From the IMG/VR virus record IMGVR_UViG_3300030419_006839, positions 1 to 64,000 of that record: DNA of 64,000 bases, one strand, 5' to 3'. Positions 1 through 64,000 of this stretch are shown here, in pieces. The DNA comes from a virus. Within the stretch, counting starts at the first letter, position 1. Every line of letters begins with the position of its first letter. Both the position numbers and the translations under genes were made by a program. A model generated the notes under the pieces. The model did not search any database, was not told the DNA's origin, and was given only the letters and a program-made list of their open reading frames with translations.

Positions 1-720
1 GGACAATCTTCTCACAAATACATACATAACATAGATTCAGAAACTTCGCTGGCTAGGTTGTCCAAAAAAGATGATTCTTCAATTGATAATGGTAATGTTA
101 AGATGTTTTTAGGTGATAAAGAAGTTAAGTCTGTAAAAAAAATAGGCAATGTTGCAGATTGGGATAAGATAGATGAGAAAATAAGAAAAAAATCTGGTTT
201 TAAAAACCCAATTCAAAAATTAGAAAACCTTGTTGGTGGTATAGTTAAAGATAAGGATGGGAATTGTATTCCTATGACAAATAAAAAATCTCAAGAAATA
301 GATAAAGAAGTAGAAGAAATACTAAAAACAGAAGAAGGAAAGAAAAAAATTGAAGAAATAAAAGATAATAATAAAAAGTTAAAAGATGATGATTCTGCAA
401 TTAAATATGCGAGAAGGTATTTTAGGACAACAATTTATCAAGGTAGGACGGAAATATCTGAAGGTAGACCTGTTGATTATCAAAATCAATCATTAGTTAA
501 TAGGGCAAAGGGAAAATCTTCCGCTAGTTTAGTTGAAATAGGGGTAGGTAATGATAAGATTTATGATATATGGATGAATGGAGATCCTCCACCATACAGA
601 ATGGGTTCTGATATGAGGTATATAAGTAATAAAGAAAATGCTTATACTTTCAATTTTAATAGAATAGTTTATAATAATCAAGGTGGTATAACACAAAGTA
701 GAGGGGTCGTGGCAGAATAA
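1..720 (+). CDS. C-terminal part of a protein truncated by the window edge; candidate toxin extension of a MuF/head morphogenesis protein
   Basis: Frame 1 is open from base 1 (GQSSHKYIH...), so the TTG at 58 is probably not the real start; Lys-rich; sits just upstream of the protease and is coupled (TAATG) to an immunity-like ORF. Confidence 0.45.
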   Translation, partial: GQSSHKYIHNIDSETSLARLSKKDDSSIDNGNVKMFLGDKEVKSVKKIGNVADWDKIDEKIRKKSGFKNPIQKLENLVGGIVKDKDGNCIPMTNKKSQEIDKEVEEILKTEEGKKKIEEIKDNNKKLKDDDSAIKYARRYFRTTIYQGRTEISEGRPVDYQNQSLVNRAKGKSSASLVEIGVGNDKIYDIWMNGDPPPYRMGSDMRYISNKENAYTFNFNRIVYNNQGGITQSRGVVAE

Positions 721-1136
721 TGTTAGATACCTACATAGATATTATTTTAGAGGAAGATTTATTTGTTTCTAGATTTAGTGAGAGATTGTTGGATAGTTTT
801 AAAGAGTATTTTAAGGTAAGGTTTGCAAAAGAATTACCTGAAGAAATAGCTGAAAATAGTTTACAGGTTGATGGTTTTTTTTATGATGATTTTTATAGTT
901 ATTCACTAACTGCACTTATTGGAGAAACAGAAGATTTAAATTTTGATGGAGATTTTTTGGTTTTTGGATATTTTTCTGGAGGATCTAATGGTTACGCAGT
1001 ATTTGACTATGAGACAGATGAATATTGTTTTTTAAAGGTGAATGGTGAAAAGGAAATAGGTTTTGATGATTTAGATGATTTTCTAGGTCATTATGTTTTT
1101 TATGACTTAGATGAAGAAATAGAAGAGGAGGAATAA
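720..1136 (+). CDS. Acidic SMI1/KNR4 (SUKH)-like putative immunity protein
   Basis: C-terminal FLVFGYFSGGSNGYAVFDYETDEYCFL...EIGFDDLDDFLGH resembles the SUKH core pattern; very Asp/Glu-rich; stop-start overlap with the upstream ORF. Confidence 0.5.
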   Translation: MLDTYIDIILEEDLFVSRFSERLLDSFKEYFKVRFAKELPEEIAENSLQVDGFFYDDFYSYSLTALIGETEDLNFDGDFLVFGYFSGGSNGYAVFDYETDEYCFLKVNGEKEIGFDDLDDFLGHYVFYDLDEEIEEEE

Positions 1137-1143
1137 AAATTTG

Positions 1144-1172
1144 TTGCAATTTAAAAAAGCATTATATATACT
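1144..1172 (+). promoter_or_regulatory. Sigma70-like promoter for the head operon
   Basis: TTGCAA-N17-TATACT, followed by GAGGTG RBS before ATG 1205. Confidence 0.55.
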
Positions 1173-1204
1173 ATATGGTGCGGATTGCGAAAGAGAGGTG
1201 AATT

Positions 1205-2611
1205 ATGGCTAAATTGATTGATCATTCTATACCATTTACTTTTGAAATGGCTTTGGATGGTTGTACTACAGAGAAAGACTTGTCTGAAGAGGATAAGAAG
1301 TCTACAAAATACCAATTAAAGGGTATTGCCACAGATAGTTTGCCAGATAAGCAAAATCAACGTTTTGCTAAAGGCTTTATTGACTCAATGGTAGAATCCG
1401 CTATTGGTATGACTTGTTTTTTCGAGCATAAGCGTGACCTTGATAACAGTATTGGTGTTTGTAAGGATGCAGTTATTGAGGGAGATGATTCAACGATGCA
1501 CGTTACTATAGACCTAGAAGACCCTAATGAAAACGATTTAGTTGCGAAGATAATTCGTAAAAGCGAACAAGGTGTTAAGATAGGTCTTAGTGTTAGTGGA
1601 GTTGTTACTAAATCTTCCATTGAAAAATCAATGGATGAAGATGGAAAAGATAAAAAGGAAAGTTCTGGTATTCAAATTCTAGAAGAAGGTCGGCTAGATG
1701 AGATTTCAGCAGTCGGACTTCCTTGCAATCCTAGAGGATGGGCAAGCGTAATCATGAAATCATTCAAACAGGGGGTAAATGAAATGTCGGATGTACAAGA
1801 ATTTGCAAAAGAAACTTGGGATAAACTATCCGAAGAAGAAAAGAAAAAAGCCTACGATCTTCTAGTCGGTCAAGCTGAGAAATCAGTAGATGATGTTGAA
1901 GAAGAAGAAGGTGAAGAAACAGAAAAGGCTGAAGGTGATGATATGATCTCCATTAGTCAAGAAATCGTATCAGGTGTTGCTGGTGCTATTAGTGCTGCTA
2001 TGGCTGGACTTGAAGAAGCTATGGGTGGACTCAAAGAGTTTATTCAAGAAGGTGCTGAAGAAGAAGAAAAGCGTCAAGCCAGTGTTGAAAATTCACTTGG
2101 TAAGATTGTAGAAAGGATTGAAACTCTTGAAAAAAGTCAATACGATAGAATGGAAAACATTCTTCGTACTCAAGCTGATCGTACAGAATCAACCTTAAGA
2201 ACTCACTTAGAAAATGCAGTAAGGTCTACTCACGATAGAACTGAAGATTTAGTTAAATCACAAACTAATGGTCTAAAAGACAGATTGGAAGAAATTGAAA
2301 AGTCTTTTACTGTTTTTGATAGTGATGAATTTAAAGGTTCTGTACAAACTGCTGTAGAAGAAGCCTTAGTGAAATCTCAAGGAAATCCTGGTGTAAGTCG
2401 AAAATCTCAAGGAAATCAAGATTTCAACAATGTCGAAAAGAAACAAGAAGTTAAAGATCGTATTCAGAAAGATGAAGATGGTCAAGTTGTAGTAGATTTT
2501 GGTAGTATTGATCCATTAAGTCTATCTAAATCAGAAATGGGTAAGTTGGAAAAATCACAAAGACTACAAGCACTTAACGCAGGTATTGCCCGTATGATGG
2601 GTAAAGCCTAA
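1205..2611 (+). CDS. HK97-family prohead protease fused to a C-terminal coiled-coil scaffold region
   Basis: LKGIAT...DKQNQRF, FFEH (catalytic His), GLSVSG (catalytic Ser), LDEISAVGLPCNP; acidic coiled-coil C-half; directly upstream of the capsid gene. Confidence 0.9.
   Translation: MAKLIDHSIPFTFEMALDGCTTEKDLSEEDKKSTKYQLKGIATDSLPDKQNQRFAKGFIDSMVESAIGMTCFFEHKRDLDNSIGVCKDAVIEGDDSTMHVTIDLEDPNENDLVAKIIRKSEQGVKIGLSVSGVVTKSSIEKSMDEDGKDKKESSGIQILEEGRLDEISAVGLPCNPRGWASVIMKSFKQGVNEMSDVQEFAKETWDKLSEEEKKKAYDLLVGQAEKSVDDVEEEEGEETEKAEGDDMISISQEIVSGVAGAISAAMAGLEEAMGGLKEFIQEGAEEEEKRQASVENSLGKIVERIETLEKSQYDRMENILRTQADRTESTLRTHLENAVRSTHDRTEDLVKSQTNGLKDRLEEIEKSFTVFDSDEFKGSVQTAVEEALVKSQGNPGVSRKSQGNQDFNNVEKKQEVKDRIQKDEDGQVVVDFGSIDPLSLSKSEMGKLEKSQRLQALNAGIARMMGKA
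1784..2611 (+). CDS. Possible nested scaffolding protein from an internal start in the protease gene
   Basis: In-frame ATG (MSDVQEF) preceded by AGGGGG at 8 nt, exactly where the protease domain ends. Confidence 0.4.
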   Translation: MSDVQEFAKETWDKLSEEEKKKAYDLLVGQAEKSVDDVEEEEGEETEKAEGDDMISISQEIVSGVAGAISAAMAGLEEAMGGLKEFIQEGAEEEEKRQASVENSLGKIVERIETLEKSQYDRMENILRTQADRTESTLRTHLENAVRSTHDRTEDLVKSQTNGLKDRLEEIEKSFTVFDSDEFKGSVQTAVEEALVKSQGNPGVSRKSQGNQDFNNVEKKQEVKDRIQKDEDGQVVVDFGSIDPLSLSKSEMGKLEKSQRLQALNAGIARMMGKA

Positions 2612-2637
2612 ACAAATATAATTGGAGGTAAATTAAA

Positions 2638-3864
2638 ATGAGTGAAGTAACTGAAGTTTTCTCAAAAGCGGATACTACTGGTGCTGGTAGTCCTTCTGCA
2701 CCATCTGCTGCTAGTTCAGCAGGTAACATGGGGAATTTTATTCCTCGTCCACTACTGGAAGAATTTGTAGGTTTATTACGGGAACGTAGTTTTGTTCGTA
2801 GTTTATTTAAAACCAGAACAATGCCTAGTAAAACTGTTGACATTCCAACAATTGCTGCTGGTACTAAGGTATATTATCAAGGTACTGAAGCTGCTGCTGC
2901 TACACAAACAGATTTAAAATCTGGTATTGTATCTCTTGAAGCTAAAAAATTGATGGCAAGAGTTCGCACTTCTAATGAATTGTATGAAGATGCTAATCAA
3001 GACATGCAATCTATAATTGTTCAAGATTTTGCTGAAGCTATTGCTGGTGCTGAAGAAAAGGCTTTCTTAGTAGGTCGTTCTTCTGCTGCTGTGACAAGTA
3101 ATTCTGTCGCTAACAATCATGCAAGTGATACTATCCTAGAAGCTATTGCTAAAACTACAAACGTATGGAAAGGTGGTAATGGTAATATTAGTGATGGTTG
3201 GGAGTCTGCGGTAGCTTATGTTATGGCAACTACTCCAGAGGTTATTTGTGATGGTATAGCTACTCAGGGTATCTCTAATGGTGCTTTGTATTTTGGTGCT
3301 GAAGGTGATAGTTTTTATGGTGCTAGAGCTTTACAAATTATTCGTGAAGCAATTAACAAACTTGGCTTGCTTGGTCGAAACAAGCAAGATTTAGCCTTAG
3401 TTCTAAATCCAGTTTCTGCTAACCAACTTCTTCAAAGTGAGCAATTACTAACTCTAGACAAGTATGGAAGTAATGCTACTATACTAACTGGTGAAGTAGG
3501 TCAGCTTTTTGGTGTTAGGATTTTTGAATCAGTACATATGCCATCTGGTGGTGCTGGTCAAACTGCAGTAGATGCAACATCAGTAACTGCTAACGATGTC
3601 TATACTTATGCAAATTCTGATGGTAATGAGTATGGTGCTGGTGGTACTGCAGCATTAGTTCATGTCCCAAGTGCTATTATTGGAGATCGTAGATTGGTTT
3701 CCATTAAAACAGATGAGAAGATTGAAAATGATGCTGTTGATACTGTCATTACAAGTCGTGTGGCTTTCAATATGGAAAGATCAGGTGCTGCCGTACTTAT
3801 TGGTAACCTAGATAGTTCTATTAATACAGCTAGTGGTGAAGGTCTAGGTGCTTTAGCATCATAG
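2638..3864 (+). CDS. Major capsid protein (HK97 fold)
   Basis: GNFIPRPLLEEFV, LEAKKLMARVRTSNELYEDA, AEAIAGAEEKAFLVG, GQLFGVRIFES; GGAGG RBS. Confidence 0.93.
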   Translation: MSEVTEVFSKADTTGAGSPSAPSAASSAGNMGNFIPRPLLEEFVGLLRERSFVRSLFKTRTMPSKTVDIPTIAAGTKVYYQGTEAAAATQTDLKSGIVSLEAKKLMARVRTSNELYEDANQDMQSIIVQDFAEAIAGAEEKAFLVGRSSAAVTSNSVANNHASDTILEAIAKTTNVWKGGNGNISDGWESAVAYVMATTPEVICDGIATQGISNGALYFGAEGDSFYGARALQIIREAINKLGLLGRNKQDLALVLNPVSANQLLQSEQLLTLDKYGSNATILTGEVGQLFGVRIFESVHMPSGGAGQTAVDATSVTANDVYTYANSDGNEYGAGGTAALVHVPSAIIGDRRLVSIKTDEKIENDAVDTVITSRVAFNMERSGAAVLIGNLDSSINTASGEGLGALAS

Positions 3865-3871
3865 GTTTAAT

Positions 3872-4501
3872 ATGGCTTATACAACTGCTGCTAAAGTCGT
3901 TGCATTAAGTAATAGTAGGTTGTCTGTTTCCGACATTCAGTCAGATTGGTTGACATGGAATGCTTCGGAAATAGACAGTCTTCTTAATGTTACTGACGAT
4001 TTTTTTAACAGTGTGACGAGTGAGGTTCTGTATATTATTACAGAACCTTATTCTAAAGAACTTATATTGAGATCCCCTATTGTGTCTGTAACCTCAATAA
4101 AGGAGGATGACAATGAGATGTTGGGGTCTACTTCATCCACAGCAACAACACTAACAGTAAATACAAATTATCACTTAACTCCAACAGGAATTTATAGAAT
4201 GGAGCAACAATATTGGCAGAAATATGTTGAAGTATCTTATAGTTGGGGGTATTCCTCAACTCCCAGAGACATCGAGTTACTCTCCACTATGATGTTATTA
4301 GATTTTGCTCTAGGTACAAAACAAGACTCAACTAAGGCTCAAGAATCAATTGGTAGCTATAGTTACCAAACAACAAAAAACGAATCCACATCACATTTTG
4401 GTGATCAAATAGGTAGAAACCTAAAGGCGTTAAGAACAAAATATAGTCCTCCCATAATTGCGACTACTCAAATGATAAGTTCACGAAAAGTTATAACATA
4501 G
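3872..4501 (+). CDS. Head-tail adaptor (SPP1 gp15/HK97 gp6-like)
   Basis: MAYTTAAKV start, PIVSVTSI, VEVSYSWGY..TPRDI, QESIGSYSY; position after capsid. Confidence 0.75.
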   Translation: MAYTTAAKVVALSNSRLSVSDIQSDWLTWNASEIDSLLNVTDDFFNSVTSEVLYIITEPYSKELILRSPIVSVTSIKEDDNEMLGSTSSTATTLTVNTNYHLTPTGIYRMEQQYWQKYVEVSYSWGYSSTPRDIELLSTMMLLDFALGTKQDSTKAQESIGSYSYQTTKNESTSHFGDQIGRNLKALRTKYSPPIIATTQMISSRKVIT

Positions 4502-4507
4502 TTAGTC

Positions 4508-4912
4508 ATGGCTTTTAATGATCTATTAATACATACCTTTAAGGCTTACACAATAGACAATAGTACGAGAGACATCTATAACAATCCCGTACCTAAGAAA
4601 ACTGCGGTTTCAGGTATGGAGAGTGTTAAGTGTAGGATTGATGTGCATAGGAAGCAAAAAACTAGTGGTAGTTTCAGAGATGAGACAGATTTAATAGAGA
4701 ATATGGAAGCTACTTTGTATGTAACTGGATCATGGAACCCTCAAAATTCAAATTATTTAATACAGTTTTTTCATGATTATACAAACTATCCCAGTGATTT
4801 TACTTATTTTCTAATAAGAGATTTACAGATATTTTATGGTAGTACAAATACATCTGTTCATCATTACGAATTAATTATAACACCATACACACAAAATATA
4901 AGTGATTCATAA
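4508..4912 (+). CDS. Head closure/stopper protein
   Basis: Size and position; RDIYNNP, VKCRID, HHYEL motifs typical of head-closure proteins. Confidence 0.6.
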   Translation: MAFNDLLIHTFKAYTIDNSTRDIYNNPVPKKTAVSGMESVKCRIDVHRKQKTSGSFRDETDLIENMEATLYVTGSWNPQNSNYLIQFFHDYTNYPSDFTYFLIRDLQIFYGSTNTSVHHYELIITPYTQNISDS

Positions 4913-5370
4913 TGGCTTTAATAGATCCTATTCAAAACATAATAACATACCTTAAAGCATCCAATGGGGGTAGTAATGATGTATATACCCCTACAGCGAA
5001 CAAGATCTTCTCTCCTGACCTTGAAATTTGGAATAGGTCTAATACCACTGAATTGGCAATAACTCTCGTTAGAGGCGATTCTGGTGATGGTAAAAGCATG
5101 TTGGATCAAACTATGGAGTCGGTTTTTAATTTTACCATTTGGGCAAATGAGCCAAATCAACTTTACGATTTGTGGAAGAAGTTGGATGGATTAATGGATG
5201 ATAAACATGATGTTGATTTTGGAAGCATGAGGGTTATGCATTCACACAGGGATTCAGAACCAAAAACATCTTTTAGTTTTACCTCATCCTCTTTTTCTGA
5301 TGCTAAAAGGATGAGGTTGTCAACTTTGGAAATTCAATATAAGTTACTATTGTGGGAACATGATTCATAA
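4912..5370 (+). CDS. Tail terminator/completion-like protein
   Basis: Position after stopper; IITYLKA...KIFSPDL...FNFTIWA pattern. Confidence 0.5.
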   Translation: MALIDPIQNIITYLKASNGGSNDVYTPTANKIFSPDLEIWNRSNTTELAITLVRGDSGDGKSMLDQTMESVFNFTIWANEPNQLYDLWKKLDGLMDDKHDVDFGSMRVMHSHRDSEPKTSFSFTSSSFSDAKRMRLSTLEIQYKLLLWEHDS

Positions 5371-6285
5371 TCTTAGCTTATTCTGTAGTCTTTTTATGAA
5401 GTAATCCTCCTTTGGTTTAATCATATCTTTTAAGTCTTTCTTATTGTTATATGCTTTTATGGTGTCTTCTTTAGACATGTCTGCAGGGTCTAATCCCCAA
5501 TTGCAAACCATAAAATTAATTTCAAATAGCCTGTTATATTTTTCTGAGAATGATTGTATTAGTTTTAATCCACCATCATCTCCGTCTGCATATAGTATTA
5601 TTCTTTTAACACCACTACTTAGAAGTTTTTTTATTTGTTCAAATCCTGGAGATATTCCAAAAACACATATTGAATTTTTAAAACCATAATCCCATAGTTT
5701 CATTACATCAAAAACTCCTTCTACAACAATTACTTCCTCTCCTATTTCTCCAAATATGTACTTTGACTTTTTCATTCCAGATGGGAATAAATATTTTCTT
5801 GAAGCCAAATCTGTATAGTCTCTAGCAACAAAGGACTTCTTATCCTCAAAGTAAACTGGGAATATTATTCTTTTATCAAACTTAGACTTAGTATTGTTAC
5901 ACAAATGAAGATCAAAATTAGTAACACACTCAAAACTTATTCTGTTTAATAAGTAGGTTGGACATTCATTTTTATAGTTTATCCTAACAAAATCAGAAGA
6001 AAAGAAATCAGCATCTTCTTCTTGTTGTTCTGTTGTAGTCATTTCTTTTAATTTTCTTTGTAAATCATCAACACCATAGGAGTATTCAAGTCCATCCTCA
6101 CCTAGTTTCTCAATAAGGCTATCTAGAGTTTCACCTCCACAGACAAAACAATTAAAAACACCTTTAGATTTACTAAAAGATGAGGATGGGTTGTCATCTT
6201 CATGAAACGGACAGAAACACCTAATTTCACTATCCGTTTCACTATGTACTCTAATTCCTAGTTTTTCTAAGAATTCTGTTGTCAT
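5365..6285 (-). CDS. dnaG: DNA primase (CHC2 zinc finger + TOPRIM)
   Basis: CFCPFHEDDNPS...CFVC; RIIFPV; VVEGVFD; YADGDDGG; DPAD. Confidence 0.92.
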   Translation of the reverse strand: MTTEFLEKLGIRVHSETDSEIRCFCPFHEDDNPSSSFSKSKGVFNCFVCGGETLDSLIEKLGEDGLEYSYGVDDLQRKLKEMTTTEQQEEDADFFSSDFVRINYKNECPTYLLNRISFECVTNFDLHLCNNTKSKFDKRIIFPVYFEDKKSFVARDYTDLASRKYLFPSGMKKSKYIFGEIGEEVIVVEGVFDVMKLWDYGFKNSICVFGISPGFEQIKKLLSSGVKRIILYADGDDGGLKLIQSFSEKYNRLFEINFMVCNWGLDPADMSKEDTIKAYNNKKDLKDMIKPKEDYFIKRLQNKLRL

Positions 6286-7808
6286 GATGCTTCCTTAAAT
6301 CGACTAAATTCTTTTTCCATCCTTTCCATTTCTTCTATTTCGTCATAGTTACTAAGTAACATTTTATCAGCTTCAAATTTAGCAAATATTGGATTTCTCA
6401 TAGCTAAATCAGGGTTGTCTCCTTCTGCTCCTTCTTCAAAATCAACTATCAATTGCTTTTCTTCTTCAGAAATATCAACTTTATGGTGTCTTAATTTAGT
6501 AAACCAAAACCTAACTCTCTCATAGTATATATCTTCAACCGTTCTTTTCCAGTTTAATCCAACATCAATATGATCCCTAATAGCTTTTGCATATTTGTAT
6601 TCTCCATCGTTATAGCTTTGAACTGGAGTTATCATAACAACATCTAATTCTCTAGCTAGTGCTTTCAATCTTAAATATAGGTTTGAGTATGTATTCCAAG
6701 ATTGCTCACCTCTAACTACTTCTTCCATAATTCCAGCATAGTCTATTATTATTACATCACAACCTCTTGTTTCTTTAACTCTTAACATTTTGTTTCTAAT
6801 TACTTCTGTAGAACAACCTGTAGGTATGTCTATTGAATAGAATGTGTTTTCTCTTTTTTTAAAGTTGTTTTCTTCAAAGAAGTATTTATCCATTTCATAT
6901 TGATCAAAGTTTATTAATTTTTTACCTATTTTAGACAGTACGATACTAGCTTCGTCTCTATGTTCTTTAGATATAGATTGAAGTAGAACGTTTTGCCTTA
7001 CTTTTAGTATTTCTATTTCTGTTAGTTTTCTATTTTGTATTTTAGAAGCAGAAACACCAGACATCCTAGAGTGTAATCTAGCTAGGAATTCTGACTCTGA
7101 CATCTCTATATTTATGTAAGCTACATTTAATCCTTTTATGAAGGCATTGTATCCAAAATTCATAGATACTATTGATTTACCTCCAGCAGTACCACAACCC
7201 AAAGCTACTAGATTGGGTTTTTTAAACCCACCATTCATTATTTCGTCTATTCTATCAATGCCTGTTGGTATTATTTCTTCTTGTTCAAATGCTTTTGAGT
7301 ATCTATCTAGAGAGTAGGTAGCAAACTCTGAAATATCATAATCTACAATCTTAGATTTAGATGCAGAATGTCTTATTTTAGATATTGCTTCTTCCATTGT
7401 TTCTAATGCTTTAGTAGCATCATTATTGTTGTTTGCAATTATGTCAGTAGCTTCAGACATCTTACTTGCCAATCTAGATCCAATAAAGTTTTTTTCTACG
7501 TTTTCCTTACATGTTGTATATTCTACATCGTGTAATTCGTTTTTGTAGTTTTTTAATGATTGATATAATAGAAATGTTTCTTCATGTTCATATTCTATTT
7601 TTTCAATTTCAACCTTTACTATATCATCTTCTGGAATTCTTCCAGAGGTTAAAAAATAATTACTCAATACTTTAAATATTGATTTGTGTTTTGGGTCAAA
7701 CAACCATTGTGATTCAACATCACTAATCATCCTTCTCAAATAATCTTCTTTGGTTGCATATCTTATTAGTATGTGTTCAACATCCGATGGTCTGTTTTTC
7801 ATTTTCAT
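6282..7808 (-). CDS. dnaB: Replicative DnaB-like (SF4) helicase
   Basis: IPTGIDRIDEIMNGG, Walker A GCGTAGGKS, YINIEMS, IIIDYAGIM, LKALARELDVVMITPVQ; ATGA overlap with primase. Confidence 0.92.
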   Translation of the reverse strand: MKMKNRPSDVEHILIRYATKEDYLRRMISDVESQWLFDPKHKSIFKVLSNYFLTSGRIPEDDIVKVEIEKIEYEHEETFLLYQSLKNYKNELHDVEYTTCKENVEKNFIGSRLASKMSEATDIIANNNNDATKALETMEEAISKIRHSASKSKIVDYDISEFATYSLDRYSKAFEQEEIIPTGIDRIDEIMNGGFKKPNLVALGCGTAGGKSIVSMNFGYNAFIKGLNVAYINIEMSESEFLARLHSRMSGVSASKIQNRKLTEIEILKVRQNVLLQSISKEHRDEASIVLSKIGKKLINFDQYEMDKYFFEENNFKKRENTFYSIDIPTGCSTEVIRNKMLRVKETRGCDVIIIDYAGIMEEVVRGEQSWNTYSNLYLRLKALARELDVVMITPVQSYNDGEYKYAKAIRDHIDVGLNWKRTVEDIYYERVRFWFTKLRHHKVDISEEEKQLIVDFEEGAEGDNPDLAMRNPIFAKFEADKMLLSNYDEIEEMERMEKEFSRFKEAS

Positions 7809-7816
7809 TTACTTTA

Positions 7817-7944
7817 ACTCCTTAGTTACTATCAGTTATTATATAACGTGTTTTTTACCTTTTATTTACTAGTTTCTCTATAATTATCGACAAAAACTTA
7901 CTAACTTTAGTAAAAATAACATGTATTTTTTAGTTATATATAAG
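7817..7944. promoter_or_regulatory. Back-to-back promoters for helicase (-) and RNR (+) sharing a TAGTAAA-N17/18-GTTATATA motif
   Basis: Minus strand CTAGTAAA-N17-GTTATATAAT (7872 to 7838); plus strand TAGTAAA (7908)-N18-GTTATATA (7933); same motif upstream of dnaE. Confidence 0.6.
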
Positions 7945-8008
7945 ACAAAAAACAATGAAAAATTTTTTATTCTATGTTAAAATTTAAAACTATTTAGAGG
8001 AAGGTTGC

Positions 8009-10006
8009 ATGAAAAATAACGAAATAATGAGTAAAATAATTCACTACATGAAGTATGCCAAATATGTAGAATCGGAACAAAGAAGGGAGACTTTTGAAGA
8101 ATCCGTTGGTAGAAATAAAAAAATGCATATTGGTAGATTTCCAGAAATTGAAGATCAAATTGGTGATAATTTTGATTTCGTATTGGATAAAAAAGTAATA
8201 CCCTCAATGAGGTCAATGCAGTTTGCAGGTGAAGCTATTTCTGTCTCACCTTCTAGGATGTTTAATTGTTGTTATTTGCCAGTTAAGGATATTAGATCAT
8301 TTAGTGAAGCTATGTTTTTACTTCTTTCAGGGTGTGGTGTTGGGTATAGTGTTCAAAAGAACCATGTAGATTGCTTACCAGAAATAAGAAAACCAACTAA
8401 AACAAGAAGATATTTGATACAGGATAGCATAGAGGGATGGGCAGATTCAATAAAAATGTTAATGAAGGCTTATTTTGCCAATAAATCTGAACCTTTATTT
8501 GATTTTAGATCTATTAGACCTAAAGGTTCATTGTTGATTACTAGTGGTGGAAAAGCACCTGGCCCAGAACCACTAATAGTAGCATTAAATAAGATTAGGA
8601 GTATACTTAACAATAAAAAAAATGGAGATAAAATCACTCCATTAGAATGTCATGACATCATGTGCATTATTGCAGATGCGGTATTAGCTGGAGGTATTCG
8701 CAGGTCTGCTATGATTTCTTTATTTTCTATTGATGATGAGGAAATGTTAAAGTGTAAGACAGCATTCGATGTAATTGTTGAAGAAAAAATATCCTACAAT
8801 AAGGAATCTGATGTTCATCATTTGAATGTTTCAGTCTATCAAGATAGTAAGTTTTATAAAAAGCAAGAAATTTTCATATCTGGACATGATTATAAAACTT
8901 TTGTTGAAACAGGAAAAATTCAGTGGTATTATTTCTTTCCAGAGAGATCTAGAAGTAATAACTCTATGGTTGTAGTTAGGAATTTAATTGATGAGAAAAA
9001 GTTTAAGGAAAAGTGGAGAATTGTTGAGAAGTCTGGTAGTGGAGAGCCAGGGTTTTATTTTACTAATAATGCAGAATTGGGAACAAATCCTTGTTGTGAA
9101 ATCTCACTACTTCCATATCAGTTCTGTAATTTAACTTCTGTAAATGTTTCTGATGTGGAGACACAAGAGGATTTAGAGCAAAGAGTTAAAGCAGCAGCAT
9201 TTATTGGAACATTGCAATGTTCATATACTGATTTCCACTATTTAAGACCAGAGTGGAAAAAAAATACAGAAAAGGAGGCATTACTTGGGGTTTCTCTAAC
9301 TGGTATAGCTTCAATTAATCATCAGGAATTTGATTTTGAATCAGCAGCTAAAGTTGCTTGTGATGAAAATAAAAGAGTAGCTAAGTTGATTGGGGTAAAT
9401 CCTGCTAGTAGGGTGACTTGTATAAAACCAGAAGGAACTGGATCTTTAGTTTTAGGAACATCTTCAGGAATTCATGCTTGGCATTCTGATTTTTATAAGA
9501 GGAGAATTAGAGTTGATAAGAAAGAACCGATTTATTCTTATTTGATCAACAAAATACCAGAGTTGGTGGAAGATGAGGTTTTTGGAAATGGAGCAGTAAT
9601 TACTATACCGATGTCTTGCCCTGAAAATGCAAAAACTAGAGATGAAGATGTATTGTCTTTTTTAGACAGGATAAAGTATATGACCAACAATTGGATTAAG
9701 CCAGGACACAACAAAGGTATGAACACACATAACGTTTCTGCAACTGTTTCTGTAAAGGATGGAGAGTGGGATTTTGTGGGTAATTGGTTGTGGGAAAATC
9801 AGGATTCATTTAATGGTCTTTCATTTTTACCATTTGATAATGGAACCTATGTTCAAGCACCATTTGAGGATTGTAGTCAGGAGGATTTTGATAAACTTTC
9901 TGTCTTCGTTAAAGATATAGATTTAACTGAAATAAAAGAAGAACAAGATGGAACCAATCTACAAGGTGAGTTGGCATGTAGTGGTGCTTCTTGTGAGGTT
10001 TTTTAA
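8009..10006 (+). CDS. nrdJ: Class II (adenosylcobalamin-dependent, monomeric RTPR-type) ribonucleotide reductase
   Basis: PSMRSMQFAG, FNCCY, GGIRRSAMISL, GEPG, TNPCCEI, VTCIKPEGT, C-terminal CSGASC; no ATP cone and no beta subunit nearby. Confidence 0.88.
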   Translation: MKNNEIMSKIIHYMKYAKYVESEQRRETFEESVGRNKKMHIGRFPEIEDQIGDNFDFVLDKKVIPSMRSMQFAGEAISVSPSRMFNCCYLPVKDIRSFSEAMFLLLSGCGVGYSVQKNHVDCLPEIRKPTKTRRYLIQDSIEGWADSIKMLMKAYFANKSEPLFDFRSIRPKGSLLITSGGKAPGPEPLIVALNKIRSILNNKKNGDKITPLECHDIMCIIADAVLAGGIRRSAMISLFSIDDEEMLKCKTAFDVIVEEKISYNKESDVHHLNVSVYQDSKFYKKQEIFISGHDYKTFVETGKIQWYYFFPERSRSNNSMVVVRNLIDEKKFKEKWRIVEKSGSGEPGFYFTNNAELGTNPCCEISLLPYQFCNLTSVNVSDVETQEDLEQRVKAAAFIGTLQCSYTDFHYLRPEWKKNTEKEALLGVSLTGIASINHQEFDFESAAKVACDENKRVAKLIGVNPASRVTCIKPEGTGSLVLGTSSGIHAWHSDFYKRRIRVDKKEPIYSYLINKIPELVEDEVFGNGAVITIPMSCPENAKTRDEDVLSFLDRIKYMTNNWIKPGHNKGMNTHNVSATVSVKDGEWDFVGNWLWENQDSFNGLSFLPFDNGTYVQAPFEDCSQEDFDKLSVFVKDIDLTEIKEEQDGTNLQGELACSGASCEVF

Positions 10007-13000
10007 ATGGCTAGTGAAATTAAAATAAAAGGTAGTAATGTTGTGTTTTCTCCTATCAATCATGGATCAAGTCATGTGGTTGATGGGGGAAATAGGATAC
10101 CTGATGCAAATGACAATAGCCCTGGATTAATGACTTCATCTCATTATAAGTTAGTTCAGGGTTTATTGAATGATAAGGTAGCAAATATAACCATAAAAAA
10201 TAAAGGTGATAAGGCTCAAACTATATTATCACTTAATAATGTATCTGAATCTGATATTCAGAGTAGTTCAAATACGGGATCTATAATTGCAATAAACCTA
10301 CCTGCTATTGGTAAAAATCAACAATTGATAAGAGCTAGTGAGTTGAGTTTTGGTATGGTTGATTATACATCAAATAGTGAAGATTCTTGTTTTTCAATAT
10401 CTACCCTAGTAAGTGGAACACTAGCTGAAAGATTGACTATAAATTCTCAGGGAAGTGTTTCCATATCTGGTGGGTTAACTGCTAGTGGTGTGATAACTGC
10501 TAGTGGGGGAAATAGCACTAATTGGAATGCTGCACATCAATGGGGCAATCATGCTAGTCAAGGTTATGCAACTGAAACATATGTAGGAACTGAAATAGCA
10601 GGAATTGTAGATTCTGCTCCAGGTGCTTTAGATACACTTAATGAATTGGCAGCAGCGTTAGGGGATGATGCTAACTTTTCAACTACTGTAACCAACAGTA
10701 TTGCCACTAAGTTACCTTTAGCAGGTGGAACAATGTCAGGTAATATTCAAATGGGAACTAGTGGAGTGATTTATTTCAACAACAACACAACATATGGTGT
10801 TGGTGCTGGTGGTAATAACTACAATTCCATATGGGTTGATACTTTAGAAAGTGGTAGCAATACGGATTGGCTTGAACTTACTTATTACAGTGGACATGGC
10901 GTTAGAATTGGAACAGGAGTTAATGGTAGTAAACCATTATATGCAAGCATTTTATATCAAGGTGGAAATCAAGTAATAGACACTGGAGGAACTGGTTTGA
11001 CTAAAGTCAATTCCACATTAAATGTAGATGCATCTCAAACACAAATAACTGCTATCGGAACACTCTCTCACGATTTAGTGTTTAGTGGTACAAGCCAGAC
11101 AACAACTTTAGCAAAAACAGATCCAACGGCTGATAGAACGATTACATTTCCAGATGCGAATGGCACTATTGTCACTACTGGAAATCTGGATGCAATAGAA
11201 GAAGTTGGTGCGGTTACTACAGGTGAATGGAAAGCTACTGATATTGCGGATGACTATATTGCTTCAGCAGCTACTTGGAATGCGAAACAAGATAGTTTAA
11301 ATTTTGGTATTAGTGACAACTATGTTGTCAAGATTAATGATGCTGATGTAGTTGATAATGACTACGCTAAGTTTACTTCTAGTGGTCTGGAAGGCAGAGA
11401 TGCATCTGAGGTTAAAACAGATTTATCATTAAATAATGTAGAAAATACGGCTATCTCTACATGGACGGGATCATCCAATGTGATAACAGTAGGAGATGTT
11501 ACTACAGGTGAATGGAAAGCTACTGGTATTGCGGATGACTATATTGCTTCAGCTTCTAATTGGAATGATGCACATCAATGGGGAAATCATTCTAGTCAAG
11601 GTTATTTAACCACAGTTGATATTAGTGGAGATACAAATTTAGCAGCAACAGCACCTATAGTTTTAACTGGAGATACACTTTCAATATCGGAAGCGACCAC
11701 TTCTGTTGCTGGTTCTATGTCATCTTCAGATAAAACTAAGCTTAATGGTATTGATGACGGTGCTAATGCATATAACTTACCTACAGCTACAACTTCAGTA
11801 TTAGGTGGAGTTATGATTGGAGATAACTTATCTATTAATGCCAGTAGTGGAGTCTTGTCTGCTACTAATGATAATACTCAATATTCAGGAGGTGCTGGAT
11901 TAACGGGTGGTACTAATGGAGGTACTGCTATAAATGTTGGTGAAGGTAATGGCATCGAAGTAGGTGATGATTCTATTTCAGTAAAAGCTGATGATGGAAT
12001 ACTTGTAGGAGCAGGTGGAGTTAAAGTTAATTCTAGTAATGGTATTACAGTAGTTGCAGCAGGAGTTCAGGTTAATCCTCATCATGGTATTACAGTAGAT
12101 GGTAATGGTGTTTCAGTTAATGTAGAAGCTAATAACGGTTTATCTGTTGGTGCTAATGGGGTTGCAGTTAGTTTAGAAGCTAATAAGGGTTTATCTGTTG
12201 GTTCTAGTGGGATTGCAGTTAATTTAGAAGCTAATAAAGGTTTATCTGTTGGTGCTAATGGGGTTGCAGCCTCAGTCGCAGATCCAATATCTTTTCAATC
12301 AGGTAATATAGGTATTGCGGATGGTGCTATTACTAATGCTAAATTAGCTGGTTCTATTGCTAATGATAAATTAGCTAATAGTAGTGTGGTTATACTCGCA
12401 GGAGATCACTTAGGTGGGGGTAGTACCACTTCAAGTCCAACTGCACTTGGAGGTACTGTAACAATTGATCATGACGCAATTGGTTCTCAGGACACCACCG
12501 TTACGAATACTTTAAGTACTTGGAACACTGAGGATAAAACAAATTTAAGTACTAATGCAGGAACAGGAACTACGTATTATGCTTTAGCAGGGCATGATCA
12601 TAGCATTCCCGATCATCAACATGACCTGCCAGACTTAACAATTACAGTAGGACGTGATGAGTATGGACATGTTACGGATGTTACTTTGGCTTGTCATTCT
12701 GAAGATACTTATTTTGAGTTAGTGGGTGGGGGGATTAAAAAGGCAAAAAATTTAGAAAAAGGAGATAAGTTAAAATCTATTTCTTTTAATATAGATGGTA
12801 GTAAAAGTGATATTTCACTAATCACAAATTCTGTAAAATTTAGTAATCAAGATATGTTTAGTAAGACTTTTGAGACTACAGTTTCAGTTAAAGGGATTAG
12901 TAAATTCTACTCAGAAGGTATTTACTTAATAAATAACAAATATGAACTTACTGGAACTCACCCTGTTTTATCTACTAAGTCTTTATCTAGTTTATTGGAT

Positions 13001-13183
13001 TGTTTTTGGTCTTGGACTAGAGTTAAGGATTTACAAGTTGGTGAATTCCTATTTGCAGAGGATTTTGACCATCAAAGAATAAATAGTATAGATTTCTATG
13101 AAGGTTTACAACCAGTAGTTCAGTTAGATGTTGAGGAAGAAGATGTTTATTTTTGTAATGGTATTTTACATCATAATAAGTAG
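10007..13183 (+). CDS. Tail fibre-like protein with HxH motifs and a C-terminal Hint (intein-like) domain
   Basis: APGALDTLNELAAALGDDANFSTTV fibre motif, Gly/Thr-rich repeats, HDH/HQH, then C-HSEDT...LTGTHP...VYFCNGILHHNK-stop. Confidence 0.85.
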   Translation: MASEIKIKGSNVVFSPINHGSSHVVDGGNRIPDANDNSPGLMTSSHYKLVQGLLNDKVANITIKNKGDKAQTILSLNNVSESDIQSSSNTGSIIAINLPAIGKNQQLIRASELSFGMVDYTSNSEDSCFSISTLVSGTLAERLTINSQGSVSISGGLTASGVITASGGNSTNWNAAHQWGNHASQGYATETYVGTEIAGIVDSAPGALDTLNELAAALGDDANFSTTVTNSIATKLPLAGGTMSGNIQMGTSGVIYFNNNTTYGVGAGGNNYNSIWVDTLESGSNTDWLELTYYSGHGVRIGTGVNGSKPLYASILYQGGNQVIDTGGTGLTKVNSTLNVDASQTQITAIGTLSHDLVFSGTSQTTTLAKTDPTADRTITFPDANGTIVTTGNLDAIEEVGAVTTGEWKATDIADDYIASAATWNAKQDSLNFGISDNYVVKINDADVVDNDYAKFTSSGLEGRDASEVKTDLSLNNVENTAISTWTGSSNVITVGDVTTGEWKATGIADDYIASASNWNDAHQWGNHSSQGYLTTVDISGDTNLAATAPIVLTGDTLSISEATTSVAGSMSSSDKTKLNGIDDGANAYNLPTATTSVLGGVMIGDNLSINASSGVLSATNDNTQYSGGAGLTGGTNGGTAINVGEGNGIEVGDDSISVKADDGILVGAGGVKVNSSNGITVVAAGVQVNPHHGITVDGNGVSVNVEANNGLSVGANGVAVSLEANKGLSVGSSGIAVNLEANKGLSVGANGVAASVADPISFQSGNIGIADGAITNAKLAGSIANDKLANSSVVILAGDHLGGGSTTSSPTALGGTVTIDHDAIGSQDTTVTNTLSTWNTEDKTNLSTNAGTGTTYYALAGHDHSIPDHQHDLPDLTITVGRDEYGHVTDVTLACHSEDTYFELVGGGIKKAKNLEKGDKLKSISFNIDGSKSDISLITNSVKFSNQDMFSKTFETTVSVKGISKFYSEGIYLINNKYELTGTHPVLSTKSLSSLLDCFWSWTRVKDLQVGEFLFAEDFDHQRINSIDFYEGLQPVVQLDVEEEDVYFCNGILHHNK
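11213..11553 (+). repeat. 56-bp direct repeat inside the fibre gene (11213-11268 and 11498-11553)
   Basis: GTTACTACAGGTGAATGGAAAGCTACTG[A/G]TATTGCGGATGACTATATTGCTTCAGC, one mismatch. Confidence 0.85.
12123..12269 (+). repeat. 51-bp (17-aa) tandem repeat, three copies
   Basis: TAGAAGCTAATAA.GGTTTATCTGTTGG at 12123, 12174, 12225; encodes LEANKGLSVGANGVAVS-like units. Confidence 0.85.
12692..13180 (+). other. Hint domain (about 163 aa) at the protein C-terminus
   Basis: Block A Cys1 (CHSEDT...LEKGD), block B TxxH (TGTHP), VKDLQVGE, terminal LDVEEEDVYFCNGILHHN; no endonuclease; only Lys after HN. Confidence 0.85.
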
Positions 13184-13188
13184 GTTAT

Positions 13189-13839
13189 ATGAAGATAATT
13201 TTTTGTTTACCTGGAACTAGCTTTTCAGAGAAATTCTTAAGTAGTTGGACAGATCTTTTAACATGGATGAATAAAGTTGGTATTGACTATAGGGTTTCAC
13301 ATGGAGTGAGTTCTGTAGTTTATTTTGCAAGAGCAAATTGTGTTGGTGGAATTAGAGGTCGGGGAGAGTTATTTAATGGAGAAGATTACGATTATTGTAT
13401 GTGGATTGATTCAGATCAAGTTTTTACTAATGAAGATTTTAGAAAATTAATCCTTAGTGCCGATCAAAATAGAGATAAATACATAATAGGTGGTACATGT
13501 AAGATTAGTGATAACATTCACTATCCAATAGTTGAAAAAAGGGAGGATGATTATTTTTATAAATATGGTAGATATAGGTTTTTTACTCAAAAAGAACTAG
13601 ATAGTAAAAAGAAACTATTCCGTGTTTTTTTTACTGGATTTGCTTTTATGTTGATTAAAAGGGGAGTTTTTGAAACTATGGAATACCCTTATTTCAGACC
13701 TCATTGGATTGAAATAAATGACATGAAGGAATTTACTGGAGAGGATCAAGGTTTTTGTATGTCTGCAAAAGAATATGGGTTTGACACTTGGGTTAACCCT
13801 GAAGTAGTTATTGGTCATGAGAAAAGTGTGGTTTTGTGA
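13189..13839 (+). CDS. GT-A fold (GT2-like) glycosyltransferase
   Basis: YDYCMWIDSD (DxD), TGFAFMLIKRGVFE, GEDQGFC, WVNPEVVIGHEK. Confidence 0.8.
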   Translation: MKIIFCLPGTSFSEKFLSSWTDLLTWMNKVGIDYRVSHGVSSVVYFARANCVGGIRGRGELFNGEDYDYCMWIDSDQVFTNEDFRKLILSADQNRDKYIIGGTCKISDNIHYPIVEKREDDYFYKYGRYRFFTQKELDSKKKLFRVFFTGFAFMLIKRGVFETMEYPYFRPHWIEINDMKEFTGEDQGFCMSAKEYGFDTWVNPEVVIGHEKSVVL

Positions 13840-13856
13840 TTTATAACAAAAAACAC

Positions 13857-13885
13857 TGGCAATTTTTATATAAATATAATAAAAT
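13857..13885 (+). promoter_or_regulatory. Possible sigma70-like promoter
   Basis: TGGCAA-N17-TAAAAT in an AT-rich gap before AAGGAG RBS of the 13902 ORF. Confidence 0.3.
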
Positions 13886-13901
13886 ATAACAAAAAGGAGA
13901 T

Positions 13902-14147
13902 ATGTATATGTTTGATAATTATACAGATCGGAAATCTAAAGGATTGGTGACACTAGGAACTTCTGGCTTAAGTTATGTGGATGCTGTTTGGAATGAGAAG
14001 CGTTTTGACCCTACTACAGGTGAAGAATCAGAACCTATGCAACAACAAATATCACTAGATGATGTTAAGTTGCAGAGAGATTCTTTATCTTCCCAATTAG
14101 ATAATTTAAACACTTTAATTGAAGATATTGAAGCATTAAGCTCATAA
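13902..14147 (+). CDS. Small hypothetical protein (coiled-coil C-terminus)
   Basis: AAGGAG RBS, intact ORF. Confidence 0.6.
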   Translation: MYMFDNYTDRKSKGLVTLGTSGLSYVDAVWNEKRFDPTTGEESEPMQQQISLDDVKLQRDSLSSQLDNLNTLIEDIEALSS

Positions 14148-14156
14148 TAGAGGAAG

Positions 14157-14414
14157 GTGGTGATTAAAACAAATATTAGAATTAAAAATGATCTACCAAC
14201 GATTAGAGAACCCTCTCCAACGTTGATAGAAGAAGCAGCAAGGAATAAGGTTGATATGGTTCTTGGAAGATCTGGTTATTTTAAGGTTTCCCAAATAGAA
14301 CCTAGAATGATTGCACCAAAGGGAATGGATTTAAAAGCGGAGATGTTTTTGAATCAAGATCAAGATTTTTTAGATATGGTTGAGAAAGAAATTGTTTTTT
14401 ATAGGAAGAAATAA
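14157..14414 (+). CDS. Hypothetical protein, possibly a short neck/tail-completion protein
   Basis: GAGGAAG before GTG; lies before a terminator-like gene and the tail tube. Confidence 0.45.
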   Translation: MVIKTNIRIKNDLPTIREPSPTLIEEAARNKVDMVLGRSGYFKVSQIEPRMIAPKGMDLKAEMFLNQDQDFLDMVEKEIVFYRKK

Positions 14415-15139
14415 TGGGATATAACTTAACTTCTGCCGTATATAGGCAACTTTATACGACTTTAACTACAAACAGTAGATTGGATTATGTTAAGACTTTT
14501 CAATCAAGGTTTGCACCTGTTAGACAGGGTTTTGAACGGAAGGACTTATATCCTTTTGTATTTTTAAGTTTTTTGGATATGAATCCAGAAGAATTGAAAT
14601 ACATGCCAAAGACTTACGAAATTTTTACTTCCATAGGTATTGTTGCTATGACCTATAATGATGGTGATGTCAATTTAACCAAACTTGGAAGTATTTCTAC
14701 AATTGAGAATTCATCAAGTAATGCAGGTAATCAAATAAAAATAACCACTAGTTCAAATCATAATTTATCATCTAATGATGTAGTTACTATAAATGGAACA
14801 ACTAATTATGATGGAGATTACTTAGTAGTATCTGCTTCAGGTACAGTATTTGAAGTATTAAAAACATATTCATCCGATGAATCCCCTTCTAGTGGTAAGT
14901 GGTTTATTCGGAAAGGTATAATAGAATTAATTGAAGATATTAAAGGTGTGTTGTTTGATACTCATAAATCAGACAACTTCGGACAAGGTTCAAGTCTAGA
15001 TTGGAATTTTGGAGCAGTTGGAAGACCTAATGTCACCAGCTTGCAGCCATTGTTGTTAAGCCCATATATAGAAGCTAAACAGATAAATTTAGACTTGAGA
15101 TTACATGAAGATAGAAATGTTGCTTATACCAACGTTTAG
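14414..15139 (+). CDS. Second tail terminator-like protein with an inserted small beta domain
   Basis: LYTTLTTNSRLDYVK...YPFVFL pattern, directly upstream of tail tube; insert ITTSSNHNLSSNDVVTINGTTNYDGDYLV. Confidence 0.55.
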   Translation: MGYNLTSAVYRQLYTTLTTNSRLDYVKTFQSRFAPVRQGFERKDLYPFVFLSFLDMNPEELKYMPKTYEIFTSIGIVAMTYNDGDVNLTKLGSISTIENSSSNAGNQIKITTSSNHNLSSNDVVTINGTTNYDGDYLVVSASGTVFEVLKTYSSDESPSSGKWFIRKGIIELIEDIKGVLFDTHKSDNFGQGSSLDWNFGAVGRPNVTSLQPLLLSPYIEAKQINLDLRLHEDRNVAYTNV

Positions 15140-15162
15140 TTAAAATAGAGAGGTGAAATAAG

Positions 15163-16647
15163 ATGGCTGATATATTTAAGTCTGGATTTATAGGCATGGG
15201 TTCAAAGGTTTATGTTGGATTGCAATCTGATTATAAAACCACAGCAACCAGTGTTAGAGATTATGCTTGTCCAATCCAGCCTGGATCAAGACCAGCAAAA
15301 CAAATAGAATCTTTACAGGTAGATCAACTTTTTCCAACATTTTTGAGAAAAAAACCACTACCTAGTGCAGTTAGAGTTGAGGGAACATATAGTATGTATT
15401 TCCCTCAAGAGAAAATATTGGGTGCTTCTGGATTGGATGAGTTGGCAGAAATGGCAGACCCAACTAGTGGTACTTTTTTAGACCTATGGATACAAAGTAT
15501 GTTAGGGAAAGTATCACCAACTCTTTACTATGTGGATAATGATACAGATAAACCTCAAGCTAGTTTGCTTGGAGATACTAGTGCTTCAGCTACTGATTGG
15601 ATTTTCGCAAAATATAAAATGGATACAGGGATACCTTCTATGACTTTTGTCCATAAAGTTTTTGAAGCATCTCAGGGAAGTGTTGCGGAGATAGAAAAAC
15701 AAAGATATGCTGTTATATCTGGAGCAAAGTGTAGTAGTGCTACTTTTAATTTTAGTGCAGATTCTCCAGTTACTGCTGATTTTAATTTTTTAGCATTAGA
15801 TGAGAAAATTACTGAAGCACCTACCGCAGGTAGTGTAGCTGATGCTCAAGCAATGAATTATAACAATATAGAGGGAATTACTTCTTTTGATATGACTAAT
15901 GGTATTTTTGGCCCAAATTATGGACATGCAGTAGCACACTCTGGAAGTCCATTAGTACCTGCGTCTGGTTCTTTGGCACATTCTGTTAAGTCAGCGGATA
16001 CTTCAGCCACTGAAAAAACGACAGATTTATTTCCTAATTGGGCTACTCAATTATTTTTGAAACCAAAAAGTGTAACTGGTAGTACTATGAGAAGTCATGG
16101 AACAACAATAAACCTTGCTGCTGCAATGGGTGCTAATCCAATGCAAGCCGAAGGAGACTATAGAATTCCATTTATGGATTTTAGTTTCACTATTAACAAT
16201 AATTTAGATTACCCCACAGCAAATAATGGATCTCAATACCCTAGTGAGCCAATTCTAACAGCAACAAAAGAAGTAACTGGTAGTTTGACATTACCCTTTA
16301 CTGATGAAATTATTGATTTACTAACGGGTGGTTCTTCTGGTTCAAGAAAAACTAATCAATTCCAAGATTTTTTGAATTTGAAGAATTTTGAAATGGCTAT
16401 TGTTTTGTCTGACCCAACAAACACTACAAACCCAGGAGCAGAAAGGATAGTTATATCTTTTCCTGAAATATGTTTTACTGGAACTGCTTTGGGTGATATT
16501 CCTCAAGGTGAGATTACAATGCCTTTAAGTTTTGCTGCTTACCAACCAGCAGATGTGACAACTACTGGAACTCCAAGTACTTTAGGAACTACACAATCTG
16601 AAGCATGTACTTTCTATGTTGGAAGAAGGTATCAGTACGATAGTTAA
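15163..16647 (+). CDS. Major tail tube protein (paralogue 1)
   Basis: GSKVYVG, RVEGTYSM, SGAKCSSATFNFS, DFSFTINNNL, KEVTGSLTL, MPLSFAAYQ; GAGGTG RBS. Confidence 0.75.
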   Translation: MADIFKSGFIGMGSKVYVGLQSDYKTTATSVRDYACPIQPGSRPAKQIESLQVDQLFPTFLRKKPLPSAVRVEGTYSMYFPQEKILGASGLDELAEMADPTSGTFLDLWIQSMLGKVSPTLYYVDNDTDKPQASLLGDTSASATDWIFAKYKMDTGIPSMTFVHKVFEASQGSVAEIEKQRYAVISGAKCSSATFNFSADSPVTADFNFLALDEKITEAPTAGSVADAQAMNYNNIEGITSFDMTNGIFGPNYGHAVAHSGSPLVPASGSLAHSVKSADTSATEKTTDLFPNWATQLFLKPKSVTGSTMRSHGTTINLAAAMGANPMQAEGDYRIPFMDFSFTINNNLDYPTANNGSQYPSEPILTATKEVTGSLTLPFTDEIIDLLTGGSSGSRKTNQFQDFLNLKNFEMAIVLSDPTNTTNPGAERIVISFPEICFTGTALGDIPQGEITMPLSFAAYQPADVTTTGTPSTLGTTQSEACTFYVGRRYQYDS

Positions 16648-16653
16648 TAAATA

Positions 16654-19053
16654 ATGGCTACATACGATAGGCGTTTAAATACTCCTTTAAAGGGAAATTC
16701 TTCTAGGATTTATGTGGCAGATCCGTCTACTAAGACATCTGCCACTTTTAATGAGGATGTTCTGACTACAACACCTTCTGATTTAGGTTTGTGGTCAAAG
16801 GAGGTTTTGCCTATCGTATCTGGTTCTAAACCTAGCGAGTCACATTCAAACATATCATCACGATATATTTCAGGAAGTGGTAGTGCAAACAGGGTTCATA
16901 AGGGAAAAACTAGGGTTGAAGGATCATATACTATTGCATTACCCCAACATTCAGTCTTAAATAGTATTTTTAAAGACTTTTTTGGTAAAAATTCTAAAGA
17001 AGAAACAAAAACATCAGTAAATTTCACATTAAAAGACGAATTAGACACTTCTGGATTGGCAATTTTACAACCAATAGACTACTCTACTAACTCATCTTCA
17101 AATCATCACCATTATGGCAAGGCATACTCTTATTTTCGTGGAATGAGGGTAAAAACACTTACCTTTTCTGCAGATAATGGCACTCAACCAGTACTTTTAG
17201 ACGTTAATTTCTTTGGAAACAGGGAGGATTATATCAACTCAGAAGGATATTTAGAGCCACATGAGAGAGACTTAACCAGTGTTTCAACCCCTTTTCCTAG
17301 CAAACAGAGTGAGATTAATGCATTATTTCATGGAAACTACGGTGTTTATCAAAATGTTTTAAGTTTGGAGGAGTTTCCAAGTTGGAATACTGAGTTGATA
17401 ATAAAAAATTCTAATAATGATGAAATAAAATTACCATTCTCTAATCTTTCTGTAGTTTTAGATAAAAATATACAGTTCACAGATACTATGAATGGGTCTA
17501 GACTTTATGATGATGTATTTTTTAGTGGCAATAGAGTAGTTAGTGGTAGTTTTGACTTATCTTTCATAGGGGAGACTTTCTGGGGAGGTGATGCTGAACA
17601 ACCTAACGGAAGTATCAATAGTAATAATTCCACGTATATAATGAGGGAAATGTTTGACTTAAGTGGTTTTACCCTAACTATTAATTTTAGGACAGTTGAT
17701 GGATCTAAATCTTTTAAAATTGAAATGCCTAATATACAGTTTACTGCAGGTAGGACTTTAAATAGTCTGAGGCATGGTCAAACAATACTACCCGTTTCTT
17801 TTCAAGCATTCCCTAGTGAAACATCCTCAACAATAAATAATAACACTGAAGTTAGTATTCAACAACAGAGAGATCTTTATCTTACGTTTGAAAATGAACC
17901 AACAGTATTTACAAGTAGTGCAGTTAAATATGTAACAACAGATTATGTTTCTAGAGATTCCACTGGAGCAAGTCTAGATAAACATATTATAGCTTATCAA
18001 GATGATACAAACTCATCATACCAATATGGAAAGTTAGTAGTATCTACCGTTAGTGGTAATAGTGTTTCTATAAGTAGTCCATATGTTTTTTCATCATCTA
18101 ATGTCTCTTACGTTTCAACAGTTTATGATGATTCGCAAAAAAGAGTAATTGTTGCCTATAGTGATGGCAGTAAGGGTAAGATGTTTTCATTCCAGTTGGA
18201 TTCTAATGGTCAAATGGTGAATCAAACACCTATAGTAACGTTTTGCAACTCTAATGTTTCACATATATCTACTGTATACAGTATTTTATATCAAAAGGTT
18301 GCTATTTTTTATTTAAGGTCTGATAATTCAACAGGACAGTCTATTGTTTTAAATTATAGTAGTGGAAGTTATATAATAGGTTCAGAAGTTCAATTTGATT
18401 CATATTCTTCTGTAGATGCGATACCAACATATATTTCTTCTATATATAGAAATATATCTGGTGACATTCTGATTTCATACTCTGATCAAAACTGGTTTGG
18501 AGTTGGTAAGGTTATTATAGGAAAAGTTTTGGAAACTACAACAAATAATGTAGCAACCTATAAAATGATATTTGATTCTACAACAAATAAAGTATTTTCT
18601 AGTAGATCTGTTTCTAGTATTGCAATGGGATATAACATACAAAATGATAATTTCTTAATGGTTTATAATGCCCACTATAATTCTCAATATGCTTTTGCGA
18701 GGATAGTTGAAATAGGAAACCCAAGTGCATCATCAATACACATAAGTCAGGAATATATGTTGTTTAGTGGTGAGATGAAGTATCCCTCTGTATCTTATGA
18801 TAGTCGAATAGGTGTTTTTGTAGTTAATTATAGAGATGAATCAGATTCAGATAAGGGTAAATCTAGATTGGTTTGGACAAATAATAATATATTGGAGTTA
18901 GATAGTATGGTAACTTTTGAACAAGGTAAGGCAAGTAGGTTTAAGCCAATAAACGCATCTTCTTATGATGTAGCGTCTAATAAGACGTTAATAGCATATT
19001 CTGATGATTCAGATTCAGATAAAGGTAAAATAGCTCTGGGAGGTATAAGATAA
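16654..19053 (+). CDS. Tail tube paralogue 2 fused to a C-terminal repeat (beta-propeller-like) domain
   Basis: N-terminal ~390 aa aligns by eye with 15163 (RVEGSYTI, GMRVKTLTFS, RVVSGSFDL, LPVSFQAF); C-half has ~50-aa repeats YD...VIVAYSD...KGK. Confidence 0.7.
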   Translation: MATYDRRLNTPLKGNSSRIYVADPSTKTSATFNEDVLTTTPSDLGLWSKEVLPIVSGSKPSESHSNISSRYISGSGSANRVHKGKTRVEGSYTIALPQHSVLNSIFKDFFGKNSKEETKTSVNFTLKDELDTSGLAILQPIDYSTNSSSNHHHYGKAYSYFRGMRVKTLTFSADNGTQPVLLDVNFFGNREDYINSEGYLEPHERDLTSVSTPFPSKQSEINALFHGNYGVYQNVLSLEEFPSWNTELIIKNSNNDEIKLPFSNLSVVLDKNIQFTDTMNGSRLYDDVFFSGNRVVSGSFDLSFIGETFWGGDAEQPNGSINSNNSTYIMREMFDLSGFTLTINFRTVDGSKSFKIEMPNIQFTAGRTLNSLRHGQTILPVSFQAFPSETSSTINNNTEVSIQQQRDLYLTFENEPTVFTSSAVKYVTTDYVSRDSTGASLDKHIIAYQDDTNSSYQYGKLVVSTVSGNSVSISSPYVFSSSNVSYVSTVYDDSQKRVIVAYSDGSKGKMFSFQLDSNGQMVNQTPIVTFCNSNVSHISTVYSILYQKVAIFYLRSDNSTGQSIVLNYSSGSYIIGSEVQFDSYSSVDAIPTYISSIYRNISGDILISYSDQNWFGVGKVIIGKVLETTTNNVATYKMIFDSTTNKVFSSRSVSSIAMGYNIQNDNFLMVYNAHYNSQYAFARIVEIGNPSASSIHISQEYMLFSGEMKYPSVSYDSRIGVFVVNYRDESDSDKGKSRLVWTNNNILELDSMVTFEQGKASRFKPINASSYDVASNKTLIAYSDDSDSDKGKIALGGIR

Positions 19054-22000
19054 TGGCACATGTATTAATTCTTGAAGGTGCAGGAACAGACTATTCTGTT
19101 GGTAGGACAGTGTTGTATGCTTTCGATAATAGTACATATGACCTAACCTCAAATACAAGTAGTATTTTAGTTAAGACAAAACCATCTGCAGGAGGAACTA
19201 CAATACTTACTATTTCTGACTTAAACACAAATAATTCTATTTCAAACTTAGTTACAGGAACTAGTGTTAGTGGTGGAGTTATTCCAGACTTACCTTCAGA
19301 TTTTGTAGGTGGTAAGTATAATTTAAAACTTACAGGAACTACTTGGAGTTTTGAAATTAGAACTGCATATGCAGAGTTGATAGAAGAGTTTTCAGATTCT
19401 TTTATAAAAGTAAATACTGCTGGAAGTTCAAGTGGTTCTGGTGGACTTACTGTAGAATCAGGTAGTGATGATGCTAAAATATATTTTACACATTCTGACA
19501 ACAAGTGGAAAAAAGGAGTTGGGAGTGATAATTATGAGATAGTTGGTAAGACTGAAATTCAAACCCTTACAAATAAAACAATATCAACAGCAAATAACAC
19601 TATAACACGTGCATCAACAGGTGACTTGGGTGTTGCATCTTTTAGTAATAGCAATTTTTCTGTTAGTAATGGTGCAGTTAGTATAAAGAATGATGGTATA
19701 GCACTAGGTACACATACAACTGGAAATTATATTAAGAACATAACTGCTAGTACTGGTCTAACTGGAGATACAGATTCCGAAGGTGGTCAAGCAACTTTAG
19801 CTATAGATAACACTGTTGTCACGCTTACTGGAACTCAAATATTAACCAATAAAACATTAAATGATCCAACAGTATCTGGTTTATATTTATCTGATTCTAG
19901 TATTGTTTTTGAGGGTAGTTCAAACGACTATGAAACAACACTATCAGTTGTAGAACCAACATCAGATAAAACTATTTCACTACCTACTCCAAATGCGAAT
20001 GATACAGTTACTCTTCTTGCGGAAACTCAAACACTAACAAATAAAACTTTGACATCCCCTGTCATATCTGGAGGAACTATAGATAATAATGTTATAGGTG
20101 GAACAACTCCAGCAGCAGGTACTTTTACTACTGGTACTTTCACTTCAGGATCTTTTACTACTTCTATTACTGTTGGATCTTCTAGTTTAACTTTAGATTC
20201 AAATTCAATCACAGTTTCAAATGATAATACAGCAAGTAATAGGAATTTACAACTAATACCTGGAGATCAAGTTGATGGAACTTTAAATACTCCATTTTGT
20301 GTTGGTCATGTTGAGATTATTAATAGTGGTTATGGATTAAGGATAGGTGCAGATCAGTATTACAACTCAGGGAGTTATGGGGTTTATGGAACTAGTACCA
20401 TCTCTAACGGTGATAAAAATAAAATTGCGTCAATAGTAACTCCTAGTTACAATCAAAATGGATCTGTTAAAGATAATGCACTACTTTACTCAGTAGCTGA
20501 ATCTAGTGCAACTGAGATATTTTATGGTGGACTTCCTAGTGGAACAACTCATGCATATCCAGCAACAAAACATGCCTTTATGACAGGTACTGCAAGCGAA
20601 TTACAAGATCCTACACCTACACAGCAAATGAGTATAACTCCATCTGGAGTTTCTGTATTTAATAAATTACATGTAGATGTTGGTGAAAGTGAATTGACTT
20701 TTGATAACGATGCCCCTTTCAGTAATGCTAATTTAAGAATATGGAGGAATGACACATCTATAACATCAGGAAATCCTTTAGGGTATCTTTCTTTTGCTGG
20801 TTCTGATGCAAATACATCACCTACTGATCATGCTACTATATATGCAGATGCTGCATCAAGTCATTCAGATGGTGATAATCCAACTAATTTAAAGTTTCAG
20901 ACTACTGATGATGGTTCTCAATTACCTGCAGATAGAATGACTATCCGTTATGATGGAAATGTAGGAATAGGAACTACTGCACCTACAGTTAAATTAGACG
21001 TTAATGGTGTTATTAAGGGAACAGGAATTACTATAGGTAACTCTACAAGTATTAGTTCTGTTGATACTGATTTATCTAGTGTTTCTGGATCTGATGATAC
21101 TTTAGCTTCTGCAAAATCTATTAAGACCTATGTTGACACCCAAATTACAGCACAAGATTTAGACTTTCAAGGTGATTCTGGTGGGGCTTTAAATATAGAC
21201 TTAGATTCTGAAGTCTTAACACTTACAGGTGGTTCAGCAATTACAACTACTGGTTCTGGAAATACGATTACAATTGACTTGAGTGTAGATGATTCAACCG
21301 TTGAGATAGCTTCAGATACCCTTAAGGTTAAGGATTTAGGAATTACTACAGCTAAGATTGCTGATACCAACGTTACTACAGCTAAGATTGCTGATGCCAA
21401 TGTTACTACAGCTAAGATTGCTGATTCAAATGTTACTACAGCTAAGATTGCTGATGCCAGTGTTACTACAGCTAAGATTGCTGATTCAAATGTTACTACA
21501 GCCAAGATTGCTGATTCAAATGTTACTACAGCTAAGATTGATGATGCCAACGTTACTACAGCTAAGATTGCTGATGCCAACGTTACTACAGATAAGATTG
21601 CTGATGCAAATGTTACTACAGCTAAGATTGCTGATTCAAATGTTACTACAGCTAAGATTGCTGATGCCAACGTTACTACAGCTAAGATTGTTGATGCCAA
21701 CGTTACTACGGATAAGATTAACAATAGTGCAGTTACTACAGCTAAGATTGCTGATGCCAACGTTACTACAGATAAGATTGCTGATTCCAATGTTACTAAT
21801 GCTAAACTTTCAAATAGTTCAATAACAGTTACTGCAGGAGGTGGATTATCTACTGGAGGTTCTGTCTCTTTAGGAAGTTCTGTTACATTAGATCATGCAG
21901 ATACATCAAGTCAAGCAAGTGTTGATAATAGCGGTTCTACGGTTATTCAAGATATTACTTTAGATACCTATGGTCATGTAACATCTTTGGGTTCAGTTCA

Positions 22001-24488
22001 AGTAACTTCAACTCTTGCAGGAGCAACAGATACAAATATAAATACCCCTTCTAGTGCTCATATTTTAGTTTATGATGGAAATGATTCTTGGGATAACAAG
22101 GCAATTTCTGGAGATATAACAATCAACTCCAGTGGGGTTGCTAGTATACAGGCAGATAGTGTTACTTTAGGTACAGACACTACTGGAAATTATGTATCAA
22201 CTATTACTGGTGGTAATGGTGTTTCTAGCACTGGTGCAACTACTGGCGAGAATATATCTCATACCTTATCTGTTGATACTAAAACTAATGGTGGTTTGGT
22301 TTTTGAATCAAACAAACTAACCTTAGATTTAGGTGCATCTACAATAACAGGAACTTTAGCGATTTCTGATGGTGGAACTGGAGCAACAGATGCATCAGGT
22401 GCGAGATCAGCTTTGGGTGTTGATGCATCAGGTACAGACAACTCAACAAATGTGACCTTAGTGACTACTAGTCATGATTATCTTTCTATAAGTGGTCAAG
22501 CAATTACATTAGGAACTATAGATATAGGTGATGATACTAACTTAACCGCAGGATCAGGAATTACACTATCAGGAGATACATTATCAGTTAATACTTCTGC
22601 AGTAGATCATGATTCTTTATCTAACTTTGTAGCTAATGAGCATATAGATTGGACTACATCAGGTGCAGGTACGATTCATTCTAATAATCTCCCAACTGTT
22701 AGTAATGTTACGGTTACAGATAATAATGATAATTCTAATTATGATGTAACATTTACTAATGGATCTAATGCACTTTTAGAGGATAATGGGGAGTTTTATT
22801 ATAACCCATCTACAGGAACTTTAAGAGTTCCAAATTTAACTGTTGAAGGAACCACTACTACTGTTGATAGTGTGCAAATGCAAGCACAAAATGCAATAGT
22901 TTTTGAAGGTGAAACGGCAGATGAATATGAAACAACTTTAACTATAACAGACCCAACTGCAGATAGAACAATTACACTACCGAATATAAATGGTACATTA
23001 ATTACTACTGGAAACTTATCAGATATAACAACAGTTGGTACAGTTTCTAGTGGAACATGGCAAGGTACTGCAATTACTGATACTTATATCGCTTCTGAAT
23101 CAACTTGGAATGCAAAATTAGATACTGCTGGTACAGGACTAACTAAATCTGGAACAACAATTAATTTAGATTCATCTCAATCACTTTCTTCCTTAACTGT
23201 TAGTGGATCAACAGCATTGAATGGTGGAATAACTGTTGACACTAATGCTTTTATTGTTGCAGATTCAACTGGAACTGTGACATCAACAGGAAATTTAAAC
23301 TTTTCAGGAACAGGTAATTCTAATATTGTAGGTAAACTTGGAGTTGGTTTAGCATCTTCAGCTATGACAGGTTCCACTTTAGAGATTGGAACTGGTGCTT
23401 TAAGAGTTAAAAATGCCACTGTTGATAGTCAGGGGTTTAACATAAGTCAGGAATCTTCTAATATATCTAGAATTCATAATGCTTTTGATGATGGTGTGAT
23501 TACTTTTGGAAACAAAGCAACACATTGTGAGAGGATGAGATTAGATTCTAGTGGTCAATTAGGAATAGGAACTTCTCCAGCTACAACTTTACATATAAAA
23601 TCTGCTAATCCTGTAATAAAACTAGAAGATTCTGATCCCGATACTGTTTATGGTCAAATTGATGGTGCTGGTGGTACTTTAATCCTAATTGCTGATGGTG
23701 GTGGTGCTGCTGCAAGTTCTGCAATTAAATTTAGAATTGATGGTGGAACCGCATCTAGTGATAAGATGGTAATATTGGATTCTGGCAACGTAGGAGTTGG
23801 AAATAATTCTCCAGCAGAAAAGCTACATGTTGATGGAGCTATTAGATTGGGAACAACATCTAATGAAGTTGCTGGAAACTTGAGGTGGACAGGAAGTCAG
23901 TTTCAAGGTTATTCTGGAAGTGAGTGGTTAAATTTAGGTGCAGGTGGAGGTGCAGGAACTCCAACAATAAATTCTGGTGTTGCAAAATCTTTAGCGTATT
24001 ACGACAGTGCAGGTAATCAATTATCCGATACTGAAACAACTTCAGGAGATGGAGTTTATTGGGATTCTACAAATGATAGATTGGGTATAGGAACATCTAC
24101 ACCATCATCAACTTTGGATGTAAATGGACATCTTTCCGCAACAACTAAATCTTTTGATATAGAACATCCATCTAAAGAAGGAAAAAGATTAATACATGGA
24201 TCTCTTGAAGGCCCAGAACATGGAGTTTATATTAGAGGTAGAACTAATGGAGAAAAGGAAGTGGAATTACCAGAATATTGGATTGACCTTGTGGATTTGG
24301 ATACAATTACGGTACAATTAACCGCTATTGGTAATAAACAAGATATTTGGGTAGCTTCAATTGATAACAGTCGAATTAAAATAGGAAGTGATATGGGGTT
24401 TGTAGATTGTTTTTATTTCATTCAGGCAGAACGTAAGGATGTTGATAAACTTCAGATTGAAGTTGAGGAGGTAAGCAGTAATGGCTAA
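19053..24488 (+). CDS. Long tail fibre (proximal-type), 1811 aa
   Basis: QTLTNKT repeats, VTTAKIAD tandem repeat, GNVGIGTTAP motifs, C-terminal KSFDIEHP...HGSLEGPEHGVYIRG domain. Confidence 0.85.
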   Translation: MAHVLILEGAGTDYSVGRTVLYAFDNSTYDLTSNTSSILVKTKPSAGGTTILTISDLNTNNSISNLVTGTSVSGGVIPDLPSDFVGGKYNLKLTGTTWSFEIRTAYAELIEEFSDSFIKVNTAGSSSGSGGLTVESGSDDAKIYFTHSDNKWKKGVGSDNYEIVGKTEIQTLTNKTISTANNTITRASTGDLGVASFSNSNFSVSNGAVSIKNDGIALGTHTTGNYIKNITASTGLTGDTDSEGGQATLAIDNTVVTLTGTQILTNKTLNDPTVSGLYLSDSSIVFEGSSNDYETTLSVVEPTSDKTISLPTPNANDTVTLLAETQTLTNKTLTSPVISGGTIDNNVIGGTTPAAGTFTTGTFTSGSFTTSITVGSSSLTLDSNSITVSNDNTASNRNLQLIPGDQVDGTLNTPFCVGHVEIINSGYGLRIGADQYYNSGSYGVYGTSTISNGDKNKIASIVTPSYNQNGSVKDNALLYSVAESSATEIFYGGLPSGTTHAYPATKHAFMTGTASELQDPTPTQQMSITPSGVSVFNKLHVDVGESELTFDNDAPFSNANLRIWRNDTSITSGNPLGYLSFAGSDANTSPTDHATIYADAASSHSDGDNPTNLKFQTTDDGSQLPADRMTIRYDGNVGIGTTAPTVKLDVNGVIKGTGITIGNSTSISSVDTDLSSVSGSDDTLASAKSIKTYVDTQITAQDLDFQGDSGGALNIDLDSEVLTLTGGSAITTTGSGNTITIDLSVDDSTVEIASDTLKVKDLGITTAKIADTNVTTAKIADANVTTAKIADSNVTTAKIADASVTTAKIADSNVTTAKIADSNVTTAKIDDANVTTAKIADANVTTDKIADANVTTAKIADSNVTTAKIADANVTTAKIVDANVTTDKINNSAVTTAKIADANVTTDKIADSNVTNAKLSNSSITVTAGGGLSTGGSVSLGSSVTLDHADTSSQASVDNSGSTVIQDITLDTYGHVTSLGSVQVTSTLAGATDTNINTPSSAHILVYDGNDSWDNKAISGDITINSSGVASIQADSVTLGTDTTGNYVSTITGGNGVSSTGATTGENISHTLSVDTKTNGGLVFESNKLTLDLGASTITGTLAISDGGTGATDASGARSALGVDASGTDNSTNVTLVTTSHDYLSISGQAITLGTIDIGDDTNLTAGSGITLSGDTLSVNTSAVDHDSLSNFVANEHIDWTTSGAGTIHSNNLPTVSNVTVTDNNDNSNYDVTFTNGSNALLEDNGEFYYNPSTGTLRVPNLTVEGTTTTVDSVQMQAQNAIVFEGETADEYETTLTITDPTADRTITLPNINGTLITTGNLSDITTVGTVSSGTWQGTAITDTYIASESTWNAKLDTAGTGLTKSGTTINLDSSQSLSSLTVSGSTALNGGITVDTNAFIVADSTGTVTSTGNLNFSGTGNSNIVGKLGVGLASSAMTGSTLEIGTGALRVKNATVDSQGFNISQESSNISRIHNAFDDGVITFGNKATHCERMRLDSSGQLGIGTSPATTLHIKSANPVIKLEDSDPDTVYGQIDGAGGTLILIADGGGAAASSAIKFRIDGGTASSDKMVILDSGNVGVGNNSPAEKLHVDGAIRLGTTSNEVAGNLRWTGSQFQGYSGSEWLNLGAGGGAGTPTINSGVAKSLAYYDSAGNQLSDTETTSGDGVYWDSTNDRLGIGTSTPSSTLDVNGHLSATTKSFDIEHPSKEGKRLIHGSLEGPEHGVYIRGRTNGEKEVELPEYWIDLVDLDTITVQLTAIGNKQDIWVASIDNSRIKIGSDMGFVDCFYFIQAERKDVDKLQIEVEEVSSNG
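21341..21790 (+). repeat. 30-bp (10-aa VTTAKIADAN) tandem repeat, 15 copies
   Basis: GTTACTACAGCTAAGATTGCTGATGCCAA[C/T] units in perfect 30-nt register, in frame within the fibre gene. Confidence 0.95.
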
Positions 24489-27400
24489 AGATGTACTCAT
24501 AACTCCAGCAAGTGGTAAGATAGAGTTAAAAGATGATAATGTTACTAATGTGTATATTTCAGAAGGAAACGTAGGAATAGGAACTGCTGATCCAGATTCA
24601 ATTCTTCATGTTCAAAATGGGTCTGCTGGAACTGTTGATGCATATTCAAATTCTACTTTAGTGCTAGAAGCAAGTACAGATAATAATTTTATCAATATGC
24701 TTTCTCCTGATGCTAAAAATCAAGGAATACTTTTTGGAGATGCAACTCAAAATTGGAATGGTCAGATTCAGTATAATCATAATGGCAATTACATGGCATT
24801 TTATACTAATCAATCTGAGCAAATAAGAATTACTTCTGGTGGTAGTGTAGGAATCGGAACTGCTTCACCAAGTGAACAATTACACCTTCTTGCTCCTACT
24901 GGTGGTTCTAGTTCACTAAGAATAGATTCTTGTGCTGATGGTGCTGAATTGCAATTGAATGATATTGCTGGCACTGTTACTGGAATGTGGACACTAAAGA
25001 ATAGAAATGGTGATGGTAGATTTGGAATTTCAACTGGTAGTGGTGATGGAACTGATGCATTTGTTATAACTACTGATGGCGAAGTGGGAATCGGAACTAC
25101 TTCACCATCTCATGCACTACATGTTCAGGGGTCTGGTGATACTGTTTTTAGATTAGTAAAGGCAGGGAATGGAAATTTATATACTAGACGTGGAAGTGAT
25201 TCTGTCGATTTTATTAGTGCTAGTGGAACTTCAACAAAAAGAGATATAAAATTTATAGGTGCATCTGATATAAGTTCTAGTGAAACTACTCATATGATAA
25301 TTGAAGGTGATAGTGGAAATGTAGGGATCGGAACTGCTTCACCATTAGAAAAATTAACGATTGGTGGTGGAACAGGAGATGGAGACACATATAATTCTGT
25401 TATAAGATTTGATAGAACTTCTTCAACTGGAAATGTATTGGCAAGTAATATAGTTTTTGATGACCAAGATACCAATTGGGGTGATTTGAAGTTTAGGATG
25501 AAAACTACTGCCAGTTCAGGTGAGGATGCTGGATACTGGACTGATGCCTTAACTATCGAAGGTCGATATGGCAACGTAGGGATCGGAACTACTGCACCAC
25601 AATCAATTTTGGATATTAAAGGTGGAGATACTTCAGGTCAAACTTTAGGAACAGAAATAACAATCCATCACAATAATAATAATACTAACGACAATATAGG
25701 AAGAATTACTTTTAGGAACAATAGTGCAGATGACTTAGCTGCAATTCAAGCATATACTGTAGGTGCAAACACTCAAGGTGAGTTAAGTTTCTGGATTGAT
25801 AATGATGAAAAAGTTAGGATTGATAATGATGGCAAAGTAGGGATAGGGGAGACTAGCCCAACAACCCAACTTGATATTCGCACAGCAAATTGTGCAATAT
25901 TCTGGTGTAATAGCACACATGGTTGTTTCATTTCGAGGGATGGTTCTAATTACCCAAGATTTACTCATAATAATGGTTCTGCTCAATTAGGATTATTTAG
26001 AGCAGGAACTTCAAATCAGGGTGGAATGTATGTTGGTGCTGATGACGGTGGGTTTTATGTTTGGAGTGATGCATTTGCTAAAAGATTTTGTGTATGTGCA
26101 ACTTCAAACATCGCAACTACTAATATTTTTTGCGGTACAACTTCTGTGAATACACCTTTACTCAATGCATCTGGTCAAACTCCCATAAAAATAACTGGTG
26201 ATGCTGATGCTGCCTTTATTTGTTTTACAGGTGGTGCTTCTGATGATTGGCTAGTAGGTACAGTAAACAGTCTTGCAGGATTTGGATTTAAGAACACTAC
26301 TGATGATGAATATAGATTTTTTATAGGGGATGATGGTAAGGTTTCCATAGGTTCTACATCTTCAAGTTATCCACTCCAAGTAATAACAAATATTTCTGGT
26401 GGTACAACTCCTCAAATAGTTGCTAGAGACTTAGGCACTTCTGATGCTACAATTGGATTTCAAATTGCTTCTGCTGCTAATTGGTCAATAGGCATAGATA
26501 ATTCTGATTCAGATAAGTTTAAGATTGCAACGGGTCTGGATGTTGGAACTACACCTAGAATGACTATAGATACTTCTGGCAACGTAGGAATAGGAACTAC
26601 TTCACCAGATACAAAACTTAATATTGATGGTGGAACGGGAAGTCAATCTACAGGTTTAAGTTTTGGTGATGGTGATACAGGGTTCTATGAGCATTCAGAT
26701 GATTCTTTGTGGTTCTTTTCTGCTGGTGTTAGTAGATGGAAGTCAGATTCAGTTTATATGATGTCAACAACCACAGGAGATAAAGCATCTATAGTAAATG
26801 AGGTAGCATCTGGAACCAATCCAGTTTTCACTTTTTATGGTGATACAGATACAGGTATTGGTAAATATGCAGCCGATAAGTTATCACTTATAGCAGGGGG
26901 AACAAATACTGTTACGGTAGCAAATGGTTGTGTAGGAATCGGAACTACTTCACCTAGTGATAAGCTTCATGTTAAATCTGCTAGTAATGTTATTGTTGAT
27001 ATAGAGGCAGGTACAGAGTCTACTAACCATTATTCAATGTTAAGGATGACTCCAACTGGAACTCAAAATTCGTATCTAAGGTTTGGTGGTAATTTTTATT
27101 CACAAAATCTTAGTGGTACAGACTTTTTAACTATTTTATCAGGTGGTAACGTAGGGATTGGATGTGCTTCACCAGCATATAAATTAGATGTATGCGGTTC
27201 AAATGATTTAGTAAGATTTAGGTCTACCAGTGATTCTGCTAGTGATAGTGTTCTTAGAATGGAGAATAATTCTGGAACTGCATTATTTAATATGAGAGGT
27301 AGTGGGTTACTATGTCTTTCTGGCAACGTAGGAATTGGAAAGACTCCAAGTTATGCTTTAGACATTGACGGTACTTTTCGTGGCACATCTAAAGATTTAA

Positions 27401-30400
27401 GATTTGGTGTTTGGGATAGTACGAAAATAAAAATTGTTAATTATGAGGCAGCAGATGCTGCAGATTTACGGTTGTCCAATAGGTATGAAAATCCTATTTT
27501 CTTTGAAACTAATGATACAGTTAGGGGTTGTTTTACTTCTACTGGTTTAGTCGTTGCTGGTGTAACTTGCTCTACAACTTCTGTAAATTCACCTATTGTT
27601 TGTGCTACAAGTTGTTTACAGGCATATAAAGTTTGTCCAACTTATATGCTTCATATGGATGATTGTACGAATTTAGGAGCATCAAAAAGATTTTTCTGTA
27701 TGTACTGGAAACCTAGAGTTACGGCTGCTAGTGGAAATCTTTACAATATAGGGTCGCATATAACTGGTGAGTATGGTGTTCAGAGTGGTTGTACTCATTG
27801 TGGTTATGATGTTGGTATGGCAATTCAGAGATTGGGTGGGGATCAACTTGAAGGAACTGTTGTTAATGCTTCAGCTTTGTACACTCAATTTGGTCATTAT
27901 AGTGATGTTACAGGAACTACTTGTTGTTCATATGGCATTTGTATAGAACCATATTATTATGGGGGAACTGTAACTCATGGGTATGCTATATATATTAAAG
28001 CACCAGTTACAGGTGGAACTATAACAAATCAGTATGGTCTTTATGTAGATGGTTCTAGTGCATGTAATTACTTTGCTGGCAACGTAGGAATCGGATGTAC
28101 TTCACCAGCAGTACCACTTCATGTTTCTGGTGTAACTTGTTCTTCTTGGTTTTGTGCTGATACTGGTGTTTGTTTCAAATCTAGTAGTGCTTGTATTTCT
28201 CTCAATCAGCATTACTTTGATACGAGGGGTGCTTCTGGTGCTTGGTGTGGAATTTCTGCTATATTTAGAACAGCAGCTGGTAATGACCCCAATAATAAAT
28301 GGGTTGCAATAGGAGCAACTAACGATCATGGTTGGTTAAGTTTTGCCTCTGGTGCAAATAAACATTTGGTATTGTGTTCAGATGGAAAAATAGGAATCGG
28401 AACTACTTCGCCTGGTGCAGAGTTAGAAGTTAATGGTGAAGTTTTGTTACCTAACAATAAGGGCATTCTATTCAAAGACAGTTCTTCATCAACTCTAGGT
28501 ATTAAGTCAGACACAAGTGATAGATTGACATTTAGATCTGGTGGTAATTGGGATCGAATGGTCATTGATTCTGGTGGAAAAGTAGGAATAGGAACTACTT
28601 CACCACAAAGACAACTTCATGTACATTGTTCTAGTTCTTCTTGGGATCAGTGTGCATCTCTTAGGTTATCATCCGAAAATGTAACCAATTTTTACGGAGA
28701 AGTTCAGTTTCATAGAGGTACTTCCGATACTTCTGATATGGGATTGAATTTATTAGTTAGTAATTCTGGAAGTGAAAATTTAACTCCCAAACTCCATGTA
28801 AATGTTGATGGCAACGTAGGAATCGGAACTACTACGCCAGATGAAGCATTGACTGTTGGTGGATCACATAACAATCCCATTGGAACTTATTTTGGTGGAG
28901 AAAAACAATTCCGAATTTATCAAGATGCAGCTGGTGCAGTTGTCGGTATTGGTGATAATTTGGCATCTGAGACAGATATAATTCGTTTTGATGGTAGGAA
29001 TTCATCTCAACCTTCTTGGTTTAATGGTGGTAATGTAGGAATTGGAGAGACTAATCCAAGCAGGAATCTTGAAGTTGCAATGGGTGGAGTTAATGAACCA
29101 GCAATAAACATAAAAGGGTCTACTCATTCATCTTGGACGGATCGAGCTACTATTGGATTTAATTATAATGGATCTGATACTGGTTTTATTATAGGAAGTG
29201 GTTTGGGTGATGCAACTAAAGACTTTTATATTTGGGATGTTTATGACGGTGCATCTAGATTTTTTATAGATACTGATGGCAACGTAGGAATAGGAACTAC
29301 TTCACCAGCAGTCAAACTTGATATAGATCAAAATGGAAATCCAAGTGGAAGTGTAGATGTTTTAAGAATACAAAATAGTGATGGTGCTGGTTTTGGGGAA
29401 GAACATAGGATTAAATGGAAGATTGACACTAGAGATATAGCATACATAGGTGCATCATATTTGACAGATACCAATGGCGGTGGAATAACTTTTGCAACTC
29501 GTCAAGGTGGAACTGTTACTGAAACGATGAGATTGGATGAGAATGGCAACGTAGGAATCGGAGTTGTTACACCCAATGCTTTATTACAAGTTAATGGCAG
29601 AGTTACTGCTGGTTATGATGTAGATAATCATGGTCGAGTTACTATTGGTTCGGGGTCTGCTGTAGATGAACTTTTGTCTTTATCTGTTCAAGGTGGTAGT
29701 GGAAGTACACAAGGTAAAGGTTGTATAGGTTTCAGGCAATCTCCTACTAAGACACATCCATCTGTTAGTCTTGATTTTGAAGAATATGACACAGGCGACC
29801 ATATGGGTACTTTTGGTATATCTGTAACTCAATCTAATGCAGATGTCGCACCTACTAGAGCTTTGACTGTGAAAGGTACTGGTAGTGTAGGAATCGGAAC
29901 TACTTCACCAGATACATTACTTCATGTTTGTCAGGCAGGTCAGACTACTTTAGTTAGAACAGAAACGGCAGCCAATTCAACTACTGGATTTGACATCAAG
30001 AAAACTGGATCAACTACACAACATTGGAGGATTGCAGACGGACAGACTACTAATGGGAAATTAGAGTTTTACGATGTAACAGATAGTCGTTCTATTATGA
30101 CATTTGATGGTGCTGGCGAAGTAGGAATCGGAACTACTTCACCAGAATCAAAATTACATGTCATAGATTCTAGTACTTCGACACAACTCAGGTTAAATCA
30201 ATCAGGGGATAATGATGCCTTGATTGGTTCTGGTACTGGATATTTCCAAATCAAAACTGGAGATGCTGGTGCAAATAATGCATTAACTATTTTACATAGT
30301 AATCAGAATGTAGGAATAGGAACTACTGATCCAAAAAATGTTTTGCATGTCAAGCAAGCTGCTGACGGAAATTACTATGAGGGTGGAATTCAGGTTGGTG

Positions 30401-31152
30401 GCACTACTGATGCTTTAGGTGGAATATTTGGATATAGTGGTTTAGGATCAGGTCGTGTCAACATTTCCAATCTCAATAATGCTGGTGGTACTGCTTCTAC
30501 AATAAAATTTGGATTTGGTGCTATTACTTCTGGATCTCCAGCCAGTACTATGATGACTGTGAATCAGTTGGGTAATGTAGGGATTGGAACTACTGATCCA
30601 GGCTCTAGGTTGCATGTAAATGGTACTTCTGCCGATAATAATGGCATTAGACTTTCATATAATAGTTGGGCTGCAAATGGATTTAAGATAGAGCAAGATT
30701 CATCTACTGCTCACTTGATGTTTAGATATATGTCTGGTTCTAGTATTGGTTGTACGATGTTGAAGATTACTTATAATGGTGATGCTGTATGTGCCTCTGG
30801 TGATGTTGTTGCATATGCCTTCTCTGATTGTAGAATCAAAAATAATTTAAAACTCATTAGTTGTCCAATTGATAAAATAAAAGTAATTTCTGGTTATGAG
30901 TTTGATTGGAATACCAAAGAACAGAGTGTATACGAAGGAAATGATGTTGGGGTTATCGCACAAGAAGTTGAAAAGGTTTTACCGCAAATTGTATGTACCA
31001 GAGACACTGGATATAAAGCAATTAAGTATGAAAAAATTGTACCATTATTAATCGAAGCAACCAAAGAGCAACAGTGTACTATCGAAAAACAACAAAGACA
31101 AATAGATACCTTGACATGTCAGGTAGAATTGTTACTAAAAAGGTGTGCGTAG
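24481..31152 (+). CDS. Long modular tail fibre (distal-type) with C-terminal peptidase S74 intramolecular chaperone
   Basis: About 22 GNVGIGTTSP-type motifs; SDCRIK...GYEFDW...DVGVIAQEVEKVLP...YEKIVPLLIEA followed by coiled coil. Confidence 0.9.
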   Translation: MAKDVLITPASGKIELKDDNVTNVYISEGNVGIGTADPDSILHVQNGSAGTVDAYSNSTLVLEASTDNNFINMLSPDAKNQGILFGDATQNWNGQIQYNHNGNYMAFYTNQSEQIRITSGGSVGIGTASPSEQLHLLAPTGGSSSLRIDSCADGAELQLNDIAGTVTGMWTLKNRNGDGRFGISTGSGDGTDAFVITTDGEVGIGTTSPSHALHVQGSGDTVFRLVKAGNGNLYTRRGSDSVDFISASGTSTKRDIKFIGASDISSSETTHMIIEGDSGNVGIGTASPLEKLTIGGGTGDGDTYNSVIRFDRTSSTGNVLASNIVFDDQDTNWGDLKFRMKTTASSGEDAGYWTDALTIEGRYGNVGIGTTAPQSILDIKGGDTSGQTLGTEITIHHNNNNTNDNIGRITFRNNSADDLAAIQAYTVGANTQGELSFWIDNDEKVRIDNDGKVGIGETSPTTQLDIRTANCAIFWCNSTHGCFISRDGSNYPRFTHNNGSAQLGLFRAGTSNQGGMYVGADDGGFYVWSDAFAKRFCVCATSNIATTNIFCGTTSVNTPLLNASGQTPIKITGDADAAFICFTGGASDDWLVGTVNSLAGFGFKNTTDDEYRFFIGDDGKVSIGSTSSSYPLQVITNISGGTTPQIVARDLGTSDATIGFQIASAANWSIGIDNSDSDKFKIATGLDVGTTPRMTIDTSGNVGIGTTSPDTKLNIDGGTGSQSTGLSFGDGDTGFYEHSDDSLWFFSAGVSRWKSDSVYMMSTTTGDKASIVNEVASGTNPVFTFYGDTDTGIGKYAADKLSLIAGGTNTVTVANGCVGIGTTSPSDKLHVKSASNVIVDIEAGTESTNHYSMLRMTPTGTQNSYLRFGGNFYSQNLSGTDFLTILSGGNVGIGCASPAYKLDVCGSNDLVRFRSTSDSASDSVLRMENNSGTALFNMRGSGLLCLSGNVGIGKTPSYALDIDGTFRGTSKDLRFGVWDSTKIKIVNYEAADAADLRLSNRYENPIFFETNDTVRGCFTSTGLVVAGVTCSTTSVNSPIVCATSCLQAYKVCPTYMLHMDDCTNLGASKRFFCMYWKPRVTAASGNLYNIGSHITGEYGVQSGCTHCGYDVGMAIQRLGGDQLEGTVVNASALYTQFGHYSDVTGTTCCSYGICIEPYYYGGTVTHGYAIYIKAPVTGGTITNQYGLYVDGSSACNYFAGNVGIGCTSPAVPLHVSGVTCSSWFCADTGVCFKSSSACISLNQHYFDTRGASGAWCGISAIFRTAAGNDPNNKWVAIGATNDHGWLSFASGANKHLVLCSDGKIGIGTTSPGAELEVNGEVLLPNNKGILFKDSSSSTLGIKSDTSDRLTFRSGGNWDRMVIDSGGKVGIGTTSPQRQLHVHCSSSSWDQCASLRLSSENVTNFYGEVQFHRGTSDTSDMGLNLLVSNSGSENLTPKLHVNVDGNVGIGTTTPDEALTVGGSHNNPIGTYFGGEKQFRIYQDAAGAVVGIGDNLASETDIIRFDGRNSSQPSWFNGGNVGIGETNPSRNLEVAMGGVNEPAINIKGSTHSSWTDRATIGFNYNGSDTGFIIGSGLGDATKDFYIWDVYDGASRFFIDTDGNVGIGTTSPAVKLDIDQNGNPSGSVDVLRIQNSDGAGFGEEHRIKWKIDTRDIAYIGASYLTDTNGGGITFATRQGGTVTETMRLDENGNVGIGVVTPNALLQVNGRVTAGYDVDNHGRVTIGSGSAVDELLSLSVQGGSGSTQGKGCIGFRQSPTKTHPSVSLDFEEYDTGDHMGTFGISVTQSNADVAPTRALTVKGTGSVGIGTTSPDTLLHVCQAGQTTLVRTETAANSTTGFDIKKTGSTTQHWRIADGQTTNGKLEFYDVTDSRSIMTFDGAGEVGIGTTSPESKLHVIDSSTSTQLRLNQSGDNDALIGSGTGYFQIKTGDAGANNALTILHSNQNVGIGTTDPKNVLHVKQAADGNYYEGGIQVGGTTDALGGIFGYSGLGSGRVNISNLNNAGGTASTIKFGFGAITSGSPASTMMTVNQLGNVGIGTTDPGSRLHVNGTSADNNGIRLSYNSWAANGFKIEQDSSTAHLMFRYMSGSSIGCTMLKITYNGDAVCASGDVVAYAFSDCRIKNNLKLISCPIDKIKVISGYEFDWNTKEQSVYEGNDVGVIAQEVEKVLPQIVCTRDTGYKAIKYEKIVPLLIEATKEQQCTIEKQQRQIDTLTCQVELLLKRCA
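24565..30600 (+). repeat. Dispersed ~30-bp repeat (GGCAACGTAGGAATCGGAACTACTTCACCA consensus) separating unrelated fibre modules
   Basis: Copies at e.g. 24841, 25078, 25315, 25570, 26578, 26926, 28078, 28576, 28810, 29278, 29545, 29881, 30115, 30571. Confidence 0.85.
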
Positions 31153-32265
31153 ATGAGTTATTTTACAACAAATAATTGCTATGATTGTTGTTTGTTATAT
31201 CCTAAATATAATCACATTTATACGCCATATAACGATACAAACTATCACGAAGCATTAGCATCTTCTGGAGCAATAAGTTTGGGAACTACTGCTGGAACAG
31301 ATAGAAGTATATCTGGTGAGTTTGGTGGTAGTACTCCTCATGCATTATCAGAATACTATGGAGTTGCTAGTGGTATACCATCATCTGGTACAATAGATTT
31401 TTCTGATTTTCATGGAAAATCAGCAGCAAATGAGGAGTTTCGTTGGTTGTATCTTCAAAGTGGAGGTACTACTGACCGTCAAAGTTGTATATGTTGTGCT
31501 ATTCTTTGTACATATAAGTGTTGTATTCATCCATCAAGTAGTTCTTTACATAATTGTCTTGAAAAATTAGATGTATACTTTAGTACAAACCACATAACTA
31601 TTGGTGGTATGCTTGCTCAATGTTATTCTGCTGGATGTGATTATACTGCAATACTTTTTGCTGGAAATGTAGATATGGTAAAAACTGGTTTTAGCGAGTG
31701 TTTATGTTGTGCTGTTAAAACTCATGGTACGGGTTTTGTTACTGGTATGTGGGTAGGTGGACTTCACAATTATGGATTTTGGAGTACAGATTCTTCTAAT
31801 TGTAATGACTGCTATCTTGATGATTTTAGATTAGTTGCTCCTAATGGTAGTAATAGCAATACATGTGCTCCCTATTCAAATATATGGAGTGGTTTTACAG
31901 ATGTTGATTTATCTAGTCATTCCGCTTCTACACACTCAATTTTGTGTAATGTTTGCTGTCTTTCTGGTATTGATGGTAAGACTTCACATAATTGTTGTTT
32001 CTGTTTGAATAGTTGCACTACTGATGGTAGTAGTACAAATTGGGTGTGTACAGGTTCAGTACATAGTGTTTGTGGTGGGAAGATGTTTGTATATGGAGAT
32101 CCTTGTAGTAAGTTTTCTGGTGCTGGTAGGCAAGTATCCCTTAATTTACAACTTGATCATGATGGTTTTGGACTTTGTGGAATTACAGTATGGGATAATT
32201 CTGATTATGGTGGTAGTAGGTTAGTAACGAATTCCCTTATATGGGCATCGAGAGGTGCTTTATGA
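31153..32265 (+). CDS. Cysteine-rich fibre-tip adhesin-like protein
   Basis: ASSGAISL...EFGGSTPHALSEYY...GIPSSGTIDFSDFHGKS domain typical of genes following S74 fibres; 29 Cys in 370 aa by hand count. Confidence 0.65.
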   Translation: MSYFTTNNCYDCCLLYPKYNHIYTPYNDTNYHEALASSGAISLGTTAGTDRSISGEFGGSTPHALSEYYGVASGIPSSGTIDFSDFHGKSAANEEFRWLYLQSGGTTDRQSCICCAILCTYKCCIHPSSSSLHNCLEKLDVYFSTNHITIGGMLAQCYSAGCDYTAILFAGNVDMVKTGFSECLCCAVKTHGTGFVTGMWVGGLHNYGFWSTDSSNCNDCYLDDFRLVAPNGSNSNTCAPYSNIWSGFTDVDLSSHSASTHSILCNVCCLSGIDGKTSHNCCFCLNSCTTDGSSTNWVCTGSVHSVCGGKMFVYGDPCSKFSGAGRQVSLNLQLDHDGFGLCGITVWDNSDYGGSRLVTNSLIWASRGAL

Positions 32266-32510
32266 TTACAATAAATATACCAGAAAAAGTATACGGAATA
32301 GAATTAAGTGAAGTTGAGATTGTAGAATATAGTAAGGATTATTTTTCAAGTTTTCCAAACAACGATTGTTCTCTTGAAATTGTATATGTTTTATCAAAAA
32401 ACGGAACTAGGGTAGGAAATCATGGTGTTCGTTATTTAAATAAAATTGATAAAGATTTTGATGAAGAAGTTCTCAAAGGATTTTTTATAGATGGGTTTAA
32501 TAATATATAA
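32262..32510 (+). CDS. Hypothetical protein (fibre-associated)
   Basis: GAGGTG RBS and ATGA overlap suggest start at 32262 rather than 32241. Confidence 0.55.
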   Translation: MITINIPEKVYGIELSEVEIVEYSKDYFSSFPNNDCSLEIVYVLSKNGTRVGNHGVRYLNKIDKDFDEEVLKGFFIDGFNNI

Positions 32511-32595
32511 TTGGATTAAAATTTAAAAAAGTAGTAAAAAACCTCAGTAAAATTATGTTATAAGGTTAAGTAATATTTTATTGGAGGTATTTAGG

Positions 32596-32925
32596 ATGTC
32601 GAATTTGGATCTAACTCAAGATGAGTTAGTAGAAGCAAAAACGCATATAAATTTAATTCAAAAATCGTATAGAAAATTAGAGTCTGCACAATATGCAGTA
32701 AGAGAATTGGAAGGTGATTTTAGGGATTTAATTACATTACATATTCAACAAAAAGGAGGAGATCCTGAGTTGCAATATAATTTAAACACTGATACGGGAT
32801 CTTTAGAACCTGTACAACAAGATCAGTTGGAAGAAGGTAGTCAAAATGGAAATATGCCTTCAGAGGAATCTCTTGATCCAAGCGGTAACTTTCAGTTTGG
32901 AGAAGATGAAGCTGAAGAAGTATAG
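32596..32925 (+). CDS. Hypothetical protein, coiled coil with acidic tail
   Basis: GGAGG RBS before ATG 32596. Confidence 0.6.
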   Translation: MSNLDLTQDELVEAKTHINLIQKSYRKLESAQYAVRELEGDFRDLITLHIQQKGGDPELQYNLNTDTGSLEPVQQDQLEEGSQNGNMPSEESLDPSGNFQFGEDEAEEV

Positions 32926-32968
32926 ATATATTAACAACCACGAAAGTGTAAAATAAAGAGGTGATGAA

Positions 32969-33277
32969 ATGGCTTTTACAGCAACAGTAACTGCTTTTGG
33001 GCATGAGTTTAATTCTGCTTATGTTACAGTGAATGAAGCAAACTTAGAATACCGATTAAATGATTTTGAAAATGGAACTGAATCTACTAACCTTAGAGTA
33101 AGTTACAAGGTTTATGTTAATCAAACAGCAAAAGAAGCAGGTGGAGAACCAATTTTAAATAATTGGATTGATAAGTCTGCAGATGATTCTACCGATATAG
33201 TTGACGGTGATTTAAAATCATTAGCAACAGGTATGGTTAAAGCAGAAGAAATTTTTAGTAATATAGCAGATGTATAA
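32969..33277 (+). CDS. Small fibre-associated hypothetical protein
   Basis: GAGGTG RBS; intact ORF in the fibre cluster. Confidence 0.6.
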   Translation: MAFTATVTAFGHEFNSAYVTVNEANLEYRLNDFENGTESTNLRVSYKVYVNQTAKEAGGEPILNNWIDKSADDSTDIVDGDLKSLATGMVKAEEIFSNIADV

Positions 33278-33299
33278 ATAACATCTGAAAGGAACTTTA

Positions 33300-34205
33300 A
33301 TGGAAAATGATAAAATTATTTTCCACGTAAATGGTGGCATTGGTAAAAATATTGCTGCAACAGCAGTAATTAAGGCTATTAAGAAAAAGTATGACTTACC
33401 GATAACTGTAGTAACTGGTTGGTCAGAGATGTTTAAGATTGACCCAAATGTAGAAAAAGTATATAAGTTTGGGTCAACTCAATATTTTTATGAAGATTAT
33501 ATAAAGCGTGGGAACCCTATAATTTTTGCTCAAGAACCTTATTTATCTACTCAACATATTGTTGAAAGAAAACCTTTAAGGCAGTCTTGGATTGAGATGC
33601 TTGGTATGGAGTTTGATAATGAAATGCCAGAGTTGCACTTTAATTTTAGACATCATCAACTTATTGAGCAAAATTACCAAAGAGATAAACCAACTATTGT
33701 GATTCATTCAAATGGAGGAGCAGTAGATCCAGAAGGAAAGAGGGTGTATTCTTGGGCTAGGGATATGCCCCATAATCTAGTTCAGAGATTAGTTGACAGA
33801 TTAAAAAATAAATATCATATTTTTCAAATTTGTTATAATCAAAAACAATTAGCAAAGGGTGCAGAAGTTGTACAGGGGCTAACAGAAATGGAAGCATTTG
33901 CTTTAGTAAAACAATCTAAAGGTAGAATTTTAATAGATAGTTGTATCCAACATGCTTGTGGTGCAATGAATCTACCTTCTACTGTATTGTGGATTGGCAA
34001 TGATCCAAAGATTTGGTCTTATGAGATGCACGACCACATAACTCCTTGTATTGAGCCTAAATTTAACGCTCCAGCGAATGATTTGTATCAGAGGTATGAT
34101 ATAGCTGGATCAACAGATGAATACCCTTATGATACGGATGAGATTTTCGATATTGAAGCAATTATTTCTTCCGTAGAAAAGCAAATAAATCAGAGTGGCA
34201 CTTAG
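33300..34205 (+). CDS. GT-B fold glycosyltransferase, GT9 (heptosyltransferase)-like
   Basis: GGIGKNIAATAVIKAIK, DPNV, ILIDSCIQHACGAMNLPSTVLW. Confidence 0.78.
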   Translation: MENDKIIFHVNGGIGKNIAATAVIKAIKKKYDLPITVVTGWSEMFKIDPNVEKVYKFGSTQYFYEDYIKRGNPIIFAQEPYLSTQHIVERKPLRQSWIEMLGMEFDNEMPELHFNFRHHQLIEQNYQRDKPTIVIHSNGGAVDPEGKRVYSWARDMPHNLVQRLVDRLKNKYHIFQICYNQKQLAKGAEVVQGLTEMEAFALVKQSKGRILIDSCIQHACGAMNLPSTVLWIGNDPKIWSYEMHDHITPCIEPKFNAPANDLYQRYDIAGSTDEYPYDTDEIFDIEAIISSVEKQINQSGT

Positions 34206-34230
34206 TAAAGAGTTGCCACTCTTTTTTTTT
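34192..34230 (+). terminator. Rho-independent terminator
   Basis: AGAGTGGCA (34192-34200)/TGCCACTCT (34214-34222) stem followed by a T-run. Confidence 0.8.
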
Positions 34231-34241
34231 GTGAGAAAATA

Positions 34242-34270
34242 TTGAAAATTTAGTGTATATAATATAAAAT
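34242..34270 (+). promoter_or_regulatory. Sigma70-like promoter for the tail operon
   Basis: TTGAAA-N17-TAAAAT just after the terminator; GGAGG RBS before ATG 34301. Confidence 0.45.
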
Positions 34271-34300
34271 TAAGGTTAAATACTCTATAGGAGGTTTAAA

Positions 34301-35476
34301 ATGGCTTATTTTGGGAATGAAAGTAAAGTTTTTATAAAAAAACAAGCACATGAAAATAATGCAGTAGTTACTACTTATAAAACCTTTGTAAATCCAATTT
34401 CCGCTGATCAGAGGTTAGTTTTTAATAGTGGAATTATCAATGAAAATGTTTCTTTTATTGAGAGGGATGTTGTTACTGGTGATAGACAATATATTTCACA
34501 AGATGTTTTTAGAGATAGAAGTAGTTTTTCTGGTAGTTTTTCAGTACCGCTTACCGATCCTAATGCAACTAATAATTTAGCATTTAAAACTTTACTAGAA
34601 AGTGCTATGGGAAATGTAGATATTTTTACTGTTACTGCTTCTCCTGATAAAAAATACTACACATTAAGTAATTCTAATGATGTTTTGGGAAAATCTTCTG
34701 GTGGTGCTCAAACAGAAGGTACACCAAGATTTTCTGGTTTTTCTATTGGTATAGAATTACCTGGAGCACATACTTCCGCACAATCTCATAGGCAAATTAC
34801 TGGAGCATTAGTTAATTCTATGTCTTATTCTTTAAATGTATCTGGTATAACTAATGTTGAATTCGGAATTATAGCTAATTCTATGTCTTATCCTAGTGGT
34901 GGTGAAGCAATAGCAAAATCTAATGTAGCTCTTCCTAGTTTACATAGAACTGGAGGATATAAATCTTCTATTTCAATAAACGATGCATCCACTGTCGATT
35001 CTACTCTTTTTGGGAATAGTCTTTATACACAGAGTGGTACTGATGATTTTAATTTTACTACAGCAACACCTACAAATTCTAATACAACACTTCAAGTAAC
35101 TGATTTTTCTTTTAATCTTGAAAATGGAATAGAACTTCTTGACATGGTAGAAGGTACAGATAATCAAGGAGTTCCATATTATTCATCACCTAGAAGAATA
35201 ACTGGAAGCTTAAGTGTTCTTTGGAACGATGCTGCGAAATTACTAGCTGGTAGAATATTGGGTAGTTCACCAAATGCAGATATAAAAAGAGCATCCATAA
35301 TACATACAGTAAATGTTTCTACTAGTACAACAATAGATTTTGTCTTCCCTAGTGTTCATTTTGATCAAGGTGGTTTGCAAGATTTAAGTCCAGATCAATT
35401 AACAGCAACTTTTAATTTTGTAGCCTATCAAACATCAAGTGGAATGAATAACGAATTTTTTATTCAATCATCATAG
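34301..35476 (+). CDS. Tail tube protein (paralogue 3)
   Basis: GNESKVFI, FSGSFSV, TGALVNSMSYS, DFSFNLENGI, RRITGSLSV, ATFNFVAYQ match 15163. Confidence 0.72.
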   Translation: MAYFGNESKVFIKKQAHENNAVVTTYKTFVNPISADQRLVFNSGIINENVSFIERDVVTGDRQYISQDVFRDRSSFSGSFSVPLTDPNATNNLAFKTLLESAMGNVDIFTVTASPDKKYYTLSNSNDVLGKSSGGAQTEGTPRFSGFSIGIELPGAHTSAQSHRQITGALVNSMSYSLNVSGITNVEFGIIANSMSYPSGGEAIAKSNVALPSLHRTGGYKSSISINDASTVDSTLFGNSLYTQSGTDDFNFTTATPTNSNTTLQVTDFSFNLENGIELLDMVEGTDNQGVPYYSSPRRITGSLSVLWNDAAKLLAGRILGSSPNADIKRASIIHTVNVSTSTTIDFVFPSVHFDQGGLQDLSPDQLTATFNFVAYQTSSGMNNEFFIQSS

Positions 35477-35485
35477 GATAAAATC

Positions 35486-36253
35486 ATGGCAGATGATATA
35501 AAGATTTGGTTAGAAGATTCATATAATATTGGGTATACGTTGACAACCAACTCTGGTTGGCACAGTAATACCAAAAAATTTCGTCTGTTTGATAGTGCTA
35601 TAGATGATGTATTTTTAATAAGGGTTCCTGAATATAAGAAATTAAAAACTAGTAGTAATTATATTAAGTTTTATTATAAAGATGCAGCTTTTGGTAGTAG
35701 TGAAACTTATAATAATGATGCAATAACGAGTGAATATTTAGATTCCCGTACATATGGGTCTTCAGATGGTGGAGTTATGTCTGGAGTAGTATCTGTTCAG
35801 TCAAGTAATTCAACTACTGATACAATAAGTTCAGATTACACGATAGATTTCCATTTATTTTCAGGATCTAGTAGTCCAAAATTAACATTAAATGCAACTA
35901 ATCAGAATTTACCCAAATCAATGTCAATTACTCCGTATTTTCCACAGAGTAATACTTATCAGTTAATGAATGGAGGAACTTCATCGTATACTCCATACAA
36001 TAAGGTAAAAATAGAATTAGAATTTGAATTTTTACCTGTTGGAACTTTGAATACTATACTAGAGATATTCAGAAAACCAATTTTAATTCAACCAGATCCA
36101 AGTTCGTTTGCACCAACAACAAACTCATCTGATTACGATTGGAAGAATAGATACTATCATTGTAATTGGATGGACGATCAAATAGATTTTAAATACACTA
36201 GTTCCTATAAGGGGTCAGGATATAGTGGTAAAATAACACTAATAGAAGCATAA
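35486..36253 (+). CDS. Tail protein, distal-tail (Dit)-like
   Basis: C-half KIELEFEFL...PILIQPD...YSGKITLIE resembles Dit; located in tail operon. Confidence 0.4.
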   Translation: MADDIKIWLEDSYNIGYTLTTNSGWHSNTKKFRLFDSAIDDVFLIRVPEYKKLKTSSNYIKFYYKDAAFGSSETYNNDAITSEYLDSRTYGSSDGGVMSGVVSVQSSNSTTDTISSDYTIDFHLFSGSSSPKLTLNATNQNLPKSMSITPYFPQSNTYQLMNGGTSSYTPYNKVKIELEFEFLPVGTLNTILEIFRKPILIQPDPSSFAPTTNSSDYDWKNRYYHCNWMDDQIDFKYTSSYKGSGYSGKITLIEA

Positions 36254-36269
36254 TGCCAAAGGAGAAAAA

Positions 36270-36797
36270 ATGGCTAGGAAAAAAAGACAACAAGAAGAAA
36301 CAGTAGAAACCCCAGAGACAGAAGATGTCGAAGAAGAAGTAACTGAGGAAGTAGAAGAAGAAAAGCCCAAAAAGAAAACATTTACAAGTCGTGATGAATT
36401 AATCAAAAGACGATATAGAAAAGGAGTTGTAGAAACTAGTTTAGGCAGGATTTTTGAAATAAAAAGTATTGATCCTAAAACGTTGTTAATTACTAAGGGT
36501 ACAGCATTCTTACCTGCATTTAATGATTTTGTTAGTGAAGCTTCAGCAGAAGCCTTACAAAATCCAGAATTATTGTCTTTTGTAACTGAAGTTGTAATAT
36601 TATCAGTTACATCTTTAAATTTAGTCGATAAGGAAATTGAGGATTGCAATGAGGAAGAAGTTCCTGTTGGTGCTATAGACATGGACGAACAAATAGAGAT
36701 TTTTTCTGCAGTTATGGATCTTTGTGCAACAGAGGAGGAAAAAAGAGAATGGTCGTTTTTTCGTAACACAACTGAAGAAGAATCCACGACTGATTAA
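36270..36797 (+). CDS. Tail assembly chaperone (gpG-like)
   Basis: Acidic protein just upstream of tape measure, overlapped by a second ORF in another frame. Confidence 0.7.
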   Translation: MARKKRQQEETVETPETEDVEEEVTEEVEEEKPKKKTFTSRDELIKRRYRKGVVETSLGRIFEIKSIDPKTLLITKGTAFLPAFNDFVSEASAEALQNPELLSFVTEVVILSVTSLNLVDKEIEDCNEEEVPVGAIDMDEQIEIFSAVMDLCATEEEKREWSFFRNTTEEESTTD

Positions 36798-37002
36798 TAG
36801 TTTAGCAGAATTAGATTTTATGGCTCAAAGGTATTCATTAGACCCTGTAACTTTAATTTATCCAGATTGCAGTAATCCTTTCTACAGGCTTGCACTGATG
36901 AGAAAGATTGCAGAAGCAGGTGTAGAGATGGAGAAAAGAGCCTATCAAGAGGCTGAAGCTAAAGCTAAAGCACAATCTCAGCAACAACAATTCATGAGGT
37001 AA
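36763..37002 (+). CDS. Frameshift extension (gpGT-like) of the tail chaperone
   Basis: +1-frame ORF lacking a good RBS; TCG TTT TTT CGT at 36753-36764; ends 3 nt before tape measure ATG. Confidence 0.6.
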   Translation, partial: VTQLKKNPRLINSLAELDFMAQRYSLDPVTLIYPDCSNPFYRLALMRKIAEAGVEMEKRAYQEAEAKAKAQSQQQQFMR

Positions 37003-37005
37003 AAA

Positions 37006-40000
37006 ATGGCACAAATAGATATTAATGTAGCTCTTGAAGGTTTTCAAAGAGCCAATCAATCATTACAAAATTTAGAAGATAGAATAAATGCCATTAATGA
37101 AGCTAGGAAAAGGCAAGAAGTAGCTGAGAGATCTGTCCAAGAAGCACAAAGAAGATTAAATATAACACAAGATGCTTCTTCAGCTTCAGCAAGCTCTGTC
37201 GAGATTGCTACTGCAGCATTATCTGAAAGAACAAGGGAATATGGAGAAGCTGTAGCAGCATCTCGTAATCAAGTTGAAATACTAGCAGTAAGTTTAAAAA
37301 GCTCATTAGTTGATGGATTAGCCCGTGTTGCTGCTGCTTCAATAGATGCTGCTTCTAAATGGGAGAATTTTACCTTAGCTATGAATTCTGTATCTGTTAG
37401 TTCAGATAGAGCAGCAGAATCAATAGATAATTTAGTTAAAATTTCTAGACTTCCTGGAGTAACTTTAAATGATGCATTAGAGTCTAGTGTTAAACTGCAA
37501 GCAACTGGAGCTTCTGCAGAAGAAGCTGCTAGAATGGTTGCTGAATTAGGTAATGCCTTAGCTACCGTTGGTGCTACTCAAGGGCAATTGCAAGGTGTGA
37601 TGTTAGCAATCACACAAATCCAAGCTAAAGGATATGTCTATGCAGAAGAGATTTATCAAATTGCTGAACGACTCCCCCAGATCAGACAAATAACTAAAGA
37701 TATATATGGTACAGCTAACACAGAAATAATTAAAGCAGAAGGTTTTACGGCAAAGGAATTCTTAAGGGGATTAACTGATGGTCTTGAAAGATTACCTAGA
37801 TTGAAAGATTCTTTAACTAATTCTATAAAAAACTTAAATAATGAGATATTTCTTTTATTTAGAACAGTAGGTGAGGATTTAGTTAAAGCCCTAACTACTG
37901 CTGCTAATTTAGCTAGTGAGTTTTTAAGAGCAGTAAATTCATTAAATCCTGCTGTATTAAAAGCTGTTGGTAATCTTACAATGCTTTCTCTTGTTTTGAT
38001 TACAGTAGATAGAACTCTTAAAACATTGAATCAATCTAAATCAGTTTTGGCAATATTTGAAGTTTTTCAGAAGGGAGCAGTTATGGGTGGACTAACTAAG
38101 TTTTCAACTGGACTTAGTAGTTCTTTAGGAAAGGTTGCTACAGCATTTTCACTTATTGGTTCACAAATAGCTAAATTATTACCTTTTGTTGCTGGTTTTA
38201 CTACATTGGTTGGAGGATTAGTAGCAGCGTTGGCTGTAGTTTCTATAGGTACAGTACTATATATAAAACATAAAACTAAGTTAGCAACAAAATTAAAAGA
38301 AGTTCAAGAATCAACAGCAGAGACAACAGAGGAGTTCAAAAAGTACAACGCACTATTAGGAGATACCAGACTTGCAATAGCTCAAGCAGAGTCAATAGAT
38401 CAATTAACTCAAAGTATAGATAAAGAAACTGATGCTAGGATTAAAAGAAGACTTGAGGTTGAGCGTGAGTTAAAATATCAACAATCATCTAAACAAGTGA
38501 AAAGTTTATTTCAGAGAAGTACTGATTCTAAAGGTAATGAGAGATTAACTTTTAACATTAAAAGTGAAAACGACTTATTAGCAACTCAAGAAGAGATAAG
38601 AGAAAGAAACATAAAAAACATACAAAAACAAATCAAACAAGCATCAGAAATTGTGGAAGTAGCTAGGAAAAATATGAATAAGAAGAGTCTTAATCCATTT
38701 AAGATTTTTGATGAAGAGAAAACTTCAGAGAAAAGGTTAGTCGTGTATCAAGATGCTTTAAAAGAACAGCATAAATTAATGTCTATGTTGGATTCGTATG
38801 TATCAACAAGGGAAAGAACTACGAAACTTTTATCTATTAACTTAGAAAAAAGTTTGAATGAAGCTGAACAAGATATACAGAAGTTTAGTACTTTTTCTCA
38901 AGATCAATTAACTCAAATAGAAAATGCTGGATCTCTTACAAAGAGAAAGCAAGTAGAGGAAAACCTTGCTGCTCAAAATGCTTTACGAACTAGTTTAGCT
39001 CAAAATAGAAAAGAAATGATTTCTATACAAAAAGAACTATTGAAAAACCAATTTAGAGATTTAGTTCAGATATTATCTGATGAAAGTGGTGAATTTGCTA
39101 AATTAGAACAAGAACAAAGGTTAAGAGTTTCAGAAGAAATGATAAGGCAACTTGATAAACTAAGAACAAGGGAACTTAGTGGACAAGATATAACAGGAGA
39201 AAGACTTAAATTAGATGTTGGTGATTTTTTAGGTGACCAGAATATTGATATTAAAATAAACACAATACTAGACCCAACTACAGTTCAAAATATTGGCCCT
39301 GCAATTGCTCAGTTTAAAACTCTTGCTAATAGGTTTGAAACAATGGAAACACAAGCAAGGAAGTATAAAGAAGAAGAAAGACAAAGACTTAATGAGCAAC
39401 TATATACTAATGAAAAAACTAAATTAGAACTAAAAGAAATAGAATTCACTTTAGAAAGAAATAAATCTAGTTTAACAAACACTTCAGAAGCTCAAGAATA
39501 TTTAAATACATTAACTGAACGTCATTTTGAAATACTTAAACTAGATTTAGAAATATTGAAAGCTACAAACGATAATGAACAAGAAAGATTGGAAGTTTTA
39601 GAAAAACAAAAGATTTCAGTAACTGAATTTTATACTGCTAAATTACAGAAAATGAAGGAAGAACATAATCTTCTAAAATCTAATTTAGAGCTTGAGATGA
39701 AAATAGGAATGGCTCAATCTGGTGGAGGATCTGATTCTGAAACTGTTCAAAGTTTTATTTCTTTATCTCAGGCATTAAATAAAATACAAACACAAAGAGA
39801 TAAATTGCTTAAGACTTCTCAAAGACAAACTGAATTGGAGAACAAAAGAATAAGTACGGATAAGTCTTCCGCTGAACTCCAAGAGGAACTTGATAAAGAA
39901 CGTACTAAATTAAGTAGACTGACAGTAACCTCTGAAAGAAAATTTGAAACAGAGAGAAAAAACCTTGAAAGACTAAAGAAAGAACAACTTTCAGAAGTTT

Positions 40001-42993
40001 CTAGAGATACATCAATGAGTCCTAGTAGTTATAAGTCTTATATTGAGGGAGATTCTTCAAAAAAGGTGTTTACAGAAGTTAGCAAATCCTTAAGTAATCT
40101 TGGTATGCAAGCTATTAATTACAATTTATTAATAGAGGAAAATCATAAATTTGAAAAACAAATAACTGAAGAATTGGAAGAACAAAAAGATAAAGTTAAA
40201 AACATAGATTTATCATACCAGAATTCATTATCAACACTAGAGTCTATTGGAAGTGAGATAGAAAGTTCAGTTTTATCTCAAGTCATACAAACACAAGAAC
40301 TTGCTAATTACCATCAAGAATTAAAAAATAGTACTGCAACATTAAACCATCAAGCAGATCAGTTAGAATTTCAATTAGATTCTATTGAAAAGATGAAGAC
40401 ATCAATGGAAGCATTAAATTTATCAATTAACAGTGGTGCAGAAGCATACGAAAAACAAAGAAAAAACATAGAACTTAATATAAAAGAAAAACAAAATGAA
40501 TTGGCAGTAGAAAAATTATCAATACAAAATGCTGCTGATAATTTGGAAATTTCTATAGATATGAACGAGATACAAAACAATATTAAAGAAATTACAAAAA
40601 CAATTACAGAGGAAGAGGAAGAATCAAATAAACTAGGTAAACAAAACCTAGTAGCAGCAATGGAAAGATATTTGGCAAATGTGAATTTGAGTGAAGAATT
40701 AATAAAACAAATGGAGATTTCTATACTAAACTTAGACATAGAGAGACGATCAACTGTTATTAGAGAGGAAAATAGTAGAAAATTAGCTATTTCCAATAAG
40801 GAAGTAGAAGATAGTTTATCTGTTCAAATTGCAAGGCAAAAACTATTGGATGATACTGAGCATAATAGATTACGAACTATGGAATTAACACATAGGAAAA
40901 ACATAGAAATACAAGAAGCACAACTAGAAAACATTAAAGGAAACTTAGAAGACGGTAAAAAAGCATTTCAAGAGCTTAGGAAAGAAGGTTTTGTTGAAGA
41001 GGGGAGAGTTAATTATACCAAAATAGAAGGAATAGAAAGTGAAAAAGAAAGATATAAGGAAATAATGACATTGGCAGCAACGGCATATAATGCTATTGAA
41101 GAAATAGCAATTAAACATGATATTAAATTAAAAGAAATGTCTATAGAAAATGCGAAAGATCTTTTTAATATAGAAGTAGATTTATTTGAAAGGGCAGAAC
41201 TTAAAAAGAGACATGAAATTGACATAACAAATAAAAAAAATGAAGATAGTATAAAACTATTAGAACTAGAGTTAGAACTTGGTAAGAAGTTTTCCGAAGG
41301 GAAACAGAAAGATTCTGAACAGTTAGAAATACTAATCAATAAACAAAACCGACAATTAGAAATAGAAGGAGAGATTTTAAATAACCTAATAGAAAGTGAT
41401 GGTATATTAAGTGATACAGTGGCTAAACAAATACAATCTCTGCAGCATCTTTCAAGAGAAAATGATTTACAAAGAAATATTTTAGAATTGCAATTAAAAA
41501 GAAACGAACAAGAAAGAATATATAATAATTTATTAGATGAATCATCTAATTTCTTGAAAATGTCTGATTTGGAACGTAGAACTCAATTAACAAGACAAAG
41601 AATGACTCCTGGTGGTATGATTCCAAATCCATTACAAGAATATTCTAATATAAATGCTGAACTAATTAGAGCAGAAATGGAAAGATCAGTTCAACTTAGT
41701 ATAATTAAGGATAAACATAAAGAGGATGATAAAAAAAGAGAACAAGAAACTCTTAAAATAAATAATGAATTTAATATAAAAAGAAGTGAATTGGCCTTAC
41801 AAGTAGAACAACAAGATTTAGAAAACTTTGAAAAAGTAAAAGACAACATAACAACATTACTTGAAGATAAAATAAATAATCACTTTGAAGCAGCAGAAGC
41901 AGAGAAAGAATTAAATAGAGAAAAAAATGAAGCAATTGCAGAGATGGAAAGAGATCTATATAGAGAATTAAGAGACATACAAGAAGATTACACACTAACA
42001 TTTAATGAGAGAATGAACAAATTAGAAAGTTTAGCTAGAGATAGTTCAGAAAGAAGATCTGAGATAGAAAAAGAAGCCGATGAAAAGAAAGAAGAATTTG
42101 ATACAAATAATCTATTTAGTAGAGAAAGATTAGTTAATTATGGATCTTCAGTTGGTGGATCTCTTATTGCTTCAGCATCTATGCCATTGATAAGATCTCT
42201 AACTAGACCTACTGTTGAAGCTAATAGTGAGGGATTAGATGGTCGTTTAGGTAACTTAAGTAATACTGATTTTACAAACATGGGTAGTATTAGCGATATG
42301 TTTAAAAACTTATTTCTAGGAAAGGTAGAACAAGCAGAAGGTATTACTATAAACGAAATTCTTGAAAAAAACACTAATGCAATTGTAGATAACACTCAAG
42401 CACTATTGATTACAACAAATAATCAGAGAGGATATAAACAAGCGGAAAATTACATTTTTGATAAACTTAGTGGGGGTCTACTAGGTGCTGGTAGTGCTGG
42501 TAGTAGTGAAATAGATAATAGTGGTAAGTTTAAAGAATCGGTGAAAAGTCTTCCCTCTTTAACTAATTTCACTAAGATTTTTAAGGATGTGGGTGCAAGT
42601 TCTATTTTTAGCGGTCTAGGAGGAATTCCTACAAGCCCTGTACTTAATAATTTATGGGAAGATATATCAAAAGATATTTCAGTTCCAGAGACGATTTTTA
42701 GAAGTTTTCTTAGATTACTTGCTCCTTTCGACAACCCAACAAATGACAATAAACTCATGACTCAATATAAGCAACTTGGATCAGAGATGCAAAAAGCTCA
42801 AGAAAGATCTGCTGCTGACATGATAGGAATAAGTGCTGGAGCATTTACTGAAGCGTATGCACAAGCAGCATCAAATTCTGGACAAGGTGGAGTTCCAAAT
42901 GTTACCATTAGTGGTGAATTTCGTTTAGATCAGGGAGCAATAAGGTTCTTTGAGGATGAGAGAAATAGATTATCCAAACGTGGTAATATTTAA
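37006..42993 (+). CDS. Tape measure protein
   Basis: Tape-measure N-terminal domain (VMLAITQIQAKGYVYAEEIYQIAERLP), hydrophobic segment, very long coiled coil; 1995 aa. Confidence 0.92.
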   Translation: MAQIDINVALEGFQRANQSLQNLEDRINAINEARKRQEVAERSVQEAQRRLNITQDASSASASSVEIATAALSERTREYGEAVAASRNQVEILAVSLKSSLVDGLARVAAASIDAASKWENFTLAMNSVSVSSDRAAESIDNLVKISRLPGVTLNDALESSVKLQATGASAEEAARMVAELGNALATVGATQGQLQGVMLAITQIQAKGYVYAEEIYQIAERLPQIRQITKDIYGTANTEIIKAEGFTAKEFLRGLTDGLERLPRLKDSLTNSIKNLNNEIFLLFRTVGEDLVKALTTAANLASEFLRAVNSLNPAVLKAVGNLTMLSLVLITVDRTLKTLNQSKSVLAIFEVFQKGAVMGGLTKFSTGLSSSLGKVATAFSLIGSQIAKLLPFVAGFTTLVGGLVAALAVVSIGTVLYIKHKTKLATKLKEVQESTAETTEEFKKYNALLGDTRLAIAQAESIDQLTQSIDKETDARIKRRLEVERELKYQQSSKQVKSLFQRSTDSKGNERLTFNIKSENDLLATQEEIRERNIKNIQKQIKQASEIVEVARKNMNKKSLNPFKIFDEEKTSEKRLVVYQDALKEQHKLMSMLDSYVSTRERTTKLLSINLEKSLNEAEQDIQKFSTFSQDQLTQIENAGSLTKRKQVEENLAAQNALRTSLAQNRKEMISIQKELLKNQFRDLVQILSDESGEFAKLEQEQRLRVSEEMIRQLDKLRTRELSGQDITGERLKLDVGDFLGDQNIDIKINTILDPTTVQNIGPAIAQFKTLANRFETMETQARKYKEEERQRLNEQLYTNEKTKLELKEIEFTLERNKSSLTNTSEAQEYLNTLTERHFEILKLDLEILKATNDNEQERLEVLEKQKISVTEFYTAKLQKMKEEHNLLKSNLELEMKIGMAQSGGGSDSETVQSFISLSQALNKIQTQRDKLLKTSQRQTELENKRISTDKSSAELQEELDKERTKLSRLTVTSERKFETERKNLERLKKEQLSEVSRDTSMSPSSYKSYIEGDSSKKVFTEVSKSLSNLGMQAINYNLLIEENHKFEKQITEELEEQKDKVKNIDLSYQNSLSTLESIGSEIESSVLSQVIQTQELANYHQELKNSTATLNHQADQLEFQLDSIEKMKTSMEALNLSINSGAEAYEKQRKNIELNIKEKQNELAVEKLSIQNAADNLEISIDMNEIQNNIKEITKTITEEEEESNKLGKQNLVAAMERYLANVNLSEELIKQMEISILNLDIERRSTVIREENSRKLAISNKEVEDSLSVQIARQKLLDDTEHNRLRTMELTHRKNIEIQEAQLENIKGNLEDGKKAFQELRKEGFVEEGRVNYTKIEGIESEKERYKEIMTLAATAYNAIEEIAIKHDIKLKEMSIENAKDLFNIEVDLFERAELKKRHEIDITNKKNEDSIKLLELELELGKKFSEGKQKDSEQLEILINKQNRQLEIEGEILNNLIESDGILSDTVAKQIQSLQHLSRENDLQRNILELQLKRNEQERIYNNLLDESSNFLKMSDLERRTQLTRQRMTPGGMIPNPLQEYSNINAELIRAEMERSVQLSIIKDKHKEDDKKREQETLKINNEFNIKRSELALQVEQQDLENFEKVKDNITTLLEDKINNHFEAAEAEKELNREKNEAIAEMERDLYRELRDIQEDYTLTFNERMNKLESLARDSSERRSEIEKEADEKKEEFDTNNLFSRERLVNYGSSVGGSLIASASMPLIRSLTRPTVEANSEGLDGRLGNLSNTDFTNMGSISDMFKNLFLGKVEQAEGITINEILEKNTNAIVDNTQALLITTNNQRGYKQAENYIFDKLSGGLLGAGSAGSSEIDNSGKFKESVKSLPSLTNFTKIFKDVGASSIFSGLGGIPTSPVLNNLWEDISKDISVPETIFRSFLRLLAPFDNPTNDNKLMTQYKQLGSEMQKAQERSAADMIGISAGAFTEAYAQAASNSGQGGVPNVTISGEFRLDQGAIRFFEDERNRLSKRGNI

Positions 42994-43009
42994 TCATAGG
43001 AGGTAAATC

Positions 43010-43363
43010 ATGGAAGAAACACTGTTAACGACACTTACCGAATTAGGTAGTACTGCATTTATTCAATTACTATTAGGTATTGTGATATACTTAGCAATAA
43101 CAAAGTACCTTCCTAGAGTTGCCCAAGAACACAAAGAGCAAATAGAGAATCAAAGAACTGATTTCATGACACAACTAGATAAGCTTGAAAACAATAGACA
43201 TGAAGCGGTAATAGCGTTTCAGAAAACAATTGATGATTTGGAGACAGCAGTAGAAAAGAATGAAAAATCTTTAGGTAAGTTGGTTTCTATTATAATCTCC
43301 ACTCAAACTACTTCTGCAGAAGAAAGTCAAAAACTATTAGAAAAAGTTTTAAATGGAGATTAA
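43010..43363 (+). CDS. Holin-like single-pass membrane protein
   Basis: N-terminal TM (AFIQLLLGIVIYLAI) then coiled coil; GGAGG RBS. Confidence 0.5.
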   Translation: MEETLLTTLTELGSTAFIQLLLGIVIYLAITKYLPRVAQEHKEQIENQRTDFMTQLDKLENNRHEAVIAFQKTIDDLETAVEKNEKSLGKLVSIIISTQTTSAEESQKLLEKVLNGD

Positions 43364-43364
43364 T

Positions 43365-43583
43365 ATGGAACCACATTACTTAGAGGAACTAAAACGTATA
43401 AATAAAAGATTAGATGATTTAGATAAAAAAATTGATGTCATGATGGAAAACCATATATACCATTTATCTTTAGAGATAACAAAAATGCAAACATATTTTA
43501 AGGTATTAACTGGTTTTGTGGTTTTTTTACCACCTATAACAGTGACAGCAATAAAAGTTTTTGAAGTTCTAACTCAGGGATAA
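43365..43583 (+). CDS. Small coiled-coil protein with C-terminal TM helix (XhlA-like architecture)
   Basis: GGAG RBS before ATG 43365; LDDLDKKID...VLTGFVVFLPPITV. Confidence 0.5.
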   Translation: MEPHYLEELKRINKRLDDLDKKIDVMMENHIYHLSLEITKMQTYFKVLTGFVVFLPPITVTAIKVFEVLTQG

Positions 43584-43585
43584 AA

Positions 43586-44806
43586 ATGTCAATAACTTTT
43601 TTAGATGCCCTACAACAAGATATTAGGCCAAAATATTCTTTTTTTTTAGTGGAGAAGCCACCTTCCTATAAAAAAAATCCATACCCACCCATACATAATA
43701 CAACAAATAACAACCCATTAAGAGTAACCAATATTTCTTCTAATTCTGTAGGTGGTATTAACTATGTAAAAATAACTACAGAATATGACCATCAAATGGA
43801 AGTTGGTGATGAAATATATATTTCTGGTTCTGGAGGATTTAATGGACACCATACAGTCAAACAAGTATTGAATACTACAGTTTCAGTATTGGAAACTATA
43901 TATTCTGGAAGTGATGAAAATCCTTCAAGTTGTACATGGAAGTTTTATTGGTATAAGTGGTCAGAAGACTTACAAAACACATCTTCTGATTTAGGTGGTT
44001 CACTAGAGAAAACAAGGAGAATAGATATTAGCAAATATGTACTTGAATGTAGAGATGTAAGTTTTGATTCAGAAGGAATTGTTCCACATACATATATGCA
44101 TAGCTCTGTTGATATTAGGTTACTTAAAAATTTAAACAAAAACAAACAAAAAGAAGAAAGTTTTGACATAAGTAGAAGCGAAAATATATTTACAGAAATG
44201 AAATATAAATCGAGTGGATATGGAGCAAAAATATATTGCAATATAGAATTTGAATATTCAGATGGTACTTCAAAAAGTATAGAACCTTTCTTTATTGGTT
44301 TTGTTATAGATGCTAAAATGGGTGTAGATTATATTAACCTTACATTAGATAATGGAACTTATGAAATAAAAGAGAAGGAAATAAGAGAGTTTGGAACCTA
44401 TATACAAGACGTAATTCCTGTTAATAATAGATCTTCTAAAGGTGATGGGGTTACTTTTAAAACTAATATATTCCCTATTTCTAAAGGTTTTTTTGAAGCC
44501 TGGTTGTTTAAGAGAGCGGATAGAAAACCTGAGTTAAAAGATCTAGAACCAGATAGATTTTCTATAGAACCTAAATATTCAGGGTTTGATGTGTCAGACA
44601 CTTACTGGAAAGAAGAAAAAAAGCCATATGAAAACATAAACGAAGGAGATGTAAAAATAGCTGATTTTGTAAGAAGATCAAATGTTTATGATTTAAGTAA
44701 TGTTAGAGATAGAATGTTTAAAGTTAAAAGCAATCCAAGTGATGGTGATTACTTCGGTGAATACAATAGAATAACTGATTATGAAGAACATAAGGTAGGG
44801 GGATAA
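43586..44806 (+). CDS. Tail tip/baseplate protein
   Basis: Post-TMP position; IDISKYV and PFFIGFV hub-like motifs; inserted ITTEYDHQMEVGDEIYISG domain. Confidence 0.55.
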   Translation: MSITFLDALQQDIRPKYSFFLVEKPPSYKKNPYPPIHNTTNNNPLRVTNISSNSVGGINYVKITTEYDHQMEVGDEIYISGSGGFNGHHTVKQVLNTTVSVLETIYSGSDENPSSCTWKFYWYKWSEDLQNTSSDLGGSLEKTRRIDISKYVLECRDVSFDSEGIVPHTYMHSSVDIRLLKNLNKNKQKEESFDISRSENIFTEMKYKSSGYGAKIYCNIEFEYSDGTSKSIEPFFIGFVIDAKMGVDYINLTLDNGTYEIKEKEIREFGTYIQDVIPVNNRSSKGDGVTFKTNIFPISKGFFEAWLFKRADRKPELKDLEPDRFSIEPKYSGFDVSDTYWKEEKKPYENINEGDVKIADFVRRSNVYDLSNVRDRMFKVKSNPSDGDYFGEYNRITDYEEHKVGG

Positions 44807-44808
44807 TA

Positions 44809-47800
44809 ATGGCTAAGATACCAGACAAGGAAATTAGAGAGAATTGGAGTCTTCCTAATTTGTATGAAGATGAAAATGGAAATCAAAAAACTAAACTAAA
44901 AGAACAGGAATCCATCTCTCACTACAACTTCAATCCTTATGGTGCTAAAGTTAATTATGACACTGGTGAAATAAATTTAGCATTTGATAATAATGCATCA
45001 TCTTTATTTAATGATTTTATTCAAGCAAACTATATATTTTCACCAAGATACCAAAGTCCTCACTCTTTAGTTAAAGATTTATTTAAAAATATAAATTCTC
45101 CAATAGTTAAAGATGAGAATTTTGAAGAAATAATTCTAAAAAACAAAGAAAAAACATGGACAAGTTTGGGTAAGGTTTCATATTTAGATAAAAACACTTA
45201 TCCAAATTGTCTTTTACTTGTAGAAGGTACATTTTCTAATGTAGATAATTCAAACTCAACTGAAGTAAAAAAACTATATATAGCCTTTGGAGATCAGCTA
45301 TTTTCTCAAGATTTAATTACAGGTGACTTAAAGTTAGAGTGTAGGGTTTGGGGTAATATTTATGGTTTAGAAAAAGATACTTATGGAAATGTATTTATAA
45401 TTTCCAGTTTAAACGATGAGTGTAGAACTAATGTATCAGATGATAACTCATTTAATACGGATGATAATACAAACCCTGCTGGATTGGGTATCGTAAACAT
45501 TTACAAGTGGTGCTTTGATAAAAATAGTTTTCCAAATGTTGAAAATAGATTAGATTACAATAAAAAACTTAAAAGAATATTAACAACTTATTATAATGGT
45601 AGAACTGATTTTGGTAGCTTAAGTGATTTAGGTTTTTTATACAATAACTATTCTCCCTATCAAGGAAAGATAGACGAAGATAATTGTAATTTAGCAAAAA
45701 CCACAGTAGGATTCTTTAAAGACAATGTTATAAATTGTGGTCAATATTTTTTCCCTTGTCAGTCTTATGAATACTTGCCTAAACAAGTTAGCTATGATGG
45801 TGGCCCTACATCTACAAAAATTACAAATACATATGTTGAACTAGAGAAACTTGATTCAAAAGTCGTGGAAACAAAAATAGGGGGAAAAGAAATTGAACTT
45901 AATATATGGAATGCCCTTAAAGCTGCATGGAATGGAGAAGATCCAGAATCAATTATAAAAGAAAAAGATTACAAAGAAATTGAAAAAATCATTAAAGAAA
46001 ACACTAATACAACGAGATTAGAACTACCTAGTATTATTGGTATGCCAAATCAAGGTTTTTCATGGTTTGAGGATTTTTTGTACATACCCTTCGATAAAGG
46101 AAGTGTTTTTGGGTTGATGAGAATACCAACACCACAAGTAATTTTTAGTGATTCAGTTTTAGATACCTTAAAACTACCAAAACCCTTCATAAAAGGAAAC
46201 ACTAATTCTTCTATTTCCAATTGTGATGATGATTTTATAAGTGTTTCAGATGTTCCAAACTATACATCATATTTTAACATGTTACATACTGGAATTACTT
46301 GGTTGTCAAGTAGGGGTTTTGATGGAAAAAACTGTGGGTTATTTTCAAGAACAAACCTAGAGGTAATAAATAAAAACTTAAGAGAAGGGGGAGATGGAGC
46401 AGGAGATAAATACAGTGATACTTACAGTGATGCAGATAAAAAGACACAAACTAAATCTGTAAATGAACATGAAAATACAACCTTGAGTGGTAACAATTTA
46501 ACTAGATTTTATGGAAATAGATACCATAATAAAAACATGGCAGCAGGTAAGATAACTGAATTTTATGGTGATCAATCAAGTAATTCATATAGTGGTAAGA
46601 TAGTTGAACATTCAAATTTAATCGGTGGTGGTTTCAAACCATCTTCAACAAAAAACTATTATTCATTTATTATAGATACTGAAAATGTTCCAAAAAGAGG
46701 AGAATCTGGTTCAACAGATTTATCTTTAGCACCAACTGGATGGACAGTTCCAGCCAATATTATTCACATTTCTAAACCTGTTGGAATTAATCCATCCTCA
46801 ATAAGAAAACCACTAACTCACAAACTTGAAACTTTCATATACGATAGCACATTGCAAGAATTGACTAATGAGATGGTTGATGTTTTACTAACATATAATA
46901 AATCCACTAGTAGTGTTGTACCTGTAAACTATATACTACAAGCCGAAGATAGTAGTATAAACACACAAACAAGTAAACCAAACAAATTCGGGGCTAAAAC
47001 GAAGGAAAGATTTTGGAACATGAGGACTTCAGAAATAACACCTAGTAACGACATTCTATCATATGTTAAAAGAGGTAGTGAATCATCAGATCCATTTTTA
47101 ATTGGTAGTGCTAATGAGTTTTCAACCTCTTGGGGATTAGGTGGTGGTGTTCAATATGGTAGATCAGATGGTTCTCATTACTACCAAATACACAGGACAA
47201 TAATTGGTAAAAAAACTAGTACTGATATACATACCAGGACAACGGGAATTAAACATACTAAGAGGTTTGTATTAAACAATACTAGAAATGGTAATTATGA
47301 ATATTTTGATAGTAGTGGAACTAAACAAAACAATAGTGAATCAGGTGGAGCATTAACCTCTGTATACACAAATAGTGGTAGTGAATTAAATTTTGATAAT
47401 AGCCAATACAATGGTGCAGAATTCTTTTGTATTAATTCATCCAATAATTCTGCTGATATTTCTTTAGAAAGGTCAACACCTAGAGAAGTGGATTCAAGCG
47501 ATAGAAATAACTTAAAACTAAATGATAATCAAATATTTTTTAACTTACCTAATCCAATACACTGGGGTGATGTTGGTAGTATTATTATACATAAAAACAG
47601 ATTATACTTTACTGTATTTGATTATAAATCAACAGAGCCTCATCAAAGTTGGGAAAATTCCGATAGGGTTGACATGGAGGTTTCTGGAAAACCAGCAGTA
47701 GGATATGAATTAGAAGCAGGTATTTATTGTCTAAACATATCAGTAGATTCTGCAGATAGTCACGGATCTTCAGGTTTCAGCAAAACTAACAATTGTACAA

Positions 47801-50800
47801 AATTCACCAATAAAGTTAATGAAACTATAAAGAAATTATCCAATGATGACCAATATTACAGCAATAATCTAAATCCCATCTTGGAAAACATTCCACACAC
47901 AACAACAGAAAATCAAGCATCTGGTGGTAGTCAATCTTTAGATTCTGGATCTGGTTCTAGTAACTATCAAGGAACATCAACAAGTAGTGAACTTAATTAT
48001 TTTAAACCTGATGAACAATACGATGCGTCTGGTAGTATGCCGATAACTGAAATAAATCCAGATTTTACTTCTAGTCCAGTTAATAAAAACCCCAAAGATT
48101 TCCCTCCAATACAATTTCTTTTAGATCCTTCAAAAGATTCAAGACAAGTTAGATTGAAAAGAATTTCACATAGTAGCTATCGTGGAGAGTATGTTGAGAA
48201 AATGTCTTTAAATAGAGTTTTTTCCGATGGTGGAAAGAAAAGACGGCAATTAGAAGTTAGTCAATACTCCTCACCTAGATCTCCATTTGTTTCTGGAGAT
48301 AAGGTTATATATTTAGCTGGAAATGAATTTTGGAGAGGTAGTTTGTTTAGTAGTAATGTTAGATTTAATCCATACTCTATGGATGGTAAAATGCTAATAT
48401 TGGATTGTAAGAATACATCTAAAGAAAACATATTTTTTGGCAAAGCATCTCCTATAGATGAATTTACAAACTATGTAAATGCTAAAGGAAATAATGATGC
48501 CATGAAAGGTTTTTCATCAAACTCAGTAACAGATAGTTCTGGAAATACATATGTTGTTTCTGGGAAAGATGCTTTACACCTACTAAGTTTTAGTGATGTA
48601 CCTAAACCAAAACAAAATAGCTCAGGTAGTTTTAAACGTAAAAATAGTGGATATATGTTAACTTTGATTGATGGTAAGTTAGAACTATCAACTCAAGCAA
48701 ATAGAGATTTCTTATCGAAAACAATAAACTATAATGAAGAATTAATAACTGATGGTAATAATTTCTTTAATTTTTCAATATTAAAGTATGGAAACGAACT
48801 ATCTACAAAAATACCACTAATTGATACTAATAAAGAAAATTACTATGGCATTATTTCTAAATTAGCAAGTTTAGTTGATGCTGAATTTGGTATAGAAAAT
48901 CAAGAACCATACTTTAGAAATAAAGATTCAAATATGCTACTGTCTTCAGATTTTGGTACATCATTAACACCAAGAGGTGGGCCATTAGATACAGACAACT
49001 CAATACTGAATAAATTCCTATTGGATTCAGAATATACATTTTGGTATGTAAATGGTGAAATAGTCTCTGTCTATAATCAAGCATACAATGGATCTTCAAC
49101 AAATAAGATAGTTGAAAGAGGGTTATTAGGTACAGAAGTAAAAGAACATGGACAAAACCAAATAGTTTATAGAATGAAACTATATGCAGATGATAAGAAT
49201 CTCATAAGTATAAATAACTACAGTAAAGATTATGATAATATATATAATGAAGTTAGAGTTGATTTTAACAGTAAAGAGGGTTTTCAAGATTCTATTGTTG
49301 TCTCTACAAACAATGAAAGTTCATCATATGATCGTACTTTTAATTATTCTGCTCCATTTATAACTGAAGGTTCTTGGGCTAAGGGAATTGCATATAGGCT
49401 TTTAAATAGACTTTCAAAAGAAAAATATTTAATTGACATGTCTATAAGGATTAACCCTGAATTAAAAAATGCAGATTTTATAGTAGTTAATTGTGGTGAG
49501 TATAATATTAGTAATAAGCTTTTTCAGATAAAATCAGTATCACACAACTTAACGGAACATATCACAAATATAAGTGCAATTTCCGTAGAAGAACCCACAC
49601 TTAGTCTATCGTATTATAATGGTAGTAGTTTTGTTGCATATAACGATGGAATAGATGCTGGATCAAATAAAATAGCTGGAAACGATGAGACTTTAATAAT
49701 TAAACTAACAAATGAAGGAAATTATGATTTAAATATCAGTGATATTTTTATTGATGACATAAGTTTTAAAGTTTTTAGATATGTGAATGGGGTAAAGAGT
49801 AAGGAAATAGAAAGAAATGATTCTGATTCTGGGTTTAAAGTTGGATCAGAAAAAGACTTAACCATACCTGTTGGCTCTAGTAAAGAGTTTTATATAAGTT
49901 TTATCTTACCACAAGAAAGTAATTTCTTTAGGGAATTAAGTATAGTTTCTAATTTAGAAAAAAATCCCATTAGCCACTTCTCTATTTTTGGATCAATTAA
50001 ATCTATAAGTCTAGATGTAGAAGGTGATTTAAGTTTTGGAAACATAAACAATAACCAACCTAAATCAAAAAGAATTGTTGTTAAAAATAAGGGAGTTAAT
50101 GAAATTAAATTAACCAATCTAGAAATTAAGTCTGGGAAGCAAGGAACAATTTTAAACAGTTTAGATGGATTTTCTTTCAACAAGATAAATATAAGTAACA
50201 ATCAATCAACATCAATAAACACATCTAATGTAAACATTACATTAAAAGGAGAGGATAGTGGTAGTGGAGAAGATTTCACAATAATTGAAGTTGTTTTTGA
50301 CCCTAGTGAAACTGTTAGGAATGGAAGATATAGAGTGGATAAAACTGGAATTGAAGGAAATATAAAATTATTTATAGATGCAGAAACTACTGGTGGTACT
50401 AGTACCACATTAGCTTCAAGTTTAAACAGTACATCTCAACAAATAACCCTTACAGATTCCAGTGGGTTTGATGTTGGTGATAACATAATGATAGATACAA
50501 TTGAAATGGAAATAGTAGGTAAAAGTGGAAATACAATTTCAGTGGACTCTAGAGATAAACACAATGATAGTATACAAACCATACCAAAATCTTACAATTC
50601 TGGTACAAGTGTAATTAACCTAAAAAATACAGTTTCTACAAAAAGGATAAATTATAGTGGTAAAATAAATAGTATACCAGTAAGTGCTAGAATACATGCC
50701 AATAGAATAAAACTATATGGCTTAGACAATTTAGAACTTCCAAAACAAGATGGAAAGTATTTATTAGATAATCAAATCACTAGAAATAGGTTTTCAGCAA

Positions 50801-53800
50801 AACTAAAAAGTATAAAAAACCAACTAAAAACAAACAATTCAAATGCAAATAAAATTAAGATAGAAGAAGGAAGAGTTTATATTGGAACAGATAGTGGATA
50901 CCAAACTGGAACTACTGTTCCTCTTTTTGTTTCAGATAGTTCAAATTTACAATACAATCATGATTGGGAATCTAAAACATATAAAGTTAAAGTAAACTTA
51001 ACAGATAATGATCAGAAAAACTTCAAATTACTATTACATTTAGATAAAGAAAACAGTGGCAATAGACATATTACTTTAAATAAATATGAAATAAGCAATT
51101 CAACAAATACACTTTTAGCTAGACAAAGAAGAAATTTAGAAAATTATACTTTTACTAATGTAGATGAAGATGGTCATATTGTTCTTAACTATATTTTCGC
51201 TCGTACAGATAATGAAAATCTAAACTTAGAAGAAAGACATAATTCTTTATTTCATCAAGATAGCGACACAACAGCGGTAGTGTCAGGTAAAGAATATGTA
51301 ATATATCATTTAGGTAGTGGAACAGATGCAGAAAAAGAAACTAGATGGCAAAATGTCGGATTTGATGGAGTACCTTTTGAAGGAGCATACTTTACTGCAA
51401 ACACAACAACAACGATGACTGATGACGCTAAAGTAACTGAATCTTTTATAAATATATCATTGAATTTACTACATTTAAGTGTAGATACATATGACTCTAA
51501 AAACAATTCTCTAACTACGGTTGTTGATGGTTATGCAATAAATCAATGGAGAAAGGCATTATCAATAGATATTAAAACTGAAACAGTCTTCACTCTTGAT
51601 AGATTGTCTGCAATGAATGTTGGAGACAAGTTTGCAATAATAACAGAAACTGAAAATATAGATGGGGATGTTTCAAATTATTCTAAAGAAGGATTTGATT
51701 CATCAAACAACAATCAAAAAACAGATGCAAGTATTAAGTCATGGCAATCAGGTTTACCATTAAGCTATGGAGGTAGTGGTAATGTTAGGTATATTATGGT
51801 TAATCTTCAAGACCATAAATTTAAGGCTGGAGAACAATTACTTATATATTCGTCAAATGGTGGTAAGTTTGATGGTGTTCATGATATACATAGTGTTTCC
51901 CCTGATATAATAAATTTGTATGGAGATAGTGCACTAAGTCCTAGTAGTGGTAATTTAAATGACGTATTGGATACTAATGTTAGAGTTACTAAGGTACATA
52001 CAATAGATAGGATAATTAATCAAAACTCATTTGTTGTTAAAGATTTAGGTAGAGAAGATAGTACATCAGAAATAACATTACGAAATACAGTAAACGAACT
52101 TAGTACTCCAAATAAAGATTGCAACATTGTCTTATTAAATGACTTTACTAAACAGGAAGGAATTATAATAAGAAATGAACCTGATATAATTACTGGTACA
52201 GTTGTAGGAGAAATATCAGAATTAGGTGATTATTTTATAAAAATAAGAATAGATGAAGATGAGGAGCTATTTCCAGGTGGTGTAGACCTAACAGAAGAAA
52301 ACTGCATAAAGTTTATAGGTGATTCAAATAGTTTGTTTGATGGATATTTTAAATATCAAACTCCAATACCTATAGACAAAGATACTTTTAAAATTAAACT
52401 ACCCAAACTATCCTTATTGAATGTGGCGTATTCTACAAGTCAAAAAAAGTACTATGCTATCTGTAAAACGACAAAAAAAATAGACACCTTAAAAACTACA
52501 GACGGAGATGAAAGTACTAATAGGGAATATAATCCATATGGTCTTAAAAACATAATACCATTTAATGAAGGAGATACGGTTTCGATAGAAGGAACCTCAA
52601 ACGAAGAATACGATAATATAAAATCAATTAAAATAAATAAAATACATGACGAAATTGGATTATTAACAGATGGTGTAATGGAATCTTTTGGTGGTAAAAG
52701 TGGAGAAAAAACTTTTTATGTTGAACTTGATTTACCACTAGATACGTACAGTAAAACACAGGCACGTACTCAGATTACACAATTATCTTCAAGTGTGGGC
52801 AGTACTTCAGCAACAACTTTCTCTGTTGATGATGCAAGTAACATTAGTCAGTATGACATTTTATTTTTCTCTTCTAGTATTTTTAATGAAGTTGAAGAAA
52901 TAGTTAGAGTAACCAATATTAGTAGTAATGAAATTACTGTTGAAAGAGGAATTGATGGATCTACAGCAGAAACCCATAATAGTGGTGATAAACTTTTCAA
53001 ATTTGATAACATAATTAGTAAAGGATTTTTGCAAAAAAAATCTCCACATAACGGAACTAAACTTAATTTCGTTTTAGAAGCTAGTAATAAGCAATATGGA
53101 TTAAAGTTTTCAACCAACACTAGTAAGAATTATGATTCTAATCTTGCAACTTCTTTTTCAAGTTCTCAAGATACCTTCTCTGATGGTATTGGTATAAAAA
53201 GAGCTAAAATACTTAGTAGTGAAAGAGATAATAGCAAAATAAGGATTTGGTTTGATGTAGATACTTACCCTACAACACAACTACAATCTTCAATCACTAA
53301 TTCACAAAACAACATTAAAGTAGGAAATACTGACCATATTAGTGAAGGTGAGATTATAAAAATTGATAATGAAGAAATGAGAGTAACCTCAGTTAGTAGT
53401 AATACCCTACTAATGGTTAAAAGAGCAGTAAATAGTACATCAGCAGCAACGCACCAAACATCCTCAACTGTTTCTAATGTTTTTGATTCTATATTTTCTG
53501 TTGGTGAAAATATAATAATTTACGATACAGATAATCAAGATTCTCATGGAACTTGGAGTATTAGTGGTACAGATGGTTTCAACTACATTGAAGTAACTCT
53601 TGGAACTGGTGATAGTAGTTTTGTAATTAACAGAGGATTTATAGCAACGACAAAACAAAATTTAGAATCGTCAAGTATTATTAAGTCATTTGATTCTATC
53701 AGTTTACCAAAAAAGACAAGTTCTACTAGTGGTGATAATATATGCAGACCTTTTGAAACATTTGAAACTAGCTTAACTAAATCTTTTGGATCTATGAATA

Positions 53801-54765
53801 AGACAAATTCAAATTTAAAAAATAAATATAGATCAATTTATGATAGTAATAATGACAATGAAGTTGATATTTTTGATTTAGTATTGTTTTTTAGTAAGAT
53901 GAAGGTTACTCCAGAAATCAGTCCATTTGTTTTTAATAGTTTTAGTAATTCTGATGAAAGTATATTATTTGAAGTTAAAGATAATATAATATACAAAAAA
54001 TCAGGTCAACTATTAACTGGGATTGAAGATGTGTTAGAAGGAGATGGTGAATCAAACATTGTAGTTTCAACAACAGATCCAGAAAACCCAACAATCAGTG
54101 TAAGCTCTGTTTTAAAGTCTTATCCTCAAAATCAAAATATATCAATTAGAGAAGCAGGAACTGATGATTCTAGAGAGGATTTTTTAAATGTAAAATATGA
54201 TCATGACAATTCAAAAAGAAATATTATAGACTTATCAGGTAGTTTAACGTTTACTGATGTCGAGATTGGTTCTTCCTACACAAAGAAGTTAGAGTTAACT
54301 AATGTTAGTCCAAATATTGATTATGAATTAACTATTTCTACAATTATAAATACTCCATTTTATGATGAAAGTATGATATACGCACTAGATAAAGATGGAA
54401 ACACTATATCATCTGATGCTATGCGTTTAGATTTTAGTAAAAATAAAATTATAATAAGTCCAGATCAGGTAATAGATATACCTATATCTTTAACTACACA
54501 AAACACCTTAGAGAAATTAGATGAAGGTGAAAAAGGATTAGAAGTCAGAGGAACCAACGTAAGAATACCACAAGTATTATTACTAACAAATGAAAAAATA
54601 AGACAAATTTTCTCTCCAAATTCTGAAATAGGTATTTCTAATTCATATCAAATTAGAAAAGCATACATTAAAATTGAATTTGTTGAATTAAATTCCTCAA
54701 ATAATTCAAATAGAAATAAGACCTTTATAGTTTTACCAATAAATACTATACCAAAAAATAATTAA
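44809..54765 (+). CDS. Giant (3318 aa) tail tip/central fibre protein with Ig-like, small beta-barrel and dockerin-like domains
   Basis: Hub-like segment (DNIYNEVRV...NPELKNADFIVV); ASH/Ig-like LTNEGNYDLNISDI, LSFGNI...VKNKG, LTFTDVEIG; repeated TTL.SS...I.V...ID.E...V.RG...A.H units; DSNNDNEVDIFDLV. Confidence 0.7.
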   Translation: MAKIPDKEIRENWSLPNLYEDENGNQKTKLKEQESISHYNFNPYGAKVNYDTGEINLAFDNNASSLFNDFIQANYIFSPRYQSPHSLVKDLFKNINSPIVKDENFEEIILKNKEKTWTSLGKVSYLDKNTYPNCLLLVEGTFSNVDNSNSTEVKKLYIAFGDQLFSQDLITGDLKLECRVWGNIYGLEKDTYGNVFIISSLNDECRTNVSDDNSFNTDDNTNPAGLGIVNIYKWCFDKNSFPNVENRLDYNKKLKRILTTYYNGRTDFGSLSDLGFLYNNYSPYQGKIDEDNCNLAKTTVGFFKDNVINCGQYFFPCQSYEYLPKQVSYDGGPTSTKITNTYVELEKLDSKVVETKIGGKEIELNIWNALKAAWNGEDPESIIKEKDYKEIEKIIKENTNTTRLELPSIIGMPNQGFSWFEDFLYIPFDKGSVFGLMRIPTPQVIFSDSVLDTLKLPKPFIKGNTNSSISNCDDDFISVSDVPNYTSYFNMLHTGITWLSSRGFDGKNCGLFSRTNLEVINKNLREGGDGAGDKYSDTYSDADKKTQTKSVNEHENTTLSGNNLTRFYGNRYHNKNMAAGKITEFYGDQSSNSYSGKIVEHSNLIGGGFKPSSTKNYYSFIIDTENVPKRGESGSTDLSLAPTGWTVPANIIHISKPVGINPSSIRKPLTHKLETFIYDSTLQELTNEMVDVLLTYNKSTSSVVPVNYILQAEDSSINTQTSKPNKFGAKTKERFWNMRTSEITPSNDILSYVKRGSESSDPFLIGSANEFSTSWGLGGGVQYGRSDGSHYYQIHRTIIGKKTSTDIHTRTTGIKHTKRFVLNNTRNGNYEYFDSSGTKQNNSESGGALTSVYTNSGSELNFDNSQYNGAEFFCINSSNNSADISLERSTPREVDSSDRNNLKLNDNQIFFNLPNPIHWGDVGSIIIHKNRLYFTVFDYKSTEPHQSWENSDRVDMEVSGKPAVGYELEAGIYCLNISVDSADSHGSSGFSKTNNCTKFTNKVNETIKKLSNDDQYYSNNLNPILENIPHTTTENQASGGSQSLDSGSGSSNYQGTSTSSELNYFKPDEQYDASGSMPITEINPDFTSSPVNKNPKDFPPIQFLLDPSKDSRQVRLKRISHSSYRGEYVEKMSLNRVFSDGGKKRRQLEVSQYSSPRSPFVSGDKVIYLAGNEFWRGSLFSSNVRFNPYSMDGKMLILDCKNTSKENIFFGKASPIDEFTNYVNAKGNNDAMKGFSSNSVTDSSGNTYVVSGKDALHLLSFSDVPKPKQNSSGSFKRKNSGYMLTLIDGKLELSTQANRDFLSKTINYNEELITDGNNFFNFSILKYGNELSTKIPLIDTNKENYYGIISKLASLVDAEFGIENQEPYFRNKDSNMLLSSDFGTSLTPRGGPLDTDNSILNKFLLDSEYTFWYVNGEIVSVYNQAYNGSSTNKIVERGLLGTEVKEHGQNQIVYRMKLYADDKNLISINNYSKDYDNIYNEVRVDFNSKEGFQDSIVVSTNNESSSYDRTFNYSAPFITEGSWAKGIAYRLLNRLSKEKYLIDMSIRINPELKNADFIVVNCGEYNISNKLFQIKSVSHNLTEHITNISAISVEEPTLSLSYYNGSSFVAYNDGIDAGSNKIAGNDETLIIKLTNEGNYDLNISDIFIDDISFKVFRYVNGVKSKEIERNDSDSGFKVGSEKDLTIPVGSSKEFYISFILPQESNFFRELSIVSNLEKNPISHFSIFGSIKSISLDVEGDLSFGNINNNQPKSKRIVVKNKGVNEIKLTNLEIKSGKQGTILNSLDGFSFNKINISNNQSTSINTSNVNITLKGEDSGSGEDFTIIEVVFDPSETVRNGRYRVDKTGIEGNIKLFIDAETTGGTSTTLASSLNSTSQQITLTDSSGFDVGDNIMIDTIEMEIVGKSGNTISVDSRDKHNDSIQTIPKSYNSGTSVINLKNTVSTKRINYSGKINSIPVSARIHANRIKLYGLDNLELPKQDGKYLLDNQITRNRFSAKLKSIKNQLKTNNSNANKIKIEEGRVYIGTDSGYQTGTTVPLFVSDSSNLQYNHDWESKTYKVKVNLTDNDQKNFKLLLHLDKENSGNRHITLNKYEISNSTNTLLARQRRNLENYTFTNVDEDGHIVLNYIFARTDNENLNLEERHNSLFHQDSDTTAVVSGKEYVIYHLGSGTDAEKETRWQNVGFDGVPFEGAYFTANTTTTMTDDAKVTESFINISLNLLHLSVDTYDSKNNSLTTVVDGYAINQWRKALSIDIKTETVFTLDRLSAMNVGDKFAIITETENIDGDVSNYSKEGFDSSNNNQKTDASIKSWQSGLPLSYGGSGNVRYIMVNLQDHKFKAGEQLLIYSSNGGKFDGVHDIHSVSPDIINLYGDSALSPSSGNLNDVLDTNVRVTKVHTIDRIINQNSFVVKDLGREDSTSEITLRNTVNELSTPNKDCNIVLLNDFTKQEGIIIRNEPDIITGTVVGEISELGDYFIKIRIDEDEELFPGGVDLTEENCIKFIGDSNSLFDGYFKYQTPIPIDKDTFKIKLPKLSLLNVAYSTSQKKYYAICKTTKKIDTLKTTDGDESTNREYNPYGLKNIIPFNEGDTVSIEGTSNEEYDNIKSIKINKIHDEIGLLTDGVMESFGGKSGEKTFYVELDLPLDTYSKTQARTQITQLSSSVGSTSATTFSVDDASNISQYDILFFSSSIFNEVEEIVRVTNISSNEITVERGIDGSTAETHNSGDKLFKFDNIISKGFLQKKSPHNGTKLNFVLEASNKQYGLKFSTNTSKNYDSNLATSFSSSQDTFSDGIGIKRAKILSSERDNSKIRIWFDVDTYPTTQLQSSITNSQNNIKVGNTDHISEGEIIKIDNEEMRVTSVSSNTLLMVKRAVNSTSAATHQTSSTVSNVFDSIFSVGENIIIYDTDNQDSHGTWSISGTDGFNYIEVTLGTGDSSFVINRGFIATTKQNLESSSIIKSFDSISLPKKTSSTSGDNICRPFETFETSLTKSFGSMNKTNSNLKNKYRSIYDSNNDNEVDIFDLVLFFSKMKVTPEISPFVFNSFSNSDESILFEVKDNIIYKKSGQLLTGIEDVLEGDGESNIVVSTTDPENPTISVSSVLKSYPQNQNISIREAGTDDSREDFLNVKYDHDNSKRNIIDLSGSLTFTDVEIGSSYTKKLELTNVSPNIDYELTISTIINTPFYDESMIYALDKDGNTISSDAMRLDFSKNKIIISPDQVIDIPISLTTQNTLEKLDEGEKGLEVRGTNVRIPQVLLLTNEKIRQIFSPNSEIGISNSYQIRKAYIKIEFVELNSSNNSNRNKTFIVLPINTIPKNN

Positions 54766-54789
54766 AGTTAGTGTGAGGTTGTCGATATT

Positions 54790-54847
54790 CTAGTAAAGAA
54801 ATTGAATTTTACCTGTTATATAATATAACTGATAATAACTAAGGAGT
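54790..54847 (+). promoter_or_regulatory. Replication-gene promoter/leader shared with helicase
   Basis: CTAGTAAA-N17-GTTATATAATATAACTGATAATAACTAAGGAGT, nearly identical to the helicase upstream sequence. Confidence 0.7.
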
Positions 54848-54852
54848 AATAA

Positions 54853-64000: not shown

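What the first reader, a model, noticed from the sequence alone, without database searches (positions are those of the whole stretch)
24481..32265. Systematic cysteine substitution in the distal fibre and its tip adhesin, next to two glycosyltransferases
Seen: about 44 Cys in the 2223-aa fibre and 29 in the 370-aa next protein (hand counts), versus 3 in the adjacent 1811-aa fibre. Cys occur in patches (about 25890-26225, 26900-28660, 30750-31150) and replace residues at positions whose normal identity is visible from internal repeats (GNVGIG to GCVGIG; GIGTTS to GIGCTS/GIGCAS), and at non-catalytic S74 positions (SDCRIK, ISCP, IVCT, QQCT). Established: cytoplasm-assembled phage fibres are usually Cys-poor. 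Inference: surface Cys are selected as handles for chemistry, e.g. inter-chain disulphides formed after lysis, metal binding, or S-linked modification by the phage GT2/GT9 enzymes (S-glycosylation by GT2 enzymes is known from glycocins). This could be an undescribed virion-modification system.
Basis: partly seen in the sequence, partly recalled or inferred. Interest (0 to 1): 0.8.

Follow-up and report, generated by a model that had tools for sequence, protein, structure and literature searches.

The report
Cysteine-studded phage fibre with glycosyltransferase partner
An uncultured marine phage has a host-binding tail fibre and tip protein with far more cysteine than related fibres, next to a sugar-transferring enzyme; this pairing recurs in many uncultured phages, so the phage probably modifies its own fibre chemically, though nobody has tested this.

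Summary

It is not chance. 120 homologous fibres have a median of 0.10% Cys. Only the closest relatives of this fibre are Cys-rich.

The pair resembles the phage S16 gp37/gp38 module: a fibre with an S74 chaperone end, then a modular tip adhesin. In 9 independent loci a Cys-rich adhesin always follows a Cys-rich fibre. In about 50 other loci both are Cys-poor.

Shaft Cys sit at variable polar positions that otherwise hold Ser, Thr or Asn. They turn over between relatives and show no pairing statistics. Adhesin Cys are about twice as conserved as other residues, so they look structural.

ORF 33300-34205, silent in Pfam, folds confidently as a GT9 heptosyltransferase-like enzyme. Its homologues lie beside Cys-rich fibres across IMG/VR, sometimes with GT2/methyltransferase or sulfotransferase genes.

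S-linked modification itself remains untested, and disulphide hardening is the main rival.

This scan has already noted the same pairing on at least seven other genomes. I found no paper describing it.

The parts
24481..31152 (+). Distal tail fibre, 2223 aa, 44 Cys. Built of triple beta-helix modules joined by GNVGIGTTSP 'capping loop' motifs, with a C-terminal S74 chaperone
   Evidence: Pfam Peptidase_S74 at aa 2115-2171. PDB sequence hits to Bdellovibrio fibre Bd2133 (8OND, E 1.4e-13) and S16 gp37 (6F45). 20 joints listed.
26929..28654 (+). Main Cys patch of the fibre (aa 817-1391, 26 Cys, 4.5%)
   Evidence: Against relative P0125 only 10 of 26 Cys are kept, and nearly all of those lie in the conserved insert.
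27733..28080 (+). Conserved globular insert (aa 1085-1200) whose Cys are kept in the aligned relative P0125 (CxxC, CC-x4-C)
   Evidence: This segment gives E 4e-68 and 7e-67 against P0124 and P0125. Its Cys columns are conserved in the P0125 alignment.
25891..26224 (+). First Cys patch (aa 471-581, 8 Cys)
30751..31149 (+). S74 intramolecular chaperone region with 8 Cys at positions that are normally polar. By analogy with other S74 fibres this part is cut off after folding
   Evidence: Cys at these columns occur only in Cys-rich relatives P0131 and the L003 fibre. The catalytic S-D-x-R-x-K motif is present.
31153..32265 (+). Tip adhesin, 370 aa, 29 Cys. It has an N-terminal extension with an NNCxDCC motif (aa 1-33), a shared attachment module (aa 34-106) and a Cys-rich C-terminal domain (aa 107-370)
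   Evidence: The attachment module is shared with 761 proteins, some of whose C-termini are GP38, Gly_rich_2 or LamG domains. Cys in the C-domain are 46-58% conserved against 23-27% for other residues at the deepest comparisons.
32241..32510 (+). 89-aa ORF overlapping the adhesin's 3' end; function unknown
   Evidence: Homologues follow the adhesin in L028 (92% identity) and L029 (41%).
32581..32925 (+). 114-aa acidic, Cys-free ORF that travels with the Cys-rich cassette; candidate fibre or adhesin assembly factor
   Evidence: Found at 60-69% identity in L002, L003, L028, L029, L030, L031, L035 and L036, and in no Cys-poor locus. No Pfam or PHROG hit.
33300..34205 (+). GT9-fold (heptosyltransferase-like) GT-B enzyme, 301 aa
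   Evidence: AF2 mean pLDDT 93.7 on 120 sequences. Top Foldseek hits are 3TOV (GT9), WaaF 1PSW, WaaC and TibC 4RB4/4RAP, E 1e-12 to 1e-9. Pfam is silent.
13189..13839 (+). Weak GT2-like gene directly after another fibre gene (10007-13183)
   Evidence: Pfam Glycos_transf_2 E 2.8e-5, 24.6 bits against a cut-off of 23.3. phrog_1574, function unknown.
19053..24488 (+). Proximal fibre, 1811 aa, 3 Cys. It serves as a Cys-poor comparator on the same virion

Best explanation
This is a gp37/gp38-type host-recognition cassette: a distal S74 fibre, a tip adhesin and small accessory ORFs. Cysteine has been selected into the fibre's exposed, variable repeat positions and into the core of the adhesin's receptor-binding domain. 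The cassette is genetically coupled to a GT9-fold glycosyltransferase in the same late operon. My reading is that the enzyme decorates the fibre in the cytoplasm, as the bacterial enzymes TibC and AAH heptosylate beta-helical adhesins. On this reading the shaft thiols are the acceptor sites, or some of them. Capping by a thioether-linked sugar would also explain why exposed Cys are tolerated in oxic seawater. The adhesin's conserved Cys are structural (disulphide or metal), which is a separate matter. Shown here: the enrichment, its specificity to this module, the Ser/Thr/Asn-to-Cys pattern, the lack of pairing, the enzyme's fold and the co-occurrence. Inferred: that the enzyme acts on the fibre (about 0.45) and that the link is to sulphur (about 0.25).
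For: (1) Large ORFs of at least 800 aa in loci that carry a GT9-like gene have median 2.06% Cys, and 29% of them have at least 3%. In control loci all such ORFs are below 0.5% (p 1e-6), and the fibre family median is 0.10%. (2) The Cys-rich ORFs next to the GT9-like gene are fibres (S74, collagen, Mtd_N) and lie on the same strand. (3) All four Cys-rich adhesin loci with enough flank carry a close GT9-like homologue: the window, L033, L036 and L003/L115 at 53-71% identity. These four form one clade with 100% support. No Cys-poor locus carries one. (4) Cys occupy only variable sites that otherwise hold S, T or N. (5) In 277 17-mer repeats the Cys sites are statistically independent. Adjacent sites are avoided (odds ratio 0.11), and so is stacking on the next turn (odds ratio 0.40). 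Partner Cys of a disulphide would be expected to co-occur instead. (6) Shaft Cys positions turn over between relatives while their density is kept. (7) Cys-rich and Cys-poor fibres coexist in one genome, so the habitat or host cytoplasm cannot be the cause. (8) More modification genes sit in the same clusters: a sulfotransferase in L115 and a GT2/methyltransferase-like 433-aa gene. (9) The top fold hits include the protein heptosyltransferase TibC.
Against: No GT9 enzyme is known to make S-links. TibC and AAH act on Ser, and these fibres hold plenty of Ser and Thr. About half of the GT9-like loci with full flanks show no ORF with at least 3% Cys, and the homologue in marine virus AG-345-L05 sits beside proteins with ordinary Cys content. 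The co-occurrence counts are not corrected for shared ancestry. The adhesin's Cys are conserved like structural residues and include CC doublets. Cys are also enriched in the S74 chaperone, which is presumably cut off. In L003's 14-mers the Cys stack turn on turn. The family has an invariant G-G-x-G-K motif (aa 12-16) near the N-terminus. I recall that GT9 enzymes carry their catalytic Asp in this part of the protein, but I made no residue-level alignment, so the chemistry may differ.
Confidence: 0.42

Rival explanations
1. Oxidative hardening. The Cys form intra- or inter-chain disulphides once the virion reaches oxic seawater, or transiently during trimer folding. This would stiffen and protease-proof the very long distal fibre and knot the adhesin domain. 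On this view the GT9-like gene is a neighbour with another target, such as O-linked sugars or host lipopolysaccharide.
For: The adhesin's Cys are twice as conserved as other residues, and CC is slightly enriched while CxxC is not; both fit disulphide-rich domains. There is a precedent: in cyanophage Pam3 the fibres are disulphide-bonded to the baseplate and fall off in DTT (PMC9942802). One Bdellovibrio fibre tip has a disulphide (PMC10769870). In L003's 14-mers Cys stack on consecutive turns (odds ratio 15).
Against: The 17-mer shafts show no positive pairing at any site pair. Shaft Cys are not positionally conserved. Cys counts are often odd. Assembly takes place in a reducing cytoplasm, and no Erv1, thioredoxin or DsbA was found in the 73%-complete record. 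This view does not explain the association with the GT9-like gene.
Confidence: 0.3
2. Metal or iron-sulphur binding. The thiols coordinate Zn, Fe or Fe-S clusters, for example on the trimer axis, much as T4-type fibres hold metal ions on His. The phage's own Fe-S carrier genes would load them.
For: The same genome encodes a 2x[4Fe-4S] ferredoxin, a CGWS glutaredoxin, an IscA-type carrier and NfuA in a row. The fibre's conserved insert has CxxC and CC-x4-C motifs.
Against: CxxC spacing is not enriched in the adhesins (20 observed, 18 expected) and is depleted in the L003 fibre (1 observed, 11 expected). Shaft Cys are at outward, variable sites. Fe-S genes could not be tied to Cys-rich relatives, because the one record searched was a 29% fragment. 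From my own knowledge, Fe-S carrier genes are common auxiliary genes in marine phages.
Confidence: 0.07
3. No specific chemistry. The cassette simply lost the usual selection against Cys, or carries the composition of a donor lineage, and Cys drifts in at tolerant Ser/Thr positions. The GT9-like gene is linked only because both lie in the mobile host-recognition region.
For: The 4.5% Cys of the fibre patch is close to what its codon-position base frequencies predict (about 4.0%). Shaft Cys turn over quickly. The cassette is mobile: it occurs on T4-like backbones as well as on this different backbone.
Against: The adhesins (6-8% Cys) and the L003 fibre (6.2%) exceed the roughly 3% I estimate for no selection, from base composition rather than from a tool call (Cys percentages). 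Cys-richness persists across unrelated adhesin domains and three fibre repeat types. Cys avoid adjacent and stacked sites, which is a sign of selection. Other virion proteins of the same phages stay at 0-0.8%.
Confidence: 0.1

Closest known systems
Phage S16 / T2-type long tail fibre tip: gp37 with a C-terminal intramolecular chaperone plus the gp38 adhesin (PDB 6F45)
   Same: The fibre ends in an S74-type chaperone that matches S16 gp37. The next gene encodes a modular tip protein, and relatives sharing its N-terminal module carry GP38-type glycine-rich domains. The same gene order occurs in cultured Synechococcus phage S-CREM2, whose gp85 is annotated as a long tail fibre virion protein.
   Different: The S-CREM2 fibre has 0.08% Cys and its tip protein 1.2%. 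Here the values are 2% (4.5% in the patch) and 7.8%. The Cys-rich C-domain matches nothing in Pfam, the PDB or the Atlas.
Bacterial autotransporter heptosyltransferases TibC and AAH with their adhesins TibA and AIDA-I (GT9; PDB 4RB4, 4RAP)
   Same: A GT9-fold enzyme is encoded beside a long beta-helical repeat adhesin. TibC is among the top fold matches. From my own knowledge, these enzymes add heptose to Ser in the adhesin's repeats in the cytoplasm.
   Different: The phage enzyme has 301 aa, against about 385-390 aa for the TibC chains in the PDB. It is not detected by the Pfam GT9 model. It has an invariant G-G-x-G-K N-terminal motif. The LPS enzymes WaaF and WaaC match it as well as or better than TibC does. 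The acceptor is unknown, and the partner fibres are Cys-rich, which from my own knowledge TibA and AIDA-I are not.
Bdellovibrio mosaic adhesive trimer (MAT) fibres and S74 phage fibres (8OND, 8OML; T5 pb1, K1F endosialidase)
   Same: The fibre has the same triple beta-helix modules. The V-G-G/N-x-x-x-P-x-x-x-L motif forms surface capping loops in these proteins (PMC10769870).
   Different: Among the MAT structures I found only one disulphide reported, in the Bd1334 tip. Here Cys replaces the Asn or Thr of the capping loop and many nearby polar residues.
Glycocin S-glycosyltransferases (SunS, ThuS; GT2)
   Same: From my own knowledge, these are the only well-established bacterial enzymes that put a sugar on a Cys sulphur.
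   Different: They belong to a different GT family and fold (GT-A) and act on small secreted peptides. The window's GT2-like gene is weak and distant.
Cyanophage Pam3 fibre-baseplate disulphides
   Same: Cys on a phage fibre is used for covalent chemistry outside the cell (PMC9942802).
   Different: Pam3 uses one Cys per fibre chain and a few on the wedge, not dozens to hundreds along the fibre.

Membership tests
S74-chaperone tail fibres (Peptidase_S74, PF13884) | C-terminal intramolecular chaperone domain with the Ser-Lys dyad motif S-D-x-R-x-K | tested here: met
   Pfam E 4.8e-9 at aa 2115-2171. SDCRIK is present. phmmer hit to S16 gp37, 6F45.
S74-chaperone tail fibres (Peptidase_S74, PF13884) | Autocleavage and release of the chaperone | not testable with these tools
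   Needs protein expression.
gp38-type tip adhesin | Encoded directly after the distal fibre gene, with an N-terminal attachment module and a variable receptor-binding C-domain | tested here: met
   The stop of the fibre gene abuts the start of the adhesin gene. The attachment module is shared by 761 proteins, some of whose C-termini are GP38, Gly_rich_2 or LamG domains. S-CREM2 gp85/gp86 have the same order.
gp38-type tip adhesin | GP38 (PF05268) glycine-rich receptor-binding fold in this protein itself | tested here: not met
   No Pfam hit and no PDB hit. The AF2 model failed, with pLDDT 35.
Glycosyltransferase family 9 (heptosyltransferases) | GT-B two-Rossmann fold closest to GT9 structures | tested here: met
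   Model pLDDT 93.7. The top 11 Foldseek hits are all GT9 enzymes, E 1e-12 to 5e-9, TM-score 0.54-0.69 normalised to the query.
Glycosyltransferase family 9 (heptosyltransferases) | Match to the family's sequence model (PF01075) | tested here: not met
   No hit at E<=5 on the protein nor on the genome.
Glycosyltransferase family 9 (heptosyltransferases) | Catalytic Asp near the N-terminus and a D-S/T-G-x-x-H-x-A donor-binding motif | tested here: inconclusive
   I-D-S-C-x-Q-H-A is nearly invariant (D213, S214, Q217, H218), and the N-terminal motif is an invariant G-G-x-G-K. I made no residue-level structural alignment. The GT9 motifs themselves are recalled from my own knowledge.
Bacterial autotransporter heptosyltransferases (BAHT: TibC, AAH) | Acts on a protein acceptor; dodecamer with an iron-finger | not testable with these tools
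   Only fold similarity and gene neighbourhood are available. The protein is about 85-90 aa shorter than the TibC chains in the PDB.
Diversity-generating retroelement target | A template repeat elsewhere that matches the variable region | tested here: not met
   blastn of 24481-32265 against the whole record finds only the short internal fibre joints.

The most novel reading that the evidence does not exclude
The GT9-fold enzyme puts a sugar, which in some relatives would then be methylated or sulphated, directly on the cysteine sulphur of the fibre. This would give virions a glycosidase-resistant, oxidation-proof S-linked glycan coat on their host-recognition fibres. Neither the chemistry nor this kind of virion modification has been shown for any virus.
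Probability: 0.25. Interest if true: 0.9.

Novelty: new variant of a known kind. Interest (0 to 1): 0.7.

Why it matters
Tail fibres decide which hosts a phage infects, and they normally avoid cysteine almost completely. Here a group of uncultured aquatic phages, seen in many of the contigs sampled, does the opposite, and only in particular fibres. These phages also keep a dedicated glycosyltransferase-like gene next to those fibres. If the enzyme decorates the fibre, this is a new layer of virion chemistry that could affect host range, particle stability and decay in the sea. If the link is to sulphur, it would be the first S-glycosylated virus particle and a new activity for the GT9 fold. 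It can be tested directly by co-expressing two genes in E. coli and weighing the product.

Tried and rejected
- **DGR hypermutation:** rejected. There is no template repeat.
- **DNA-level TGT bias:** rejected. TGY is enriched only in frame.
- **Codon reassignment:** rejected. The phage's ferredoxin, IscA-type carrier and NfuA translate under the standard code with their expected Cys motifs.
- **Habitat or host-cytoplasm explanation:** rejected. Cys-rich and Cys-poor fibres coexist in one genome.
- **AF2 of the adhesin:** it failed on a 9-sequence alignment (pLDDT 35), so I ran no fold search and measured no Cys-Cys distances. Model coordinates are in any case not readable here.
- **ESM Atlas and PDB profile searches of the adhesin:** no hits.
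- **Thiol oxidase search:** no Erv1 (though the control for that search also found nothing), no thioredoxin and no DsbA. A glutaredoxin turned out to belong to an Fe-S gene module.
- **Fe-S co-occurrence:** inconclusive. L003's record is a 29% fragment and the metagenome records could not be searched.
- **Host inference:** the NfuA search gave only distant matches in MAGs, and no relative of the adhesin was found in 185,579 genomes.
- **Close relatives of the adhesin in IMG/VR:** none were found with the single-protein query.
- **Sequencing runs:** apart from the probable source run, shares were 0.27 or lower and I did not lay any reads, so I draw no habitat claim beyond 'marine metagenome'.
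- **Tree of the GT9-like proteins:** the rich/poor labels scatter across the tree, because 'poor' often just means a truncated flank. The tree gives no count of independent origins.
- a mistyped reference.

Full report
**Setting.** The window is the first 64 kb of a 104,851-bp linear IMG/VR virus record that is estimated to be 73% complete. It encodes:
- an HK97-type capsid protein, two Phage_tube_2 proteins and a 1995-aa tape measure protein;
- a DnaE-type polymerase, a DnaB helicase, a primase and a class II ribonucleotide reductase.

The finding covers two adjacent genes on the + strand: 24481-31152 (2223 aa) and 31153-32265 (370 aa).

**Observation.**
- The three patches fall at the stated coordinates.
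- The motif substitutions exist. There is one GCVGIG and there are two GIG-C-[AT]-S-P among 20 joints.
- The four S74 sites exist.
- Across the whole record the ORFs hold 1.11% Cys. The capsid, portal-region, tube, tape measure and proximal fibre proteins hold 0-0.85%.
- At 1.98% the fibre is modest in absolute terms. It is still 20 times the median of 120 homologous fibres (0.10%, 95th percentile 0.40%), and it reaches 4.5% over aa 817-1391.
- TGY is enriched only in the reading frame, so the signal is at the protein level.

**What the two genes are.**
- The fibre ends in a Peptidase_S74 chaperone that aligns with the C-terminus of phage S16 gp37 (6F45).
- Its repeats align with the Bdellovibrio fibre Bd2133 (8OND, E 1.4e-13).
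- The paper on those fibres describes intertwined triple beta-helices in which the V-G-G/N-x-x-x-P-x-x-x-L motif forms surface capping loops (PMC10769870).
- The next protein has an N-terminal module (aa 34-106) shared with 761 proteins. Some of their C-termini are GP38, Gly_rich_2 or LamG domains.
- In cultured Synechococcus phage S-CREM2 the same module opens the gene that directly follows the annotated long tail fibre virion protein.
- 'Distal fibre plus tip adhesin' is therefore supported.
- The adhesin's Cys-rich C-domain matches nothing in Pfam, the PDB or the Atlas. Its AF2 model failed (pLDDT 35).

**The trait belongs to a mobile cassette.**
- I fetched loci with the adhesin's N-module from IMG/VR and from metagenomes. 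Every locus whose adhesin has at least 3.5% Cys, and whose upstream gene is visible, has a Cys-rich fibre. These are L028, L002, L036, L033, L029, L035, L003 and L034, at 2.5-6.2% Cys. The window is the ninth such locus, with 1.98% overall and 4.5% in its main patch.
- In about 50 loci with Cys-poor adhesins the upstream gene has at most 0.9% Cys, with one 152-aa exception.
- The Cys-rich adhesins carry several unrelated C-domains and an extra N-terminal extension with an N-C-x-D-C motif.
- A Cys-free 114-aa ORF (32581-32925) accompanies all Cys-rich loci that reach far enough, and no Cys-poor locus.
- L002, L003, L029 and L036 lie on T4-like backbones with neck and gp15 genes. The window's phage shows no such markers. 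The cassette therefore moves between phage types.
- In all of them the other structural proteins stay Cys-poor.

**Two kinds of cysteine.**

*Adhesin C-domain.* Cys are about twice as conserved as other residues: 77% against 48% at intermediate distance, and 46-58% against 23-27% at the deepest comparisons. This is how structural Cys behave.

*Fibre shaft.* The picture is the opposite.
- Against P0125 only 10 of 26 Cys are kept, and nearly all of those lie in one conserved insert (aa 1085-1200). The rest swap with G, A, S, T, V or D.
- In the S74 tail, Cys replace T/A/S, E/I, N, S, A/K/Q or K. They are shared only with two Cys-rich relatives.
- In L003's YadA-like heptads, Cys sit next to the conserved Ser, where S, T or N are otherwise found.
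- In the 17-residue repeats of other Cys-rich fibres, Cys occur only at variable sites shared with Ser, Asn or Tyr.

*Spacing and pairing.*
- Classical metal spacing (CxxC) is not enriched, and it is depleted in L003.
- In 277 17-mer repeats the Cys sites are statistically independent. Adjacent positions are avoided (odds ratio 0.11), and so is stacking at the same site on the next turn (odds ratio 0.40). Partner Cys of a disulphide would be expected to co-occur instead.
- L003's 14-mers do stack Cys turn on turn (odds ratio 15). This could reflect recent tandem duplication.

**The glycosyltransferases.**
- Pfam finds only a weak GT2 at 13189-13839, just after a different fibre gene and 11 kb upstream. 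It finds no GT9.
- ORF 33300-34205, 1 kb downstream of the adhesin, has no Pfam hit even at E<=5. It has at least 833 homologues.
- With 120 of these as an alignment, AF2 gives mean pLDDT 93.7.
- The best Foldseek matches are all GT9 enzymes: 3TOV, WaaF, WaaC and the protein heptosyltransferase TibC (E 1e-12 to 5e-9).
- Its closest relatives lie in the other Cys-rich cassettes. L115 (71% identity) is the same contig as L003, and there the gene is followed by a sulfotransferase (Sulfotransfer_3, E 9e-18). After that comes a fibre which, joined across L115 and L003, runs to about 5,815 aa at 5-6% Cys.
- In L036 (59%) the gene lies directly upstream of the fibre. In L033 (53%) it lies downstream of the adhesin.
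- These four form one clade with 100% support.

**Co-occurrence across phages.**
- I scanned IMG/VR with the enzyme alignment. Of 77 loci with a large ORF, 28 have an ORF of at least 400 aa with at least 3% Cys on the same strand.
- Among unique loci with at least 8 kb of upstream sequence the proportion is 13 of 26.
- The ORFs I sampled are fibres (S74, collagen, Mtd_N). A 433-aa GT2/methyltransferase-like gene often lies in between.
- ORFs of at least 800 aa in these loci have median 2.06% Cys. In control loci the median is 0.19% and none exceeds 0.5%.
- Fibres with the same 17-mer repeats hold 0.96-6% Cys in GT9-like loci, against 0.08% in S-CREM2. S-CREM2 shows no GT9-like gene in the annotated stretch, and neither GT9-like query matched its record.
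- Caveats apply. The control loci were chosen as Cys-poor, the counts are not corrected for ancestry, and the enzyme also occurs beside proteins with ordinary Cys content.

**Reading.**
- The shaft Cys behave like exposed, spaced, interchangeable sites rather than disulphide partners.
- I therefore favour a fibre that the neighbouring enzyme decorates. The Cys would be acceptors or be capped in the process. My probabilities are about 0.45 that the enzyme acts on the fibre and about 0.25 that the link is to sulphur.
- Disulphide hardening (0.30) remains the main rival. It is the more likely role for the adhesin's conserved Cys.
- Metal binding (0.07) and neutral drift (0.10) are less likely.
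- None of these chemistries can be shown with sequence tools.

**Literature and earlier notes.**
- Four full-text searches found no paper on Cys-rich phage fibres paired with a heptosyltransferase-like gene (one search retrieved the Bdellovibrio paper).
- The nearest precedents are the Pam3 fibre-baseplate disulphides and shared fibre-chaperone modules in Alteromonas phages.
- The scan's own notes record the same pairing on at least seven other genomes, with the same closest-known family. Those are unchecked AI notes. I reached the pairing independently before reading them.

Noticed in passing
G000 64.7-66.6 kb, just beyond the window; L027:1088-2991 (+): A row of iron-sulphur genes in the phage: a 2x[4Fe-4S] ferredoxin (136 aa), a glutaredoxin with a CGWS site (132 aa), an IscA/HesB-type carrier (109 aa) and an NfuA-type carrier (190 aa; NifU E 3e-21). 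A 307-aa membrane protein precedes them.
   Followed up: partly
L115:11703-20900 joined with L003:2-9769 (one IMG/VR contig): One fibre gene of about 5,815 aa with 5-6% Cys. It is preceded by a GT9-like gene, a sulfotransferase and another ORF of at least 3198 aa with 3.3% Cys and YadA-head repeats.
   Followed up: partly
window 32581-32925 (+): An acidic, Cys-free 114-aa ORF present at 60-69% identity in every Cys-rich cassette that reaches that far, and absent from all Cys-poor loci. No family hit. It may be a dedicated assembly factor.
   Followed up: partly
L118:8651-9949 and equivalent positions in other GT9-like loci: A 433-aa gene with weak GT2 and methyltransferase matches often lies between the Cys-rich fibre and the GT9-like gene.
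   Followed up: no
window 44809-54765 (+): A 3318-aa ORF directly after the tape measure region, with 0.54% Cys. I did not characterise it.
   Followed up: no
window 32241-32265: The 89-aa ORF 32241-32510 starts 25 nt inside the adhesin gene in another frame. It is conserved in L028 and L029, so the overlap is probably real.
   Followed up: no
sequencing runs X18-X20: Three runs from 2025 labelled with a single organism, not a metagenome, hold 23% of the sampled words of 26000-32265. They might point to a host or a culture. I did not lay the reads.
   Followed up: no
L026:17103-18191 (-), G000 101103-102191: A LAGLIDADG homing-endonuclease-like ORF lies in the replication and recombination region, near a Cas4-like PD-(D/E)XK nuclease.
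   Followed up: no

What the first reader, a model, noticed from the sequence alone, without database searches (positions are those of the whole stretch)
24565..30600. Repeat-spacer architecture inside a fibre gene: DNA-level conserved joints between unrelated modules
Seen: about 22 copies of a 10-codon motif, mostly 180-350 bp apart, with mutually dissimilar sequence between them. Synonymous positions are conserved (GTA GGA ATC GGA ACT ACT TCA CCA; GGC AAC), including C-ending codons that look uncommon in this AT-rich genome. Cys-rich and Cys-free modules alternate roughly at these joints. Inference: the joints act as short homology cassettes for in-frame module exchange, gain or loss, giving a recombination-based receptor-range diversifier without invertase or reverse transcriptase.
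Basis: partly seen in the sequence, partly recalled or inferred. Interest (0 to 1): 0.72.

Follow-up and report, generated by a model that had tools for sequence, protein, structure and literature searches.

The report
Recombination joints between phage fibre modules
A giant tail-fibre gene of an uncultured marine phage is a string of 22 dissimilar modules, each opened by one short motif that keeps the same DNA spelling, and related phages carry single modules in other orders with the joins falling in that motif, a new case of how phages are known to reshuffle their host-recognition fibres.

Summary
Gene 24481-31152 (+, 2223 aa, C-terminal S74 chaperone) has 22 in-frame copies of G-N-V-G-I-G-T-T-S-P, 19 of 21 spacings 177-350 nt. 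Silent sites in the motif match far more than the gene's codon usage predicts (z=8.1, 0 of 5000 resamplings), using codons that are rare elsewhere (GGC, AAC, ATC). The conserved Leu and Val just after the motif show no such effect.

With the motif removed, no two modules are detectably similar (0 of 231 pairs).

Fifteen modules have 72-98% identical counterparts in at least nine other metagenomic fibres, against a 40-47% background, in different orders and with different neighbours. Patch ends fall in the motif: 23 of 28 protein ends and 10 of 12 DNA ends. The four partner contigs with DNA use the same motif spelling. Other lineages use other spellings, and 33 of 50 sampled fibre genes are homogenised in this way.

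The motif is the published "capping loop" of trimeric beta-helix fibres (Bdellovibrio MAT, PDB 8OND). The mechanism parallels conserved-motif recombination in T-even fibres.

Not shown: that homology drives the crossovers, that the spelling is an adaptation, or any effect on host range.

This scan reached the same reading on other genomes. No reverse transcriptase, invertase or RecA was found.

The parts
24481..31152 (+). Giant tail-fibre gene (2223 aa) built of 22 modules plus a C-terminal S74 chaperone
   Evidence: Intact ORF. PHROG tail-fibre families match at E 1e-94. More than 3500 long homologues, most carrying S74.
30823..30993 (+). Peptidase_S74 intramolecular chaperone domain, with S-D-x-R-x-K at aa 2115-2120
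   Evidence: Pfam PF13884, E 4.8e-9. Own-genome search 43.8 bits. Motif position.
24565..24594 (+). Joint motif copy 1 (opens M01)
   Evidence: M01 (24571-24854) is 96.8% nt identical to L220.
24841..24870 (+). Joint motif copy 2 (M02)
   Evidence: The M01/L220 patch ends 13 nt into it.
25078..25107 (+). Joint motif copy 3 (M03)
25315..25344 (+). Joint motif copy 4 (M04)
   Evidence: M04 is 80% aa identical to P0005 and 85.6% nt identical to L220.
25570..25599 (+). Joint motif copy 5 (M05)
   Evidence: M05 patch 25569-25833 is 95.5% nt identical to L221. L221 switches from M19-like to M05-like sequence inside this motif.
25831..25860 (+). Joint motif copy 6 (M06, Cys-rich, 168 aa)
26335..26364 (+). 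Joint motif copy 7, degenerate (G-K-V-S-I-G-S-T-S-S; opens M07)
   Evidence: 12 of 30 mismatches to the consensus. M07 is still shared: 92% aa with P0004 and 95% nt with L219.
26578..26607 (+). Joint motif copy 8 (M08)
   Evidence: Aa 683-906 are homologous to the Bd2133 beta-helix regions, PDB 8OND.
26926..26955 (+). Joint motif copy 9 (M09)
27145..27174 (+). Joint motif copy 10 (M10)
27322..27351 (+). Joint motif copy 11 (M11, 252 aa, 13 Cys; Pro one residue early)
   Evidence: 72% aa identity to the Cys-rich fibre P0025.
28078..28107 (+). Joint motif copy 12 (M12)
   Evidence: M12 patch 28077-28407 is 97.3% nt identical to L219/L009, with flanks at 32-34%.
28384..28413 (+). Joint motif copy 13 (M13)
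   Evidence: 86% aa identity to P0003. The M12-M13 junction is bridged by an independent contig from run X3.
28576..28605 (+). Joint motif copy 14 (M14)
   Evidence: M14 is 98% aa identical to P0004, with both patch ends in motifs.
28810..28839 (+). Joint motif copy 15 (M15)
29029..29058 (+). Joint motif copy 16 (M16)
   Evidence: M16 is 92% aa identical to P0003, where it directly abuts M19. The same adjacency appears in a 623-nt contig from run X4.
29278..29307 (+). Joint motif copy 17 (M17)
   Evidence: M17 is 94% aa identical to P0004.
29545..29574 (+). Joint motif copy 18 (M18)
   Evidence: M18 is 84% aa identical to P0005, where it abuts M21.
29881..29910 (+). Joint motif copy 19 (M19)
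   Evidence: The M19 body is 89-90% identical in P0001, P0003 and P0020. The neighbouring modules there are 7-25% identical.
30115..30144 (+). Joint motif copy 20 (M20)
   Evidence: 74-79% aa identity to P0048, P0109 and P0091.
30304..30333 (+). Joint motif copy 21 (Q-N-V-G-I-G; M21)
   Evidence: 78% aa identity to P0003.
30571..30600 (+). Joint motif copy 22 (M22, leads into S74)
19053..24488 (+). Upstream fibre gene (1811 aa) with looser copies of the same motif at nt 20955, 23553, 23784 and 24075

Best explanation
The gene encodes a very long trimeric beta-helix tail fibre with a C-terminal S74 chaperone. It is assembled from about 22 sequence-dissimilar modules of roughly 60-250 aa. Each module opens with the structural capping-loop motif G-N-V-G-I-G-T-T-S-P-x-x-x-L.

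That motif is the only sequence all modules share. It is therefore the place where recombination between fibres of co-infecting related phages, or between motif copies, can join any module in frame to any other. Repeated crossovers and heteroduplex repair inside this roughly 30-nt stretch swap, add, remove and reorder single modules. As cause or as consequence, they also keep the motif's silent sites uniform within a gene and across the group of phages that exchange modules.

Shown here:
- the mosaic pattern;
- breakpoints falling in the motif;
- silent-site homogeneity;
- lineage-specific spellings of the motif.

Inferred:
- that homology in the motif mediates the crossovers;
- that the result alters what the fibre binds.
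For: - Silent-site excess is confined to the 10 motif codons (z=8.1). The conserved Leu13 and Val15 give z about 0.
- Glycine codons are position-specific: GGC at the first Gly, GGA at the second and third. A tRNA preference cannot explain this.
- Different modules have different best-hit proteins at 72-98% identity, against a 40-47% background.
- Module order differs in the partners. P0004 has M17, M14, M07. P0003 has M16-M19 then M13. P0005 has M18-M21. L221/P0020 has M19-M05.
- M19 is 89-90% identical in three proteins whose neighbouring modules are 7-25% identical.
- 23 of 28 protein patch ends lie within -2 to +13 aa of the motif start (P=8e-14). 10 of 12 DNA patch ends lie within -1 to +36 nt (P=3e-7). 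Identity falls from 92-97% to 28-47% across the ends.
- The three-way alignment shows L221 switching parents inside the 30-nt motif.
- Partner contigs L219-L222 use the same spelling although GGC, AAC and ATC make up 3-19% of their background. Non-partners use other spellings.
- 33 of 50 fibre ORFs with 6 or more copies are homogenised within the gene (z>3), in several different spellings.
- The motif is the capping loop in the solved structure 8OND.
Against: - Exact identity between motif copies is short: median 9 nt, and 20 nt or more in only 5% of pairs. That is below the usual minimum for efficient homologous recombination.
- M07 has a degenerate motif and is nevertheless exchanged at that point.
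- How close a module's motif is to the consensus does not correlate with having a near-identical partner (rho -0.16, p=0.49).
- One close relative (L218, 88% nt) has its breakpoint inside the M21 body and not in a motif.
- About 88 further IMG/VR contigs carrying the same spelling share no module with this gene.
- All partners are metagenome assemblies.
- DNA for the best protein partners could not be fetched.
Confidence: 0.78

Rival explanations
1. The motif is only a structural capping loop. Module exchange happens by illegitimate or microhomology recombination anywhere, and selection keeps only chimeras joined at domain boundaries. The silent-site bias comes from translation or mRNA-level selection, such as accuracy at critical residues or pausing at rare codons.
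For: The motif has a proven structural role. Exact matches are short. M07 is exchanged with a degenerate motif, and motif quality does not predict mobility. GGC-AAC at the first two codons is enriched family-wide across spellings.
Against: The equally conserved Leu13 and Val15 show no codon homogeneity. The three motif glycines use different fixed codons. Lineages of similar GC3 fix different spellings, some made only of common codons (GGT AAT GTT GGT ATA GGT ...), and these are still homogenised (z up to 11.6). Illegitimate joining would not homogenise silent sites.
Confidence: 0.14
2. The mosaic is an assembly artefact. Metagenome assemblers hop between co-occurring phages at the repeated motif and create false module orders, in the window itself or in its partners.
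For: All the sequences are metagenome assemblies. Logan k=31 contigs break at the motif, and many apparent joints are just the motif mapping to several copies (side shorter than 45 nt).
Against: Exact repeats between motif copies are at most 32 nt and mostly 8-18 nt. That is shorter than the final k of usual assemblers. Shared modules differ by 3-14% and so are not reads of one genome. The same alternative adjacency, M16-M19, appears in an ENA protein and in an independent run's contig. The M11-M12 and M12-M13 junctions of the window are bridged in other samples. Partners come from at least five assembly projects.
Confidence: 0.05
3. A recent tandem-repeat array. The modules are young duplicates of one unit and the motif's DNA identity is left over from common descent.
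For: The architecture is periodic, with about 80-aa units and a shared motif.
Against: Module bodies show no detectable similarity to each other (0 of 231 by blastp, 0 of 231 by hhalign). DNA conservation stops abruptly at the motif edges.
Confidence: 0.02

Closest known systems
Recombination between conserved motifs in T-even phage distal tail-fibre and adhesin genes (gp37 motifs; gp38 glycine-rich motifs between hypervariable segments). Tetart et al. 1996 and 1998, as cited in Trojet et al. 2011, PMC3157838.
   Same: Short conserved motifs separate variable segments. [quoted passage not shown]
   Different: The protein family is different: an S74 beta-helix fibre, with no gp37 or gp38 homology outside the S74 region. 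There are 22 joints in one gene. Whole modules of 60-250 aa are reordered, not only swapped in place. Silent-site homogeneity with lineage-specific spellings is quantified here.
MAT (mosaic adhesive trimer) fibres of Bdellovibrio bacteriovorus and S74 phage fibres. Caulton et al. 2024, PMC10769870; PDB 8OND, 8OML, 8OJN.
   Same: Aa 683-906 align to the Bd2133 beta-helix regions at E 1e-13 to 4e-15. The motif matches the published capping-loop consensus, and Bd2133 carries three copies in the solved part. A C-terminal S74 domain is present, as in 13 MAT members.
   Different: That paper describes the motif as a protein structural feature and describes chimeric tips. In the passages I read the only mentions of recombination are in cloning methods. 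This gene is phage-encoded, twice as long, and shows DNA-level conservation of the motif and exchange of single shaft modules.
General domain mosaicism of phage receptor-binding proteins. Smug et al. 2023, PMC10684548.
   Same: Recent shuffling (70% identity or more) of protein fragments among tail fibres of different phages.
   Different: That survey works at the level of protein profiles. The word 'breakpoint' does not occur in its text, and no shared DNA joint is described.
Programmed fibre diversifiers: diversity-generating retroelements and invertase systems (Mu Gin, P1 Cin, shufflons).
   Same: The target is a host-recognition fibre and the outcome is alternative fibre sequences.
   Different: The 104.8-kb record has no reverse transcriptase and no serine invertase. 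All motif copies are direct, none inverted. There is no template repeat. Variation is between lineages and has not been shown within a clone.

Membership tests
S74-terminated trimeric beta-helix fibres (phage tail fibres / MAT-like fibres) | C-terminal Peptidase_S74 intramolecular chaperone domain with the Ser...Lys cleavage motif | tested here: met
   PF13884 at aa 2115-2171, E 4.8e-9, above the cut-off. S-D-C-R-I-K at aa 2115-2120. That this is the catalytic dyad is from my own knowledge of endosialidase chaperone domains.
S74-terminated trimeric beta-helix fibres (phage tail fibres / MAT-like fibres) | Repeated capping-loop motif (V-G-x-G/N-x-x-x-P-x-x-x-L) bounding beta-helix segments | tested here: met
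   22 copies. They align to the three copies in the Bd2133 crystal construct.
S74-terminated trimeric beta-helix fibres (phage tail fibres / MAT-like fibres) | Sequence homology to a solved beta-helix fibre region | tested here: met
   8OND_A at E 1.4e-13 (whole protein) and 4.2e-15 (aa 674-923), covering M08-M09 only.
S74-terminated trimeric beta-helix fibres (phage tail fibres / MAT-like fibres) | Intertwined trimeric beta-helix fold in all modules | tested here: inconclusive
   The AlphaFold2 monomer model of aa 1795-2035 has mean pLDDT 47 and is unusable. Module bodies show no profile similarity to each other.
S74-terminated trimeric beta-helix fibres (phage tail fibres / MAT-like fibres) | Autoproteolytic release of the chaperone; trimer formation | not testable with these tools
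   Needs expression and SDS-PAGE with a Ser mutant, as was done for Bd3182.
Conserved-motif recombination system of T-even fibre and adhesin genes | Conserved short motifs flanking variable segments, with inter-phage exchange breakpoints in or near the motifs | tested here: met
.
Conserved-motif recombination system of T-even fibre and adhesin genes | Homology to gp37 or gp38 | tested here: not met
   No gp38 or gp37 family in Pfam. PHROG 'long tail fiber distal subunit' hits cover only the S74 end. It works like this system but is not a member.
Diversity-generating retroelement | Reverse transcriptase plus a template/variable repeat pair | tested here: not met
   PF00078 is absent from the record, which is 73% complete. 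Repeats are 30 nt and dispersed, not a TR/VR pair.
Invertase-driven fibre switching (Gin/Cin, shufflon) | Serine or tyrosine invertase and inverted repeats flanking alternative segments | tested here: not met
   PF00239 is absent. 14 forward and 0 reverse motif matches. Tyrosine recombinases were not searched.
CRISPR-type repeat-spacer array | Non-coding direct repeats with unique spacers | tested here: not met
   The repeats are translated in frame inside one intact 2223-codon ORF, and all spacings are multiples of 3.

The most novel reading that the evidence does not exclude
The silent-site spelling of the capping-loop motif is itself selected. It would act as a compatibility tag, so that any module can be joined in frame to any other within a group of phages sharing the spelling. 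Different spellings would then define separate module-exchange networks: a natural, barcoded, combinatorial assembly system for host-recognition fibres that needs no dedicated enzyme.
Probability: 0.3. Interest if true: 0.8.

Novelty: new variant of a known kind. Interest (0 to 1): 0.6.

Why it matters
Tail fibres decide which bacteria a phage can infect. How uncultured marine phages remodel them is largely unknown. This gene shows module-by-module reshuffling of a fibre shaft at a single repeated joint, with a measurable DNA signature: silent-site homogeneity and lineage-specific spellings. That signature can be scanned for in any metagenome.

If the joint's DNA identity governs exchange, it would explain how very long fibres diversify without dedicated enzymes. 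It would define which phages can trade parts. It would also point to natural, structurally tolerated splice points for building chimeric fibres in laboratory phage-host systems.

Tried and rejected
Nucleotide breakpoints for the best protein partners (P0003, P0004, P0005) could not be mapped.
- **Read laying**. Most listed joints have a matching side shorter than 45 nt, which is the motif itself mapping to another copy. Logan k=31 contigs also break at the motif. I counted only the 623-nt X4 contig (M16 to M19, sides 281 and 200 nt) and two contigs that bridge junctions. Gaps in cover were not used.
- **AlphaFold2** on aa 1795-2035 with a 13-row alignment gave mean pLDDT 47. No fold search was run.
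- **Motif quality against mobility.** Whether motifs nearer the consensus flank the more mobile modules: no correlation.
- **More partners.** IMG/VR was searched by the motif's DNA spelling: 91 stretches were found, and the roughly 88 loci returned shared no new module. Searches by the M07 and M14 peptides found only distant relatives. Bacterial genome representatives gave nothing.
- **Isolate phages.** The phage collection gave only a 116-nt hit to Pelagibacter phage HTVC008M in the S74 region.
- **Readings rejected.** A recent tandem-duplication origin is contradicted. An internal Shine-Dalgarno-like or rare-codon pause signal does not fit, because other spellings lack both features yet are still homogenised.
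- **Other.** No tRNA genes in the window.


Full report
**Setting.** The window is the first 64 kb of a 104,851-bp IMG/VR virus record estimated to be 73% complete. It is AT-rich, at 28-39% GC. The finding lies in a tail module. A ribonucleotide reductase gene is followed by a tail-fibre gene (10007-13183), minor tail genes, an 1811-aa fibre (19053-24488) and then the 2223-aa fibre 24481-31152. The only isolate-phage DNA match is a 116-nt stretch of Pelagibacter phage HTVC008M in the C-terminal domain. The protein ends in a Peptidase_S74 intramolecular chaperone domain (aa 2115-2171; S-D-C-R-I-K at 2115). It matches PHROG tail-fibre families.

**The observation.** There are 22 in-frame copies of G-N-V-G-I-G-T-T-S-P, with first codons at nt 24565 to 30571. 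All spacings are multiples of three, and 19 of 21 are 177-350 nt. Codon choice in the motif is unlike the rest of the gene:
- GGC 10/21 against 6%
- AAC 9/13 against 9%
- GTA 19/21 against 31%
- GGA 16/21 and 20/22 against 30%
- ATC 11/22 against 8%
- ACT 31/32 against 62%
- TCA 11/14 against 22%
- CCA 17/20 against 47%

I resampled codons for the same amino acids from the gene's own usage. This gives 749 +/- 46 identical-codon pairs, against 1120 observed (z=8.1, none of 5000 resamplings). The eight columns after the motif include an almost invariant Leu and a conserved Val, and they give z=0.4. The three glycines use different fixed codons. The DNA-level conservation is therefore real and confined to about 30 nt. 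A general preference for accurate codons at conserved residues does not explain it.

With the motif and its immediate flanks removed, no two modules resemble each other. Blastp gives E<1e-3 in 0 of 231 pairs, the same as shuffled controls. Shallow profile-profile comparison gives 0 of 231 at probability >=50.

**What the motif is.** The protein matches solved chains of Bdellovibrio MAT fibres, with 8OND (Bd2133) at E 1.4e-13 over aa 683-906. In the residue-level alignment, the three motif copies in the Bd2133 construct align with the window's copies at aa 700, 816 and 889. Caulton et al. 2024 (PMC10769870) describe this element as a 'capping loop' on the edges of trimeric beta-helix segments, with a V-G-...-P-x-x-x-L consensus. 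They find it in S74 and non-S74 fibres. The motif therefore has an established structural role at the protein level. In the passages I read, nothing is said about its DNA.

**Mosaic structure.** More than 3500 long homologues exist, and the closest are only 36-38% identical overall. Module by module the picture is different:

| Module | Best partner | aa identity |
|---|---|---|
| M04 | P0005 | 80% |
| M05 | P0020 | 92% |
| M07 | P0004 | 92% |
| M08 | P0007 | 72% |
| M11 | P0025 | 72% |
| M12 | P0008 | 93% |
| M13 | P0003 | 86% |
| M14 | P0004 | 98% |
| M16 | P0003 | 92% |
| M17 | P0004 | 94% |
| M18 | P0005 | 84% |
| M19 | P0003 / P0020 | 88% / 86% |
| M20 | P0048 | 79% |
| M21 | P0003 | 78% |

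Modules without a partner score 40-47%. M01 has its partner at the DNA level only (L220, 96% nt).

Order is not kept. P0004 carries M17, then M14, then M07, the reverse of the window. In P0003, M16 directly abuts M19 and M13 follows. In P0005, M18 abuts M21. In P0020, M19 abuts M05. The M19 body is 89-90% identical in P0001, P0003 and P0020. The modules on either side of it there are 7-25% identical.

**DNA-level patches.** Metagenome contigs with DNA in hand show the same pattern:
- M01 24571-24854 matches L220 at 96.8%.
- M05 25569-25833 matches L221 at 95.5%.
- M07 26341-26548 matches L219 at 95.2%.
- M12 28077-28407 matches L219/L009 at 97.3%.
- M04 matches L220 and M19 matches L221 at 86-92%.

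The 90 nt outside each patch fall to 28-47% identity in most cases. Elsewhere these contigs match the window at 68-76% where they can be aligned at all. L219 and the IMG/VR contig L009 are the same sequence.

**Where the breakpoints fall.** I took the best partner for each module. Of the 28 protein patch ends, 23 lie between -2 and +13 residues of a motif start. The chance expectation is about 17% per end, giving P=8e-14. Of the 12 DNA patch ends, 10 lie between -1 and +36 nt of a motif start (P=3e-7). A three-way alignment shows L221 following the window's M19 up to the motif and the window's M05 from just after it. All three sequences are alike inside the 30 nt.

Two exceptions exist. The right end of the M07/L219 patch lies 30 nt before the next motif. 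The close relative L218 (88% nt from 30372 into the downstream genes) has its breakpoint inside the M21 body. The second is expected for ordinary recombination between homologous modules.

**Population data.** Runs other than the likely source hold only 10-31% of the gene's words, which fits sharing of parts. Laying Logan contigs of four runs gave many apparent joints at motifs. Most have under 45 nt on one side and are the motif mapping to another copy. The k=31 contigs also break at the motif, so I do not count these. One 623-nt contig (X4) joins M16 to M19 with 281 and 200 nt on either side, the same adjacency as in P0003. Contigs from X3 and X4 bridge the window's M12-M13 and M11-M12 junctions.

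**Spelling of the motif in relatives.** The four partner contigs use the window's spelling (GGC AAC GTA GGA ATC/ATA GGA ACT ACT TCA CCA), although GGC, AAC and ATC make up 3-19% of their background usage. L222 has ATC in 16 of 18 copies. Contigs that share no modules use other spellings. In a sample of 50 fibre ORFs with six or more copies, 33 show within-gene silent-site identity above their own codon-usage null (z>3, up to 14). At least four recurrent spellings occur, including one made only of common AT-rich codons. Homogenisation is therefore general in this fibre family, while the codons that become fixed are lineage-specific. That fits concerted evolution through recombination among motif copies. 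It argues against selection for particular codons.

**Mechanism and its limits.** The most economical reading has three steps.
1. The capping loop is the only sequence shared by all modules.
2. Homology-dependent events between fibres, or between copies, can therefore only land there.
3. Such events both reshuffle modules and homogenise the motif's DNA.

This could be self-reinforcing without being an adaptation.

Several results count against a simple homology-cassette picture.
- In-register exact matches between copies are short. The median is 9 nt and the mean 10.8, against 7.8 under the null. Matches of 20 nt or more occur in 5% of pairs against 0.3%.
- M07's motif has 12 of 30 mismatches, yet M07 is shared with two other fibres with a break at that point.
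- Closeness of a motif to the consensus does not correlate with having a partner.
- About 88 more IMG/VR contigs with the same spelling share no module.

No reverse transcriptase, serine invertase or RecA was found in the record, and all motif copies are direct. This is not a DGR or an invertase switch. Nothing here shows switching within a clone. The evidence is of exchange among lineages. No effect on receptor binding was tested. Caulton et al. note that capping loops bound surface clefts on the beta-helix, so shaft modules might bind ligands, but that is inference.

**Cysteine.** Most homologues contain almost no Cys (median 0.09%). A minority are Cys-rich: P0008 3.8%, P0004 3.1%, P0025 2.9%. 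The window's Cys-rich modules M11, M12 and M14 have their best partners in those proteins. The Cys-free modules M13, M16, M19 and M21 match the Cys-free P0003. The patchy Cys content is thus a compositional trace of the mosaic origin and not a regular alternation.

**Comparison with what is known.** The principle is established for T-even phages: exchanges in fibre and adhesin genes occur within or near conserved motifs (Tetart et al. 1996 and 1998, as cited by Trojet et al. 2011, PMC3157838). Recent fragment shuffling among receptor-binding proteins is documented broadly (Smug et al. 2023, PMC10684548). The following are new relative to those papers, as far as my searches reached:
- the family (S74 beta-helix fibres);
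- the joint (the capping loop);
- the scale (22 joints, with single shaft modules reordered);
- the quantified silent-site homogeneity with lineage-specific spellings.

Earlier follow-ups in this scan reached the same reading on other genomes. One bacterial fibre was reported to conserve the motif only at the protein level. I reached my reading before seeing these notes.

**Verdict.** It is unproven for homology as the cause, for adaptive value and for host-range effect. This is a new variant of a known kind, of moderately high interest.

Noticed in passing
window 24481-31152; P0008, P0004, P0025: Cysteine content marks module origin. Most homologous fibres have about 0% Cys, while a few have 3-4%. 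The window's Cys-rich modules (M11, M12, M14) match Cys-rich fibres and its Cys-free modules match Cys-free ones. Why some marine fibres are Cys-rich is unexplained.
   Followed up: partly
motif codons 1-2, family-wide (loci L013-L217): GGC-AAC at the first two motif codons is enriched across several otherwise different spellings and in AT-rich genomes: GGC 191 observed against 75 expected, AAC 220 against 123. Lineage-specific drift does not explain this.
   Followed up: partly
L219:2652-3885 versus window 32967-34189: In the partner phage L219, homologues of the window's genes downstream of the fibre (68% nt) lie between two fibre genes. The M07-like module sits in the upstream fibre and the M12-like module in the downstream one. 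Modules therefore move between paralogous fibre genes too.
   Followed up: partly
L218 versus window 30372-32812: A 2.8-kb Tara contig is 88% nt identical from mid-M21 through the downstream genes. Upstream it carries a different, Cys-containing module. The breakpoint lies inside the M21 body and not in a motif.
   Followed up: yes
window 21200-21650 (aa ~720-860 of the 19053-24488 fibre): About 19 tandem copies of a 10-residue repeat (consensus A-N-V-T-T-A-K-I-A-D) in the upstream fibre. The Pfam Decapeptide and Pentapeptide matches are weak and below cut-off; PHROG tail-fibre families match.
   Followed up: no
window 24481-24488: The fibre gene's ATG overlaps the last 8 nt of the upstream fibre gene, which suggests translational coupling of the two fibres.
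   Followed up: no
window 27322-28077 and 25831-26334: The two long Cys-rich modules (M11 and M06) share a second short motif (C-x-T-T-S-V-N-x-P). hhalign gives its best, though weak, inter-module score for this pair (probability 42). One contig joint in run X5 links the M12 start (28142) to the M06 copy of this motif (26137).
   Followed up: no
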